Assembly (NCBI GenBank): GCA_002269645.1
Contig: NIVC01000618.1
Location: 124,001 to 188,000, forward strand
Reading direction: 5' to 3'
Source: Macrostomum lignano
Taxonomy: Eukaryota
DNA: 64,000 bases
The notes under the pieces were generated by a model. It saw only the letters and a program-made list of their open reading frames with translations. It searched no databases and was not told the DNA's origin. The stretch's first letter is position 1. The number at the start of each line of letters is the position of its first letter. Made by a program: the position numbers and the translations under genes. Below, piece by piece: positions 1 through 64,000 of the stretch.

Positions 1-1049
1 AATTCGACACCGATAACTCCGATCCCCCCAAGAGGATTAAAGAGGCTGCGATGGGATGGGGTTCCAAGCACCGGCGCCTCCCCTCCCACGGGATCGGCAC
101 ACTGTGGGAACTATATTGCTCCCGAATAGGACAGCTCTGGTCCGCTCTCTTTGGAGAAGACGAGAGCGGAGGCAGAAAGTTGCAGACGGAAGAAGACCGA
201 GGCAAAGGCGAATGCGAAGACGGGGAGCTGGACAAGATGGACCGGAGAGAGCGGAGAGAGCGAGTGTGCGAGCTGGGAGAAACTAGGAAGAAATCCCCGA
301 GTTGCGAGTTCGCTGAGCACTCTCTCTCTCTCTCTCTCTCTCTCCCTCTCCCTTCCCAATCTGTCTCTGCATCTCTCAGCCTAAGCCCGAGAGCCCGAAC
401 TGCCTCCATAAGCCTGATGCAAACTCGCATCACGCAAGGCGGCCGGCACTGACAAGGGCGCATATAGGGCATATAAGTATGAGTCCAAATATGGAATCCA
501 ACTCAGGGGGGATGCTGACATCAAGCAGATTAAACCGTTCCCCACATCTCAAACCAAATCAAAGTCTATAATAGCAATTGGAAAATTATCAGTTCTAACA
601 GATACTCGTAAATCTGTCAGATGAGTGTTGAGCAGCCAATCTCGCCGCACTACCATATAAGGCAAAGGAAAATAGTTGCCAAAAGCAATACTTGCCCAAC
701 AGGCTAAAAATAGATTCGACTTCACAATGGGACACGCCAGATCGATAGAGAATCCAAGCCATTCACACTTAGTCCAGGCGCTTTCCTCTCTGCATGGGCA
801 TCCAGCAGCCGCCCACGCTGCCTTCATCTCCGCCATTAACCCTCCCCTCAACCTCAAGCATCGTCTCTTCATCTCCATTCTGTTTGCAATTTCTTTTTCT
901 CACTTCTTAACGGCCACCTAGAGTAGCGCGAGGTTAACCTGGACTAGAGGGCTAAAATCGATGGACTGCATACTCACATATGGGGCTATTTTTGGCTGCG
1001 GATTTATTTATAGACTGTCCGAATTGGACAGGTTGAGGACAGGCCACGC

Positions 1050-1545
1050 CGATGGATTGCTGATCTATGTGGATTGCTAATCTATCTATGTGGATTGCTA
1101 ATCTATCTGTGTGGATTGCTAATCTGTCTATGTGGATTGCTAATCTATCAATGAGGATTCCTAATCTATCAATGAGGATTGCTAATCTATCTGTGTGGAT
1201 TGCTAATCTATCTGTGTGGATTGCTAATCTATCTGTGTGGATTGCTAATCTATCTATGAGGATTGCTAATCTATCTGTGAGGATTGCTAATCTATCTGTG
1301 TGGATTGCTAATCTATCTGTGTGGATTGCTAATCTATCTGTGTGGATTGCTAATTTATCTATGAGGATTGCTAATCTATCTATGAGGATTGCTAATCTAT
1401 CTATGTGGATTGCTAATCTATCTATGAGGATTGCTAATCTATCTATGCGGGTTGCTAATTTATCTATGTGGATTGCTAATCTATCAATGCAGATTGTTAA
1501 TCTATGTGGGTTGCTAATCTATCTGTGTAGATTGCTAATCTACAA
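1050..1545. repeat. 21-bp minisatellite (GATTGCTAATCTATCTGTGTG)n
   Basis: About 23 visible tandem units. It is the reverse complement of the array at 1960-2672. Confidence 0.95.
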
Positions 1546-1959
1546 GATGCATGTATCTAACCTAATTAAAGTACACAGGCTCATTCAGTATGCTTAAAAT
1601 TCAGTAGTAATTTTGTGTTTCCCAGAAAAACTATTCAGCTCAGCGAACCCCCCCCCCCTTCCCAGTCCCGCGTGGCCCAATCGCGAGAGCCAATCCAGTA
1701 AATGGACCCGAGCGCCGCTCTGCCTGTCGGCTTCAGAGCGCTCCAAGGAATTTTTCAATCGCTTGATGGCTGATTTCCTCATTTGTTAATTAGTTCAAAA
1801 TTGCGGACTAAGTAAAAAACAAATTAGCAATATGCGGCGCCTATTGATGCGTTGGTAATTATATTGATAAATAAAAGGTTAGTAACCCAATGGAAATGAG
1901 TTTAACAGAGAATAAAGTAAACAAGTCTTTGTGGACCAAGTACTTTTTAAAGAGATAGT

Positions 1960-2672
1960 GATAGATTAACAATACCAACAGATAGATTAGCAACCCCCAT
2001 TGACAGATTAGCAATCCACACAGATAGCTCGTAGAGTAGCAATCCACACAGCTAAATTAGCAATCCACACAGATAGATTAGCAATCCACACAGATAGATT
2101 AGCAATCCACATAGATTAAAATCTGCATTGATAGATTAGCAATCCACACAGATAGATTAGCAATCCACACAGATAGATTAGCAATCCACATAGATTAGCA
2201 ATCCACACAGATAGATTAGCAATCCACACAGATAGCTCGTAGAGTAGCAATCCACACAGCTAAATTAGCAATCCACACAGATAGATTAGCAATCCACACA
2301 GATAGATTAGCAATCCACATAGATTAAAATCTGCATTGATAGATTAGCAATCCACACAGCTAAATTAGCAATCCACACAGATAGATTAGCAATCCACACA
2401 GATAGATTAGCAATCCACACAGATAGATTAGCAATTCACACAGATAGATTAGCAATTCACACAGATAGAGTAGCAGTCCACACTGATAGATTAGCAATCC
2501 ACACAGATAGATTAGCAATCCACACATATAAATTAGCAATCCACACAGATAGATTAGCAATCCACACAGATAGATTAGCAATCCACACAGATAGATTAGC
2601 AATCCACACAGATAGATTAGCAATCCACATAGATAGATTAGCTATCCACACAGATAGATTAGCAGTCCACAC
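1960..2672. repeat. 21-bp minisatellite (GATAGATTAGCAATCCACACA)n, inverted partner of 1050-1545
   Basis: About 33 units with an internal ~208-bp block duplication (gatagctcgtagagtagc occurs twice). It begins about 30 nt into the intron after exon 2706-2809. Confidence 0.95.
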
Positions 2673-2705
2673 AGACACATAACCCAGTAGAAATCGGTGG
2701 CTCAC

Positions 2706-5700
2706 TTCTCTTCTAGCCGCTGCTGCAGGTCGGACAGAATCCGCACGGCCTCCTGGTGATAGACGACCTCGGACGATACAAACTCGTACAGAGCGGCGAT
2801 GTGCTCAGCCTGCGCGCAAAGTTTTGAGTCATTTGTTCGAGTTAGATTATTTTAATCGATACTTTCACAGAAAATAATTTAAAACGGCTAGCCAAATCAA
2901 CAACTCACATCGGAATTGAGAAAGTTGACCATGGCATTTTCGGCCAGGTTTTTGCTCTCAACGAATTTCTCTTCGGCCATGCGCAGCTCCTCCTCGGGGT
3001 TCTTCGATCCTCCCGCTGCGGAAGGGTGAGCATCGGAGATTATCGAGAGTGGGGATTTGAGACAAGAGAGAGCGCTGGCGATCAAAACTGATCAGATTGA
3101 TCAGATTCGGGATTGATCAGCTTCGGGATTGATCAGATATGGGATTGATCAGATTCGGGATTGATCAGATTCGGGATTGATCAGATTCGGGATTGATCAG
3201 ATTCGGGATTGATCAGATTCGGGATTGATCAGATTCGGGATTGATCAGCTTCGGGATTGATCAGATTCGGGATTGATCAGATTCGGGATTGATCAGATTC
3301 GGGATTGATCAGATTCGGGATTGATCAGATTCGGGATTGATCAGATTCGGGATTGATCAGATTCGGGATTGATCAGATTCGGGATTGATCAGATTCGGGA
3401 TTGATCAGATTCAGGATTGATCAGATTCGGGATTGATCAGATTCAGGATTGATCAGATTCGGGATTGATCAGATTCGGGATTGATCAGATTCGGGATTGA
3501 TCAGATTCGGGATTGATCAGATTCGGGATTGATCAGATTCAGGATTGATCAGATTCGGGATTGATCAGATTCGGGATTGATCAGATTCGGGATTGATCAG
3601 ATTCGGGATTGATCAGATTCGGGATTGATCAGATTCGGGATTGATCAGATTCGGGATTGATCAGATTCAGGATTGATCAGATTCGGGATTGATCAGATTC
3701 GGGATTGATCAGATTCGGGATTGATCAGATTCGGGATTGATCAGATTCGGGATTGATCAGATTCGGGATTGATCAGATTCGGGATTGATCAGATTCAGGA
3801 TTGATCAGATTCGGGATTGATCAGATTCGGGATTGATCAGATTCGGGATTGATCAGATTCAGGATTGATCAGATTCGGGATTGATCAGATTCGGGATTGA
3901 TCAGATTCGGGATTGATCAGATTCGGGATTGATCAGATTCGGGATTGATCAGATTCGGGATTGATCAGATTCGGGATTGATCAGATTCGGGATTGATCAG
4001 ATTCGGGATTGATCAGATTCGGGATTGATCAGATTTGGGATTGATCAGATTCTTTACGAGCGCAATTTCGATTAAGGGAAGTGAGATAGTTGAGAAGCTT
4101 GAGCATGTTGATAGGGTATACAAACAAAAAATCTCATATTAAAATGAAATACGAAGCTTTACTGGACTAAGCACAGCCACGGGGTTACAAAGATACAATG
4201 GAGAAACAACAGAAAGTCTACTTAAGCAGCAACTAAACTAATAAATGAATATCATCACATCCAGGCTTTCACACCTCTCGCTACATCCGTTGTTCAAATC
4301 ACTTTACTCGCCCAATAATATTTCTCTCGATTGGAATTATCACGACTCCATCATCACCCTGCCCGTTTCTGCAGCATTTTGAGAATCTTTTCCCAGTAAA
4401 AATGGGGACAAAAAAGGAAACTTCAAGGTCGGCCAGTGGGCGAGAAGAATAAATGCAGACAGCTCAGATGATGCAGAAATCTGGGGTGGGAGCGGAGGAG
4501 AGGAAGGGAAGAATCAAACACACTGCATAAAGCAAAAGCGATCCCGGGGCCTCTTCGCTCCCTAATCCTATAATGCGCTTCCTTCGAATCCTAATCTCTT
4601 TCCACAGCTCCCCTCTCCTGCATCGCTCCCTATCCTCCTCGCAGGTCAAAATGGTGCACAGGGACAGAGGAAGGGACTACCGATATGTAGTGTAGTTTAC
4701 ATAAAAGTAAATATTAAAACGTTTTACTGCAGCTCGAGCTCACTAAATATATCCCAGCTAAAAGTGTTCTAAAGATAGATGGACGGATGGAAAGGGCGGC
4801 GGAGATTGAAAAGGAGCAATAAATCTTCTTCAAAGTCTGACAAGTTGCACTCGAGGGTGTGTACGCGCCTGTAGCGTATAAGGGGTTTTTCTGCCCAGAC
4901 TCGCAATTTTTTAGAGGGAAGGAGTGGCAGAGGGAGTGCCACTCGAGAGAGTCCGATACTCTAGCACTAACCCCCGATCTGCCCAGCCTCACCCTCGCCA
5001 TCAGCATTCGAACTATTTGCTTCTCAGCCTCTGATCCTCCTCTCTCAGCTGCTTCTCTCGCCATCCCAGCGAGTTATATTTTCCATTTCTCTATAGCTAA
5101 GCCAAGCACGCACCCACCCCAGCGCCCCGCGCCAGGTCAAGACTGCTGGAGCAGGCTATGCAAAACTTGGCGGGGATGAGGCGGGGTGGGATGCTGAGAC
5201 TGAGGCCGAATAAGTGCAGCTTTTCTATAGAATAGTTCGTGCTCTCTAAGGATATAGCTGTTCTATAGCTATTATACGAATGCAGCTCATAAATATAGAC
5301 TCTCACAAGGCAGCAGGAAATTGATGAGGATTAGTTGTGTTAATTCATATCACAGCAATACGATGCCACTTCCTCAAATATCTTTCCGAGAAATTGAAAC
5401 ATCTAATAATTTTCTTAAAATGTGATTTATTAACGCTAATTAGTACCGATTTTTACATTCACTACGCTGTATATCAGCGCGCAGTATTATTAGGCGCGCA
5501 GTATCATTAAGCGCGCAGTATCATTAGGCGCGCCAGAGCATATTGTTTTTATATTTGTATTGCAGCACAGTAAAACTAACTGGGATCGCATGCAGTCTTT
5601 GTAAAGTCTTTGTCTATTAAACTATTACGACACTTTAATGGTTGAATTTAGTACAAAGTATAGTACAAAATTTTAATTAGTACACGGCGTACTCTATACA

Positions 5701-8700
5701 CGATGACAACCCAGTGCGCTCTTATGCGTTAAAAAATTGACTTCAAACGAGAGAAAAATGTAAAGAAAGGAAATTAGATGGGGAAAATAGGAGAGACAGA
5801 GAGGGTTAGGACTCGGGTAACCCCTCCAATCCCTGAATTGCTGCACAATATGCCTGCTCGAAGCAAAAGCAAACAATGGGCCGAGAGGGCAGCCAGTTGT
5901 TGTGTAAAAATCAAGCAACGGGACGGGTCAAACGGGCCAGAAAAGATTGGGGGAAAATGCCTGAGCAAACTGGGCGAAGCGGGGGAGCGAGAGAGAGGGG
6001 GCGTAAATCCCTCACTCGTCTCCCCGTGACCCTGACGAGGTCTTAGCGCAATCTCAGCTGCTTCCCTCATCTACAGCTGCCTACATCTGCAGTTAGTACA
6101 CTGGAGGTACACAGACCTCGCCTACAAGCAAGGCAAGTCGCCCCAACTGATGTTGCCTAGTAGGCATCGGGACTCAAGCGGGGTCCGGAATGAAGAATTA
6201 AGAGATGAAAAAAGGGACAGACAAGCGGGATTTGATGGAGGAGAGAAAGCTGCGAGACAGCGAGAGTGAGAGAACACTACTGTGCTCGCACCGGGTGAGA
6301 GACTTCAACGAGAAAGGAGAGAGGGGGGAGTGAGGCAGAAGAGGCAAAGTACGGCGGCGATTTAGGATGAATAGGGAAAAGACGAGAGACGGGACGAGAG
6401 AGAAGAGCAGGCGCAGGGTGTCCGGGCAGGCAGTAGAGGAGTTTGAGCACGGGAAAGGGGATGAGGGAGGAGCGCATTAGCTCTGTCAGCCTCTCTGAGC
6501 TCCATTGCCAGTGGTATTGATTTGGGAAGGCTAAAGGGGTAGGCAGAGCCGGAGTCTCCCGCTAGGCTGCTATTCCGACTGTACAAGCCAAGAGGCGGTG
6601 ACTGAGGTGACTGGGGGGGGGGTTGGAGGGGGTGAGGGCGAAGGCGGCCGAGAGAAAGATGCAGAGCACAGACGGATACGGACAGGCTGGGAGATTTCAG
6701 GAGTGAGTCTGGAGCCCAGACTAAAGAGAAAGGCTAGTCTTAGTAGCCTGGTCTCAGTATGGCGCTGCTGGAATTTCAACAGTACAGCACACATTGATTA
6801 TATATTGCTACCATATTAATGCTCAATTAGATTACGAGAGAAGAGAGAGATGGAGAGATGAGGGCCCTGACAGCAAGGGATATTAGAAAACTAGGCTGTT
6901 TACTGCAGCCCTGCTTACCCACTACTCAATATTAATCCAATAGACTACGCGAACTATGAAATTTTCAATTATAAAATTGACAATATCTCCTCTGCAAGTG
7001 ATTCAAACTTGGCGCTAGATAAAACGAAACACGAGAATTGGAGTTGCGTTCTCTAGGCATAGAGACGGAAATAGAGAAGGAGATGGAGAGGGAGATAGAA
7101 TAAGATAGAGAGGCAGATATAGAGGGAGAGAGAGAGGGAGAGAGAGGGAGAGGGGAGAGAGGGAGAGAGAGGGGGGAGAGGGGGAAAGAGAGGGGGAGAG
7201 GGGAGAGAGGAAGAGAGAGGGGAGAGAGGGAGAGAGGGAGAGAGAGGGGGAGGGAGAGGGGGAGAGAGAGGGTGAGAGTGGGGGAGAGAGGAGGGCACCT
7301 CCAATCTCAGTCGCTGATACGGTGAAAAAAGAGCTGATAAGTCAATTATTTAATATTGCCGATATTTCAAATTTGGTAAATTATTCGTCAAGGCGAATAA
7401 ACTCACACCTCAGACCCATGTGAGATGTTGTCCATTATCGATTTAATGTGAAACAAAACTAACAAACTCCCTATTCAGATAATGCATCTTGCATCGAAAT
7501 TCAGCCTCAACTGAAAGTGAGGCTGATCCATAATACAGCCAGGTAAAACTTCTGGCCGCAGTTTAAACAGGGCAACTAGAAATAACAGAAAAATCAAAAA
7601 GCAAAGATTACGGAAATAAGAGAAAAACAAACAATTAAAGACTAAGGAATACCACATTGAAACATAAAAAATGAGCTAGAGAGTATAGGCGCGGAATGCG
7701 TGCGCTGTGCTATGGCACTGCAGCGACCACTTACCGCCGCCTGAATTTGATGATGCGGGGTTGCCGGTTGAGACACATTTTTATTAAACCAAATATACAT
7801 ACTGAGCACTAATTATTGTCCTTAAGAGGTTTCTAAAGGCTGTAAATGAGGTTTTCCCGCAGGAGGTTTTCCCGCCGAGGTTTCTCCGCAGGAGGTTTTC
7901 CCGCCAAGATTTTCCTGCGGCGAGGTTTTCCCGCAGGAGGTTTTCCCGCAGGGCTTTTTACAGTCGGAATTTCAAGTCAAATCCAATCAGATTTGAAATC
8001 TAGTCTTTTATTAGAGGCAGGGGGGTTGTGTGCACCCTGGCGCACTTTAGGCGACAGGCACACAACCGGCGAGAGGCATTACTGCCCATTCCGCCGACTC
8101 CCCTGAGCAGGCATACAAGCGCGCGGATACGTACGCAGGCACACACTCACACAGGAGTGTACAGCGGCCCTAACTTTATCAATTGTTAGGCATGTACACT
8201 TCACTGCGCCTTGGGGGGTTGGCTCTCAAGGCCGTTAATTGCACAAGCGAGCCAAGCCGAAATTCCAATTCAGCCCCAAATTAATGTGGCTGCACTTGGA
8301 ATCGAGCCTGGGCCGCTGGCACACCAGAGCAGCTGCGCTACCGCTGGGCTACGGCCCCCCGGCGAAATCTAGTCTAGTTCTAATCTAGTCTAGTTTTTAA
8401 TCTAGTCTAGTTTATGTCTAGTCTAGTTTTTAATCTAGTCTAGTTTATGTCTAGTCTAGCCTAGTCTAGGCCTGTTCTAATCTAGTCTAGTTTTTAATCT
8501 AGTCTAGTTCTAATCTAGTCTAGTTTTTAATCTAATTTAGTTCTAATCTAGTCTAGTTTTTAATCTAGTCTAGTTTATGTCTAGTCTAGCCTAGCCTAGG
8601 CCAGTTCTAATCTAGTCTAGTTTTTAATCTAGTCTAGTTTATGTCTAGTCTAGTTTATGTCTAGTCTAGCCTAGTCTAGGCCTAGTCTAGGACTCTAGGC

Positions 8701-11700
8701 TGGCCCTCCTGTGTGTGAATCGCCCCAGAACCCCCTGGGCCAATTTTGGTGCACACCAGCCCCAAATGAATGTGGGCCGCGCAAGGATTCGAACCAGGGG
8801 CCTTGGCTGGAGAGTCAGATGCGTTTAGCACTGAGCTGCCCAGCCCTCGATCCCCCTAACCTCATTATTGCGCTTCTTACCTTTGCGCTTCTTGCAGTCA
8901 AAGTCAAGCCGGCGGCCTTCCAGCTTCTTGCGATGATGCTGAATCAAGTTTTATGATCCAAAAGGAAATTGTTACGTTGCAACTGTCTAATTCATAAATG
9001 TCAATAGCAAATGCAAAAGCAACAAGATAGTTTCTCCTTACATTGATCTCCTTGATTTCTCGGTGCTGCAAGCTGGTGAACGGGTCTAGAAAGTTCTGCT
9101 TAACATTGTCCTCAAGACTGTACTTGATCTCCGCCATCTGCTTGTACGCCTCGCCTCCGTCTACTAAAGCGTTGCCTAAAAAAGCAGAAGGGGCAGGTTG
9201 AAAGCAGTGAAAGTCATAAACTCATTGATAATGCTATTTGAAGACTTTAAATATTTCTAATAAAGTGCTTCTACCGTAAGCACGGTTGAAAAAGTTCGAC
9301 TGCAGATTTAATGTAATACTAAACAATAACATGAAAGTGTACGAGCGCAGTACGCTCACTGAAGTACTGAGGCGAAGGTAGTACACTCACTGAGGAACGA
9401 TGGGGAGGGCAGCACACTCACTGAGGAACGATGGGGAGGGCAGCACACCCAACTGAGAAACAATGGGGAGGGCAGCACACCCAACTGAGAAACAATGGGG
9501 AGGGCAGAACACCCAACTGAGAAACAATGGGGAGGGCAGAACACCCAACTGAGAAACAAAGGGGAGGGCAGCACACCCAACTGAGAAACAAAGGGGAGGG
9601 CAGCACACCCAACTGAGAAACAAAGGGGAGGGCAGCACACCCAACTGAGAAACAAAGGGGAGGGCAGAACACCCAACTGAGAAACAAAGGGGAGGGCAGC
9701 ACACCCAACTGAGAAACAATGGGGAGGGCAGAACACCCAACTGAGAAACAAAGGGGAGGGCAGAACACCCAACTGAGAAACAAAGGGGAGGGCAGCACAC
9801 CCAACTGAGAAACAATGGGGAGGGCAGAACACCCAACTGAGAAACAATGGGGAGGGCAGAACACCCAACTGAGAAACAATGGGGAGGGCAGAACACCCAA
9901 CTGAGAAACAATGGGGAGGGCAGAACACCCAACTGAGAAACAATGGGGAGGGCAGAACACCCAACTGAGAAACAAAGGGGAGGGCAGCACACCCAACTGA
10001 GAAACAATGGGGAGGGCAGAACACCCAACTGAGAAACAATGGGGAGGGCAGCACACCCAACTGAGAAACAAAGGGGAGGGCAGCACACCCAACTGAGAAA
10101 CAATGGGGAGGGCAGAACACCCAACTGAGAAACAATGGGGAGGGCAGAACACCCAACTGAGAAACAATGGGGAGGGCAGAACACCCAACTGAGAAACAAA
10201 GGGGAGGGCAGCACACCCAACTGAGAAACAATGGGGAGGGCAGCACACGCGCTGAGAAACAATGGGGGGAGGGCAGCACATGAACTAAAGACCAGGCCAT
10301 GGGTTCGGAACTGAAGCGCCACTCTGGAATCTCACCAAGCACAGAGTCGGAGCCGAGATCTTTGCCATGCTTGACCATAGACTCGCCGAGAATGCCCTCG
10401 GGCTGCGGGTACACCATGCTCTTGTTCTTATTCTGCAGATTGTTAAATCCTTTCACGGCTGTCATTCGAGCGCGAGCCACTGAAATTGTTTTATAAATAT
10501 AACACATATATTACAGCACAGAGCTAGCAACTGGCAAAGTTGCCTGAGCTATAGATTAAAGCATAAAGCTTACTTGGGTTCGGCTGCAGATACTCCTGAG
10601 TCCTGGCAATCAGATCTTCAACCATCCTTCCGGCTACATCAATTTTCTGTAATAATTATAAATATTGCTATCACTAATGTTTAGGTTAAATAGCATAACA
10701 TAAGCAACATGAGAACAGAGACATACCCGCTCCATTTCCATGAAATCTGGGTCCAACTCTGTTCCACGGGCTCCAGCAATTTTCTCATTGAAAAGCTATA
10801 AATTATAGTTGAGTAAGGAATATTTAGAAAAGGAACTACTATTATAAGACAGGTATGCATAGAAATAAAATTAATTCAAGCTGATAAACCTAATGTTGAA
10901 ATGTAATAAAAAACGATTATTTTTAGATAGGTCTCTGCAGTGTCAATTAATTGTAGGCACATATAGATTACAGTTATCTTAAAACCTTCAAAAGACCTAA
11001 AAAGAACATTTATTTTAAGGTACAGTCAGAGGTTTTAGGATAGGGACCAGTTGGGACACAGAAGATACTAAAAGGACATTTTTGTTGAATGCAATTAAAT
11101 GCAATATTTCTAAATTGAACATAGTTAAAAACTAATAAATCCCATAGCTAGGGTAAATATGATATAAAATAAAAAAGTATATTTTCTTATTTAGAGATTT
11201 AAAATGAAAATTAGAAAGTTAGGATAGATGGCCAAGGGACCTACAGCCTGACTAGAGGTGACCTAGACCCCTAGCACCTTTTGGATATACCCTTGATTAA
11301 TTGAGTCAAAGCGAAGTAAGTCAAGACAAGATGAATTAAAGTCAAAATAGTAATAGTTTTAATAGTTTTAGATATCAATAAAGCAAAATTTCATTCCATG
11401 TCATCAAAAAAACAAAATCTATTAATACCAACAATTCTTAAAATCATTTTCATTAGAATCTAACATATTAATATTATTTATTAGTATAGTTATGAAACAT
11501 ATACTCCTGAATTTTTTAATATCTTTTAACTTTTTATTTTGCATTTAAACACAAAGAAATAAAATTGCTTGAAATTATTATTAAAAAACTACCTTGAAAT
11601 CCAGATGTCATTAAAATTCAGAACTGTTATTAGCAACTTTATTATTATGATGCCTTTAAAACATAAAGTGTGTTTTTTAAAGAAATGAAGCTTGTTATAA

Positions 11701-11884
11701 AGACTACTACTTAAAAATTTTTTTTCATCTAGAACCTAACACACACGGAACAAGTAATGATTAGAATGTACATTTGCTGGCACAGGTAAAATGTAAAAAA
11801 TAGCAAATATTCAACAACCAACAGAGCGAAAGAGCGTACCTGATTCGCTTTATTTAGCTGCTTCTTAAATCCGGCGAGAGACAT
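2706..11884 (-). CDS. endoA: Endophilin-A (SH3GL family), N-BAR domain exons; linker/SH3 exons not found in the window
   Basis: Hand-spliced GT-AG exons: 11840-11884 (MSLAGFKKQLNKANQ), 10727-10795 (LFNEKIAGARGTELDPDFMEMER), 10574-10646 (KIDVAGRMVEDLIARTQEYLQPNP), 10336-10479 (ARARMTAVKGF...YPQPEGILGESMVKHGKDLG), 9042-9175 (NALVDGGEAYKQMAEIKYSLEDNVKQNFLDP...), 8881-8938 (HHRKKLEGRRLDFDCKKRK), 2909-3015 (GGSKNPEEELRMAEEKFVESKNLAENAMVNFLNSD), 2706-2809 (AEHIAALYEFV...RLEE). Phases are consistent and the motifs (QPNP, YPQxE, KKLEGRRLDFD) are endophilin-A hallmarks. Confidence 0.96.
3087..4052. repeat. 16-bp minisatellite (GATTGATCAGATTCGG)n
   Basis: About 60 near-identical units, ending about 70 nt from an endophilin acceptor. 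Confidence 0.97.
5100..7000 (-). mobile_element. Possible heavily degraded non-LTR (LINE) remnant inside an endophilin intron
   Basis: Only fragmentary resemblance, e.g. LRADIQRSECKNR..ISVNKSHF near 5420-5490, similar to the segment after YADD in LINE RT. Many stops and no intact motif. Confidence 0.25.
7075..7295. repeat. GA-rich polypurine low-complexity tract
   Basis: Almost exclusively G and A on the + strand. Confidence 0.95.
7735..7740 (-). CDS. endoA: Candidate 6-nt microexon (GCGGCG) of endophilin-A, adding Gly-Gly
   Basis: Minus strand reads catcaaattcAG|GCGGCG|GTAAGT. It has a consensus donor and a TTCAG acceptor, a ctcaac branch-like motif about 30 nt upstream, preserves frame, and fits the phase-1 intron between exons 8881-8938 and 2909-3015. 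Confidence 0.6.
8000..8358 (-). mobile_element. tRNA-derived SINE family A, copy 1
   Basis: Head GGCCGTAGCCCAGCGG...GGCTCGATTCCAAG (A/B-box-like). The body is alignable by eye with 21520-21860 and 39185-39330. Confidence 0.8.
8368..8846 (-). mobile_element. tRNA-derived SINE family B with (ACTAG)n-type tail
   Basis: Head GGGCTGGGCAGCTCAGTGCTAAA...GGTTCGAATCC at 8846-8775, a short body, then a CTAG-rich simple-repeat tail at 8690-8368. Confidence 0.65.
9385..10280. repeat. 32-bp minisatellite (CAACTGAGAAACAATGGGGAGGGCAGCACACC)n in endophilin intron 4
   Basis: About 28 units. The 32-aa periodic ORFs in three minus frames confirm the 32-bp period. Confidence 0.97.
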
Positions 11885-12808
11885 TGAAACTATGCTTATG
11901 AAAAGGTTTTAGACCAGAAAAGGCTAGGCAGTGTGATTTAAGAACAATAAAAATGCAACAAACAATGCAATTATCGCGCCGCGATAACACAAATGAACGT
12001 TTGTAAAAATGGCAAAAAATTTCCGCCTTGAAATTTTAAACAACTTTAGAAGTAAATAAACAAAAAATACGGACAAAAGTCTAAAGCAGACGTAGAGAAA
12101 TTATATGCACTACTAAAATACTGTTGATCAGCTTCCTTCAAAGACCATTTTTATTTAGCTGAGGATGAATAGCTCTTTATCGTTAGCATAATTGACTATA
12201 GTTTATAAAATCCTCGGTAGCAGGCCTTTTTTGCGATGCGATATGCAGTAGCTAGAGTGTACATGGAATTCAAGAGCAGTTAGCCAAGGTATTGAGATAC
12301 AATTTTACTACAGAGAAACTAGACACATAAGCATTAGCTTGGCGATTGAAGCTTTCTAACTGCTAATCCTGACAACTGAAAAACCATCGAGCTTTTTTAT
12401 TTTTTAGTTATAACTCATGCATAGTAATGTACTGTAGTATGCATAGAGAAGATTCTAATAATTTTCGTAACATAACCTTCATGAAAATTAGTGGATATTC
12501 TGTTGTACTTTTTAGTTGCGACTTAGTTGCCATTACTTAACCATATAGATCGACATTTCATTTACCCTGCAGTTCTTTCTCGCAGTAATATGTGCCCCAA
12601 TCCTTTTCATCGTTATTAACTCACAAGCTAAATATAATCGCAATTTACGAGAAACTTTGAATTTCAACTCTAAAACTTTCCTTAGTTTCTCTACACATTT
12701 ATAAAGTACTACAATCTATTTCCTGACTAAACAGAACGATAGATGGACATATGCATTGAAACACTTTTGTGGGTCTGCTAAACTGCAATGTGCACTTTCA
12801 GAGAGGCA

Positions 12809-15550
12809 CTAGCCAATCCCAACCCCCGTTGGGGCTTTCCGTCCAAACTCCAACCACAGTTTTCCCCATCCCCAAAATCCCCGATGCAAAGAATCCCCAT
12901 CCAAAGAACCCCCATCGATAGAATCACCGATCCGAATAATTCCCCATTCAGTGAATCCCCTACTCAAGAAATCCCCGATCTACAGAAGCCCCCTATCTAA
13001 AGAATCCCCATCCAAAGAATCCTTCATCCACAGAATCCAAATATAAAGAATCCTCCATCCATCCAAATCCAAAGAATCCCCCCCCCCAGTAAATCCCCAT
13101 CCAAATAATTCACATCATAATCCCCATCTAAATAAACCATAGATCTCCCATCTAAATAATCCATAGATCTCCCATCTAAATAATCTCAGCAAGTCCCTCT
13201 TAAGCCTTCACATCTCATTAATTCCAATAGGTAAGATTTTATACGTGCATTTCAATAAATCCCCTGTAAATCTTGAAATCTTAGAATTCTCTTCCGAGCA
13301 AGCATCCCCTGATAGAAAGTACCCCCACCAAGATTAGTGAAACAATTTCCTCAGCTAGCCAATTCCAACCCCCGTTGGGGCTTTCCGTCCAAACTCCAAC
13401 CACAGTTTTCCCACGCAATAAAATTTCACCCAACTGAATCTCAAATTTAAAGAATCCCCCATTCAAAGAATCCACCACCCATAGAATCTACGATACAAAG
13501 AATCTCACATGCAAAAAGCCCCCATCCAAAAAAACCTCCCATCGATAGAATCCCCGATCCGAAGAATTCCCCATTGAATGAATCCTCCTTCCTCCTATCT
13601 GAAAAATTGCCCATCCATAGAATATTACATGCAGAGAATCCCCATCCAAAGAACCCCCATCGATAGAATCCCCGATCCGAAGAATTCCCCTTCCAATGAA
13701 TCCCCCATCGACAGAATCCCCTAGCCAAAGAATCCCCCCATCCATCCATATCCAAAGAATCCCCCATCCATCCATATCCAAAGAATCCCCCATCCATCCA
13801 TATCCAAAGAACCCCCCCCATCCATCCATATCCAAAGAATCCCCCATCCATCCATTTCCAAAGAATCCCCCATCCATCCATATCCAAAGAATCCCCCATC
13901 CATCCATATCCAAAGAATCCCCCATCCATCCATATCCAAAGAATCCCCCATCCATCCCTATCCAAAGAATTCCCCAGATCCATCCATATCCCCCATCCAT
14001 CCCTATCCTAAGAATCCCCCATCCATCCCTATCCAAAGAATCCCCCATCCATCCCTATCCAAAGAATCCCCCCGATCCATCCCTATCCCCCCATCCATCC
14101 ATATCCAAAGAATCCCCCATCCATCCCTATCCAAAGAACCCCCCCCCGATCCATCCCTATCCCCCCATCCATCCCTATCCCCCGATCCATCCCTATCCCC
14201 ACATCCATCCCTATACAAAGAATCACCCCATCGATTCATATCCAAAGAATCCCCGACCTCCATCCATATCCGAAAAATCCCCCTCCAAAGAATCCCAATC
14301 CAAATAATCCCCATCCACAGAATCCCGATCAAAATAATGCAAAGATACACTCATCTCAATAAACCTCCATCAAAAGAAGCATTGGCCAAAGAGTCCCCTC
14401 ATCTAAAGAACCCCGTCCAAATAATCCAAAGAATCATACTCCAAAAAATCTCCATCCAAAGAATCCAAAGAATCCCCCGTCCAAATAATCCCCCATCAAT
14501 AAAATCCTGGGCTAAAGAATCCCCCCATCTAAAGAATCCCCGTCCAAACAATCCCATCATATTCAAAGGATCCCTTTATCGAAAGAATATTTCATCTATA
14601 GAATCCCCCATTCAAAGAAACCTCCATCGAAAGAACCCCGCATCGATGGAATTTCCCAATGAATCACCTATCTAAAGATATCCATTAGAAGCAGCCCTCA
14701 TGGAAGGAATCCCCAATCCACAGAATTCCCCCCCAAGACTTGACATCTCAACAATTCCCCCCAAGCCTAGAGACCTCAGTAATTCTCTCTTAAGCTTTGA
14801 CATCTCAGCAATTCGCTCTCAAGACTTGAAATTTTAGGAATTTCCCCGCCAAGACTTGACATCTCAGCAGTCCTCCAAGTAAGCCTTTATATCTCAGTGA
14901 TTCCCCCAGTAAGCCTTGGCATCTCAGCAGTCCTCCAAGTAAGCCTTTATATCTCAGTGATTCCCCCAGTAAGTCTTGACATCTTAGCAATTTCTCCCCG
15001 TCCAAAACCTAACATCTCAGCGATTCCCCCAGGCCTTGACATTTTAGAAATTCCCCCCCCGACGCCAGCAGTTCCCTTATTAAGCCTTTATATCTCAGAA
15101 ATCCCCCCAAGCCTTAACATCTCAGCAATCCCCCCACCAAGCCTTGGCATCTCAGAAAGTCCCTCTTCAGCCTTGAGAGCGAATTGCTGAGATGTCAAAG
15201 CTTAAGAGAGAATGAACTGAGGTGTCAAGGCTCAGTGATTTCCTCAGTAGGTCTTCACAACTTAGCAATTTCTCCCCGTCCAAATGCCTGACATCTCAGA
15301 AATTCCCCCACGCCTTTAAACCTCAGCAATTTCTTTGGCATCTCAGCAAGTCCCTTTAAGGCTTGAAATCTCAGTAATTCCCCAGTAAGCCTGCATATCT
15401 GAATAATTCCCCAGTATGTCTTGACATCTTAGCAATCTCACCCGATCAAGCATGCCCTAAGAGCAAGCGTCCTTTTGATAGCAAGCATCCCCTGATAGAA
15501 AGTAACCCAAGCAAGACAGTGAAACAATTTACTCAGCTAGTACAATAATT
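12809..15550 (-). mobile_element. Non-autonomous Helitron-like element(s), repeat-rich 3' portion
   Basis: Minus strand has CCCC-AAC-GGGG hairpin + 8 nt + CTAG at 12809-12812 (followed by T) and again at 13355-13358. The interior is made of AAAGAATCCCCATCC-type repeats (12860-14760) and GACATCTCAGCAATTCCCCCAAGCCTT-type repeats (14740-15470). Confidence 0.65.
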
Positions 15551-15689
15551 AGTTTCTTATCTAGTGCAATAATCCTTTTCAAAATTCAAAGTTTAATAAA
15601 AAATTTGAATCTACTACATGAACGCTCGTAGCTTCTTCTCTTTTACTTGATTTACCGGACGTTTTTTTCAAGTTAAAATTTTTTAATAA

Positions 15690-15765
15690 AAAACTTTTAC
15701 TCTAAAAATTCGAACCCACGTCGCTGCATTAGCAGTTCAGTCTGTTCACCTCTAGGCTAACTCAT
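15690..15765 (-). mobile_element. tRNA-like SINE head fragment
   Basis: GTTAGCCTAGAGG...GGGTTCGAAT has A/B-box-like motifs but no complete cloverleaf. Confidence 0.4.
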
Positions 15766-16439
15766 CGTTTTGATAACATGAATTGTAGCACATATATAAT
15801 TCAACACTGAAAACTCCAAGCATAGAGTAGAAATCACTCGAAGCAAGTTATAACATAATCAATTTCTCAGGCAGGCAATATCAGTTTCAACTATTAAAGT
15901 GAACAATATGGTTACGCAATCTAAATCTAAATCAAATGGCGCTGGCTTGAATTGTGGAGTTGTGATAAAGTAGGGGTTTGCGATACTGGAGATGTACAAT
16001 GAGCATTTAAAGTAAAAAGTATAGAAATTTTCTTTTTAATGCTGTGTTTTTCATTTTTCGAATCTCAGCAAATGAATTATATTCCCGAACTCAGCGTTCC
16101 TAGCTCTTTTCAGCAATACAAGGCTCTCTTCTGAAAGTGAAAAACTCGAAGCACAAACAACGATTCAACATTCCTGCTTTAAAGCATTCAAATTCATAAG
16201 GTGTACATTCAGCGCCAGCTACTGTGAGAGGCCTGCAAGTTGATGCATTGAAATTCACAACCAAGCCAAATTGAATAGCGACACCCGTCCCTCAATTTCA
16301 ATAGCTAAAATGTGTTGCGCAACCTTTCAACGCTTGTAGCTCTCCACGCGAGTGTAGAGAACCAATGCTATAGTTGGCACTGAGTTATGATGCAATACAA
16401 TTCCATCGGCAGTCAGAACGCTTCTTAATCGGAAAAAAA

Positions 16440-17059
16440 CTGTTTAAACTAAAAAAAAACGGGACAAAAATCGAGTTTTTCGAATATTTAATCCCTAAAA
16501 AATGAAGCGATTTCTTAGCAAAATTTTGTGTACCAGCGCACCATCAATACGCATCGAATGCAGCAAACCCCACGAAATTCCGACCACGCAATGTCAAGTT
16601 AAACGAAGGTTCCTATAGATAGGTAGATAGGTAGGTAGGTAGGTAGGTACATAGTTTTGATTTTTAGTATATTGGAAGCATCCAGAATTTTTATTATACC
16701 CCCCCCCTTAATTGGTTACGCAAGTTAAATAGAGTAATTATCTGGGCAGTGGGGCAAAGTGAATTTTCTTATCAGTTGGCTCTGGCGCAATCATTAAAAT
16801 TGGCTGTGAAGTTTCTCGCTGCGCGCAGGCTGATAAAAAAATACACTAAAAAGGCCATTTAAAACAGTTTTTCGAATATTTAATCCCCTTAGCATTGAGC
16901 TAGAGCTTAATAAAATTACATGTACCGTCCCGGGCACATTTGACATCTTTTGGCGAAGAAACGGAGAAAATCGGTTGAGCCTTTTGGGAGATAACCTGTT
17001 ACATACCCACAGACAGACAGGGCCGGTGGAGGGGGGGTTGCTACTTTAGATATATTAGA
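16440..17059 (-). mobile_element. Two Helitron-like 5' termini (17059 and 16676) with adjacent microsatellites
   Basis: A|TCTAATATATCTAAAG...CTGTCTGTCTGT...CTCAACCGATTTT from 17059 downward. TCCAATATACTAAAAATC + (TACC)n from 16676 downward closely matches TCCTATATACTAAAAATG at 22229. Confidence 0.55.
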
Positions 17060-17248
17060 TTATTAGATGTCGTCCTCATATTTTTTTAACTTTAAGCAAT
17101 GTACATTGACTTTTATAAATTATAATTTGTCCTAAACATTATCCAGCTTACAACTAGCTTTCAAAAATCGTCACAAAAACTTTGCTGTAACAAATGAAGT
17201 AGCTTTTCTTTCCTACAGTTTTAGTCAGGTGTGACGTTGTCAGTTTAA

Positions 17249-18026
17249 GGTGGTCCCGAAAAGGGCCGTTGGACTGCTGTTCTCCATAGTCATTCAACCC
17301 TTCAGTTTCACCGTTTCAACTAAACTTTTCCATTCGTTTATTGCGACGTTTACTTGTAGTAGTGCCCAACGATTTTGTGGCAATTTCTAATTCACTGTAT
17401 ATTTTGCTATCCTCTCTCGCGACCGTATAAAATTGGCACGATCGATAATTTTAAGTTCTCTCGCCAGCCAATGAAATCACTCGTGCTCGCGCTACCCCCC
17501 TCTGCGCTCTTTTATTAAACCCCCCCGCCTGGCGGCGGGCACCCCTCACGCTTTTTCGACTCTCCCCGCCTGTTCCTTGTTTCCTTCCCTGCGGCCTCTT
17601 AGCTGTCTTATCTGTTTGTCTGGCTGCCTCGAGCCTCCTTATTTCTCACCACGGCCCTTCTGTCTGGGCCAGCCTGCTCACACACTTACTTGACTGTTTC
17701 ACGCCACGACCGACGCCAACTCGCCACTACGTTTCACTGCCTTCACGGTGCTCATAGCCACTGCTCACGTCACGTCGCCATTGTGTCATTCGCCTGCCAC
17801 TTGACTTCATATCCAAATTATATTCAACCCATTGCTGCAGCCGCCAGTGCCCAGAAAGCTATAGTCTGTTTATTGCCAGTAACAACCAAACTTAATACTG
17901 ATATTAACAATAAAGACAACTACGGCAGTTCCTGCCTTTATCGCCAAGTGCTCCGCTACAAAATCCGCTTTACAAGAATTGACTTCAACTTATTTTGGGA
18001 CTAAAACGGCCCTTTTAAGGGTCACC
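17249..18026. mobile_element. MITE-like element with imperfect 22-bp terminal inverted repeats
   Basis: GGTGGTCCCGAAAAGGGCCGTT (17249-17270) versus the reverse complement of 18005-18026, GGTGACCCTTAAAAGGGCCGTT (18/22 match). TTAA on the left flank only. A related CCCTTAAAAGGGCC occurs near 59540. Confidence 0.4.
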
Positions 18027-18268
18027 GCATAGCTGGCCGCTACGCCAATAACGTGACACAGGGTTATCAATTATCCCTGTCAAAAAGACTGAAACGTATG
18101 TTGATGGTTGCGTTCTTATTTATTACAAGGAACTTGATCTATTAATTATCAATCCACTTTAAGCGACTTTTATGTTTAACCAATAAATCACATCAAATTA
18201 GCAAATAAAACTAAATATAAAATCAAATTTGATTTTTTAGATTTTGTCAGATAAGAAATATTATTTGG

Positions 18269-19564
18269 CTAACAGTTTGACGGCACGGGGACCCGGCCAT
18301 CCGTTCTACCACCACTATGCCGGTACTCAAACTCGCACATGCCTCGGCCGTTGACGATTCGACCGTCTGGTAGCTTGCAGCGAATCTTGGCCAGCACACA
18401 ATAGAGTCTGGCCTCCCAGTTCCAGCCGCAGTAATAGGATGGTGCGTCAACAGAGGTCACCTCGAGTTCGTAGCGTTGATTTCCTTGAACTGTGAGATCC
18501 ACTTGATAAGTCTTGGGCGGTGGCTCGGTCTCGCCAATTTGCCAGAGCGACCGGGAGCTGGCGGTCGCGGCCAGCTTCTTCTTGTCAGGAGTGATGACGA
18601 AGCCGGTGATGAGGTGGGTCATCAGCACTGGCAGGCAGACAAGGTGGAAGGCGATGCAAGTTGAGTCTTCCAGTACGAAGTATTGCAAGATGTATCGATG
18701 AAAGTCGTTCCATTTTCTGTACAGCCCGTAGCTTCTGTCGCGCATGCTGTCCAAGTTCAGCTGCCACTGACCGACGTCTTGCACTTTGATCTCGCCGGTG
18801 AGCCGGCCGAACTGCTCATAGTGCGTCTGGTGCGCCTCCCGCAGCCGCTGGAAGAAGTCGCCGCTCCATGGCTCCCGCGCGATGGCCTCGCAGGTCGGGC
18901 CGGCGTCCATATCGGTGTCGAAGTCGAAGCAGGGCGTCTCCGCCCGCCAGGTGAGGTCGAAGCTGACCTGCCGCACCTGACGACCGCGGCGCTGGCGCAG
19001 CTCTCCGTTGAACGTGACGCGCCACTCTTTCATTGGTGTAACAGTCTGGTAGGCGAGCCCGCCAGCGTTCCAGCTGCTGTCGTCCACCGCGTCAACGTCG
19101 GTGGCGGGACCCCAAGGCCACTCCAGTACGTCGCCGTCCAGAATAGTCTCGGGTGGCCGGATCACCATGATGCATTCGGCCTTGAGATGATGCCGCCGCT
19201 GGATGCCGGCGCCGAAGTACCAGCCGTCGCGGCTGTAGCCGTTGAAATAGGCGGCGTCGATGGCCTGCGGATGCGCGCTCAGTGGCTGGACTCGCTCCAT
19301 GTCTGCCTCGCTAGCGTGGCTTTTTCTGCCGTAGCCGCTGCCGCCTCCGTGTCCACCACCAGCGTCGCCACCGTCGCCGCCGCTGTCGCCGCGAAGCTTC
19401 CGCAGCCGCAGTAGGGCGTAGAAAGCGGCGAACTTGATGGGGTAGAACGGGCCAGGCTGGCTGTACACGCTGAGGTACTTGCCAGCGCTGTGACGGCGGA
19501 GCGCCAGTATCAGTGTTGCTATGGCAACGACAGCTCCTGAGCCGATGTACAGTACGACCGACAT
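18269..19564 (-). CDS. Intronless 431-aa uncharacterised protein with N-terminal TM/signal anchor and a probable CrtC/AttH/tocopherol-cyclase-like double beta-barrel domain
   Basis: Uninterrupted ORF with strong GC3 bias, a hydrophobic N-terminus, motifs AIDAAYFNG, WNAGGL, FDFDTD, AIAREPWS, HQTHYEQFG, RDRSYG..RKW..FHRY, and AATAAA at 18119-18124 (minus). The fold assignment is recollection/inference. Confidence 0.9.
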   Translation of the reverse strand: MSVVLYIGSGAVVAIATLILALRRHSAGKYLSVYSQPGPFYPIKFAAFYALLRLRKLRGDSGGDGGDAGGGHGGGSGYGRKSHASEADMERVQPLSAHPQAIDAAYFNGYSRDGWYFGAGIQRRHHLKAECIMVIRPPETILDGDVLEWPWGPATDVDAVDDSSWNAGGLAYQTVTPMKEWRVTFNGELRQRRGRQVRQVSFDLTWRAETPCFDFDTDMDAGPTCEAIAREPWSGDFFQRLREAHQTHYEQFGRLTGEIKVQDVGQWQLNLDSMRDRSYGLYRKWNDFHRYILQYFVLEDSTCIAFHLVCLPVLMTHLITGFVITPDKKKLAATASSRSLWQIGETEPPPKTYQVDLTVQGNQRYELEVTSVDAPSYYCGWNWEARLYCVLAKIRCKLPDGRIVNGRGMCEFEYRHSGGRTDGRVPVPSNC

Positions 19565-20644
19565 TGTTCAGCTGCAATTGCGTGAAGGTGGCGATACATG
19601 GGATTGCAACTTATTTAGAATAAACTGGGTAGTGCAGGATTCATGATTGCGACGCGAAAGAAGAGATGAGGGAGAGAAGAGAATGCTTTTGGTCATTTCA
19701 GGCAATGATCATTAGAAATTACCGATGTATCAAGCGAGATGGCAATTGCTTTCTACCGCTATATTTCTATAATCTATAGTCTATCGAAAATAGAAATTTT
19801 TAAACACTTAATGGACGATTTCGATTTCTCTCTTTCTGCTGTTACGACGTCTATATGTAGCTTGCTTGCGTTTGCGGGTCTGAGGTGGCTTCATCAGTTT
19901 ATTTTTATCAACTAAAAATCTCCACTGGAGGCTGGCAGCCGCGCAAGATTGAAGCAAAATTGCACCATTATTCCTGTCTTTTTAATGTATTGTTTTCTGT
20001 GGTAGAACCTCGCCCGTTTAACTAGTCTGACTCGTAGGTATGTTTATTTTATGCTCCACTTGATGCAATACATTCTGCAAAAAAATCCTTCCAGAGAAGG
20101 CACTGTGATTTGATTTCAGGGCGTATAGCTGAAAGCATATTTCATGAAGCCATTACTTCTGGGTTGTTGCTGGTTAACAAAAAAATCAATGGAAAGAAAC
20201 TTACCAGGTGAAGTGAAAGTCTTAGTGGTCAAAGTCACGTCTATGTCTACGAAGTTCTTGTAGATTTTTATTACACTTTTAATTGCTTGGAGTGAACGTT
20301 TAAAAACGATCTGGAGCACAGAATTGCCGTCTCTAAAGTTGAGTTTCAACCCCGATAAAGAAACAGTGGTACCACCGCAATTGACAAGCCATAGCGATCG
20401 ATCGAGGCCAGCTCAAAGAACAGCTAAGGTAATTCTTATCTATCTGCCCCTGTGTGTCCTGTGCGCTCAGCTAGGCAGGGTGACCTCACCTGTCAAATGG
20501 GCCGCGATTATTTCGTACCAGGCTGGGGTCTGTCTGTGCCAGCACAGGCCCGTATTTTAATGGTTCCCCCCCCCCAGTTAAAGCTAAGGGGGGACATGCC
20601 AATGCTTTGTCCCCCCCCCACCCCACCTTGTGGCAATCAGTAAT

Positions 20645-20920
20645 TTTTGCGGCGCTAAAATGAGTGCCTGCGGCGCTAAAATGAGTGCCTGCGGCGCTAA
20701 AATGAGTGCCTGCGGCGCTAAAATGATTGCCTGTGGAGCTAAAATGAGTGCCTGCGATGCTAAAATGAGTGCCTCTGGCGCTAAAATGAGTGCCTCTGGA
20801 GCTAAAATGAGTGCCTGCGGCGCTAAAATGAGTGCCTGCGGCGCTAAAATGAGTGCCTGTGGCGCCAAAATGAGTGCCTGCCGCGCCAAAATGAGTGCCC
20901 GCGGCGGCAAAATGAGCGCT
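20645..20920. repeat. 21-bp minisatellite (CTAAAATGAGTGCCTGCGGCG)n
   Basis: About 13 units within a poly-C/poly-G-containing MITE-like segment (about 20545-21030). Confidence 0.92.
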
Positions 20921-21519
20921 GACAACACGATTCTCAAAATAATGGAATTTTAGAAATTTAGTCATGTACATCATGTTAAATTATTGGCTTCGTCCCCCCC
21001 ACCATAAAATCCATGGCGACGCCCCTGATGGTTCAACTAAACGAAAATAGACCTACAGTACAGTGGAACATCGAACTGTAGGGGCGTTGAAATATTATAT
21101 TCAAAAAAGCTGAACTTCGTTTTTAACATCAGGAGCCTGAAATAATTCCGGCGAAGGAATTCTTTAGAGAGAAAGAAGAGTTGAAGAAGTCCACTCTGAC
21201 GAAGTTTTTTTAATCAAGTGTTTGAATTATTTCAACGAATTGCTAATCTTCATTTCAATCTTAGTGACAAAATATTTCTCTTAGCAAAGAAATTAGTAGT
21301 TAGCAAAATTTGTTTAAATTTGTAGTACGCTTGTAAAAATACCGGAATTTTTAGTGATATTTATTTTTTTATTAACAAACGATGCTCATCAGTGAGCAAC
21401 ATACAAATTAGTAAAGCCTAAATTAAATTTGTTTTATACCAGCTTTAGAGGAAACACGTTAGCCGTATACTGCTGAGCTGAAATTTTAAGTCACTTTAAT
21501 TGTAAAGAATGTCGGGTGG

Positions 21520-21860
21520 TCCGTAGCCCAAGCAGTGGTCTAACAGGGCGCTCGATGTGCCAGCGGCCCAGGCTCGATTCCAAGTGCAGTCGCATTAATT
21601 TGGGGCTAAATTGGAATCTCGGCTTGGCTCTGTTCGTGCAATTAACGTCATTGAGAACCAACCCCCAAGACACAGGGAAGCTAACGATAAACAAAGTTAG
21701 GACCGCTGTACACTCCTGTGTGAGTGTGTGCCTGTGCTTATGACTGCGTACGTATCCGCGCGCTTGTGTGCCTGCTCAGGGGAGTCGGCGGAATGGGCAG
21801 TAATGCCTCTCGCTTAGAGTGCGCCACCATGGATGCACACCCCCTTGTCTCTAACTAAAC
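21520..21860 (+). mobile_element. tRNA-derived SINE family A, copy 2
   Basis: GGTCCGTAGCCCAAGCAGTGG...GGCTCGATTCCAAG head. The body is the reverse complement of 8000-8358. Confidence 0.8.
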
Positions 21861-21959
21861 CAAACTAAAATTTAAGGGGGTTTAAACTCTTCTACAAAAT
21901 TCCAATTCGAATGTGTACATATTTAGTAAATCATCTACCTACTTGCTAGTAGCAAGTAA

Positions 21960-22228
21960 AAACTTTGAATAGGATTTTTTCTTTAAAATAGAACTTGGAA
22001 CTTGGGAGAATTACTAAGATTTCAAGGCTTACGGGGGGAATCGCTGAGATGTCAAGTCTGGGGTGGGTATTCTGAGAAGGCTTACGGGGACAAGAGCTGA
22101 GATGGCAAGGCTTGGAGGGGGGAGAATCGCTGAGATATCAAGACTGAGGTGAGAAGCTACATGTAGTTTATTCAAACATTTTTATTACATTCTTTGTCGG
22201 CTCCCCAACGGGGGGCGCTGATTGCTAG
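21960..22228 (+). mobile_element. Helitron-like 3' end, same family as 12809-15550
   Basis: Reverse-complement copies of the 14.7-15.5 kb repeat, then GCTCCCCAACGGGGGGC hairpin (22200-22216) + 8 nt + CTAG (22225-22228). Confidence 0.7.
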
Positions 22229-22700
22229 TCCTATATACTAAAAATGAGTTGTCTAATTCTGATTACCTCCGTACGGGACCGCAGCGATCCTGCAAACTCT
22301 ATTATGACCATTTTGAAACTTTCGTACGCGTGAAAATTATTAAAATCCTCAGGGAAATCCTGAGAAACCCACCGATTCGGTCAGAAAAAAATTAATTAAG
22401 AAAGGCCAAATCAGAGAGAGAAAGTTCAGGTTATTAAAGTTAGTTATACTGTTTAAACTCGGTATTATTAAATGTGCTCTTTGATAGTTGATAGCTAAGA
22501 ACGCAGTTCAGGCAAACTCTGTGGACTTTTGATCAAAATAATGGGAGAAAAAATATTTATAGCATCGCATTACTCCCATCTGACTCCGAGTTTTAACGGT
22601 AGGTAGTTCATTAGGCTGAGGCATAGGTAAAGCGCCAGCCGTTTCCCACTAATCCCATCAGATAAGTAGTTTTTATCGCCAAGCCAATTTGTCTTCATTT
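22229..22700 (+). mobile_element. Helitron-like 5' end abutting the preceding 3' end
   Basis: TCCTATATACTAAAAATGAG starts immediately after CTAG. The right boundary is uncertain. Confidence 0.55.
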
Positions 22701-22839
22701 TCATCAAGCATTAAAGCTCGGTAACTTTATGCTTTAAAGAATAGCTGCTCTGCGTTGGCTCAAAGTGCAGATCCACATCGCTTGGCCAGAGTGGTGAGGG
22801 AGGGTACGCGGAAAATGCAGCTTTGCGAACTAATCCAAC

Positions 22840-23255
22840 GATCTATCTGTCTATCTACCTACCTTAGCTATCTACTTACCTACCCATCTACCTACTTACC
22901 TACCTATCTACCTACTTACCTACCTATCTACTTACCTACCTATCTACCTACTTACCTACCTATCTACCAACTTACCTACCTATATACATACCTACCAATC
23001 TACCTACCAACCTATTTACCTGCCTACCTATTTATCTACCTACTTGCCTACCTAACCTGTGAAACCACGTACCTATCTACCTACATACCTACCTATCTAC
23101 CTATCTTCCTACCTACCTGTCTACCTACGTACCTAGCTACCTACTTATCTACCTGCCTTACCTACCTATCTATCTACTTACCGATCTAACTACCTATGTA
23201 TCTACCTACCAACCTATTTATCTACCTACCCGCCTATCTACCTACTTACACACCT
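22840..23255. repeat. (TACC)/(TATC) compound microsatellite
   Basis: Directly visible. Confidence 0.95.
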
Positions 23256-23336
23256 AGTTAAATACTGCAGAAGCCAGGACAAATCACTGCCAGTCATCAG
23301 AGTTCGGGTCATCAGGCTGCAAGGAGGCTCAGCCTC

Positions 23337-24035
23337 CTAGCGTATCCCCAGCAGCGACCGCAGCCCGTTGGCGCTCCGCGATCCGCTCATATCGCCGCTC
23401 CGGCCGCCGTTTTTGCCAGTCGACGCAGCCGTCTTAGCGATCGGCCGCCGACAGTTCAGCGGCATGTAGTGCTCGAAGTCGGACTGGTTTACGTACAGAA
23501 CCACCCACTGCTCGCCCTGGCTGTAGTACTGGGCCAGCAGCCGGCGCCGCCTCTCGGTGAGCTGAAACGGCAGCCGCGTCCTGTGCGGATAATAGGCCTC
23601 GATTTTGCCGTGCGACAGGGCGAAGCTGGCCACCAGCTCGTACTTGTCCTCGCCGTCTTTCACTTTGCGCTGGTACAACTCCTGCATTCGACTGGACTCG
23701 GCTGGTGTCATCAGCCTTGGCTGCTGCGGTTGCTGCTGCTGTTGTTGCTGCTGCTGCTGCTGTTGCGGCTGTGGCTGCACAGCAGTGCCTTCGGCTGTGG
23801 AATTTTCCGTCACCACGGCGGATCGAGAAGTTGGTAGAAGATCCCAAACGAATGTTGGACCCGGTTGGTGCTGCTGTTGATGCTGCGACTGCGCCTGCTG
23901 GCTGCCTCCGCCGAAGCTGCTGCTGCTGCTGCTCTGGTGCGTCAGGTGCTGATGATGGCGATGGTGCCGACGGTGACCGCCGCCACCGCCGCCGCCGCCG
24001 CCTCCATCACCGCCGAAAGAGAATCCACCCGGCAT
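23337..24035 (-). CDS. Uncharacterised 232-aa protein (polyG/His/Ser/polyQ N-half, globular-looking C-half); possibly the last exon of a longer gene
   Basis: Open frame with strong GC3 bias in the non-repetitive part (QELYQRKVKDGEDKYELVASFALSHGKIEAYYPHRTRLPFQL...YMPLNCRRP). No recognisable family. Confidence 0.75.
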   Translation of the reverse strand: MPGGFSFGGDGGGGGGGGGGHRRHHRHHQHLTHQSSSSSSFGGGSQQAQSQHQQQHQPGPTFVWDLLPTSRSAVVTENSTAEGTAVQPQPQQQQQQQQQQQQPQQPRLMTPAESSRMQELYQRKVKDGEDKYELVASFALSHGKIEAYYPHRTRLPFQLTERRRRLLAQYYSQGEQWVVLYVNQSDFEHYMPLNCRRPIAKTAASTGKNGGRSGDMSGSRSANGLRSLLGIR

Positions 24036-24037
24036 CT

Positions 24038-24312
24038 TGTGTCCGCTTGTCCGTTTATTGATGTGTCCGCTTGTCCGTCTATGATGTGTCCGCTTGTCCG
24101 TCTATTGATGTGTCCGTTTGTCCGTCTATGATGTGTCCGCTTGTCCGTCTATTGATGTGTCCGCTTGTTCGTCTATTGATGTGTCCGCTTGTCCGTCTAT
24201 TGATGTGTCCGCTTGTCCGTCTATTGATGTGTCCGCTTGTCCGTCTATTGATGTGTCCGCTTGTCCGTCTATTGATGTGTCCGCTTGTCCGTCTATGATG
24301 TGTCCGCTTGTC
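24038..24312. repeat. 24-bp minisatellite (ATGTGTCCGCTTGTCCGTCTATTG)n
   Basis: About 11 units ending immediately upstream of the ATG of the 232-aa ORF. Confidence 0.93.
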
Positions 24313-24982
24313 CTTCGATGTCGTCACTCGTCGTTCTTATATGTGTGAATAAGTCCTTATTTTGTTTGTCCGTTTATTGTTTGTTTGTCTGTCCGCCAAT
24401 CTAGGTTTCAACATCCAGCAGCAGTCCGGGCGCCGCTTGAGAACACTCGCGCGCTGTAGAAAACGGGCTGCAGGTGAGACACCGTGAGGACGTCGGCCTG
24501 AAAGCCTCTGCAGAGAGATGGGGGGGGACTGCGGCGGCCATAGCCGATGCAGCTTTCCTCCGTTCCCCCGGTCTTCTCGGTTGGCCTGGGCCAGCTTCAC
24601 GCACCCTCCCCTCCCCCGCCACCCTACGCGACAAGACCGCGGGATAAAGCGAGCAATATGACTGACTCACTGCGTCCGTCCGGAGTCGCGCGCCACCTCT
24701 ATAACCGCAGGCTGAATGGGGGGAGGTGACAGGTTTCTGGGAGGGGGGTGGTGTTGTTTGCAGTGCAGTTTGCAGCATCTGGGCTTCATCCTACACTGTT
24801 CCCAGATCACCTCTGATATCCAATATAGCTGAGCGGGCTAGAACAAAAAATAAAGCAACTCTCTTTTAGAAGGAGACATTCACCAGCAGCTGCACTACGA
24901 TAAAATGGTGTGTCGCAGAGCCCACTATGCAGTTTGCGTTCCCAGTTTTCCCCTGTCTCCCGCTGCCATCAACAATTCCACA

Positions 24983-25028
<46 letters not shown>

Positions 25029-25404
25029 ATCACACACAGCCTGAAAGCGCATTAATTCTGAGAGGCTGGCTGAATTTCTGCTTTCACTGCGCTAAGCTAA
25101 TGCAATTTGCATTGCAGCGAGTATAATGGAAGACGAGAGAAAACTGGAAGAGAAAAGCAAAAAAAGCAGCATGAGGGCTGAGTGCTTTATTTTAAATAAT
25201 TTTGCTTTTTGTTTCAGGCTAACAGCATTGTGAAATTAGAGGAAAGCAACTCACTCACCAATAGCGATAGCCTATAGTTACTGCAGTCAGCAGCCACTTT
25301 CATTTGGCAACCATGTAGGAAAATTTCATGACCTGCAAAAGCTAAGCTGTTCCAATAAAAAATGCCTCAGAAAGGTTTAAAGGTGTGTGTTAGAAGCACT
25401 TCAA

Positions 25405-25635
25405 CATGTGTGTCAGCAGAGGGCCAAGATGTGTGTCAGCAGAGGGCCAAGATGTGTGTCAGCAGAGGGCCAAGATGTGTGTCAGCAGAGGGCCAAGATG
25501 TGTGTCAGCAGAGGGCCAAGATGTATGCCAGCAGAGGGCCAAGATGTGTGTCAGCAGAGGGCCAAGATGTGTGTCAGCAGAGGGCCAAGATGTGTGTCAG
25601 CAGAGGGCCAAGATGTGCGTCAGCAGAGGGCAAAG
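25405..25635. repeat. 23-bp minisatellite (GATGTGTGTCAGCAGAGGGCCAA)n
   Basis: About 10 units. Confidence 0.95.
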
Positions 25636-26046
25636 ATAGGTCATATATGGTGCTTTATTTACATAAAGTAACCTTCAGCTGCAAAAAAGTCGGATAGATC
25701 AAAGATCTATAAATCATTTCAAAGTGAATTGATGATTTTTTTGTATTTTAGACTCACGTCAAGTCTGCAGTTTCCCCGGGGATTAGTCTTGGTCGAAATT
25801 CAGTTTGTCTTACTGTCCGTTGTTTAAGTCGAAATTATCCTTTAGCCTCAATTTGTTCTGCCGCCGTTTCTCTCAAACTGGGTGGCATTTTTCACTCGAC
25901 ATGCCCCTCGATCGAGGAGACGTTGCACCATTAGCGTCTTTCAAGAGCAGATGGAAACAAATTGGTTTGCCTGCCGGAAGCGACAAAAGCCTTTTTATTA
26001 ACTCATTGTGAGCAGCCGGCCTTCTGTAAACTGAATGTTATTAAAC

Positions 26047-26670
<624 letters not shown>

Positions 26671-27227
26671 GACTGTCTTTCGTTATCCAGCCAGAGTAGC
26701 GTCCTATTTCAGTTGTCATGCTGGCCGTCCCTGTCTGTGCCGCATCCCAGTTGCCGATCAATCCCAAAGCCCAGCTGCTCACACTTTGCCGAGCAAACAC
26801 TTGCCACTACATCCGGGACGCTTTGAGCAGGAGAATGCTCACGGCGCGCTCACGTTGAGTTATGAACTCAAACGGCCATGCAAAACGCGTTTCAATTCAT
26901 CATTTTTTCACCGCAACAAAGGGCTGCACGTGATGTTATTAATTTTTTTGTTGCCCTATACAATCCTACCCATGCAGTTCTTAAGAAAAGAAATTTATGA
27001 AGACTGGAAATACTTCACTTGGCGTGTCTGCTCAGAGGGCATAAAGTCAATCGCAACGTCATGTTATGCTTAAAAAATCATGCCAGTATGCTTTGTTGGG
27101 GACAATGCTATCAATAGGAGTCGTTTATGATACAAAATTACTTTTTTGCTTTCATGCCCTCTGTTGTCTACTGTTAGTAAGATAAAATCATGTTTTCTAA
27201 ATAATACGGTTAGAATAGAGGTGATGC

Positions 27228-27372
27228 AGAATGTATCTGGAATTGATGAGGAATGCAGCTGGAATTGATAAGGAATGCAGCTGGAATTGATGTGGAATGC
27301 AGCTGGAATTGATGAGGAATGCAGCTGGAATTGATGTGGAATGCAGCTGGAATTGATGAGGAATGCAGCTGG
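27228..27372. repeat. 22-bp minisatellite (GAGGAATGCAGCTGGAATTGAT)n
   Basis: About 6 units. Confidence 0.9.
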
Positions 27373-28025
27373 AAGCAATGTATACAGCTAATGTGTCAAA
27401 CATTGAAATGCGCCAAGCTTTTAAAGTAAAAATACTATTGAAAATAACTGTATTGGCCAGCACGCCCTCCTTAATTCGGCTCACATCCGCATGGCAACAA
27501 AGCTGCTCTCCTGATCTGCGGTTCTGGCTGTTAGAGAGGCAGCCTGCCGCATGTTTCTGCTCTGTCCCAGTCTCAATGAATAAAAAAAATAGTTAGGCCA
27601 GGCAACCAAAGCAGAAAATTAAAGGTTGAGTAGAGGTCCCAAAAGTTTCCTGTGCAGGCTGGGGTTAAGAGTCACTGCGTGGCACAATGGGCGCTTCCGG
27701 TTTGTTTTCAAGCCATCTTGGTTGCTAGGATACCACACTGCGGGGATCTATTGAACAGCCCGAAAGCTCCTATCCATCTTGAATCTATCCCTACCCTCCC
27801 CCGACCAACCAACTCGCAAGTTCAAAAGGCAGATCTTCTTGGGTCGTGTCCATGGCAACAGTTTCTAACCGCGCTCCAAGCTGCTCCGGTGCCGGGCCTC
27901 CCCTCCTCCCCTTCCCTTCATAAGCGGCGGCGCCCGCACACTCCGCTCTGCAGGTCAGCCCCAGGAAGCTCTTGCTCGCAAGCTCAAGGAGTCGCTTAGT
28001 CGGATTTAGCCTCTATAATTCAACC

Positions 28026-28510
28026 ATGGCCGAAGTTGATCTCACGAACCGCGACCCGAACGCGCTTAACAACCATCTGTCGGTAAGTCCAACTCTTGCA
28101 ATGATTATTAGTAGCTATGGCTGAGCCCCTCACGAGTTCGCCAGCTGAAATCGATCTCCCATGCCATCCAGACAGCATTCGAAGATGTCCTTGGAGAGCC
28201 GGACGGCATCCACAGCATGGACTGCGTGTGGCGCAACTCCTACAGCTGTTTCAACTGCGGCAAGAACTGCCTGTACAAGGTGTGCACCCTGCTCTGCGGC
28301 ATCTTCATCGCCTTGTACTGGGGCTGCGTGTTCGCCGCGGTGGCGATGCAGCACATCTGGTGCATCACGCCGTCCTTCAAGGTCTGGGAGATCAACATGG
28401 CCTGCATGCGCCACTATTCCAAGTCTATCGTGGACTGCTGCCTTGGCCCGTGCTGCGAGACCTGCGGCCTGTTCCTGTCCAACATGAAGCTCACGCAGAC
28501 CAGCGGATGA
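28026..28510 (+). CDS. cav: Caveolin (131 aa, 2 exons)
   Basis: Exon 28026-28082 (MAEVDLTNRDPNALNNHLS|GTAAGT) and exon 28172-28510 (TAFEDVLGEPDGIHSMDCVW...). Caveolin signature FEDVxxEP, RDPN motif, hydrophobic hairpin and Cys-rich tail. Confidence 0.96.
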
Positions 28511-29371
28511 TCAGCCAGAGGAGGGCGCACTGAAGCCAAGCAGAACTGAGGCACCAACAGTAGAAAAACTGAAGACAAGCGCTTATGCTTTTTTTATATG
28601 CCTATATTATTCATTTTTTCGAAAATGTGCTCCTACCGGACAACAATTAACCAAAACTGTTTAGACAAAAGACTTTATTTCTAAATATGCCTATATCACT
28701 TAAAGCTGACTGATTTGATGGCAAAATACATTTGAGCAGTTATTTAATGGGAAAGTTTCAAAATAATTTCTACAAATTTCAACTAACATGTCTTCACCTT
28801 AAGTAGTCTATACAATCAATCGTGGTAGCTTGTGTCCAATACACTCAAGCACAATGATCAATTTGTTAAGAATCAACATCAAAAATCAAAAAGCTATGAA
28901 ACTAAATATGGCCGTATGTGGCGTCACCGAAAAGACAGTCAGGAGAAAACCACTATATTCACTATTCACGGCTATCAAGAGTAATAAAATCTGTTCTTTT
29001 CGAAATTTCTTGGAGTTAAAGAGTTGCCAGTGCCACGCACACACGAGCGCATAAATCACTTGAGGTTTGGAAAACAATTAACAACCCATAAAACGGAAAG
29101 ATAATGACTAAGCCGAAATTCCTTCTTGTCTTATCTCGGAAAATTTTGACACTCATTCCAAACGGCAATCTGGTACACGCTGAGGGCAATTATGGAGCAT
29201 GGCAATCAACTTCTGGCCAGTTCCCGCGAGACACGGGGAAGAGCTGAACAATAATTCCCCCGTGAGAATCAGTCATCAGGACGATTCGATCCGAATGCTG
29301 TATATAATCAATCCTGTAGCAGCTTCAGCGGCAAAAATTCCCAACAGTCATTGAGCATACCGACTCTAATC

Positions 29372-32232
29372 ATGCGCCTGTTTGTGCTCTCCCTGTGCTG
29401 CCTGCAGCTGGCCCTGCTCGCCTCCGCGGTCAAGGAGGACGAGGAGCTCTTCGACTGGCAGGAGTTCCACCTGACCATCGAGAACCCGCAGGCCGCTGCC
29501 ACTGTTCGTCATTATGTGAACGCTCGCGACGTAAGCAATGAACGTTATTTTCGAAGCGCGTAACTTGGCGGACAGCGAGTCTGAGGGTAGTTTCCTCTTA
29601 GACCTGAAACACCGAGTCTGGTGGTGCCACCATGGGTTTTCACTTCAGACGGCAGCCTCCACCATCATTCAGAATACTGCTACCTCTAGAGGCATTAGGC
29701 ACACTTAACCTTCACGATCTTCTATCAAAGTACTACCTAAAGCCATAAAGGACTAGGAATTTAGTATTCACGATGTTTAAACAAGTACTATCTCTTTTCA
29801 GTCGTTGGCAATCGGCCTAAGACGCAAGTTAAAAAACATGCTACTTTTAGTCCGCAACCCTCACCATCTGGTCATTTAAATCTATTTGTTGTCCGATAAT
29901 CAGGAAGGTCCATAATCTTTACTATAAAAAACAGATTTTGCTGTCCCACAGTTCCTCGTCGCCAACGAGAACCACTTGGGCTACACCGAGAGTGTAGTCG
30001 TGCCGCCACAAGAGGTCATCGGATTCATGGCCTTCCTCGGCAATCTGCAAGTGAAGTACGAGATTCTGGAGAAAGATGTCGGCGGGTAAGGCAACTTGTT
30101 TTGCAGAAATACTGATGAACAAATTGGTCTACCAACCAAATCAAATGAACCAACTGAATCCTACTTCAGCATGCTGCTGAGGGCCAGGCTGGAAAACAAG
30201 CTGAGCGCCAGGGCCTTCAACAATGACCCGTCGACTTACTTCGCTCAGAGCTCTGAGGTAAGGTTCTCTCTATAACCTGTGAAACGGTTTTTCAATGAAA
30301 TAATCTATCGATTCTCTACATACTCTGATGAATGCATCCGGTTGCAGATCTACACCTGGATGGAGGGCCTGGTCAGTCAGAACAACGGCGTTGCTTCTCT
30401 CGTTTCCATCGGTAGGTCTTACGAAGGCCGTAATCTTCGCGTGCTGCGGCTGAATATGAACGGCGGCTCCAACAAGCCTGTGATCTTCATTGACGCGGCC
30501 ATCCATGCCAGGGAGTGGCTGGCCCCTGCCACTCTTAACTACATCGTCAAGCAGCTTATCAACGACTACAAGGCCGGAAACAGTGAGGTCCGGGAGCTAA
30601 TGAACAAGTTTGACTGGCACTTCATGCCGGTGGTCAACCCCGACGGCTATGACTACACATTCCGATCCAGCTCGGTTAGTTCGAAGTTAAAGCTATCTAA
30701 AACGTACTCAACAGGTGCTAATTGAGCTTTAGTTTTTTTTCAAATGTTCTCCTAGACCAGATACTGGCGCAAGACCCGCAAGCCGTACAGATTCGCCTAC
30801 GGCGCCGATCCCAACCGCAACTTTGACTTCATGTTCGGCGGACCCGGAACCAGCAACAACCCGTCCAGCGACATTTACCACGGCCCGAATGCATTCTCTG
30901 AGCCGGAGACCAAGGCTTTGAGCGACTACCTGACCGGCATTAGAAACCAGCTGCAGCAGGGCATGTACATCAGCTTCCACACCTACGGACAGTGGTGGCT
31001 GACCCCGCCTGGCTACACCCGATCTCTGCCTTCCGACCACACCGAAATGGTGAGCACTTGATTCGTGAGCACCTGACTAAATTCATTACCTAATTAAAAT
31101 TGCTAAAAAACGCATTGAAACTCTACACGAACAGATGAGAGTTGGAAACGCTGCGGCAGCGGCCATCCGTGCGGTTAGCGGACAAAACTTCCGCGTTGGT
31201 CAGCCTGCCAACGTCGGCCTGTGTAAGTTTTGGGAATTGAACCAGAATAGGGATAGTTAGTTTGAAGTCAGAGCTGATGGCATCCAGGGTGTAGAGCAGT
31301 TGTTAATTTGGGTTTAACATCCGTAAAGTATATAGAATTCAGCAGTTGTTAATTTGGCTTTGTAGCGGAGGGGTTTGTAGGCCCTGGTGTGCCGAAAATC
31401 AAGGCAACTGGCGACCCCGCAGCCAGCGAGGAGCAGCCAGTAGTTATGCCCATTTCGCTCACCCTCAAGCTCGTGCTCTCGCACGGAGATGCACACAGGC
31501 TGTACAAATTTCTCTTCGTCAGTCGTGCGCACTCTGTCCAAGGAAAAGACCCAAATAGACGCGAATTGTTCGACACACTCTAAGGCAGATTTCTGTCCCG
31601 TTGAAAACGAGAGTTAAACTTGAAAGTAAATAAACGAAAAGTAACTTTTGTTGGTTAATTTACCGTATTTTAACTTTTGAAAAGGCGAATTTACGTTAGT
31701 CAACCACACTCACTTTGTAGGTTAATTTCGGTTAACAAGCTCGTGAATTAACGTAAATTTACCCTCCTTAAAGCTATAAAGTATCGTCAACAACAAACAG
31801 CAACAACAAAGTGAAACGTTAAATAACGTTTATTTACATAAAATGACGTTAATCAACCTTCAGGCTATTGTTTATTTACCCCCCCCTCGTTAATTAATTA
31901 TATTAACGTATATTAACCCTCGTTTTCAACGGGCTTGCGCTCTCAAGAAATCGACTTCGTGTACTTAGATGAGAGAGACGCCTTTCTAAGCCAGAGCTTC
32001 GTGCACTTTAAGCTTCAGTCTCTCTTCAACCGCGTCTTTTCCAGACGAGGCCGCTGGCGGCAGCTACGACTGGGTGAAGTACCGCCTGGGCGTCAAGTAC
32101 TCCTTCACGCCGGAGCTGCGGCCGTACTACAACGGCTCCCTGAGCGGTTTCTCGCCCAGCGCCAGAGAGATCCCGAATAGCGGCAAGGAGATCTACCAGG
32201 CTGTCAAGGCCGTGGTTAAGGAGATCATGTGA
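29372..32232 (+). CDS. Secreted zinc metallocarboxypeptidase, M14A (CPA/CPB-like) with signal peptide and pro-domain, about 425 aa
   Basis: Exons 29372-29530, 29952-30085, 30170-30257, 30348-30674, 30756-31049, 31135-31222, 32045-32232, all GT-AG with consistent phases. Motifs: AAIHAREW (H69/E72), NPDGY, WRKTR (R127), DPNRNF (N144/R145), SFHTYGQ (H196), AAGGSYDW, FTPELR (E270). Confidence 0.96.
31597..31933. mobile_element. MITE in carboxypeptidase intron 6
   Basis: 21-bp TIRs CCCGTTGAAAACGAG(A/G)GTTAA with one mismatch and an AT-rich interior. No clear TSD. Confidence 0.7.
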
Positions 32233-32639
32233 TTGAGCTGTTGAGCGTGATGGGGTCTTCTGAGACGTCTTCTGAGACGGGCATTCGTCTGTGCAGTTTA
32301 ATAGTTGACTGCTTTGCTATCAAGATATGAATGATTAAATAATGAATAAAATGATTCAGTGTAGCAGCAACTGTTGTAAAACCCTTCTCCGCTCTGTTAA
32401 GCGCAAATTTCTTGGAATTTTGTCTGTCTTTTATTCAAAGCCTACATGCTTAGTTCAAGGACCACTAGAATGACAATATTTGCCAGTGTTGCGTCCAGAT
32501 ACAACGGTAACTTCTAGTGGTCCTTGGCTAAGTCCTTGCTTAGGCTGTTTCTACGAGTAGAAGGAAAAGAAAATTGTTTCTACTAATGCATTACTGACAA
32601 AAAATCAAAAGTATAGTTTAAATTGCACTCTGTTGTGGG

Positions 32640-32710
32640 GCGGGGCAGCCCAGCGGCAGCTCTGGCTCTCTCGCGCTACAACTGTTGGTTCGATTCCGTT
32701 CGCGACCACA
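32640..32710 (+). mobile_element. tRNA-like SINE head fragment
   Basis: GGGGCAGCCCAGCGG...GGTTCGATTCC. Confidence 0.4.
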
Positions 32711-32889
32711 TTGATCTGCGGTTGGTGCAAAAATATTGGGAGATCAGCGGTTTATGAAGTTTGCTCACTGATACTTAAATAGAACTTTGAACGTACATGT
32801 TCACAGGGGAGGCCTTGACCAGCTGACAAAGATTAAGAAATCAGAAACGGTCTGGTCTAACACGACTTTGAATCTCACTTTTGGACACA

Positions 32890-33595
32890 CCTGTAGAAGA
32901 TTACAGCACACCCATCCGAAGGTGTAGAAGATTACAGCACACCCATCCGGAGGTGTAGAAGGTTACAGCACACCCATCCGGAGGTGTAGAAGGTTACAGC
33001 ATACCCATCCGGAGGTGTAGAAGATCACAGCATACCCATCCGGAGGTGTAGAAGATCACAGCATACCCATCCGGAGGTGTAGAAGATCACAGCATACCCA
33101 TCCGGAGGTGTAGAAGATCACAGCATACCCATCCGGAGGTGTAGAAGATCACAGCATACCCATCCGGAGGTGTAGAAGATCACAGCATACCCATCCGGAG
33201 GTGTAGAAGATCACAGCATACCCATCCGGAGGTGTAGAAGATCACAGCACACCCATCCGGAGGTGTAGAAGATTACAGCATACCCATCCGGAGGTGTAGA
33301 AGATCACAGCATACCCATCCGGAGGTGTAGAAGATCACAGCACACCCATCCGGAGGTGTAGAAGATCACAGCATACCCATCCGGAGGTGTAGAAGATCAC
33401 AGCACACCCATCCGGAGGTGTAGAAGATTACAGCACACCCATCCGAAGGTGTAGAAGATTACAGCACACCCATCCGGAGGTGTAGAAGGTTACAGCATAC
33501 CCATCCGGAGGTGTAGAAGATTACAGCATACCCATCCTTAGGTGTAGAAGATCACAGCATACCCATTCGGAAGTGTAGAAGATTACAGCATTACA
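32890..33595. repeat. 31-bp minisatellite (GAGGTGTAGAAGATCACAGCATACCCATCCG)n
   Basis: About 22 units with no unique spacers. Confidence 0.96.
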
Positions 33596-34579
33596 GCAAC
33601 TCAATGCAATCGGACTCTGCGACCGACGCAGCTGAATAAAATTGAGCCTAATTTCTGAAAAAGTGAAACAATGGCAATGATACGATATTACATGTAGCTA
33701 GTCTATCAACCTCATCAAATGCAGGTTGATTTTTATTGGCGATTCTAATATAGTAGCTCGTAAAAAAAGAAGAGTGCAATCGTGTTTGCTGTAGTAAGAT
33801 AAGCTGGGTTGGAAAATTGTTCACAGCACAGTTGTTTATCTGGAGTGATTCGAAACTGGACAGTTGACAAATTTATTGCAAATTAATTTTCGCTTTAAAT
33901 GACTCTATGTAACTGCGGAGGATTCAGCCATATGTAAGTACTGTGCGAACTAAAAAGGAGCAGTCTGGAATATTCTAGATAAGGAGTATGTATTCGCTTA
34001 TTAAAGTTAAACATATCAGTAATTGGCGATTTTATGTATAGCAATGCGTATACAAGCTATATTAACGCTCCCACTTAATTTGCATACTACCGATAACGCA
34101 GTATCAAAAGGTTTCAGAAAAACGGGCACATTTTAATAAAGGATGTTACATTGTATAGTTGTAAATTTTACCAACGATAATGTCACTTATTATCAAATTG
34201 CAATTTTGAAGTGAATTTGACGGTAATAAATAAATGTAGTTATTGGCATCTGTCAATCATGAATCATTTCGCAATATATAGTCAGTTATCATTTAACAGT
34301 TAATAATCCCTATCTCCTGGATGAGCGAACAGCATTTCTTGGAGCTTGCAATTTGCCTTTCAAGCAAGAATTAGGTGCCTTTCAGGGACAACGGGGAAAG
34401 AAGATCATCGCGGGATCTCGCTGATTTCTCTTGTAACAGTTTGCTGCTTCTTGCTACTCCAGCAACTCGGTCACTCTGATAAGTTTGAAAATATATCCAG
34501 TCGTAGAGCGTCGGTCGTTCTGATATCCAGTCCAGTAGGCATCAAAAAAGCCAGTTAGAGTTTTATTGTTATTATTTTT

Positions 34580-35615
34580 TATTGATCCAAACGATCATTT
34601 TTCTGATCTGAAAGCTGAGACAGGACTTCTGCAGCGGCCCAATAACCACTGACGACGTTGTGCTGTTCGCTCGGAAAACACCAGGCGGCAAGACGCTCGG
34701 CCCCGACGAAGTCCCGGTCGAAGCGTTGTGTGGCCTCCCAGGTCACAGGCGTCATGAAACCGCGTGCTCTCCGGCGCTCCTGCGCCCACCGAGTGGACCG
34801 TCGCGCACATCGTGCCGATTCCGAAGAAGGCTGGGACATCGCGGAAAGAAGACCACCGTGGGAACTCGCTGATGTCTTGCATCGCGAAGCTCTTCAACCG
34901 GCTGCTGTTCGATCGCCTGCAGTCGATGCTGGACCCGTACCTGTGGTTCGAGCAGAACGGAAGCAGCGGTGCAATGACACAGATCCTCGCACTCCGCCGT
35001 GTCATCGAGCAGGCGCGCATCCGGCAGTCTTACGCTGATCATTGCCTTCGTTGACTTTCGAAAGGCATTTGACTCGGAGTTGAGAGCCGTGCTTCCCTTC
35101 GTCCTTCGAGCCACCGGGTCCCACAGCAGCCAACCGTCGCTTCATATCGCTATATTGCGACACTCGAGCTACTGTGGTGACGGCGGATGGCCTGTCTGAC
35201 CTTTTCGACACTTTATCAGAAGTTCTGCAGGGCGACACGCTGGCACCGTTCCTCTTCATGGTGCTGCTGGACTGGTTGCTTCGGACTGCACTCTCCTTGG
35301 CGCAGATGCAGACGCATAGGCGAAAAGCGCCTGAGCATGCTTGGCTACGCCGACGACCTCGCCCTCTTGTTGTCCTCGTCCGTTGAAGGCGCCAGGCGCC
35401 AGATCGACAGGCTGGTCGAGGTGGCATCGAGCATCGGTCTGGTTGTCAACACGCTGAAGACCTAGGTGCTGAGTGTGCCTGCCAACATCCCAGCGGACCT
35501 GACGTGCCGCGGCACAGATGGGCAGGCTCGCACGCTGCCAGCGGTTCACCTACCTCGGCGGTCTGGTGCCGCCCTCCAATCCAAAGCGCTGCTTGACCGC
35601 CAGAGGGCTTGGCTG
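34580..35615 (+). mobile_element. Degraded non-LTR retrotransposon RT (RTE-like)
   Basis: Frameshifted RT motifs WTVAHIVPIPKK, RGNSLMSCIAKLFN, FVDFRKAFDS, VLQGDTLAPFLF, GYADDLALL, GLVVNTLKT. A second short related fragment (KEDHRGISLISLV) lies near 34390-34440. Confidence 0.92.
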
Positions 35616-35624
35616 TGGCAGACG

Positions 35625-36395
35625 GTGGTCGAAACGACAAAGTTCGTTCGTGACGACAAAAGTGGAAATGTTGCTGGAGAAGCCATGAAAATTGGAAGAC
35701 TTTACAAACTCAAAGGAGTTCCCATAGCTAACGGAGTAGCAACTGTCGCGAGATGCAACAGAATTGAATTATGACATCAGCGCTATGGAAACTCGGGTGA
35801 ACAAGCTCTAAAATGACTTATTCGAGGAAGTTTAGTTGTTGCTGTTGAATAAGAGCAATATGCAGGCTGTCGGCACCTCAATTTGTAAGGCATGCGTGGA
35901 AAGCAAATGCACAGAAAATCATTTAAGAAGGCCGAGAGCTTAATGTCCAACGGACTATTGGACTATTGAATCACAGCGATGTGTGCGGCCCAATGCAAAC
36001 CACATCAATTGGAGATGCGAAATGCTTTGTCACATCACTGATGACAGCTCGCGCTACTGTTCTGTCGATTTTCTGAAAAAAACAAGTCGATAGTTTTAGA
36101 CAAATTCAAGAATTTTCAAGCGCTAGTCACAAACTGAGCAGATAAATCTATAGAGGTTAATTGAACTGATAATGGAGGAGAGTATGCATCCGGCTAATTC
36201 GAAGCCTTCTGTTTCCAAAACGGAATAATTAATGAAACTACTGTGCCATATTCCTCAGAACAGAATGGAGTTGCAGAAAGGATTAACACAACCTTGGTGG
36301 ATGCAGCTAGGTCAATGATTGCGCATGCTGGTCTTGGCAAGGAATTCTGGGCTGAGGCTGTGGCTACTGCACTATACCTTCGCAGTACAGTCAGC
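35625..36395 (+). mobile_element. Ty1/Copia pol remnant (pre-integrase + integrase core)
   Basis: GRLYKL, CKACVESKC, HSDVCGPMQ, TDNGGEY, PYSSEQNGVAERINTTLVDAARSMIAHAGLGKEFWAEAVATA, with stops and frameshifts. Confidence 0.92.
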
Positions 36396-36471
36396 AAAGT
36401 GACACTATCAAATATGGACTGGCAACAAACCGAACGTGCAACAGTAGCGACTTTCGAAAATATAACTTGTC

Positions 36472-37190
36472 TTCGATCGGTAGCGAATGCTATTAGCCCT
36501 CGATCGGTAGCAGAGGCTATTAGCCCTCGATCGGTAGCGCATGCTATTAGCCCTCGATAGGTAGCGAATGCTAGTAGCCCTCGATCGGTAGCAGAGGCTA
36601 TTAGTCCTCGATCGGCAACAGATGCGATTAGCCCTCGATCGGTAGCGCATGCCATTAGCCCTCGATCGGTAGCGAATGCTAGTAGCCCTCGATCGGTAGC
36701 AGAGGCTATTAGTCCTCGATCGGCAACAGATGCGATTAGCCCTCGATCGGTAGCGCATGCTATTAGCCCTCGATCGGTAGCGAATGCTAGTAGCCCTCGA
36801 TCGGTAGCAGAGGCTATTAGCCCTCGATCGGTAGCAGAGGCTATTAGCCCTCGATCGGTAGCAGAGGCTATTAGCCCTCGATCGGTAGCAGAGGCTATTA
36901 GCCCTCGATCGGTAGCAGAGGCTATTAGCCCTCGATCGGTAGCAGAGGCTATTAGCCCTCGATCGGTAGCAGAGGCTATTAGCCCTCGATCGGTAGCAGA
37001 TGCTAGTAGCCATCGATCGGTAGCAAATGCTAATAACCCTCGATCGGTAGCAGATGCTATTAGCCCTCGATCGGTAGCAGAGGCTAGTAGCCATCGATCG
37101 GTAGCAAATGCTAATAACCCTCGATCGGTAACAGATGCTAGTAGTCCTCGGTCGGTAGCAGACGCTAGTAGTCCTCGGTCGATCGGTAGA
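36472..37190. repeat. 27-bp minisatellite (TATTAGCCCTCGATCGGTAGCAGAGGC)n
   Basis: About 26 units following the Copia remnant. Confidence 0.96.
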
Positions 37191-37204
37191 AGCAGTCTCC
37201 CGTA

Positions 37205-38754
<1,550 letters not shown>

Positions 38755-39184
38755 AGTCTCCCGTAAGTAGCAGATATTATACGAAAAATAGTTGTTCGGT
38801 CCTCGATCGCGAGAGCAAGTGCAACTTAATTTTTTTTTAAATGAGCAAGTCAACTGAGACCCTCAATACAAACGCTAGGCCTTTCTTAATTCATCGAAGA
38901 AAAAGCTCATTTAGACAGCAAATAGAAATAGTGAAATCTCTAGAGCGTTATGGACAAACATACAAACAAACAAACAAACATTAGAGATTTAGTGTATTGT
39001 GATTTGATTATTTCTTAATTAATAGCTATTTTTTCGCACCAGACTACTTATACTCCGTGTTTGTTGCTTGTTTGTTTCGTTTGAGTTGCACTCGCAAGTT
39101 TATCGAGCTGATTTTTTCATGAAATGCTCGGCAAAAAGCAGAGTTCTAGAGAAACTTCAGTTGTTCGAATCTCTGTTGTGCGAG

Positions 39185-39330
39185 GATGTAGCCCAGCGGT
39201 CCAGGCTCGATTTCAAGTGCAGTCACATTTATTTGAGGCTGAATTCGAATCTCGGCTTGGCTCTGCTCGTACAATTAACACCCTTGAGGGCCAACCCCCA
39301 AGGCACAGTGAAGTGTACATGCTTAACGAT
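39185..39330 (+). mobile_element. tRNA-derived SINE family A, truncated copy 3
   Basis: GTAGCCCAGCGGTCCAGGCTCGATTTCAAGTGCAG...CCAACCCCCAAGGCACAGTGAAG matches copies 1 and 2. Confidence 0.75.
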
Positions 39331-39624
39331 AGTCAATTTTTGAGAAGTGACTCAAAAAACCAGATTCTGCTGCTCCGTGCAATAATTCCAAAGCGATATG
39401 AATCTACTAATCCCTCAGATTGGTGTATTGATTCGAGAGACTTCTATGCACACGCACCTGCTTTCCGCAGTCGTGAGGATATATCTCTATTTGCCTACAA
39501 AAGCCCCACCACCTGCAACACCTTGCAGGGGCCAACTGTTCCGATCAGTAAATACCGGTTGACTCGCGCAGGAACTTGCAGAGCTCCGCTTCCAAAGTTG
39601 CTAAAGGCTGTATTCGAGTTAGGC

Positions 39625-42600
39625 ATGCCGACACAGTCCAAGACGAAGACACTGACAGCAGTGCTTCACGCCTATCTGGCCGAAACTACGGCCCACGGCT
39701 TGCCAAGGATATCGAGCTCCGATCGGCCAGTCTACCTCAAACTGATGTGGCTCTCCAGCTTCCTCGGCCTGCTAGTCTGGTTCGGCATCACATTTAGCGA
39801 CGCCGTGACCAAACTGCTCAGTGCTAAACGAGACACGGCTATCTACGCGTTCGAGGTTCCTTTCCGATTCCCTGACCTGTACGTCTGCGGCAGCAACCCG
39901 GTGTCCGGCAGCCGCTCTGTCGGCCTCTCCGCCGTCCAAGCCGATGCCCTGCGCCGCCAGCTGGCGCCCACGCTAGCCACGCTGAACAACCTGACTGGCC
40001 TGACCCCCGTAGACCTGCTGAAGTACGTCGTCAATTCGTTGCCTTTCAACTTGGCCGCCGACTTGCTGGGGCACAGCCTCAGCCAGATGATCGCCTTCGC
40101 CTCCATCGAGGGCGACGTCAGCGGTACGATTCGAGATAACCAGACTGGCCGGCTGCAGTTCTCCAACTTCTACCATCCCGCCTACCTGCGCTGCGCCCGG
40201 CTCGGCCTCGACTCGGCCGCTGCAGCTCGGCTTCGCCAGCCCGACGCCTACCTGCACTTGGCGCTGACCGTGGACTCGCAGCTGCTCAGCTACACGGTCG
40301 ACTCCAACCAGGTGTACATTCCATTGAGCGTGCTCGGCCGAATCCACAAAGCCTACCCGGCCGAATGGAGCCTGGATCTCGGCTGGAACGTCTTTGTTGA
40401 GAGCGGCCTGCGGCTGTTCCTAGTCGAGCCGGGCACTTATCCGACACCTTGGTCCACTTCCCTGTTGATTAGGTCGGGCACAATGGCCGAGGTTCGAATC
40501 ACTATGCAACAGGTGTCTTACCTGGAGAGCCAGTTCGCTGGACAGTGCATGCCGAACTCTAGGCAGAGCCGGGTGCAGTTTGTTAATCCTTATGATGATT
40601 CCCTGTACGATTATAATTACTCGGATGCTTTCTGCTATTATACAGGTGAGTCGCTTGTCTGTGATTATCTGCAATGTCTGCAATACCTGAGTGCACCTGT
40701 GATTACCAAATGGGTGATTATCTGATGAGTGATTATCTGGTGAGTGATTATCTGGTGAGTGATTATCTGGTGAGTGATTATCTGGTGAGTGATTATCTGG
40801 TGAGTGATTATCTGGTGAGTAATTATCTGGTGAGTGATTATCTGGTGAGTGATTATCTGGTGAGTGATTATCTGATGAGTGATTATCTGATGAGTGATTA
40901 TCTGATGAGTGATTATCTGGTGAGTGATTATCTGATGAGTGATTATCTGATGAGTGATTATCTGATGAGTGATTATCTGATGAGTGATTATCTGATGAGT
41001 GATTATCTGATGAGTGATTATCTGGTGAGTGATTATCTGATGAGTGATTATCGGATGAGTGATTATCTGATGAGTGATTATCTGATGAGTGATTATCTGA
41101 TGAGTGATTATCGGATGAGTGATTATCTGGTGAGTGATTATCTGATGAGTGATTATCTGATGAGTGATTATCTGATGAGTGATTATCTGGTGAGTGATTA
41201 TCTGGTGAGTGATTATCGGATGAGTGATATCAGTAATGTCTCGAAACCTGAGCAGGTTAGGTACTATCAATCACTTCATCAAAAACTATTTCAGAGTTTG
41301 CCCGAAGAATGCAGAGCCTGCTGAACTGCACAGACAAGGCGGTGCCCCGTACGGCAGCTTTCAGACACCTGCGAAGCTGCCACAACGCCACAGGGCTGAC
41401 TGTTGATCAGCTGAACAACCTGACGGCCAGGAAATTGGCAAACAGGGACCTTTTGAAGGCCATTTCAACTCAAGTGTCTGATGCGTGCTCGAATCAGTCT
41501 CCGTGCACTTCTTTGAGCTATACGGTGACTTTGGGTTATCTGTATTGCGCTTAGCAGAAAAAGCTTAGTACTAGGGCTCTAGATAGTTACAGGGTAGAGG
41601 CTTTCTCCCATAGAGAGCTGCTGGCAGCTTCCTGCGGGTCATAAAGAACAGTCTAAATCAAACTAATTGTCTTTGATCGCACACTAAAACCATTAGATTT
41701 ACGAGCATGCCAATATTAACCTAACAGATCGACTGGTCCGTTTCCGATTGGCCTCTCGCCGCCTTCACCGACATCATGATGGAGATGATTCGCTCTCGCA
41801 TAGACAGCCTGACCGACAAGCCGTTCTTCCAGATCTACTACGCCGAGAAAGACGCGGCCGGCTCCAACGCCAGCTCGCAACAGCTTGAAAAGTTGGCGAG
41901 CCTGATAAGCAGCCAAGTTTCTCTGGTCAGGCTGAGCAGTCGGCACTCTAATAGCGATCAGGTACGGAGTCTAAATACTAAAGTTCCGGTCAGCACCAAC
42001 CTTTCTAGCTGGCTCTGATCTCGAAACTAGCCAGCGCCCCTCGGCCTTATTTACAACCACCCCACTCCTTGCCCCACCCTCAGATTTATTTCCAACCACC
42101 TCACTCCCTGCCTCACCCCTGCCTTATTTACAACCACCTCACTCCCTGCCTCACCCCTGCCTTATTTACAACCACCTCACTCCCTGCCCCATCCCCTGCC
42201 TTATTTACAACCACTCACTCCCTGCCCCATCCCCTGCCTAATTTACAATCACCTCACTCCCTGCACCCACCCATCTGCCTTATTCACAACCACCTCACTC
42301 CCTGCCTCACCCCCTGCCTTATTTACAACCACTCACTCCCTGCCCCATCCCTCTGCCTTATTTACAACCACTCACTCCCTGCCCCATCCCTGCCTTATTT
42401 ACAACCACTCACTCCCTGCCCCATCCCCCTGCCTTATTTACAACCACTCACTCCCTGCCCCATCCCCTGCCTTATTTACAACCACTCACTCCCTGCCCCA
42501 TCCCCCTGCCTTATTTACAACCACTCACTCCCTGCCCCATCCCCTGCCTTATTTACAACCACCTCACTCCCTGCCCCATCCCCTGCCTTATTTACAACCA

Positions 42601-43196
42601 CTCACTCCCTGCCCCATCCCCCTGCCTTATTTACAACCACTCACTCCCTGCCCCATCCCCTGCCTTATTTACAACCACCTCACTCCCTGCCCCATCCCCT
42701 GCCTTATTTACAACCACCTCACTCCCTGCACCCACCCATCTGCCTTATTTTACAACCACCTCACTCCCTGCCCCCACCTATCTGCCTTATTTACAACCAC
42801 ATCACTCCCTGCCCCCACCCATCTGCCTTATTTACAACCACCCCACTCCCTGCCCCCACCCATCTGCCTTATTTACAACCACCTCACTCCCTGCCCTCAC
42901 CCATCTGCCTTATTTACAACTACCTCACCGCTTGCCGTTTTTTATCCTGTTTATTGATTTCTAAGCATTTTCGTGTACACAGACAACTTCAGTTCACCAC
43001 TCGCATTTTCTAAACCGATCAGCTGCGAGTCACTCTGGCCTACACCTTCAACAATTTGTTTGCGGAGACCGGCGGCCTACTGGGACTCTTCCTGGGCTGT
43101 TCTCTGCTGACTCTGCTTGAGCTGGTCGAATTGCTGCACAATTGTATTATCAACTGCTTTTGCAGGCGAAAACGGGTTGAAGCGAAGCCCACGTGA
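39625..43196 (+). CDS. DEG/ENaC (amiloride-sensitive sodium channel superfamily) subunit, about 552 aa
   Basis: Exons 39625-40645, 41295-41524, 41728-41961, 43023-43196. N-terminal ETTAHGLPRI (HG motif), TM1, FPDLYVC, SGLRLFL, YT|IDWSVSDWP, TM2 AETGGLLGLFLGCSLLTLLELVE (GxS filter). Confidence 0.93.
40712..41228. repeat. 15-bp minisatellite (GAGTGATTATCTG[G/A]T)n in DEG/ENaC intron 1
   Basis: About 34 units. Confidence 0.97.
42045..42925. repeat. About 38-bp pyrimidine-rich minisatellite (CTCACTCCCTGCCCCATCCCCTGCCTTATTTACAACCA)n in DEG/ENaC intron 3
   Basis: About 22 variable-length units. Confidence 0.95.
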
Positions 43197-43569
43197 TGGA
43201 AGAAAACTTTCTTGTTTAGGCATCTTGATTCATAAATACAGCTTAGACATTGAACTGGATCGTTCACACATGGTGATAAAAAATATCTCGATACTACTAA
43301 TAGGTGCAGATATCAGTAGCATAAAAATATGAAAAATTTAATATGCCAAGGGAAAAGAGAGCTGTTATAATATACGAGTAATAGCTTGGAGTGGCTATTT
43401 CCCGCATGTTACTAAATTTTTCAACTGAAACTTTTCAAGTTCAGTAAAATCGGTTTTCAAAAGTTTACTGCTTTGTTTGTCTCAGAAACTTTAATTCGCA
43501 TTTGTTTTAAAACCTCTTCAAATTTGAATATAGTTGAAATGAAATCCACTGCTCAGCTACCAATTAAGT

Positions 43570-44270
43570 CTGCTCAGTGCTGTACTCACTCCAATCAGCA
43601 CGATCTCAGTGATCTGTTCACTCCAATCAGCACCATCTCAGTGCTCTGTTCACTCCAATCAGCACCATCTCAGTGCTCTGTTCACCCCAATCAGCACCAT
43701 CTCAGTGCTCTGTTCACTCCAATCAGCACCATCTCAGTGCTCTGTTCACTCCAATCAGCACCATCTCAGTGCTCTGTTCACTCCAATCAGCACCATCTCA
43801 GTGCTCTGTTCACTCCAATCAGCACCATCTCAGTGCTCTGTTCACCCCAATCAGCACCATCTCAGTGCTCTGTTCACTCCAATCAGCACCATCTCAGTGC
43901 TCTGTTCACTCCAATCAGCACCATCTCAGTGCTCTGTTCACTCCAATCAGCACCATCTCAGTGCTCTGTTCACTCCAATCAGCACCATCTCAGTGCTCTG
44001 TTCACTCCAATCAGCACCATCTCAGTGCTCTGTTCACCCCAATCAGCACCATCTCAGTGCTCTGTTCACTCCAATCAGCACCATCTCAGTGCTCTGTTCA
44101 CTCCAATCAGCACCATCTCAGTGCTCTGTTCACTCCAATCAGCACCATCTCAGTGCTCTGTTCACTCCAATCAGCACCATCTCAGTGCTGTACTCACTCC
44201 AATCAGCACCATCTCAGTGCTCTGTTCACTCCAATCAGCACCATCTCAGTGCTCTGTTCACTCCAATTCA
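43570..44270. repeat. 32-bp minisatellite (CTCAGTGCTCTGTTCACTCCAATCAGCACCAT)n
   Basis: About 22 units with 32-aa periodic ORFs. Confidence 0.97.
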
Positions 44271-44679
44271 GCCAGCCAATGGCAGGCTTGGATGGAGATG
44301 GGGACCAAGCAGGAGATTGTATTTAGCTGCTACAAGCTAGGCCAGAGAGAAAATTTGCTGCCTACACTTTCTTGAAGCAGCGCTTTTTCAACGCTTTAAA
44401 AGAACCTCAGTTCGCTTTTTGCTTGTTAAGTTGGCTTGTCACACAGGACCCCCCAAGTCTCTATCTGCAACATGTCCCCAAGCGCAAGGTTTTGCTTTCT
44501 ATTTTGCCTCATCGCTCTGGGTGAGTTTTGCGTTCTTTTTTGCATCTTTAAAAATATTTTCTTAAACTTATACTGTTTCCAAATTATATAATCTGTGAAT
44601 GATTTCTGAGTTAATTAGGACTTTTATTTGAGTTTTCTCAGAGTAGCTTTCCCAATTACATGTAGATCTGAGCAGATAA

Positions 44680-46545
44680 GATATCAGACCTGACCCGATT
44701 AGATATCAGACCTGACCCGATTAGATATCAGATCTGACCCGATTAGATATCAGACCTGACCCGATTAGATATCAGATCTGACCCGATTAGATATCAGACC
44801 TGACCCGATTAGATATCAGATCTAACCCGATTAGATATCAGACCTGACCCGATTAGATATCAGATCTGACCCGATTAGATATCAGATCTAACCCGATTAG
44901 ATATCAGACCTGACCCGATTAGATATCAGACCTGACCCGATTAGATATCAGACCTGACCCGATTAGATATCAGACCTGACCCGATTAGATATCAGACCTG
45001 ACCCGATTAGATATCAGACCTGACCCGATTAGATATCAGACCTGACCCGATTAGATATCAGACCTGACCCGATTAGATATCAGACCTGACCCGATTAGAT
45101 ATCAGATCTGACCCGATTAGATATCAGATCTGACTCGATTAGATATCAGATCTGACCCGATTAGATATCAGACCTGACCCGATTAGATATCAGACCTGAC
45201 CCGATTAGCTATCAGACCTGACCCGATTAGATATCAGACCTGACCCGATTAGATATCAGATCTGACCCGATTAGATATCAGATCTGACCCGATTAGATAT
45301 CAGATCTGACCCGATTAGATATCAGATCTGACCCGATTAGATATCAGATCTGACCCGATTAGATATCAGATCTGACCCGATTAGATATCAGATCTGACCC
45401 GATTAGATATCAGACCTGACCCGATTAGATATCAGACCTGACCCGATTAGATATCAGATCTGACCCGATTAGATATCAGACCTGACCCGATTAGATATCA
45501 GACCTGACCCGATTAGATATCAGACCTGACCCGATTAGATATCAGATCTGACCCGATTAGATATCAGATCTGACCCGATTAGATATCAGATCTGACCCGA
45601 TTAGATATCAGACCTGACCCGATTAGATATCAGACCTGACCCGATTAGATATCAGACCTGACCCGATTAGATATCAGATCTGACCCGATTAGATATCAGA
45701 CCTGACCCGATTAGATATCAGATCTGACTCGATTAGATATCAGACCTGACCCGATTAGATATCAGACCTGACCCGATTAGATATCAGATCTGACCCGATT
45801 AGATATCAGACCTGACCCGATTAGATATCAGACCTGACCCGATTAGATATCAGACCTGACCCGATTAGATATCAGATCTGACCCGATTAGATATCAGATC
45901 TGACCCGATTAGATATCAGATCTGACCCGATTAGATATCAGACCTGACCCGATTAGATATCAGACCTGACCCGATTAGATATCAGACCTGACCCGATTAG
46001 ATATCAGATCTGACCCGATTAGATATCAGACCTGACCCGATTAGATATCAGACCTGACCCGATTAGATATCAGACCTGACCCGATTAGATATCAGACCTG
46101 ACCCGATTAGATATCAGACCTGACCCGATTAGATATCAGACCTGACCCGATTAGATATCAGATCTGACCCGATTAGATATCAGACCTGACCCGATTAGAT
46201 ATCAGACCTGACCCGATTAGATATCAGACCTGACCCGATTAGATATCAGATCTGACTCGATTAGATATCAGACCTGACCCGATTAGATATCAGATCTGAC
46301 CCGATTAGATATCAGATCTGACCCGATTAGATATCAGACCTGACCCGATTAGATATCAGACCTGACCCGATTAGATATCAGATCTGACTCGATTAGATAT
46401 CAGACCTGACCCGATTAGATATCAGATCTGACCCGATTAGATATCAGATCTGACCCGATTAGATATCAGATCTAACCCGATTAGATATCAGACCTGACCC
46501 GATTAGATATCAGATCTGACCCGATTAGATATCAGATCTATCCAA
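44680..46545. repeat. 22-bp minisatellite (AGATATCAGA[C/T]CTGACCCGATT)n
   Basis: About 84 units in two interspersed variants. Confidence 0.98.
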
Positions 46546-47934
46546 CTTGCCTACAACCAAAGATCCCTTACGAGAACAGCATCAGCCCAAAGTGCCATTG
46601 GGAGTAGAAAGTGAAGTTCACTTCCTGTTTAAGTGGAAGTTAATTTAATAGTGGAAATTAATTTAATAGTGCTCCCTGTGATAATTGTCTAAGCAGTAAA
46701 TCTCGAATAAAGGTTCAATTTTTTATAAACCCGACTGCAGAGAGCAAAGAATTTTACGTAATGACTCACGAGAAAAGAGACAAAATGGAAATTCTAAATT
46801 TTCTCGCTTCATGTAATACCGGAAAAATTGTTTGAATATTCTGTTTGTGTGCGATACTTATTATTTTAACTTCTGTGACGTCAAAAAAACATTTTTATCG
46901 ATTAGCATTTTTCTTTTGTTTCCTTCTGTCCTTCTTTCATTATGTACAGGGAAATATTATAACATATGAAAATCAGCACCCTCTCGGTAAGGGAACTTAG
47001 TAGTGCTAATTATTAAATTAAATTATTATTATTTTAATATAAAGATATAAAAAATTATGAACAAATAGTAACTATAAAAATTAATTAAGTAAGAAATTAA
47101 ATAAAAATCAGTGAAGTATTAACCAAAAATTAACTAAGAAATTGACTAAAAAATTTAATTAGGATTAATGAAATTAGCAAAATTAGGAATTAACTTAGAG
47201 CTAACTAATAATTATTTTAAAAATTAACTTAAATAAGATTAAATAAGATTAGGATTAGAAACTATGATTAAAAGAAAGAGTATATAAGATTTAAATTCAA
47301 AACAAGCCAAAACAAGTCTTTCTACATGGTGTGTTTTTTACACTCCGAAGGGACTTAAATAAACAAATCTAGGAAAGGCAGAATTAGGAGCCGATCGATG
47401 AGTACAGTTCCGGAGTCCATGATCAGGCATTGACAGAAATGGAAACAAGTCGATTACCCGTTTTTTACGATCTCGGATCCTCGGTCGGTGGGTGGCTGGG
47501 TGGACAGCCATGCAGAAAACGATGCGAGACGTGGGCGGAGCGGCTTCACGAAGGAGGCGGGTCCGCGGCGACGCTGTATCCGTTTCCGTCTCGTTCTCAT
47601 TCTCTGAGACACACAGCAATCGCTAAACAGGAGGGGATTAAATGCATTGAAGAGAATTATTGGAGGCGCGGTAATGAGACTGCCTGCGGTCCTCGCTTTC
47701 CGATTTCCCCCCGTCCCAACATCAGTCGAGTTGCAGCTATGGTTTGATTTTATCGTGTCTCTCAATTCATCTTAAGTGCCAATTTTATCTCGGCTTCGAG
47801 AGACTGACTGCCTGCTCATCTGCTGCTCTGATGCTCGAGTCGATCAGATAGAGGTTTTATCTTAGCTTACAGAGTGTTCTTGCAATTAATTAATATATAG
47901 TACCAAGGTTCTAAGAGGCTTGTAGCCTAGGGGG

Positions 47935-48022
47935 GTTGTAGACCAGTGGTTAGTGCGTCGGACTGAAAGTTCGGGGGTTCGACTCTCAATCTGATTGGAA
48001 CAATTTGTGTCCTTGAGCAGGA
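47935..48022 (+). mobile_element. tRNA-derived SINE head running into a 7-bp array
   Basis: GTAGACCAGTGGTTAG...GGTTCGACTC...GTGTCCTTGAGCAG: A/B boxes plus a motif resembling common SINE cores. Confidence 0.55.
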
Positions 48023-48182
48023 ATCAGGAGTCAAGAGTCAGCAGTCAGCAGTCAGCAGTCAGGAGTCAAGATTCAGGAGTCAGGAGTCAGCAGTCAGGAG
48101 TCAAGATTCAGGAGTCAGCAGTCAGGAGTCAAGATTCAGGAGTCAGCAGTCAGGAGTCAAGATTCAGGAGTCAGCAGTCAGC

Positions 48183-48215
<33 letters not shown>

Positions 48216-48469
48216 AGATTCAGGAGTCAGGAGTCAAGAGTCAGGAGTCAGGAGTCAGGAGTCAAGAGTCAGGAGTCAGGAGTCAGGAGTCAAGATTCAG
48301 GAGTCAAGAGTCAGGAGTCAGCAGTCAGCAGTCAGGAGTCAGCAGTCAGCAGTCAGCAGTCAGCAGTCAGCAGTCAGGAGTCAAGATTCAGGAGTCAGGA
48401 GTCAGCAGTCAGGAGTCAAGATTCAGGAGTCAGCAGTCAGGAGTCAAGATTCAGGAGTCAGCAGTCAGC

Positions 48470-48502
<33 letters not shown>

Positions 48503-48870
48503 AGATTCAGGAGTCAGGAGTCAAGAGTCAGGAGTCAGGAGTCAGGAGTCAAGATTCAGGAGTCAGGAGTCAAGAGTCAGGAGTCAGGAGTCAGGAGTCA
48601 AGAGTCAGGAGTCAGGAGTCAGGAGTCAAGATTCAGGAGTCAAGAGTCAGGAGTCAGCAGTCAGCAGTCAGCAGTCAGCAGTCAGCAGTCAGCAGTCAGG
48701 AGTCAAGAGTCAGCAGTCAGCAGTCAGGAGTCAGGAGTCAGGAGTCAGCAGTCAGCAGTCAGCAGTTAGCAGTCAGGAGTCAGCAGTCAGCAGTCAGGAG
48801 TCAGCAGTCAGGAGTCAGCAGTCAGCAGTCAGCAGTCAGCAGTCAGCAGTCAGCAGTCAGCAGTCAGGAG
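48022..48870. repeat. 7-bp repeat (AGTCAG[G/C], AGTCAAG, ATTCAGG)n
   Basis: About 120 units. Confidence 0.97.
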
Positions 48871-49789
48871 CCTGGTGCCCGGACAGCCGTCAGAATAGAC
48901 AGCTGGGGTCAGCAGCAAGTGTGTCAGGAAAAACCAAACATGTGTCAGATGCTGTGCATAATTTCTGCCCAACAGCAGAGGCCAAGCCGCTCGCATTTGA
49001 AGTGTCCCCAGCAATTTCAATCTATAGAATAAAAGCCAATTTCTCCCAGAGTAGGATCAAGCACTCGGGGTGCCGATTCAATGGAATTCTGCTTTTAGTA
49101 GCGGCATCAGCAGCCGGTATAATGGCCGAGGGAAATGCGGAACACGCAGGCGATTAGGTGCGAATTGGAGACGCGCGCTTCAGGAGGCGGTAATAATTTC
49201 TGCCGCTGCCCCCCCCCCTTTTCTCTTCCTCTCCTTCGCGGGAGCATCGATTTTTTGATCCATGAATAATTGAATAATTCTCGGGGAATTTGCTGCAATG
49301 CATGCATTCAGGATGAGGTGTCAGAATGCAAGATGAGAAGCAAGAGAGGGCGGGTCGCGGCATCGCCATACCTGAATGAATTGAATTCACAAGAAAAAAG
49401 TCACGCTCTCAAAGTATTTCTTTCCTGTGCTTTTGAGTTCCAACGGGACTGGCGGCTGAAAGCGCTACTCAAATTCAATTTCAGTTGGCCTTGGCTCCGC
49501 TGCCCCGCCACGGGACTTCGACGACATCGAGGAGCACGACGCGCTCTAGTGAGTACAGGCTCTGAATTATTTATCCTAGCAACTAATTTGAATTGTCAGC
49601 TCAACTTAATCTCCATGCCCCCTCGTGCAGCCGACAATTCTGCTGCTTTTGTCGATTAAAAGCTGTCCTGCAACAGTTGGGGAGAAGTGGGACTCGGGGT
49701 TTTATATGGTGGAACTGCTCTGGAAATAGGGGTGATTCCATTAGAAGAAGCACTTTTTTAAATGAGGGATTTTTCACGAGTGGGAAACT

Positions 49790-50160
49790 TTGAATATGGG
49801 ATACTTCAAGAATGGGATACTTATGAATATGGGATACTTCAAGAATGGGACACTTATGAATATGGGATATCTCAAGAATGGGAGACTTATGAATATGGGA
49901 TATTTCAAGAATGGGAGTCTTATGAATATGGGATATCTCAAGAATAGGGGACTTATGGATATGGGATACTTCAAGAATGGGACACTTATGAATATGGGAT
50001 ATCTCAAGAATGGGAGACTTATGAATATGGGATATCTCAAGAATGGGGGACTTATGAATATGGGATATCTCAAGAATGGGATACTTATGAATATGGGATA
50101 TTTCAAGAATGGGAGACTTATGAATATGGGATATTTCAAGAATGGAGGACTCTGAATATA
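49790..50160. repeat. 33-bp minisatellite (TATGAATATGGGATATCTCAAGAATGGGAGACT)n
   Basis: About 11 units. Confidence 0.95.
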
Positions 50161-50794
50161 GGAAATTTCTACAACACAGAACCTGACTTTCGGGAATTAC
50201 TCGCAGGTATAGGAACGAATCCTAGTAAACAGGTTCGAGTCGAGTTCTTTGCTCAGGTAATATCTTCAGCACGCAATTAGCTCCGAGCATAAGCAGCATG
50301 CTCGCGTAAAATTTCACCTTAATAACGAGATAAAATATAGACATCTAGCGAGCCACCAAAGCAAGTTTAGAGTCGCAAGCCTCAGTCTAAACAGGTTGAA
50401 CTCTCTCTCCACCTCTTGTAACATCACCCGCTACTCCGAGCAGAGAGCACCCCCCATACACAAAGCGAGTCAGTAAGCTCCGGGTTATGATTTCCCACGG
50501 GAATCTGGTGTGATCCATTAGCCTCTCTGTGACTTGGAGGCTGCACACTCCGTCTAATTGTGAGCCAGCAACTTTGGACGCTGAAAAACAACACATTTTA
50601 ATGCGACATCGAAATATCATAATCCGCTTTTAGGAGTTATCATATAATTATGGGGGCGACTTCCGCATGACACTCTGCAATGGTGCTTCGCTGCCATTCT
50701 GTCTGCCTATTTTCTTTTGTACTTTTCAGTGTTTGGAGAAAGCCTTGCATTCAGATTTGCAACTGTCTTATCTTAGTTTTTCCTAAATATTTGT

Positions 50795-51340
50795 CTCATC
50801 ATCACTCTGCCCCTTCATCACTCTGCCTCATCATCACTCTGCCTCATCATTACTCTGCCCCATCATCACTCTGCCCCATCATCACTCTGCCTCATCATCA
50901 CTCTGCCTCATCATTACTCTGCCCCTTCATCACTCTGCCCCATCATCACTCTGCCCCATCATCACTCTGCTCCATCATCACTCTGCCTCATCATTACTCT
51001 GCCCCTTCATCACTCTGCCCCATCATCACTCTGCCCCATCATCACTCTGCTCCATCATCACTCTGCCCCATCATCACTCTGCCCCATCATCACTCTGCTC
51101 CGTCATCACTCTGCCGACTCTGCTCCCAGTTCGTGAACCCGCTCACAACCTCACTAGTGAACCGGCTCACAACCTCACTCGTGAACCCGCTCACAACCTC
51201 ACTCGTGAACCCGCTCACAATCTCACTCGTGAACCCGCTCACAACCTCACTTGTGAACCCGCTCACAACCTCCCTCGTGAACCCGCCCACAACCTCACTT
51301 GTGAACCCGCTCACAACCTCCCTCGTGAACCCGCTCACCC
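50795..51340. repeat. Adjacent 16-bp (CATCATCACTCTGCCC)n and 24-bp (GTGAACCCGCTCACAACCTCACTC)n arrays
   Basis: 50795-51120 and 51130-51340. Confidence 0.94.
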
Positions 51341-51345
51341 ACCAG

Positions 51346-51478
51346 CAAGCGCGGCTGGCCAGTCCGTTACGTCACAGGCGGCGGGGTGATGGAGATCAAG
51401 CGAGGCGACTCCAAGCATCTGTTCGACGCCCTGATGGGGCTGAAGCGCAGCAGGGAGTGGATGCTGCACAGGCAATGA
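51346..51478 (+). CDS. Probable terminal coding exon of an unidentified gene (KRGWPVRYVTGGGVMEIKRGDSKHLFDALMGLKRSREWMLHRQ*)
   Basis: ctcacccacCAG acceptor, GC3-rich codons and a stop at 51476-51478. Upstream exons were not resolved. Confidence 0.5.
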
Positions 51479-53509
51479 AGCGACCTTAAGAGAATTTCGA
51501 ATTCGCAAGAACCAAGCAAGTCTCACCCCCTAATTTGCGACTAAACTGAACGAAAGAACCACACCAAAACTTGGCGGAATGTTTTCGCTATTTTGCAAAA
51601 CAAACCAAAATTCTTAATTACGCAGCCCTGTTATGACAAATAAAACGATCATCTTTGCGGTTTGAATCGCAGCAAAATTTTGACTTCTTTTGGACCTTTT
51701 CTTAATGAAGAAATTTGGCCAATTCACTATACTGCCTTCAAGTAGGGTACACGTTCTATCTGTGAATGCACGTTAATAACGTGCAGGCTGGTGAAGAGAA
51801 TCTGCATTGCTTGGGAGAAATCATCAATTCAGAAAGGTATAATAGATCATAGAAAACCTGGGATTCCTAGTTGAAAATTTTAGCATTGTTCTGACTCTAT
51901 AACCATCTCTGATTGACAGGCTGCAATGCATTCTTCCCTATAGTTTCGAGAGCATTTGCGAATTTAGAATCCTCTTCTACTCAATCTGCTGAGTGCACAG
52001 GATGCTTCACCCCGGAAGACTGCTCGGTAAGCGCTTTTACCGCAGGTAGATGGGTGAGAATCGATCGAATTGCTCAAGTTTAAAGGCCCACTTCTCAATT
52101 GCAATTGCATTGCTGGTTGCCATGCAGTTCCCTCCTCCGACTCCGTCTGTCTACTCGAATTTACATGCAGCTAGAAACAAAAAATGAACAAAAGGTGCGT
52201 AATTTTTCTTCTAGAGGTAGTTTAACTTTCTTCCCGGAACTGTTGGAGCAATTCAATTTTCTTTTTTAGTCTCTCATTGCTCTCTGATGCGTCTTCTGCC
52301 CCGTCGGGAAATTTACCAAAGGAGAAAGTCTGCATGCAGGCAGGCCCGGAAGAGTTTAATGGGGCTTCGTCCCAAGCAAATATTTGCTTCCAGGCTCCTA
52401 AACTATACTTTTGGATACCAGCGCCTTTTGATGCAGCTTGACATTTTTTTTGGGGGGGGGTGGGAGGCGGGCGTTAGTCGAGAAAACCGGAGAAGTCATA
52501 CCGGATCAAGGATAGCAACTAATGCCAAGCTATTTATAGGTGAAATCCGCTAATTGCCGCCATAAAAATTTTGCGTCAACTCCAATTGGTGAACTGCGGC
52601 AGATTAACAAAATGAAATTAATTGGATAGTATATAGATAGTCCGGGACAACTTGGTTAAAACAAATATTCAATTGGCTGTGCGAACAGGATTATAATAGT
52701 TTAAAATGACATATCATTAAACTGTGCTGAATATTTGAGTTCAAGACAGCTAGAGCAAGAGATACTTGGGGTCATGGAAGACCCATGGATTATTGTTGAG
52801 AAGGAATATTGTTGCCTATCAAAACCCGTCCTCAGATCGGCCGCTGCTTTTAAGCAATTCAGTTCAGTTGCTTTCAAGCGGAAACTAGCTAGTGCAGTCG
52901 CGCGATTGTGTTAATTGTATTAAAAGAGAGATGCTTTACTAAGTCAAGCTCACAGCATCGCTTTGCGTTCGAGTCTAAAATCTGTGCACCAGCGTCCATT
53001 GTCTCGATGTGCAGTGCAATAAGCAAGCCGACACAGTCGAACGGCAACAAACAGTTACTGACTAAAACAAATGCAGGCATAGAGCATACGGATTTCTGCA
53101 AACTGCTATTTTTAGAATTTTTACCTGTTGAATCCACCATTCTCTTATGGAGTAGCTCCTAAAGGAAGAAGCAAACAAAAAAGATTGACTCGTCAGGCAT
53201 AGTGTTGAGCTAAAGACTCCTAGCAAACATTTACACAAACGAACACTGCTAACACTTACTGTATGCATCCGTCAGAAGCAAAAAAGTTTACTTGTTTCGA
53301 TCAACACAGCTGAGACCAATTGAATTTGAAGCTTAGGATTTGCGTAGCTTAGCTTGGAAGTTTAGGATTTGCTAGCCATGGACTTAAAACCCGACTACCA
53401 TAGGTAAATAAATTGTTCTCTAACTATGTCAAGTGACGCATGGAAAAACGATAAATAAAAATGGCTCATTTATGTGCATGTAAATTCTAAATACGCTAAA
53501 TGTTCCGTG

Positions 53510-55240
53510 AGTGCATGGGTGATGCACTTTGGGTGATTGACCTACATCAATACAGAGATTGCGGCAGCACTGGGACTTGAAGGGAAGGAGGAGCAAGGTC
53601 AACTTGAACGTGCTGAATGTTCAGACCGAGACATTCATGACTTCACCAGTGATAATGAAATTGGAGAGCGCCGACGGAAAATGGAAGACGCATATCACTG
53701 CATACACTGACTGTCACTGGAAAGCTGAAAGCTACAGACTGGAGCACTTTTGCTGCACCATGGAAGCATCTCGAAGACATTCCATTCCCGAAGCTTACTC
53801 ATCCGCCAGTCATTGAGCTGCTGATCGGTGTGGATCATGCTGAACTTCGAAATTCTGTGTAATTCGGAGAGCCACAAGAACGCCTCACGCCACTATGGAC
53901 TTGCACTGGTCAATCAAAACCATCTTTGTCATTAACGCAGCTTGACAGCACGTTCCTATGTCCTGCAGCTGGCTCAGAGGAATTTTCTTCATTGCTACAC
54001 AGAAGTCTTACCGTGGACGAGCAGTGCGCCGTGCAGCAGGCGAAGTCGACATTTTCGATGAACAACGGTCGCTACAAAATCGACTTCCCCTGGAGACCAG
54101 GACGTTGCTCGCAGTTCGGCAGTTTCAAGATGGCTGTGAATCGGCTTCAGAACACAAAAGCTAAAGGACACCAAGGTATCTGTGCAGTACCAGGCTTGCA
54201 TCGAGCGCTACGAGCTATGAGCAGCAGGGCTACATATCAGACGGATTAGTGCTGAGGATCCGGCAGTAAAAAGGTCCTTCTTGTCACACTTTCCGGTGAT
54301 TCGGTTTGACAAAAGCTACAACGAATCTTCGAATCATTTTTGACGCTTTGGCTCGCTTAATAGTCTCATCCTTCCAGGTCCAAAATTACTTCGAGACTTG
54401 GTGGATGTGCTCCGCTTCCGAAAGTAATCAGTCGCCGTCACATGTGATGTGTCATAGACCTGACGTGTCTTTGGAATCAACAGCTCGCCTTCATAGCCCA
54501 GTTCTGTTGTTCGTGAGCACACCTATCGACTGAAGGATGAATTGCCTGTGGCAGCAAGGAAATGGGTGTCAAACTCCAAAAAACTACTAAATCAAGTACC
54601 ATTGGAAGATCAAGCCGGAGAAGTAAGTCTGGATGGGACGTCGCTATCATAAAAACACTGGGAGTAATCTGGAAGAGTGAGAATGACGAATTTACTTTCA
54701 CTTCCCGGCAGGCGGCAAAACGAGGTCTTTTAAAAAACTCGCGCGTCAGTATTCGACCCTCTGGGTTTTATTTCGCCCTTCACAGTACTTGCAAACATGC
54801 TTCTACAGGAGTTGTGGGCAGCGGTCAAGATTGGGATGAGACGCCAGATCCGGAGCTGGAAAAAAGAATTTATGTGTGATGCGAGAATTTCCACAGCTTG
54901 AAATAAGTTGGAGTCCGGCGTTGTCTGTATCAGTTTTCGGTGCATTGGCAGAAACGACGCATTTAGTCCGACCAAGAGATGGCGACATGTTCAACGGCTG
55001 GTGAGAAACTTCTGGCACAGCTGGATCGGCAAGTGGCTGCCAGGGCTGGGAGAGCATTTCGATCTGCAGGTAGACGACATAGTGCTGCACGTGGCTCCAG
55101 ACAGTCCGCGAGGTCGAACACCTCTGACACGGGTGCTAGACGTGTACCCAGGCAATGACGGGCATGTGAAGGTTGCCAAAATTCAGCTAGTAGGCAAGAC
55201 TTGATGCGGCCGATCGCACGACGGTGTGCATTGATACAGA
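53510..55240 (+). mobile_element. BEL/Pao LTR-retrotransposon pol remnant, internally deleted
   Basis: Protease-like TYINTEIAAALGL, LLIGVDH, GRYKIDFPWR, RIIFDA, GPKLLRDL, KTLGVIW, FDPLGFISP, LQELW..GQDWDE, and integrase tail RHVQRLVRNFWHSW...LQVDDIVL..PRG..RVLDVYPGNDGHVKV. Many frameshifts. Confidence 0.92.
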
Positions 55241-55783
55241 TTGCACAAAAACTTGAAATTTATTAAGGTTCGAATGATTGTGTAGCAGCGAGAAGCATTA
55301 ATCAGATAGCAGCGAGCCCCGTTTGGCCATAGACAATATTCTTAAGCTGTTCTCGTTACTGTCTCTAAAATCGAATAAAGCCGAAGTTAGAGCCCGCCAA
55401 TGGTTTACAACCGTTCTATCTCACTTCCACGAAATAATTTTCACTGCGTTTTTCGACTATTTCGAACGCATATTTCGACTTTCCCTGTTGATTTTAGTTT
55501 CGTTTGTTGCAAGTTACCGATTCCTAATATTTCTATGGCCGTACCCTAGAATAAATTGACTGCTTGTGCCACCCTGAGATAATGACCACGTTTGGAGCGC
55601 TGGGTCGTATATAAAATGGTGAAATAATGGCCAAACACGAGTTGTCTAAATGGAATGATGGGTGTTGAAACAGACTGCAGTTGAATCAAACGTTGATAGG
55701 ATTAACTGAACTTCCTCTAGAAGTTACAAGTTCAGCTCAAGAGGATTAGCATTTGATCCGATTCCACGCGGTAGTGCAAGCGG

Positions 55784-57220
55784 TGTCACAAGACCCTGGT
55801 CGATCTAATGTACAGATAATAACCTAAATCAATATTTAAACCCCTGCTGCTTTGATCAAAACAGACACGGAAAGTAATCGATAAAAAAATTCCGAGACTT
55901 TCAGCTGTCTGTTTTTTCTGCCAAATGGCAAACGGCAAATCAAGTATAGGTTAAAGTGTACTCACGGAAATTTTGTACGAGTCATTATCCGTCTGATCTG
56001 CGTGCACTGCAGCACGCTATTCGTGGCCACACAAAAGGGCTACAGCTGACGACACGGCCCGCGCGAATGCCCAAACCCCACTGACTAACTGCATGCATCG
56101 TGGCGCATTGTCGTGACAAAAGGGCTCTTTATCTTACGAGTACATTGTTTCAGTCCGAGATTATTACGTGGCCATTGGTTCAGCAGAGAAAAAGGATGGA
56201 TTAAGCCATGGAAAAACAAGCGAAGAGGCAAGAGCTCTGTTTGGGAAAGAGAAGAAGCCTGCAGTAAAAGGCTTGCCTAGGGGCCATAATTTTAGCAGAA
56301 TAAATGGGGTGGGTTGAACCATAGAAACACAAGCGATGAAGAAAAGCTTTATATGAAAAGGCTCAAATTCGAGCTAATACAGCGGAAAACTTGAGTCGAG
56401 AAATAGAATAGCTCTTGCTGGCTACTAAACTAGCGCATGGATCTCATTAATTTGGGTAATCTACCCGTTGATTCTTTAAACGTGGTGACAAATAGGAAGG
56501 ACACCAGACTGATGCCGAGTTGGAGGAATTCATCCATTGACTTAAGAACGCGGTGGATTTCTGTGACACACCAGAGCTACCTACCGAGGATGTCACAGGG
56601 AAGCTGGACGCGGCTGAAATTGAATCACTGCAGCGAACCACGCAGGAGCAAATGCGACGTCATGGGAAAGCTCTCGAGAAATTCTTGAAGGAACACACCT
56701 TGAAGACTGTGCCATGATGGAGCCGTGGAAACTCAACGAATGCCTACGGTATTCCGATTTCGGTTTGAAGAAGTAAAGAGGAGATCTTTATGTACCTGAA
56801 AGTCTAGTGTGCCTTCGGGAAGGCATCCTTCAGCTGGTCAAGAAGCGTTCGGTGAGCTTGGTGGGTGGAGAAGAGTTGGGAAGCTCCCAGTTCGAGGCAT
56901 TACTTAAGTAACTTAAGCAGATATACTTAAGTTTTGTTTACAATCCTATACGTCTTTGGTGAGCGGGGACAAGAGCACTTCAATGAACTTCCTTCAATAG
57001 GAACTCAAGCGAGGTGCTACTAATGATGCCAAGCAAGTACGCATGTATGACACCGCTATCTTGAAGCGCTACCTAGAATGCTTACCAGCTACCACCAAGG
57101 ATGCTCCTATTCCCGAAGCCACTGAAGGGAGAAGGCAAGGATCTTTTCAATAATGGTAAATCGAGGCAAGAACTACTGGAACAACTTCATGAAAACTTGA
57201 GCACGAAGGCTGGTTTGCCT
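55784..57220 (+). mobile_element. Possible Gypsy-like LTR plus decayed gag
   Basis: TGTCAC...GTGACA bounded segment at 55784-56118 and weak gag/SCAN-like fragments (TNAY.RFR, FEALLK.LKQIYL...IRLW). No PBS or PPT found. Confidence 0.3.
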
Positions 57221-57951
57221 AATACACAAACAAGCTGTATTAGGTAGGTCCATGACCACCGTTCATGCTTTATAATTAAAGATAAAGTTTATATAATTTT
57301 TTCATATCTTTACGTGTGCATCAAATTCTTTCGCCTAAGGGTTACTGGCATTTGCAACCTGCATTCGATGGGCCATAGTATCGACGAAACCATTAACTTC
57401 TCCAGGATCTGACGACTCCAAGTACGGAGGATATACATGTCGCTTCGGCTCCTACGGCTCCGGCCTCGCCAGAAGCTTCGGACACAAGTGCGAGAATTCA
57501 GCCGATTCAGTCCGAGTCCAGCCGTGTAGAGAATTGTCAGTCAGTCCATGAACCTTCTAGCAACATCATTGTAATGGATCTACCAGCTAAGATGATCTAC
57601 CAAATCAGTCTATTGGAAGAGCATTGTTCACGAGCTCAAGTTACCAGTCAATTGTTTGTGGCTACGTCCAAGCCAGGGCCATCTAGATTTCAATTTTCTG
57701 AATGCGGGTTCAAGAACTGCTCGTTTAATCCGAAAGAGAGAACTGTCTGAACTAAAATGACGAATTGTTGGCGTTAACGAATTGTCTATGGCCATGTTTG
57801 AATTCATATTACATGTTACAGTGTATCTTAAGCTGCGTCTCATTCTATTAAGTTTCAGGAACTCGAGTTTGCGATACGATTCAACTGCCATTTTGAACCT
57901 CTTCGATGTAACTCGGACACATCAGTTTTAAACTATAGCTTATTACTCGTA

Positions 57952-58250
57952 TCTATACATTATATAAAAACGAAACCTGTCTGCCTGTGTCTGTATAACA
58001 ACTTACATCGTGACTTTTAAACTGCATAACTACACCAAATTCTACACCCACCCTAAACTCGCTACCGGAAATTCCTTAGCTAAATTCGATTCTTCATGAC
58101 TCAAAGTGTAAATTTTCTTATTCCTTCAGTACCGTCGCTTGAATTTGACAGAACCCTAATCCCAAATTAAAATTAAAATTCAAGTTAGTCCTGAACAACG
58201 TTGCTTACTTAAAAAACAGCGTTATAGTCTGTTTTTGGCGAAACAGCCAG
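57952..58250 (+). mobile_element. Helitron-like 5' terminus
   Basis: A|TCTATACATTATATAAAAACGAAACCTGTCTGCCTGTGTCTG. The 3' end is uncertain; a CTAG|T occurs at 59141-59145 but with only a weak hairpin. Confidence 0.55.
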
Positions 58251-58974
58251 CCGAATCTTTTGCTTTCTTTCCCTATCTACGCTTTGAAATCTGAGCTTTG
58301 AGATTTATTAACTTTTGGCTGCCAAAACTTTGCTCCACATGAACCTGTTTATTTCAAACCTGAAAACTTTAGTTTACAGTGGGTCACGATTCTCTTGACC
58401 TTCCTGGATCCGCCTGTCTAGGTCGAGTAATAGCTAGCTTTCCACTTGTTCCACGATACGCCTAGCAACCCTTCCAGCTGCTTTAGCCACTATATTAGCG
58501 TTTATTTCTGAAGTAGACTCGAATTGTCTTGGCGTTGCGGCACCAGTATACACATTTCTGGGCGCCTATATCCAAATACATGTATTGCAACTGCAATTGC
58601 CACCATTGGGGCGCAGTCAGTTAATAATATTCCCTGCCATGTTTGGTTGGGAAAGAATTCGGACGCATTGCCGTGCCTTTATTTTAGACTATCTTGTCTC
58701 TCTTCAGTTTTCCGCATACATATGCAAGATTAGAGCCATATAGAAGCCCTAATGACATGCAGTTTAACTCGTATTCTCATAAAAATCAATTAAGCTGGGG
58801 GACACAAGTTTACAGGTTTGCAACATGCTTACTTAAACTTCAATGTTTGATCCCTTGGATACATCCTTTCTGTTGCGATTTTTCTGGTCCATTGTTTGTA
58901 CTTGGGAAACTGTTTTAATCTTCAGTAAGGCCGATTGTTAAAAAAATATATATCGATGTCAGTAGCTGCGGAAA

Positions 58975-59300
58975 CAGTCAAGTCAAAAGTAAAAAAACCG
59001 GGCACCGCAACGCCGGTTCACTACAACATGATTGAGGACGTCAACGATGTCAATATCAATTCAGACTTGAAGCTGCAGCAGTAGTTGACCTACAAGCTGA
59101 ATCACCTGTACATTAACTGGCCCTGGGACCTTTCATTGTGCTAGTAACGAGTCATTCTTACTCGTATTTATGCAAGTGTTTTAAATAAGTTTGGTTATAC
59201 TTTACCAAATCCTGTGCTCATGTTTCAAATGAATTATTTTTTGCAAGCGGGTAGCAGCCTGGTCGACAACCAGAATCTATACAACCTGTTAAACATACTT
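58975..59300 (+). pseudogene. piwi: Decayed PIWI-clade Argonaute C-terminal fragment
   Basis: 58998-59130 translates PGTATPVHYNMIEDVNDVNINSDLKLQQ*LTYKLNHLYINWP(frameshift)GT, matching the PIWI-domain motif GT.TP.HYN.I.D...LQ.LTYKLCHLY.NWPGT. TAG at 59082-59084. A possible C-terminal remnant AGSSLVDNQNLYNLLNIL* near 59245-59300 is weaker. Confidence 0.8.
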
Positions 59301-60213
59301 TAAGCCTCTACAGTTATTGAAGAAGAAGCAATATCTGGTGATTTTTTGAGAATAATCAAGCAAGTGCTAGCGAATAAACTTTTTCGAGTCTGGTTGTCAA
59401 GCGGAGCGCTAAGTCGACGATAACGACGACAGGGCTGCTCTGGAAGACTTCAGCAGAGCTATGTCTATGGACTCGAGGCCGGTAGCTACTCGCCAGGATA
59501 GCGGCTATGTCGGCACTGTTGTGTCATGAAGAGGGAGCCCTTAAAAGGGCCATTTTACTAAACAACAAGCTTAGTTTTAATATGGGTATTTTTCTTATTA
59601 CTCTACTATAAGTAGGCGTCAACGTAAATGTTATGCAAACAATTAATACTTTTTCGAGTTGCCAAATTTATCGATCGTGTAATAATTCATGCTTGGATGC
59701 AAAATATAAGTGCAGGGTTGTCGTCCTAAGTGGAGCACGACTTTTGGCTGAATTCTTACCGGCTTTAGAGTCTATAGAGACACCACAGGCACCGCTACCG
59801 TCGGCGGTGTCAAAGTTGGCATCGGCTGTGGTCGAGGTCGAGGCCCTGGCCTGTAATGTATCTGGTTTATTTTAACATCTTGACATTGAACATAAACATG
59901 AATTTGAACATTGACATTCAATGCTCAATGTTTAATGTTCAAATTTTATTTGAGCTATGGCATCTCCTACTCATTGCTTTTCAACGTGTACACGCGCACA
60001 TGCATAAGAGAGCCCAAAGCCGAGGGCTAAGAGGTTAATAATAAAGTTGGATGAGCTACGAGCTCGAATGCAATACTCAAAACCGATTGCCTTCACGCTG
60101 AACTCCAAGAGCCGGGGAACAAAATACGGTCGCCCCCTGAAGGTCTGAAGACTGACGGACTTTTCTTGATGCTAGTCTTGATGCTGGAAAATCACCAGGA
60201 AACTGATTTTGCT

Positions 60214-60960
60214 ACATGAGGGCCGTGCAATATTTTTTAGGTTCGTTTTGACATGCGAAGCGGCACAGTCTACGATCAATTATATGCTTAAACAAATACA
60301 GTAGGGGAGTTTGACTGAATTTTCAACAAAGTAATTGCAGATACTGCCGCTGTATAATGCACACGGTATTGATTCACTACAATATTCTAGACGTTATGAG
60401 TAAAAGACTTGTTGGACACTCCTGGTACGATTGTATGCCAATCACAGCGGAGTCAACTGGAAATGACGATTTCTTATGATCGACATGACGATTCTTTTAT
60501 GGTGAACATGATGATCATTTTATGGTGAACATGACGAGTGGTAGCAGCCGTAAGACACGCGGCCAACAGTCGTCCATCGGAGTCAAGACGTCAAGAAGAT
60601 TATGCTCATCGTTGCCTACGATGCCTTTGGCATTCTGATCGTGCACCGAGTGCCCCAGGATCAGACCGTGAACCAGCAGTACTACAGAGAATTTCTGATG
60701 CTGCATCTCCGACCTGCCATCCGCAAGAAGCGACCAGCTCTGCTGAGTGACGGACCTCTCGTGCTGCACGGCAATGCGAGTGCGCACACAAGCAGCGCAG
60801 TGAAGCAGCTGCTGCTGAGTTATGACTGGGAGGTGCTGCCTCACCCACCCTAATCCCCTGACATCAGTCCTTGTGACTTTGAGTTGCTTCCGAAGTTGAA
60901 GACTCAGTACCGCGGGCGCCAGTTCACCGACCTTGATCAGCTGTTTGGCGAAGTCGTCCA
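60214..60960 (+). mobile_element. Mariner (DD34D) transposon remnant, internally deleted
   Basis: TIR-like TGAGGGCCGTGCAATA near 60217. Transposase MLIVAYDAFGIL...TVNQQYY...LRPAIRKKRP..LHGNASAH...WEVLPHPP*SPDISPCDF.L.PKLK. HDNA is mutated to HGNA and YSPD to a stop. Confidence 0.92.
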
Positions 60961-61259
60961 ACTGGCAAATCACCCGGCACGTACAGGAGCCGTGGAAGGA
61001 GTTCGGATGCAATTATTCGCAAACAACTACAACCCTAAACGCCATGCATTATCTGCTACATATAGTCTTGCCAATTCTGAAACCAAAAGAGAGAAAAACA
61101 AGCAAGCAACGACATGCAACGTGGAGGATATCATAAGACTGAGCCCGACTTTTGGATGCACATGAAGCTGGAAACGATTACCTGGCGGTGGCTCGCACGC
61201 TTAACGTTAAACGCTAAACTATGTACATTGTAGCATTAATCAGCTAGTAGCGAGCACCA

Positions 61260-61420
61260 TTTTGACCATACAGAACCATACAGACCATACAGAACCATAC
61301 AGAACCATACAGAACCATACAGAACCATACAGACCATACAGAACCATACAGACCATACAGAACCATACAGACCATACAGAACCATACAGAACCATACAGA
61401 TTTTGACCATTTTGACCATT
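61260..61420. repeat. (ACCATACAG[A])n 9-10-bp repeat
   Basis: Directly visible. Confidence 0.93.
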
Positions 61421-61428
61421 AGAATATA

Positions 61429-61735
61429 CTAGCAATCTTCGCCCCCCGATGGGGGACATCTGGATAGAATCTCTGTTCTCTACACGGATCAAAAACACAT
61501 CCAAATAAAGCCTTCACAAAGACAATAAACAAACTGCTCAAATGAAGAGCAATGCGAAAAGAAAACATCCCAAGACAGCATGCAAGCATCCCCCCCCAGA
61601 TAGCAAGCATCCCCCCCCCAGATAGCAAGCACCCCCAGATAGCAAGCACCCCCCCATAGCAAGCATCCAATTGATAGCAAGTATCTATCCTTAAATAGCA
61701 AGCATCCACCAGACAATAAGTATCTAGTGCAACAA
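61429..61735 (-). mobile_element. Short Helitron-like element of the 12.8/22.2 kb family
   Basis: GTCCCCCATCGGGGGGC hairpin + GAAGATTG + CTAG|T at 61429. Internal GATAGCAAGCATCCCC repeats and TATCTAGTGCAA are shared with 15470-15570. Confidence 0.7.
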
Positions 61736-61749
61736 TTTTCTTAGCTTTA

Positions 61750-64000
61750 TGGTGGCTTCTTTATGATTGGCATGACGCTTCTTTTTACGTTTGTAATTGT
61801 CTCTTTTATGTTTGACATGGTGGCTCTTTTATGTTTGGCATGGTGGCTCTTTTATGTTTGACATGGTGGCTCTTTAATGTTTGAAATGGTGGCTCTTTTA
61901 TGTTTTACATGGTGGGTCTTTAATGTTCGACATGATGGCTCTTTAATGTTTGACATGGTGGCTCTTTAATGTTTGACCTGGTGGCACTTTACTGTCTGCA
62001 ATGATGGCTCTTTAATGTTTGACATGGAGTCACGTATACGCTTGACATGGTGACTCGTTAATGTTTGACATGGTGGCTCTTTAATGTTTTATATGGTGGC
62101 TCTTTTATGTTCGACATGGTGGCTCTTTAACGTTCGATATGGTGGCTCTTTAATGTTCGACATGGAGTCACATATATGTTAGACATGGTGGCTCTTTAAT
62201 GTTGGACATGGTTGCTTTTTAATGTTCGACATGGTGGCACTTTAATGTCTGAAATGATGGCTCTTTAATGTTTGACATGGAGTCACGTATACGCTTGACA
62301 TGGTGACTCGCTAATGTTTGACATGGTGGCTCTTTAACGTTCGACATGGTGGCTCTTTAATGTTAGACATGGTGGCTCTTTAATGTTTTACATGGTGGCT
62401 CTTTTATGTTCGACATGGTGGCTCTTTAACGTTCGACATGGTGGCTCTTTAATGTTCGACATGGAGTCACATATATGTTGGACATGGTGGCTCTTAAATG
62501 TTGGACATGGTGGCTCTTTAATGTTAGACATGGTGGCTCTTTAAATCTTTTTCATGGTGGCTCTTAAATGTTTGACATGGTGGCTCTTTATTATTTGACA
62601 TGGTGGCTCTTTAATGTTTGACATGGTGGTTCTTTATTGTTCGACATGGTGGCTCTTTAATGTTCGACGTGGTGGCTCTTTAATGTTCGACAAAGTGGCT
62701 CCTTTATGTTTGACATGGTGGCTCTTTAATGTTTGACATGGTGGCTCTTTAATGTTTGACATTGTAGCTCTTAAATGTTCGACATGGTGGTTCTTTTACG
62801 TTTGACATGGTGGCTCTTTAATGTTTGACATTGTAGCTCTTAAATGTTCGACATGGTGGTTCTTTTACGTTTGACATGGTGGCTCTTTAATTTTCGACAT
62901 GTTGGCTCTTTAATGTTCGACGTGGTGGCTCTTTAATGTTCGACAAAGTGGCTCCTTTATGTTTGACATGGTGGCTCTTTAATTTTCGACATGTTGGCTC
63001 TTTTATGTTTGACATGGTAGCTGTTTAATTTTCGACATGTCGGCTCTTTTATGTTTGACATGGTGGCTCTTTAATGTTTGATATGGTGGCTCTTTTATGT
63101 TTTACATGGTGTGTCTTTAATGTTCGACATGATGGCTCTTTAATGTTTGACATGGTGGCTCTTTAATGTTTGACCTGGTGGCACTTTACTGTCTGCAATG
63201 ATGGCTCTTTAATGTTTGACATGGAGTCACGTATACGCTTGACATGGTGACTCGTTAATGTTTGACATGGTGGCTCTTTAATGTTTTACATGGTGGCTCT
63301 TTTATGTTCGATATGGTGGCTCTTTAACGTTCGATATGGTGGCTCTTTATTGTTCGACTTGGAGTCACATATATGTTAGACATGGTGGCTCTTTAATGTT
63401 GGACATGGTGGCTTTTTAATGTTCGACATGGTGACACTTTAATGTCTGAAATGATGGCTCTTTAATGTTTGACATGGAGTCACGTATACGATTGACATGG
63501 TGACTCGTTAATGTTTGACATGGTGGCTCTTTAACGTTCGACATGGTGGCTCTTTAATGTTAGACATGGTGGCTCTTTAATGTTTTACATGGTGGCTCTT
63601 TTATGTTCGACATGGTGGCTCTTTAACGTTCGACATGGTGGCTCTTTAATGTTCGACACGGAGTCACATATATGTTGGACATGGTGGCTCTTTAATGTTG
63701 CATGTTGGACATGGTGGCTCTTTAATGTTAGACATGGTGGCTCTTTAAATCTTTTTCATGGTGGCTCTTAAATGTTTGACATGGTGGCTCTTTATTATTT
63801 GACATGGTGGCTCTTTAATGTTTGACATGGTGGTTCTTTAATGTTCGACATGGTGGCTCTTTAATGTTCGACGTGGTGGCTCTTTAATGTTCGACAAAGT
63901 GGCTCCTTTATGTTTGACATGGTGGCTCTTTAATGTTTGACATGGTGGCTCTTTAATGTTTGACATTGTAGCTCTTAAATGTTCGACATGGTGGTTCTTT
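61750..64000. repeat. 23-bp satellite (TTTAATGTTTGACATGGTGGCTC)n with about 1.2-kb higher-order repeat, running off the window
   Basis: About 97 units. Diagnostic variants recur at about 1197-1205 bp spacing. Confidence 0.97.

What the first reader, a model, noticed from the sequence alone, without database searches (positions are those of the whole stretch)
7729..7748. Candidate 6-nt microexon inserting Gly-Gly at the distal tip of the endophilin BAR domain
Seen: TTCAG|GCGGCG|GTAAGT inside a 5.9-kb phase-1 intron. Inclusion changes KRK-AGGSK to KRK-GG-AGGSK. Established: this basic loop (KKKRQGK in vertebrate endophilin A1) lies between BAR helices 2 and 3 at the dimer tips, and 3-27-nt microexons are typically neural and enriched in vesicle-trafficking genes. 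As I recall (needs verifying), the vertebrate gene has no intron here, although its other exon sizes match (45/69/73/144/134/104). Inference: a lineage-specific, possibly regulated microexon that standard annotation would miss.
Basis: partly seen in the sequence, partly recalled or inferred. Interest (0 to 1): 0.7.

Follow-up and report, generated by a model that had tools for sequence, protein, structure and literature searches.

The report
Candidate 6-nt endophilin-A microexon, flatworm
A 6-base sequence with perfect splice signals sits in a long intron of the endophilin-A gene of the flatworm Macrostomum lignano; if spliced in, it would add two glycines at the membrane-binding tip of the protein, which is plausible because annelid and mollusc relatives carry tiny exons in the same intron, but no transcript shows that it is used.

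Summary
The motif is real but lies on the minus strand: TTCAG|GCGGCG|GTAAGT, with the hexamer at window 7740..7735. It sits in a 5,865-nt phase-1 intron (8880..3016) of endophilin-A copy Mlig008239g2 of Macrostomum lignano. Inclusion would change KRK-AGGSK to KRK-GG-AGGSK, at the helix 2/helix 3 turn of the BAR domain.

For:
- It is the only frame-preserving, stop-free YAG...GTRAGT candidate in the intron.
- The same phase-1 intron exists in Schistosoma, a scallop and the annelid Owenia. It holds annotated microexons in Owenia (9 nt, Gly-Gly-Ser) and the scallop (21 nt). Biomphalaria isoforms differ by 4 residues at this site.
- A sister copy (g1) with identical DNA at this junction is annotated with +6 nt there.

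Against:
- The g1 extra residues are Ala-Ala, which is intron sequence before exon 7 with no AG. They are not Gly-Gly.
- No transcript with the inclusion junction could be found.
- The three gene copies are 98-99% identical, so conservation among them says nothing.
- Shuffled introns give such a motif by chance in 8-16% of cases.
- The diverged paralogue has a 92-nt intron with no room for an exon.

Verdict: plausible and unproven, about 50% real. If real, it is a new member of a known kind.

The parts
7735..7740 (-). Candidate 6-nt microexon GCGGCG (phase 1-1). It would read G|GC GGC G|CG, adding Gly-Gly.
   Evidence: Sequence. It is the only GTRAGT-flanked, in-frame, stop-free candidate in the intron. 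It is present in gene copies g1 and g3 as well.
7741..7790 (-). Putative 3' splice-site region: ...TTTAATAAAAATGTGTCTCAACCGGCAACCCCGCATCATCAAATTCAG|. There is no AG in the last 45 nt, the pyrimidine tract is moderate, and there is no UGC within 50 nt.
   Evidence: Sequence. The ttcag acceptor core matches those of exons 4 and 6.
7729..7734 (-). Putative 5' splice site GTAAGT. All six intron positions match the U1 consensus.
   Evidence: Sequence. It matches the consensus as well as or better than the eight constitutive donors of the gene.
8881..8938 (-). Exon 6 (58 nt), HHRKKLEGRRLDFDCKKRK plus the first base of the next codon; donor AAAG|GTAAGA.
3016..8880 (-). Intron 6, 5,865 nt, phase 1, rich in tandem repeats. 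It would split into 1,140 nt upstream and 4,719 nt downstream of the candidate.
2909..3015 (-). Exon 7 (107 nt), (A)GGSKNPEEELRMAEEKF...; acceptor CCGCAG|CGGGAGG.
9042..11884 (-). Exons 1-5 of endophilin-A, the N-terminal amphipathic helix through BAR helix 2: 11884-11840, 10795-10727, 10646-10574, 10479-10336, 9175-9042.
2706..2809 (-). Exon 8 (104 nt), the end of BAR helix 3. tblastn found no match to the linker and SH3 parts of the protein in this window.
   Evidence: In copy g1 the remaining exons lie 4-6 kb further downstream.

Best explanation
The hexamer is a genuine, alternatively included 6-nt microexon of Macrostomum lignano endophilin-A. It would be the flatworm version of a microexon site that sits in the same phase-1 intron of endophilin-A genes in other spiralians. 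Mechanism (inferred): the spliceosome would recognise the CAG acceptor and the perfect GTAAGT donor, and join exon 6 to GCGGCG to exon 7. The protein would gain Gly-Gly directly after the KKRK basic cluster at the end of BAR helix 2. The tip turn would lengthen from AGGSKNP to a glycine-rich GGAGGSKNP. This should change the flexibility or reach of the basic, membrane-contacting tip of the BAR dimer. Shown: the motif, the frame, the position in the fold, homology of the intron, and the existence of microexons there in an annelid and a mollusc. Inferred: that this hexamer is spliced in, that inclusion is regulated, and any functional effect.
For: (1) The donor is a perfect GTAAGT and the acceptor is CAG. 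It is the only such in-frame, stop-free candidate in 5.9 kb. (2) The intron is homologous in other species. Exon 6 starts at HHRKKL and ends in phase 1 after the basic cluster in the M. lignano paralogues, Schistosoma, the scallop Ylistrum and the annelid Owenia. (3) That intron carries annotated phase 1-1 microexons: Owenia has 9 nt, AG|GAGGTTCAG|GT, giving Gly-Gly-Ser; Ylistrum has 21 nt, ESGAQKS. Biomphalaria RefSeq isoforms X5 and X2 differ by 4 residues exactly here. Many other mollusc and brachiopod proteins carry Gly/Ala/Ser-rich insertions of variable length at this point. (4) Sister copy g1 (PAA62080.1, 374 aa) is annotated with 6 extra nt at exactly this junction, although its DNA at the exon 6 end, the exon 7 start and the motif is identical to the window. 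That annotation was built from transcript and read alignments and then read off the genome (PMC5730564). An unplaced 6-nt insert tacked onto exon 7 would look like this. (5) The insertion point is at a helix-helix turn of reduced model confidence, where 2 extra residues are tolerable. The loop length varies widely among homologues.
Against: The g1 product has Ala-Ala, which is intron CCGCAG preceded by TT. It does not have the Gly-Gly that GCGGCG would give. By my recollection of STAR's junction stitching, a GCGGCG insert would give a different split (KGAAGG), so g1 does not prove this hexamer. No inclusion-form protein exists in the 15-billion-protein collection, and the junction pattern gave no hit in metagenome contigs. 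Transcript-derived proteins that are probably from other Macrostomum species (P0002, P0003) show the skipped form. Copies g1, g2 and g3 are 98-99% identical along the whole intron, so retention of the motif carries no information. The diverged paralogues have a 92-nt intron without any exon. Chance expectation is 8-16% per intron of this size. There is no UGC motif within 50 nt of the acceptor.
Confidence: 0.5

Rival explanations
1. Chance motif: a splice-like AG-N6-GTAAGT in a long, repeat-rich intron that is never, or only negligibly, included. Endophilin-A from this locus would be made only as the annotated 372-aa form.
For: Shuffles give at least one comparable candidate in 7.5-15.8% of introns of this size and composition. 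There is no transcript or protein record of KRKGGAGGSK. Conservation among the three copies is uninformative. The pyrimidine tract is moderate and there is no UGC enhancer near the acceptor. The related Macrostomum-like transcripts are the skipped form.
Against: It would then be a coincidence that the only strong candidate lies in the very intron that holds microexons in an annelid and a mollusc. It would also be a coincidence that it encodes Gly-Gly like the Owenia GGS exon, and that a sister copy shows a variant of exactly +6 nt at this junction.
Confidence: 0.35
2. A 6-nt length variant at the exon 6/7 junction is real but does not come from GCGGCG. It could come from an unassembled allele or copy with an AG 6 nt upstream of exon 7 (a tandem acceptor giving Ala-Ala), from another weak 6-nt exon in the intron, or it could be a pure annotation artefact.
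For: The annotated g1 insert translates as Ala-Ala, exactly the genomic CCGCAG upstream of exon 7. UniRef lists two identical M. lignano entries for this 374-aa form. The intron holds about 25 AG-N6-GY sites, for example ...ttatctag|CGCCAA|gtttga.
Against: All three assembled copies have TT, not AG, before CCGCAG. No canonical AG|CNGCNG|GT exists in the window's copy or in g1, and the full list of 6-nt candidates in all three copies shows none either. The other 6-nt candidates have poor donors.
Confidence: 0.12
3. The motif serves as an intermediate in stepwise (recursive-type) removal of the 5.9-kb intron and is then spliced out, leaving no trace in mature mRNA.
For: A 3' and a 5' splice site lie close together inside a long intron.
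Against: After joining to exon 6 the junction reads AAAG|GCGGCG, which does not rebuild a GT donor. At 5.9 kb the intron is short compared with the long introns where, from general knowledge, recursive splicing has been described. Nothing here tests this directly.
Confidence: 0.03

Closest known systems
Annotated microexons in the same intron of spiralian endophilin-A genes (Owenia fusiformis 9 nt; Ylistrum balloti 21 nt; Biomphalaria glabrata isoforms X2 and X5, 12-nt difference)
   Same: Same gene family. Same intron position after the KK/RR-K basic cluster at the end of BAR helix 2. Same phase (1-1). Long host intron (5-7 kb). Small Gly/Ser/Ala-rich inserts; the Owenia exon encodes Gly-Gly-Ser.
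   Different: The M. lignano candidate is shorter (6 nt), is not in any annotation, and has no transcript support. M. lignano exon 6 is 3 codons shorter and exon 7 is 2-3 codons longer than in the annelid and mollusc, so one-to-one homology of the exon itself cannot be shown.
Endophilin B (EndoB / SH3GLB1) neural microexon, dependent on SRRM3/4 (the eMIC domain)
   Same: A microexon in an endophilin-family gene. One study found it at the same position in fly and mouse and in all insects examined (PMC8797185). It is also regulated in islet cells.
   Different: It is in a different paralogue (B, not A). I did not compare its position in the protein with the site studied here. Regulation of the M. 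lignano candidate is unknown, and it has no UGC motif near the acceptor. No paper found describes an endophilin-A microexon.
Vertebrate endophilin-A1 BAR domain (PDB 1X03, 1ZWW)
   Same: The M. lignano BAR domain aligns end to end (E = 1e-70). The insertion site corresponds to the KKKRQG-KIPDEE tip loop.
   Different: The human loop is 2 residues shorter than the skipped flatworm form and 4 shorter than the included form. Whether vertebrates have an intron here was not tested.

Membership tests
Endophilin-A (SH3GL) N-BAR/SH3 protein | N-terminal BAR domain with full-length similarity to solved endophilin-A BAR structures | tested here: met
   1X03 E = 1.2e-70 over residues 1-246. Pfam PF03114 is precomputed for the identical protein P0001.
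Endophilin-A (SH3GL) N-BAR/SH3 protein | C-terminal SH3 domain | tested here: met
   P0001 (372 aa, 100% identical over the exons in the window) carries PF00018, PF07653 and PF14604. tblastn found no SH3-coding match in the window.
Alternatively spliced microexon (3-27 nt) | Length of 27 nt or less that keeps the reading frame and has no stop codon | tested here: met
   6 nt, phase 1-1, reads Gly-Gly.
Alternatively spliced microexon (3-27 nt) | Canonical AG acceptor and GT donor of usable strength | tested here: met
   ttcag|GCGGCG|gtaagt. The donor matches the consensus as well as or better than the gene's constitutive donors.
Alternatively spliced microexon (3-27 nt) | Presence of the exon in mature mRNA | tested here: inconclusive
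   The inclusion-form protein is absent from the collection. The junction pattern is absent from metagenome contigs. Sister copy g1 is annotated with +6 nt, but these read as Ala-Ala.
Alternatively spliced microexon (3-27 nt) | Conservation of the exon and its flanks in orthologous introns of related species | not testable with these tools
   Only the three 98-99% identical in-genome copies were available. No other Macrostomum genome could be fetched. Positional homology to annelid and mollusc microexons was shown.
Neural eMIC/SRRM-dependent microexon programme | UGC-containing enhancer close upstream of the 3' splice site | tested here: not met
   The nearest TGC is at -68. Owenia has one at -28 and the scallop at -44.
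Neural eMIC/SRRM-dependent microexon programme | Neuron-enriched inclusion | not testable with these tools
   No tissue-resolved expression data were accessible.

The most novel reading that the evidence does not exclude
Endophilin-A of spiralian animals (flatworms, annelids, molluscs, brachiopods) carries an old, regulated microexon site at the membrane-binding tip of the BAR domain, parallel to the ancient neural microexon of endophilin-B. The M. lignano GCGGCG exon would be its shortest member. Inclusion would tune tip flexibility, and through it membrane binding or curvature sensing, in particular cell types such as neurons.
Probability: 0.3. Interest if true: 0.55.

Novelty: new member of a known kind. 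Interest (0 to 1): 0.4.

Why it matters
If the exon is used, it would be one of the shortest functional exons known, placed in a well-understood membrane-bending module. It would also show that annotation built on standard read aligners misses it. The broader pattern found here is a microexon site in the same intron of endophilin-A across annelid, mollusc and possibly flatworm genomes. That pattern suggests conserved splicing control of the BAR-domain tip, which the searched literature does not describe for endophilin-A. Its effect on liposome binding and tubulation could be tested directly with recombinant BAR domains. If the exon is not used, this is simply a chance splice-like motif in a repeat-rich intron.

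Tried and rejected
- **Exact look-up of the 374-aa inclusion protein:** not in the collection.
- **Second homology search with a 118-aa junction fragment:** it returned only distant, short proteins and no M. lignano fragments.
- **Scan of metagenome contigs for exon 6 end, N(0-9), exon 7 start:** 0 hits.
- **Conservation among copies g1, g2 and g3:** the whole intron is 98-99% identical, so this is uninformative.
- **Search for a canonical AG|CNGCNG|GT that would explain the Ala-Ala form:** none in the window's copy or g1, and none in the 6-nt candidate list for all three copies.
- **Attempt to derive the Ala-Ala form as a STAR artefact of a GCGGCG insert:** my reconstruction predicts a different split, so I rejected it as proof.
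- **Locus look-ups that failed, so the intron state in insects and vertebrates stays untested:** Biomphalaria X2, Apis, Cloeon and a newt.
- **Transposon or repeat origin of the motif:** the 300 nt around it is single-copy in the window and fetched loci, apart from a neighbouring 15-mer array.
- **Non-coding RNA or a gene on the other strand:** no Rfam match in 2500-12000, and only ORFs of 86 aa or less.
- **Alternative donor 20 nt into the intron (AATGAG|GTTAGG):** rejected because it breaks the frame (sequence).

Full report
**1. Observation**

The + strand at 7729-7748 reads cacttaccgccgcctgaatt. Its reverse complement is AATTCAG|GCGGCG|GTAAGTG. The feature is therefore on the minus strand, with the hexamer at 7740..7735.

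tblastn with remembered fly and human endophilin sequences, followed by reading the splice sites, gave eight minus-strand coding exons. Their sizes are 45, 69, 73, 144, 134, 58, 107 and 104 nt. Their coordinates are 11884-11840, 10795-10727, 10646-10574, 10479-10336, 9175-9042, 8938-8881, 3015-2909 and 2809-2706. All have AG/GT borders.

The motif lies in intron 6 (8880..3016), which is 5,865 nt and phase 1. Skipping gives ...DCKKRK-AGGSKNPEEE. Inclusion gives ...DCKKRK-GG-AGGSKNPEEE.

**2. Identity of the gene**

The spliced product is 100% identical over 244 aa to PAA79736.1, BOX15_Mlig008239g2, of the free-living flatworm Macrostomum lignano. That protein has BAR and SH3 domains. It aligns end to end with the human endophilin-A1 BAR domain, PDB 1X03, at E = 1e-70. 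The human loop DYKKKRQG-KIPDEE is opposite the flatworm DCKKRK(GG)AGGSKNPEEE.

An AlphaFold2 model of the annotated protein has mean pLDDT 85. It places helix 2 at residues 109-175, a coil at 176-181 and helix 3 at 182-207. The junction K174|A175 is thus at the helix 2/helix 3 turn, where confidence dips to 79.

**3. Is the motif more than chance?**

In the real intron this is the only stop-free, frame-preserving AG-N(3..27)-GTRAGT candidate.

| Pattern, with a YAG acceptor, in 2,000 dinucleotide shuffles of the intron | Shuffles with at least one |
|---|---|
| YAG-N(3..27)-GTAAGT | 7.5% |
| YAG-N(3..27)-GTRAGT | 15.8% |
| YAG-N6-GTAAGT | 1.45% |

On sequence alone the motif is suggestive but not significant once one allows for the many introns a reader scans.

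- The donor (GCG|GTAAGT) is as good as the best constitutive donors of the gene.
- The acceptor core ttcag is the same as for exons 4 and 6.
- There is no AG in the 45 nt upstream of the acceptor, and no UGC within 50 nt.
- The 300 nt around the motif is single-copy in the sequence I hold, apart from a neighbouring 15-mer tandem array.
- There is no Rfam match and no sizeable ORF on either strand.

**4. Gene copies within the genome**

M. lignano carries three near-identical copies: g1 (L001), g2 (the window) and g3 (L002). All three have the motif. However, the entire intron is 98-99% identical between copies apart from large repeat indels, so this conservation is uninformative.

The diverged paralogue pair Mlig003884g1 and Mlig017845g1 is 70% identical in protein. 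It has the same intron position and phase, but the intron is only about 92 nt and holds no internal exon.

**5. A +6-nt form in the annotation**

The 90%-identity cluster of the protein has three members. Copy g1 (PAA62080.1) is 374 aa and reads KRK-AA-AGGSK, so it has 6 extra nt at exactly this junction.

The g1 DNA is identical to the window at the end of exon 6, the start of exon 7 and the motif. Ala-Ala is exactly what results if exon 7 is extended 6 nt upstream (G|CC GCA G|CG). That extension is preceded by TT, not AG. No canonical AG|CNGCNG|GT exists in the window's copy or g1, and the full 6-nt candidate list for all three copies shows none either.

The annotation was built from BLAT-mapped Trinity transcripts and from STAR end-to-end read alignments. 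These were assembled with StringTie and TACO and then read off the genome (PMC5730564). A non-canonical 6-nt extension is what one expects when an aligner must place six transcript bases it cannot locate. An aligner that tacks all six bases onto one flank would prefer the exon 7 side: GCGGCG matches CCGCAG at 3 of 6 positions and GTAAGA at 1 of 6.

My reconstruction of STAR's stitching rule, however, predicts a 1+5 split (KGAAGG) rather than the observed form. From memory, STAR's default settings also disallow mismatches at non-canonical junctions. I therefore treat g1 as evidence that some 6-nt variant exists at this junction, not as proof that it is GCGGCG.

**6. Comparative evidence**

This changes the picture most. 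The loop length varies among 125 homologues, and the variation sits exactly after the basic cluster. Examples:

- Biomphalaria KEKG-SNVTE (isoform X5) versus KEKG-AAGG-SNVTE (isoform X2).
- Arion KEKG-APGG-TTITE.
- Gigantopelta KDKG-APAG-STVTE.
- Mytilus KDK-ETTSKGAG-SQVTD.
- Haliotis rufescens, with an 11-residue insert.

The two Biomphalaria RefSeq isoforms differ by 4 residues precisely here. I fetched four more loci:

| Species | Locus | Exon 6 end | Intron | Microexon |
|---|---|---|---|---|
| Ylistrum balloti (scallop) | L005 | ...GAT AAA G\|GTATAT, phase 1 | about 6.4 kb | 21 nt at 24885-24905, TGACAG\|AGTCCGGAGCACAGAAGTCAG\|GTAACT, encoding ESGAQKS |
| Owenia fusiformis (annelid) | L007 | ...GTT AAA G\|GTATTT, phase 1 | about 6.7 kb | 9 nt at 34845-34853, TTAAAG\|GAGGTTCAG\|GTATGA, encoding Gly-Gly-Ser |
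| Schistosoma | L006 | phase 1, ...GAT CGA A\|GTAAGT | 18 kb | none annotated |
| Cichlidogyrus (monogenean) | L008 | intron lost | none | none |

The intron is therefore old within Spiralia and not specific to the Macrostomum lineage. It hosts small Gly/Ser/Ala-coding microexons in at least two phyla. A 6-nt Gly-Gly exon in the flatworm fits this pattern.

One caveat applies. M. lignano exon 6 is 3 codons shorter and exon 7 is 2-3 codons longer than in the annelid and mollusc. Exon 7 begins AGGS, which resembles the end of the mollusc inserts. One-to-one homology of the exon cannot be established.

**7. Direct transcript evidence: none**

- The inclusion protein is not in the 15-billion-sequence collection.
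- A fragment search found no M. lignano pieces.
- The junction pattern is absent from metagenome contigs.
- Two transcript-derived proteins from run assemblies, probably other Macrostomum species (P0002 and P0003), show the skipped form.

Raw RNA-seq could not be reached with these tools.

**8. Literature**

Searches for microexon with endophilin, SH3GL, Macrostomum or planarian found only the endophilin-B (EndoB/SH3GLB1) microexon. That exon is SRRM-dependent, and one study found it at the same position in fly and mouse (PMC8797185). Nothing was found on an endophilin-A microexon.

**9. Verdict**

The candidate is well formed and correctly placed in the protein. It sits in an intron that carries microexons in other spiralians, and a +6-nt variant at the junction is on record.

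Inclusion of GCGGCG itself is unproven, and the recorded variant encodes the wrong residues. The 'lineage-specific' inference is wrong, and regulation is unknown.

| Explanation | My estimate |
|---|---|
| The hexamer is a real exon | about 0.5 |
| Chance motif | about 0.35 |
| Another source for the 6-nt variant | about 0.12 |

If real, it is a new member of a known kind. The interest is moderate, and most of it lies in the apparently undescribed spiralian-wide microexon site at the endophilin-A BAR tip.

Noticed in passing
L001 (NIVC01001975.1) 13637-13643; equivalent to window 3016-3021 (-): Sister copy g1 (PAA62080.1) is annotated as 374 aa with KRK-AA-AGGSK. This corresponds to a 6-nt upstream extension of exon 7 (CCGCAG) behind a non-canonical TT, although the DNA is identical to the window.
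   Followed up: partly
window 3010-3015 (-): Exon 7 starts CAG|CGGGAG|GATCG, so a second AG lies 6 nt inside the exon. Using it as a tandem acceptor would delete Ala-Gly and give KRK-GSKNPEE. No annotated product shows this.
   Followed up: no
window 7848-7952 (15-mer), 3095-4052 (16-mer x60), 8366-8690, 9389-10280 (32-mer x28): The introns of the gene are packed with tandem-repeat arrays. The 15-mer array about 100 nt upstream of the candidate exon (sense unit CTGCGGGAAAACCTC, which contains UGC) has about 7 copies here, whereas in copy g1 the array spans about 280 bp (roughly 19 units), so its copy number varies between gene copies.
   Followed up: partly
window 8846-8880 (-): Reading through the exon 6 donor gives GKKRNNEVRGIE in frame. 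This faintly resembles the uninterrupted fly loop RRRQAKDDEIRGAE (tblastn hit). It is probably chance, and a stop codon follows soon after.
   Followed up: no
L007 about 18480-18546 (Owenia fusiformis): The Owenia endophilin-A model has a further small exon, coding about 8 residues (GHRCITFG), inserted at the exon 3/exon 4 junction (LQPNP|...|ASRAKM). The other homologues examined lack it.
   Followed up: no
window 39124-40725 (+): A 533-aa ORF matches Pfam PF00858 (amiloride-sensitive sodium channel, DEG/ENaC) at E = 6.5e-13. It is likely an exon or single-exon part of a neighbouring channel gene.
   Followed up: no
window 37668-38603 (-): A 311-aa ORF has RNase H and reverse-transcriptase-like matches (PF00075 at 5.8e-8). 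It is likely a retrotransposon fragment.
   Followed up: no
L003 6660-6750; L004 6221-6311: The diverged M. lignano endophilin-A paralogues (Mlig003884g1 and Mlig017845g1) keep the same phase-1 intron, but it is only about 92 nt, against 5.3-6.8 kb in the three Mlig008239 copies.
   Followed up: yes
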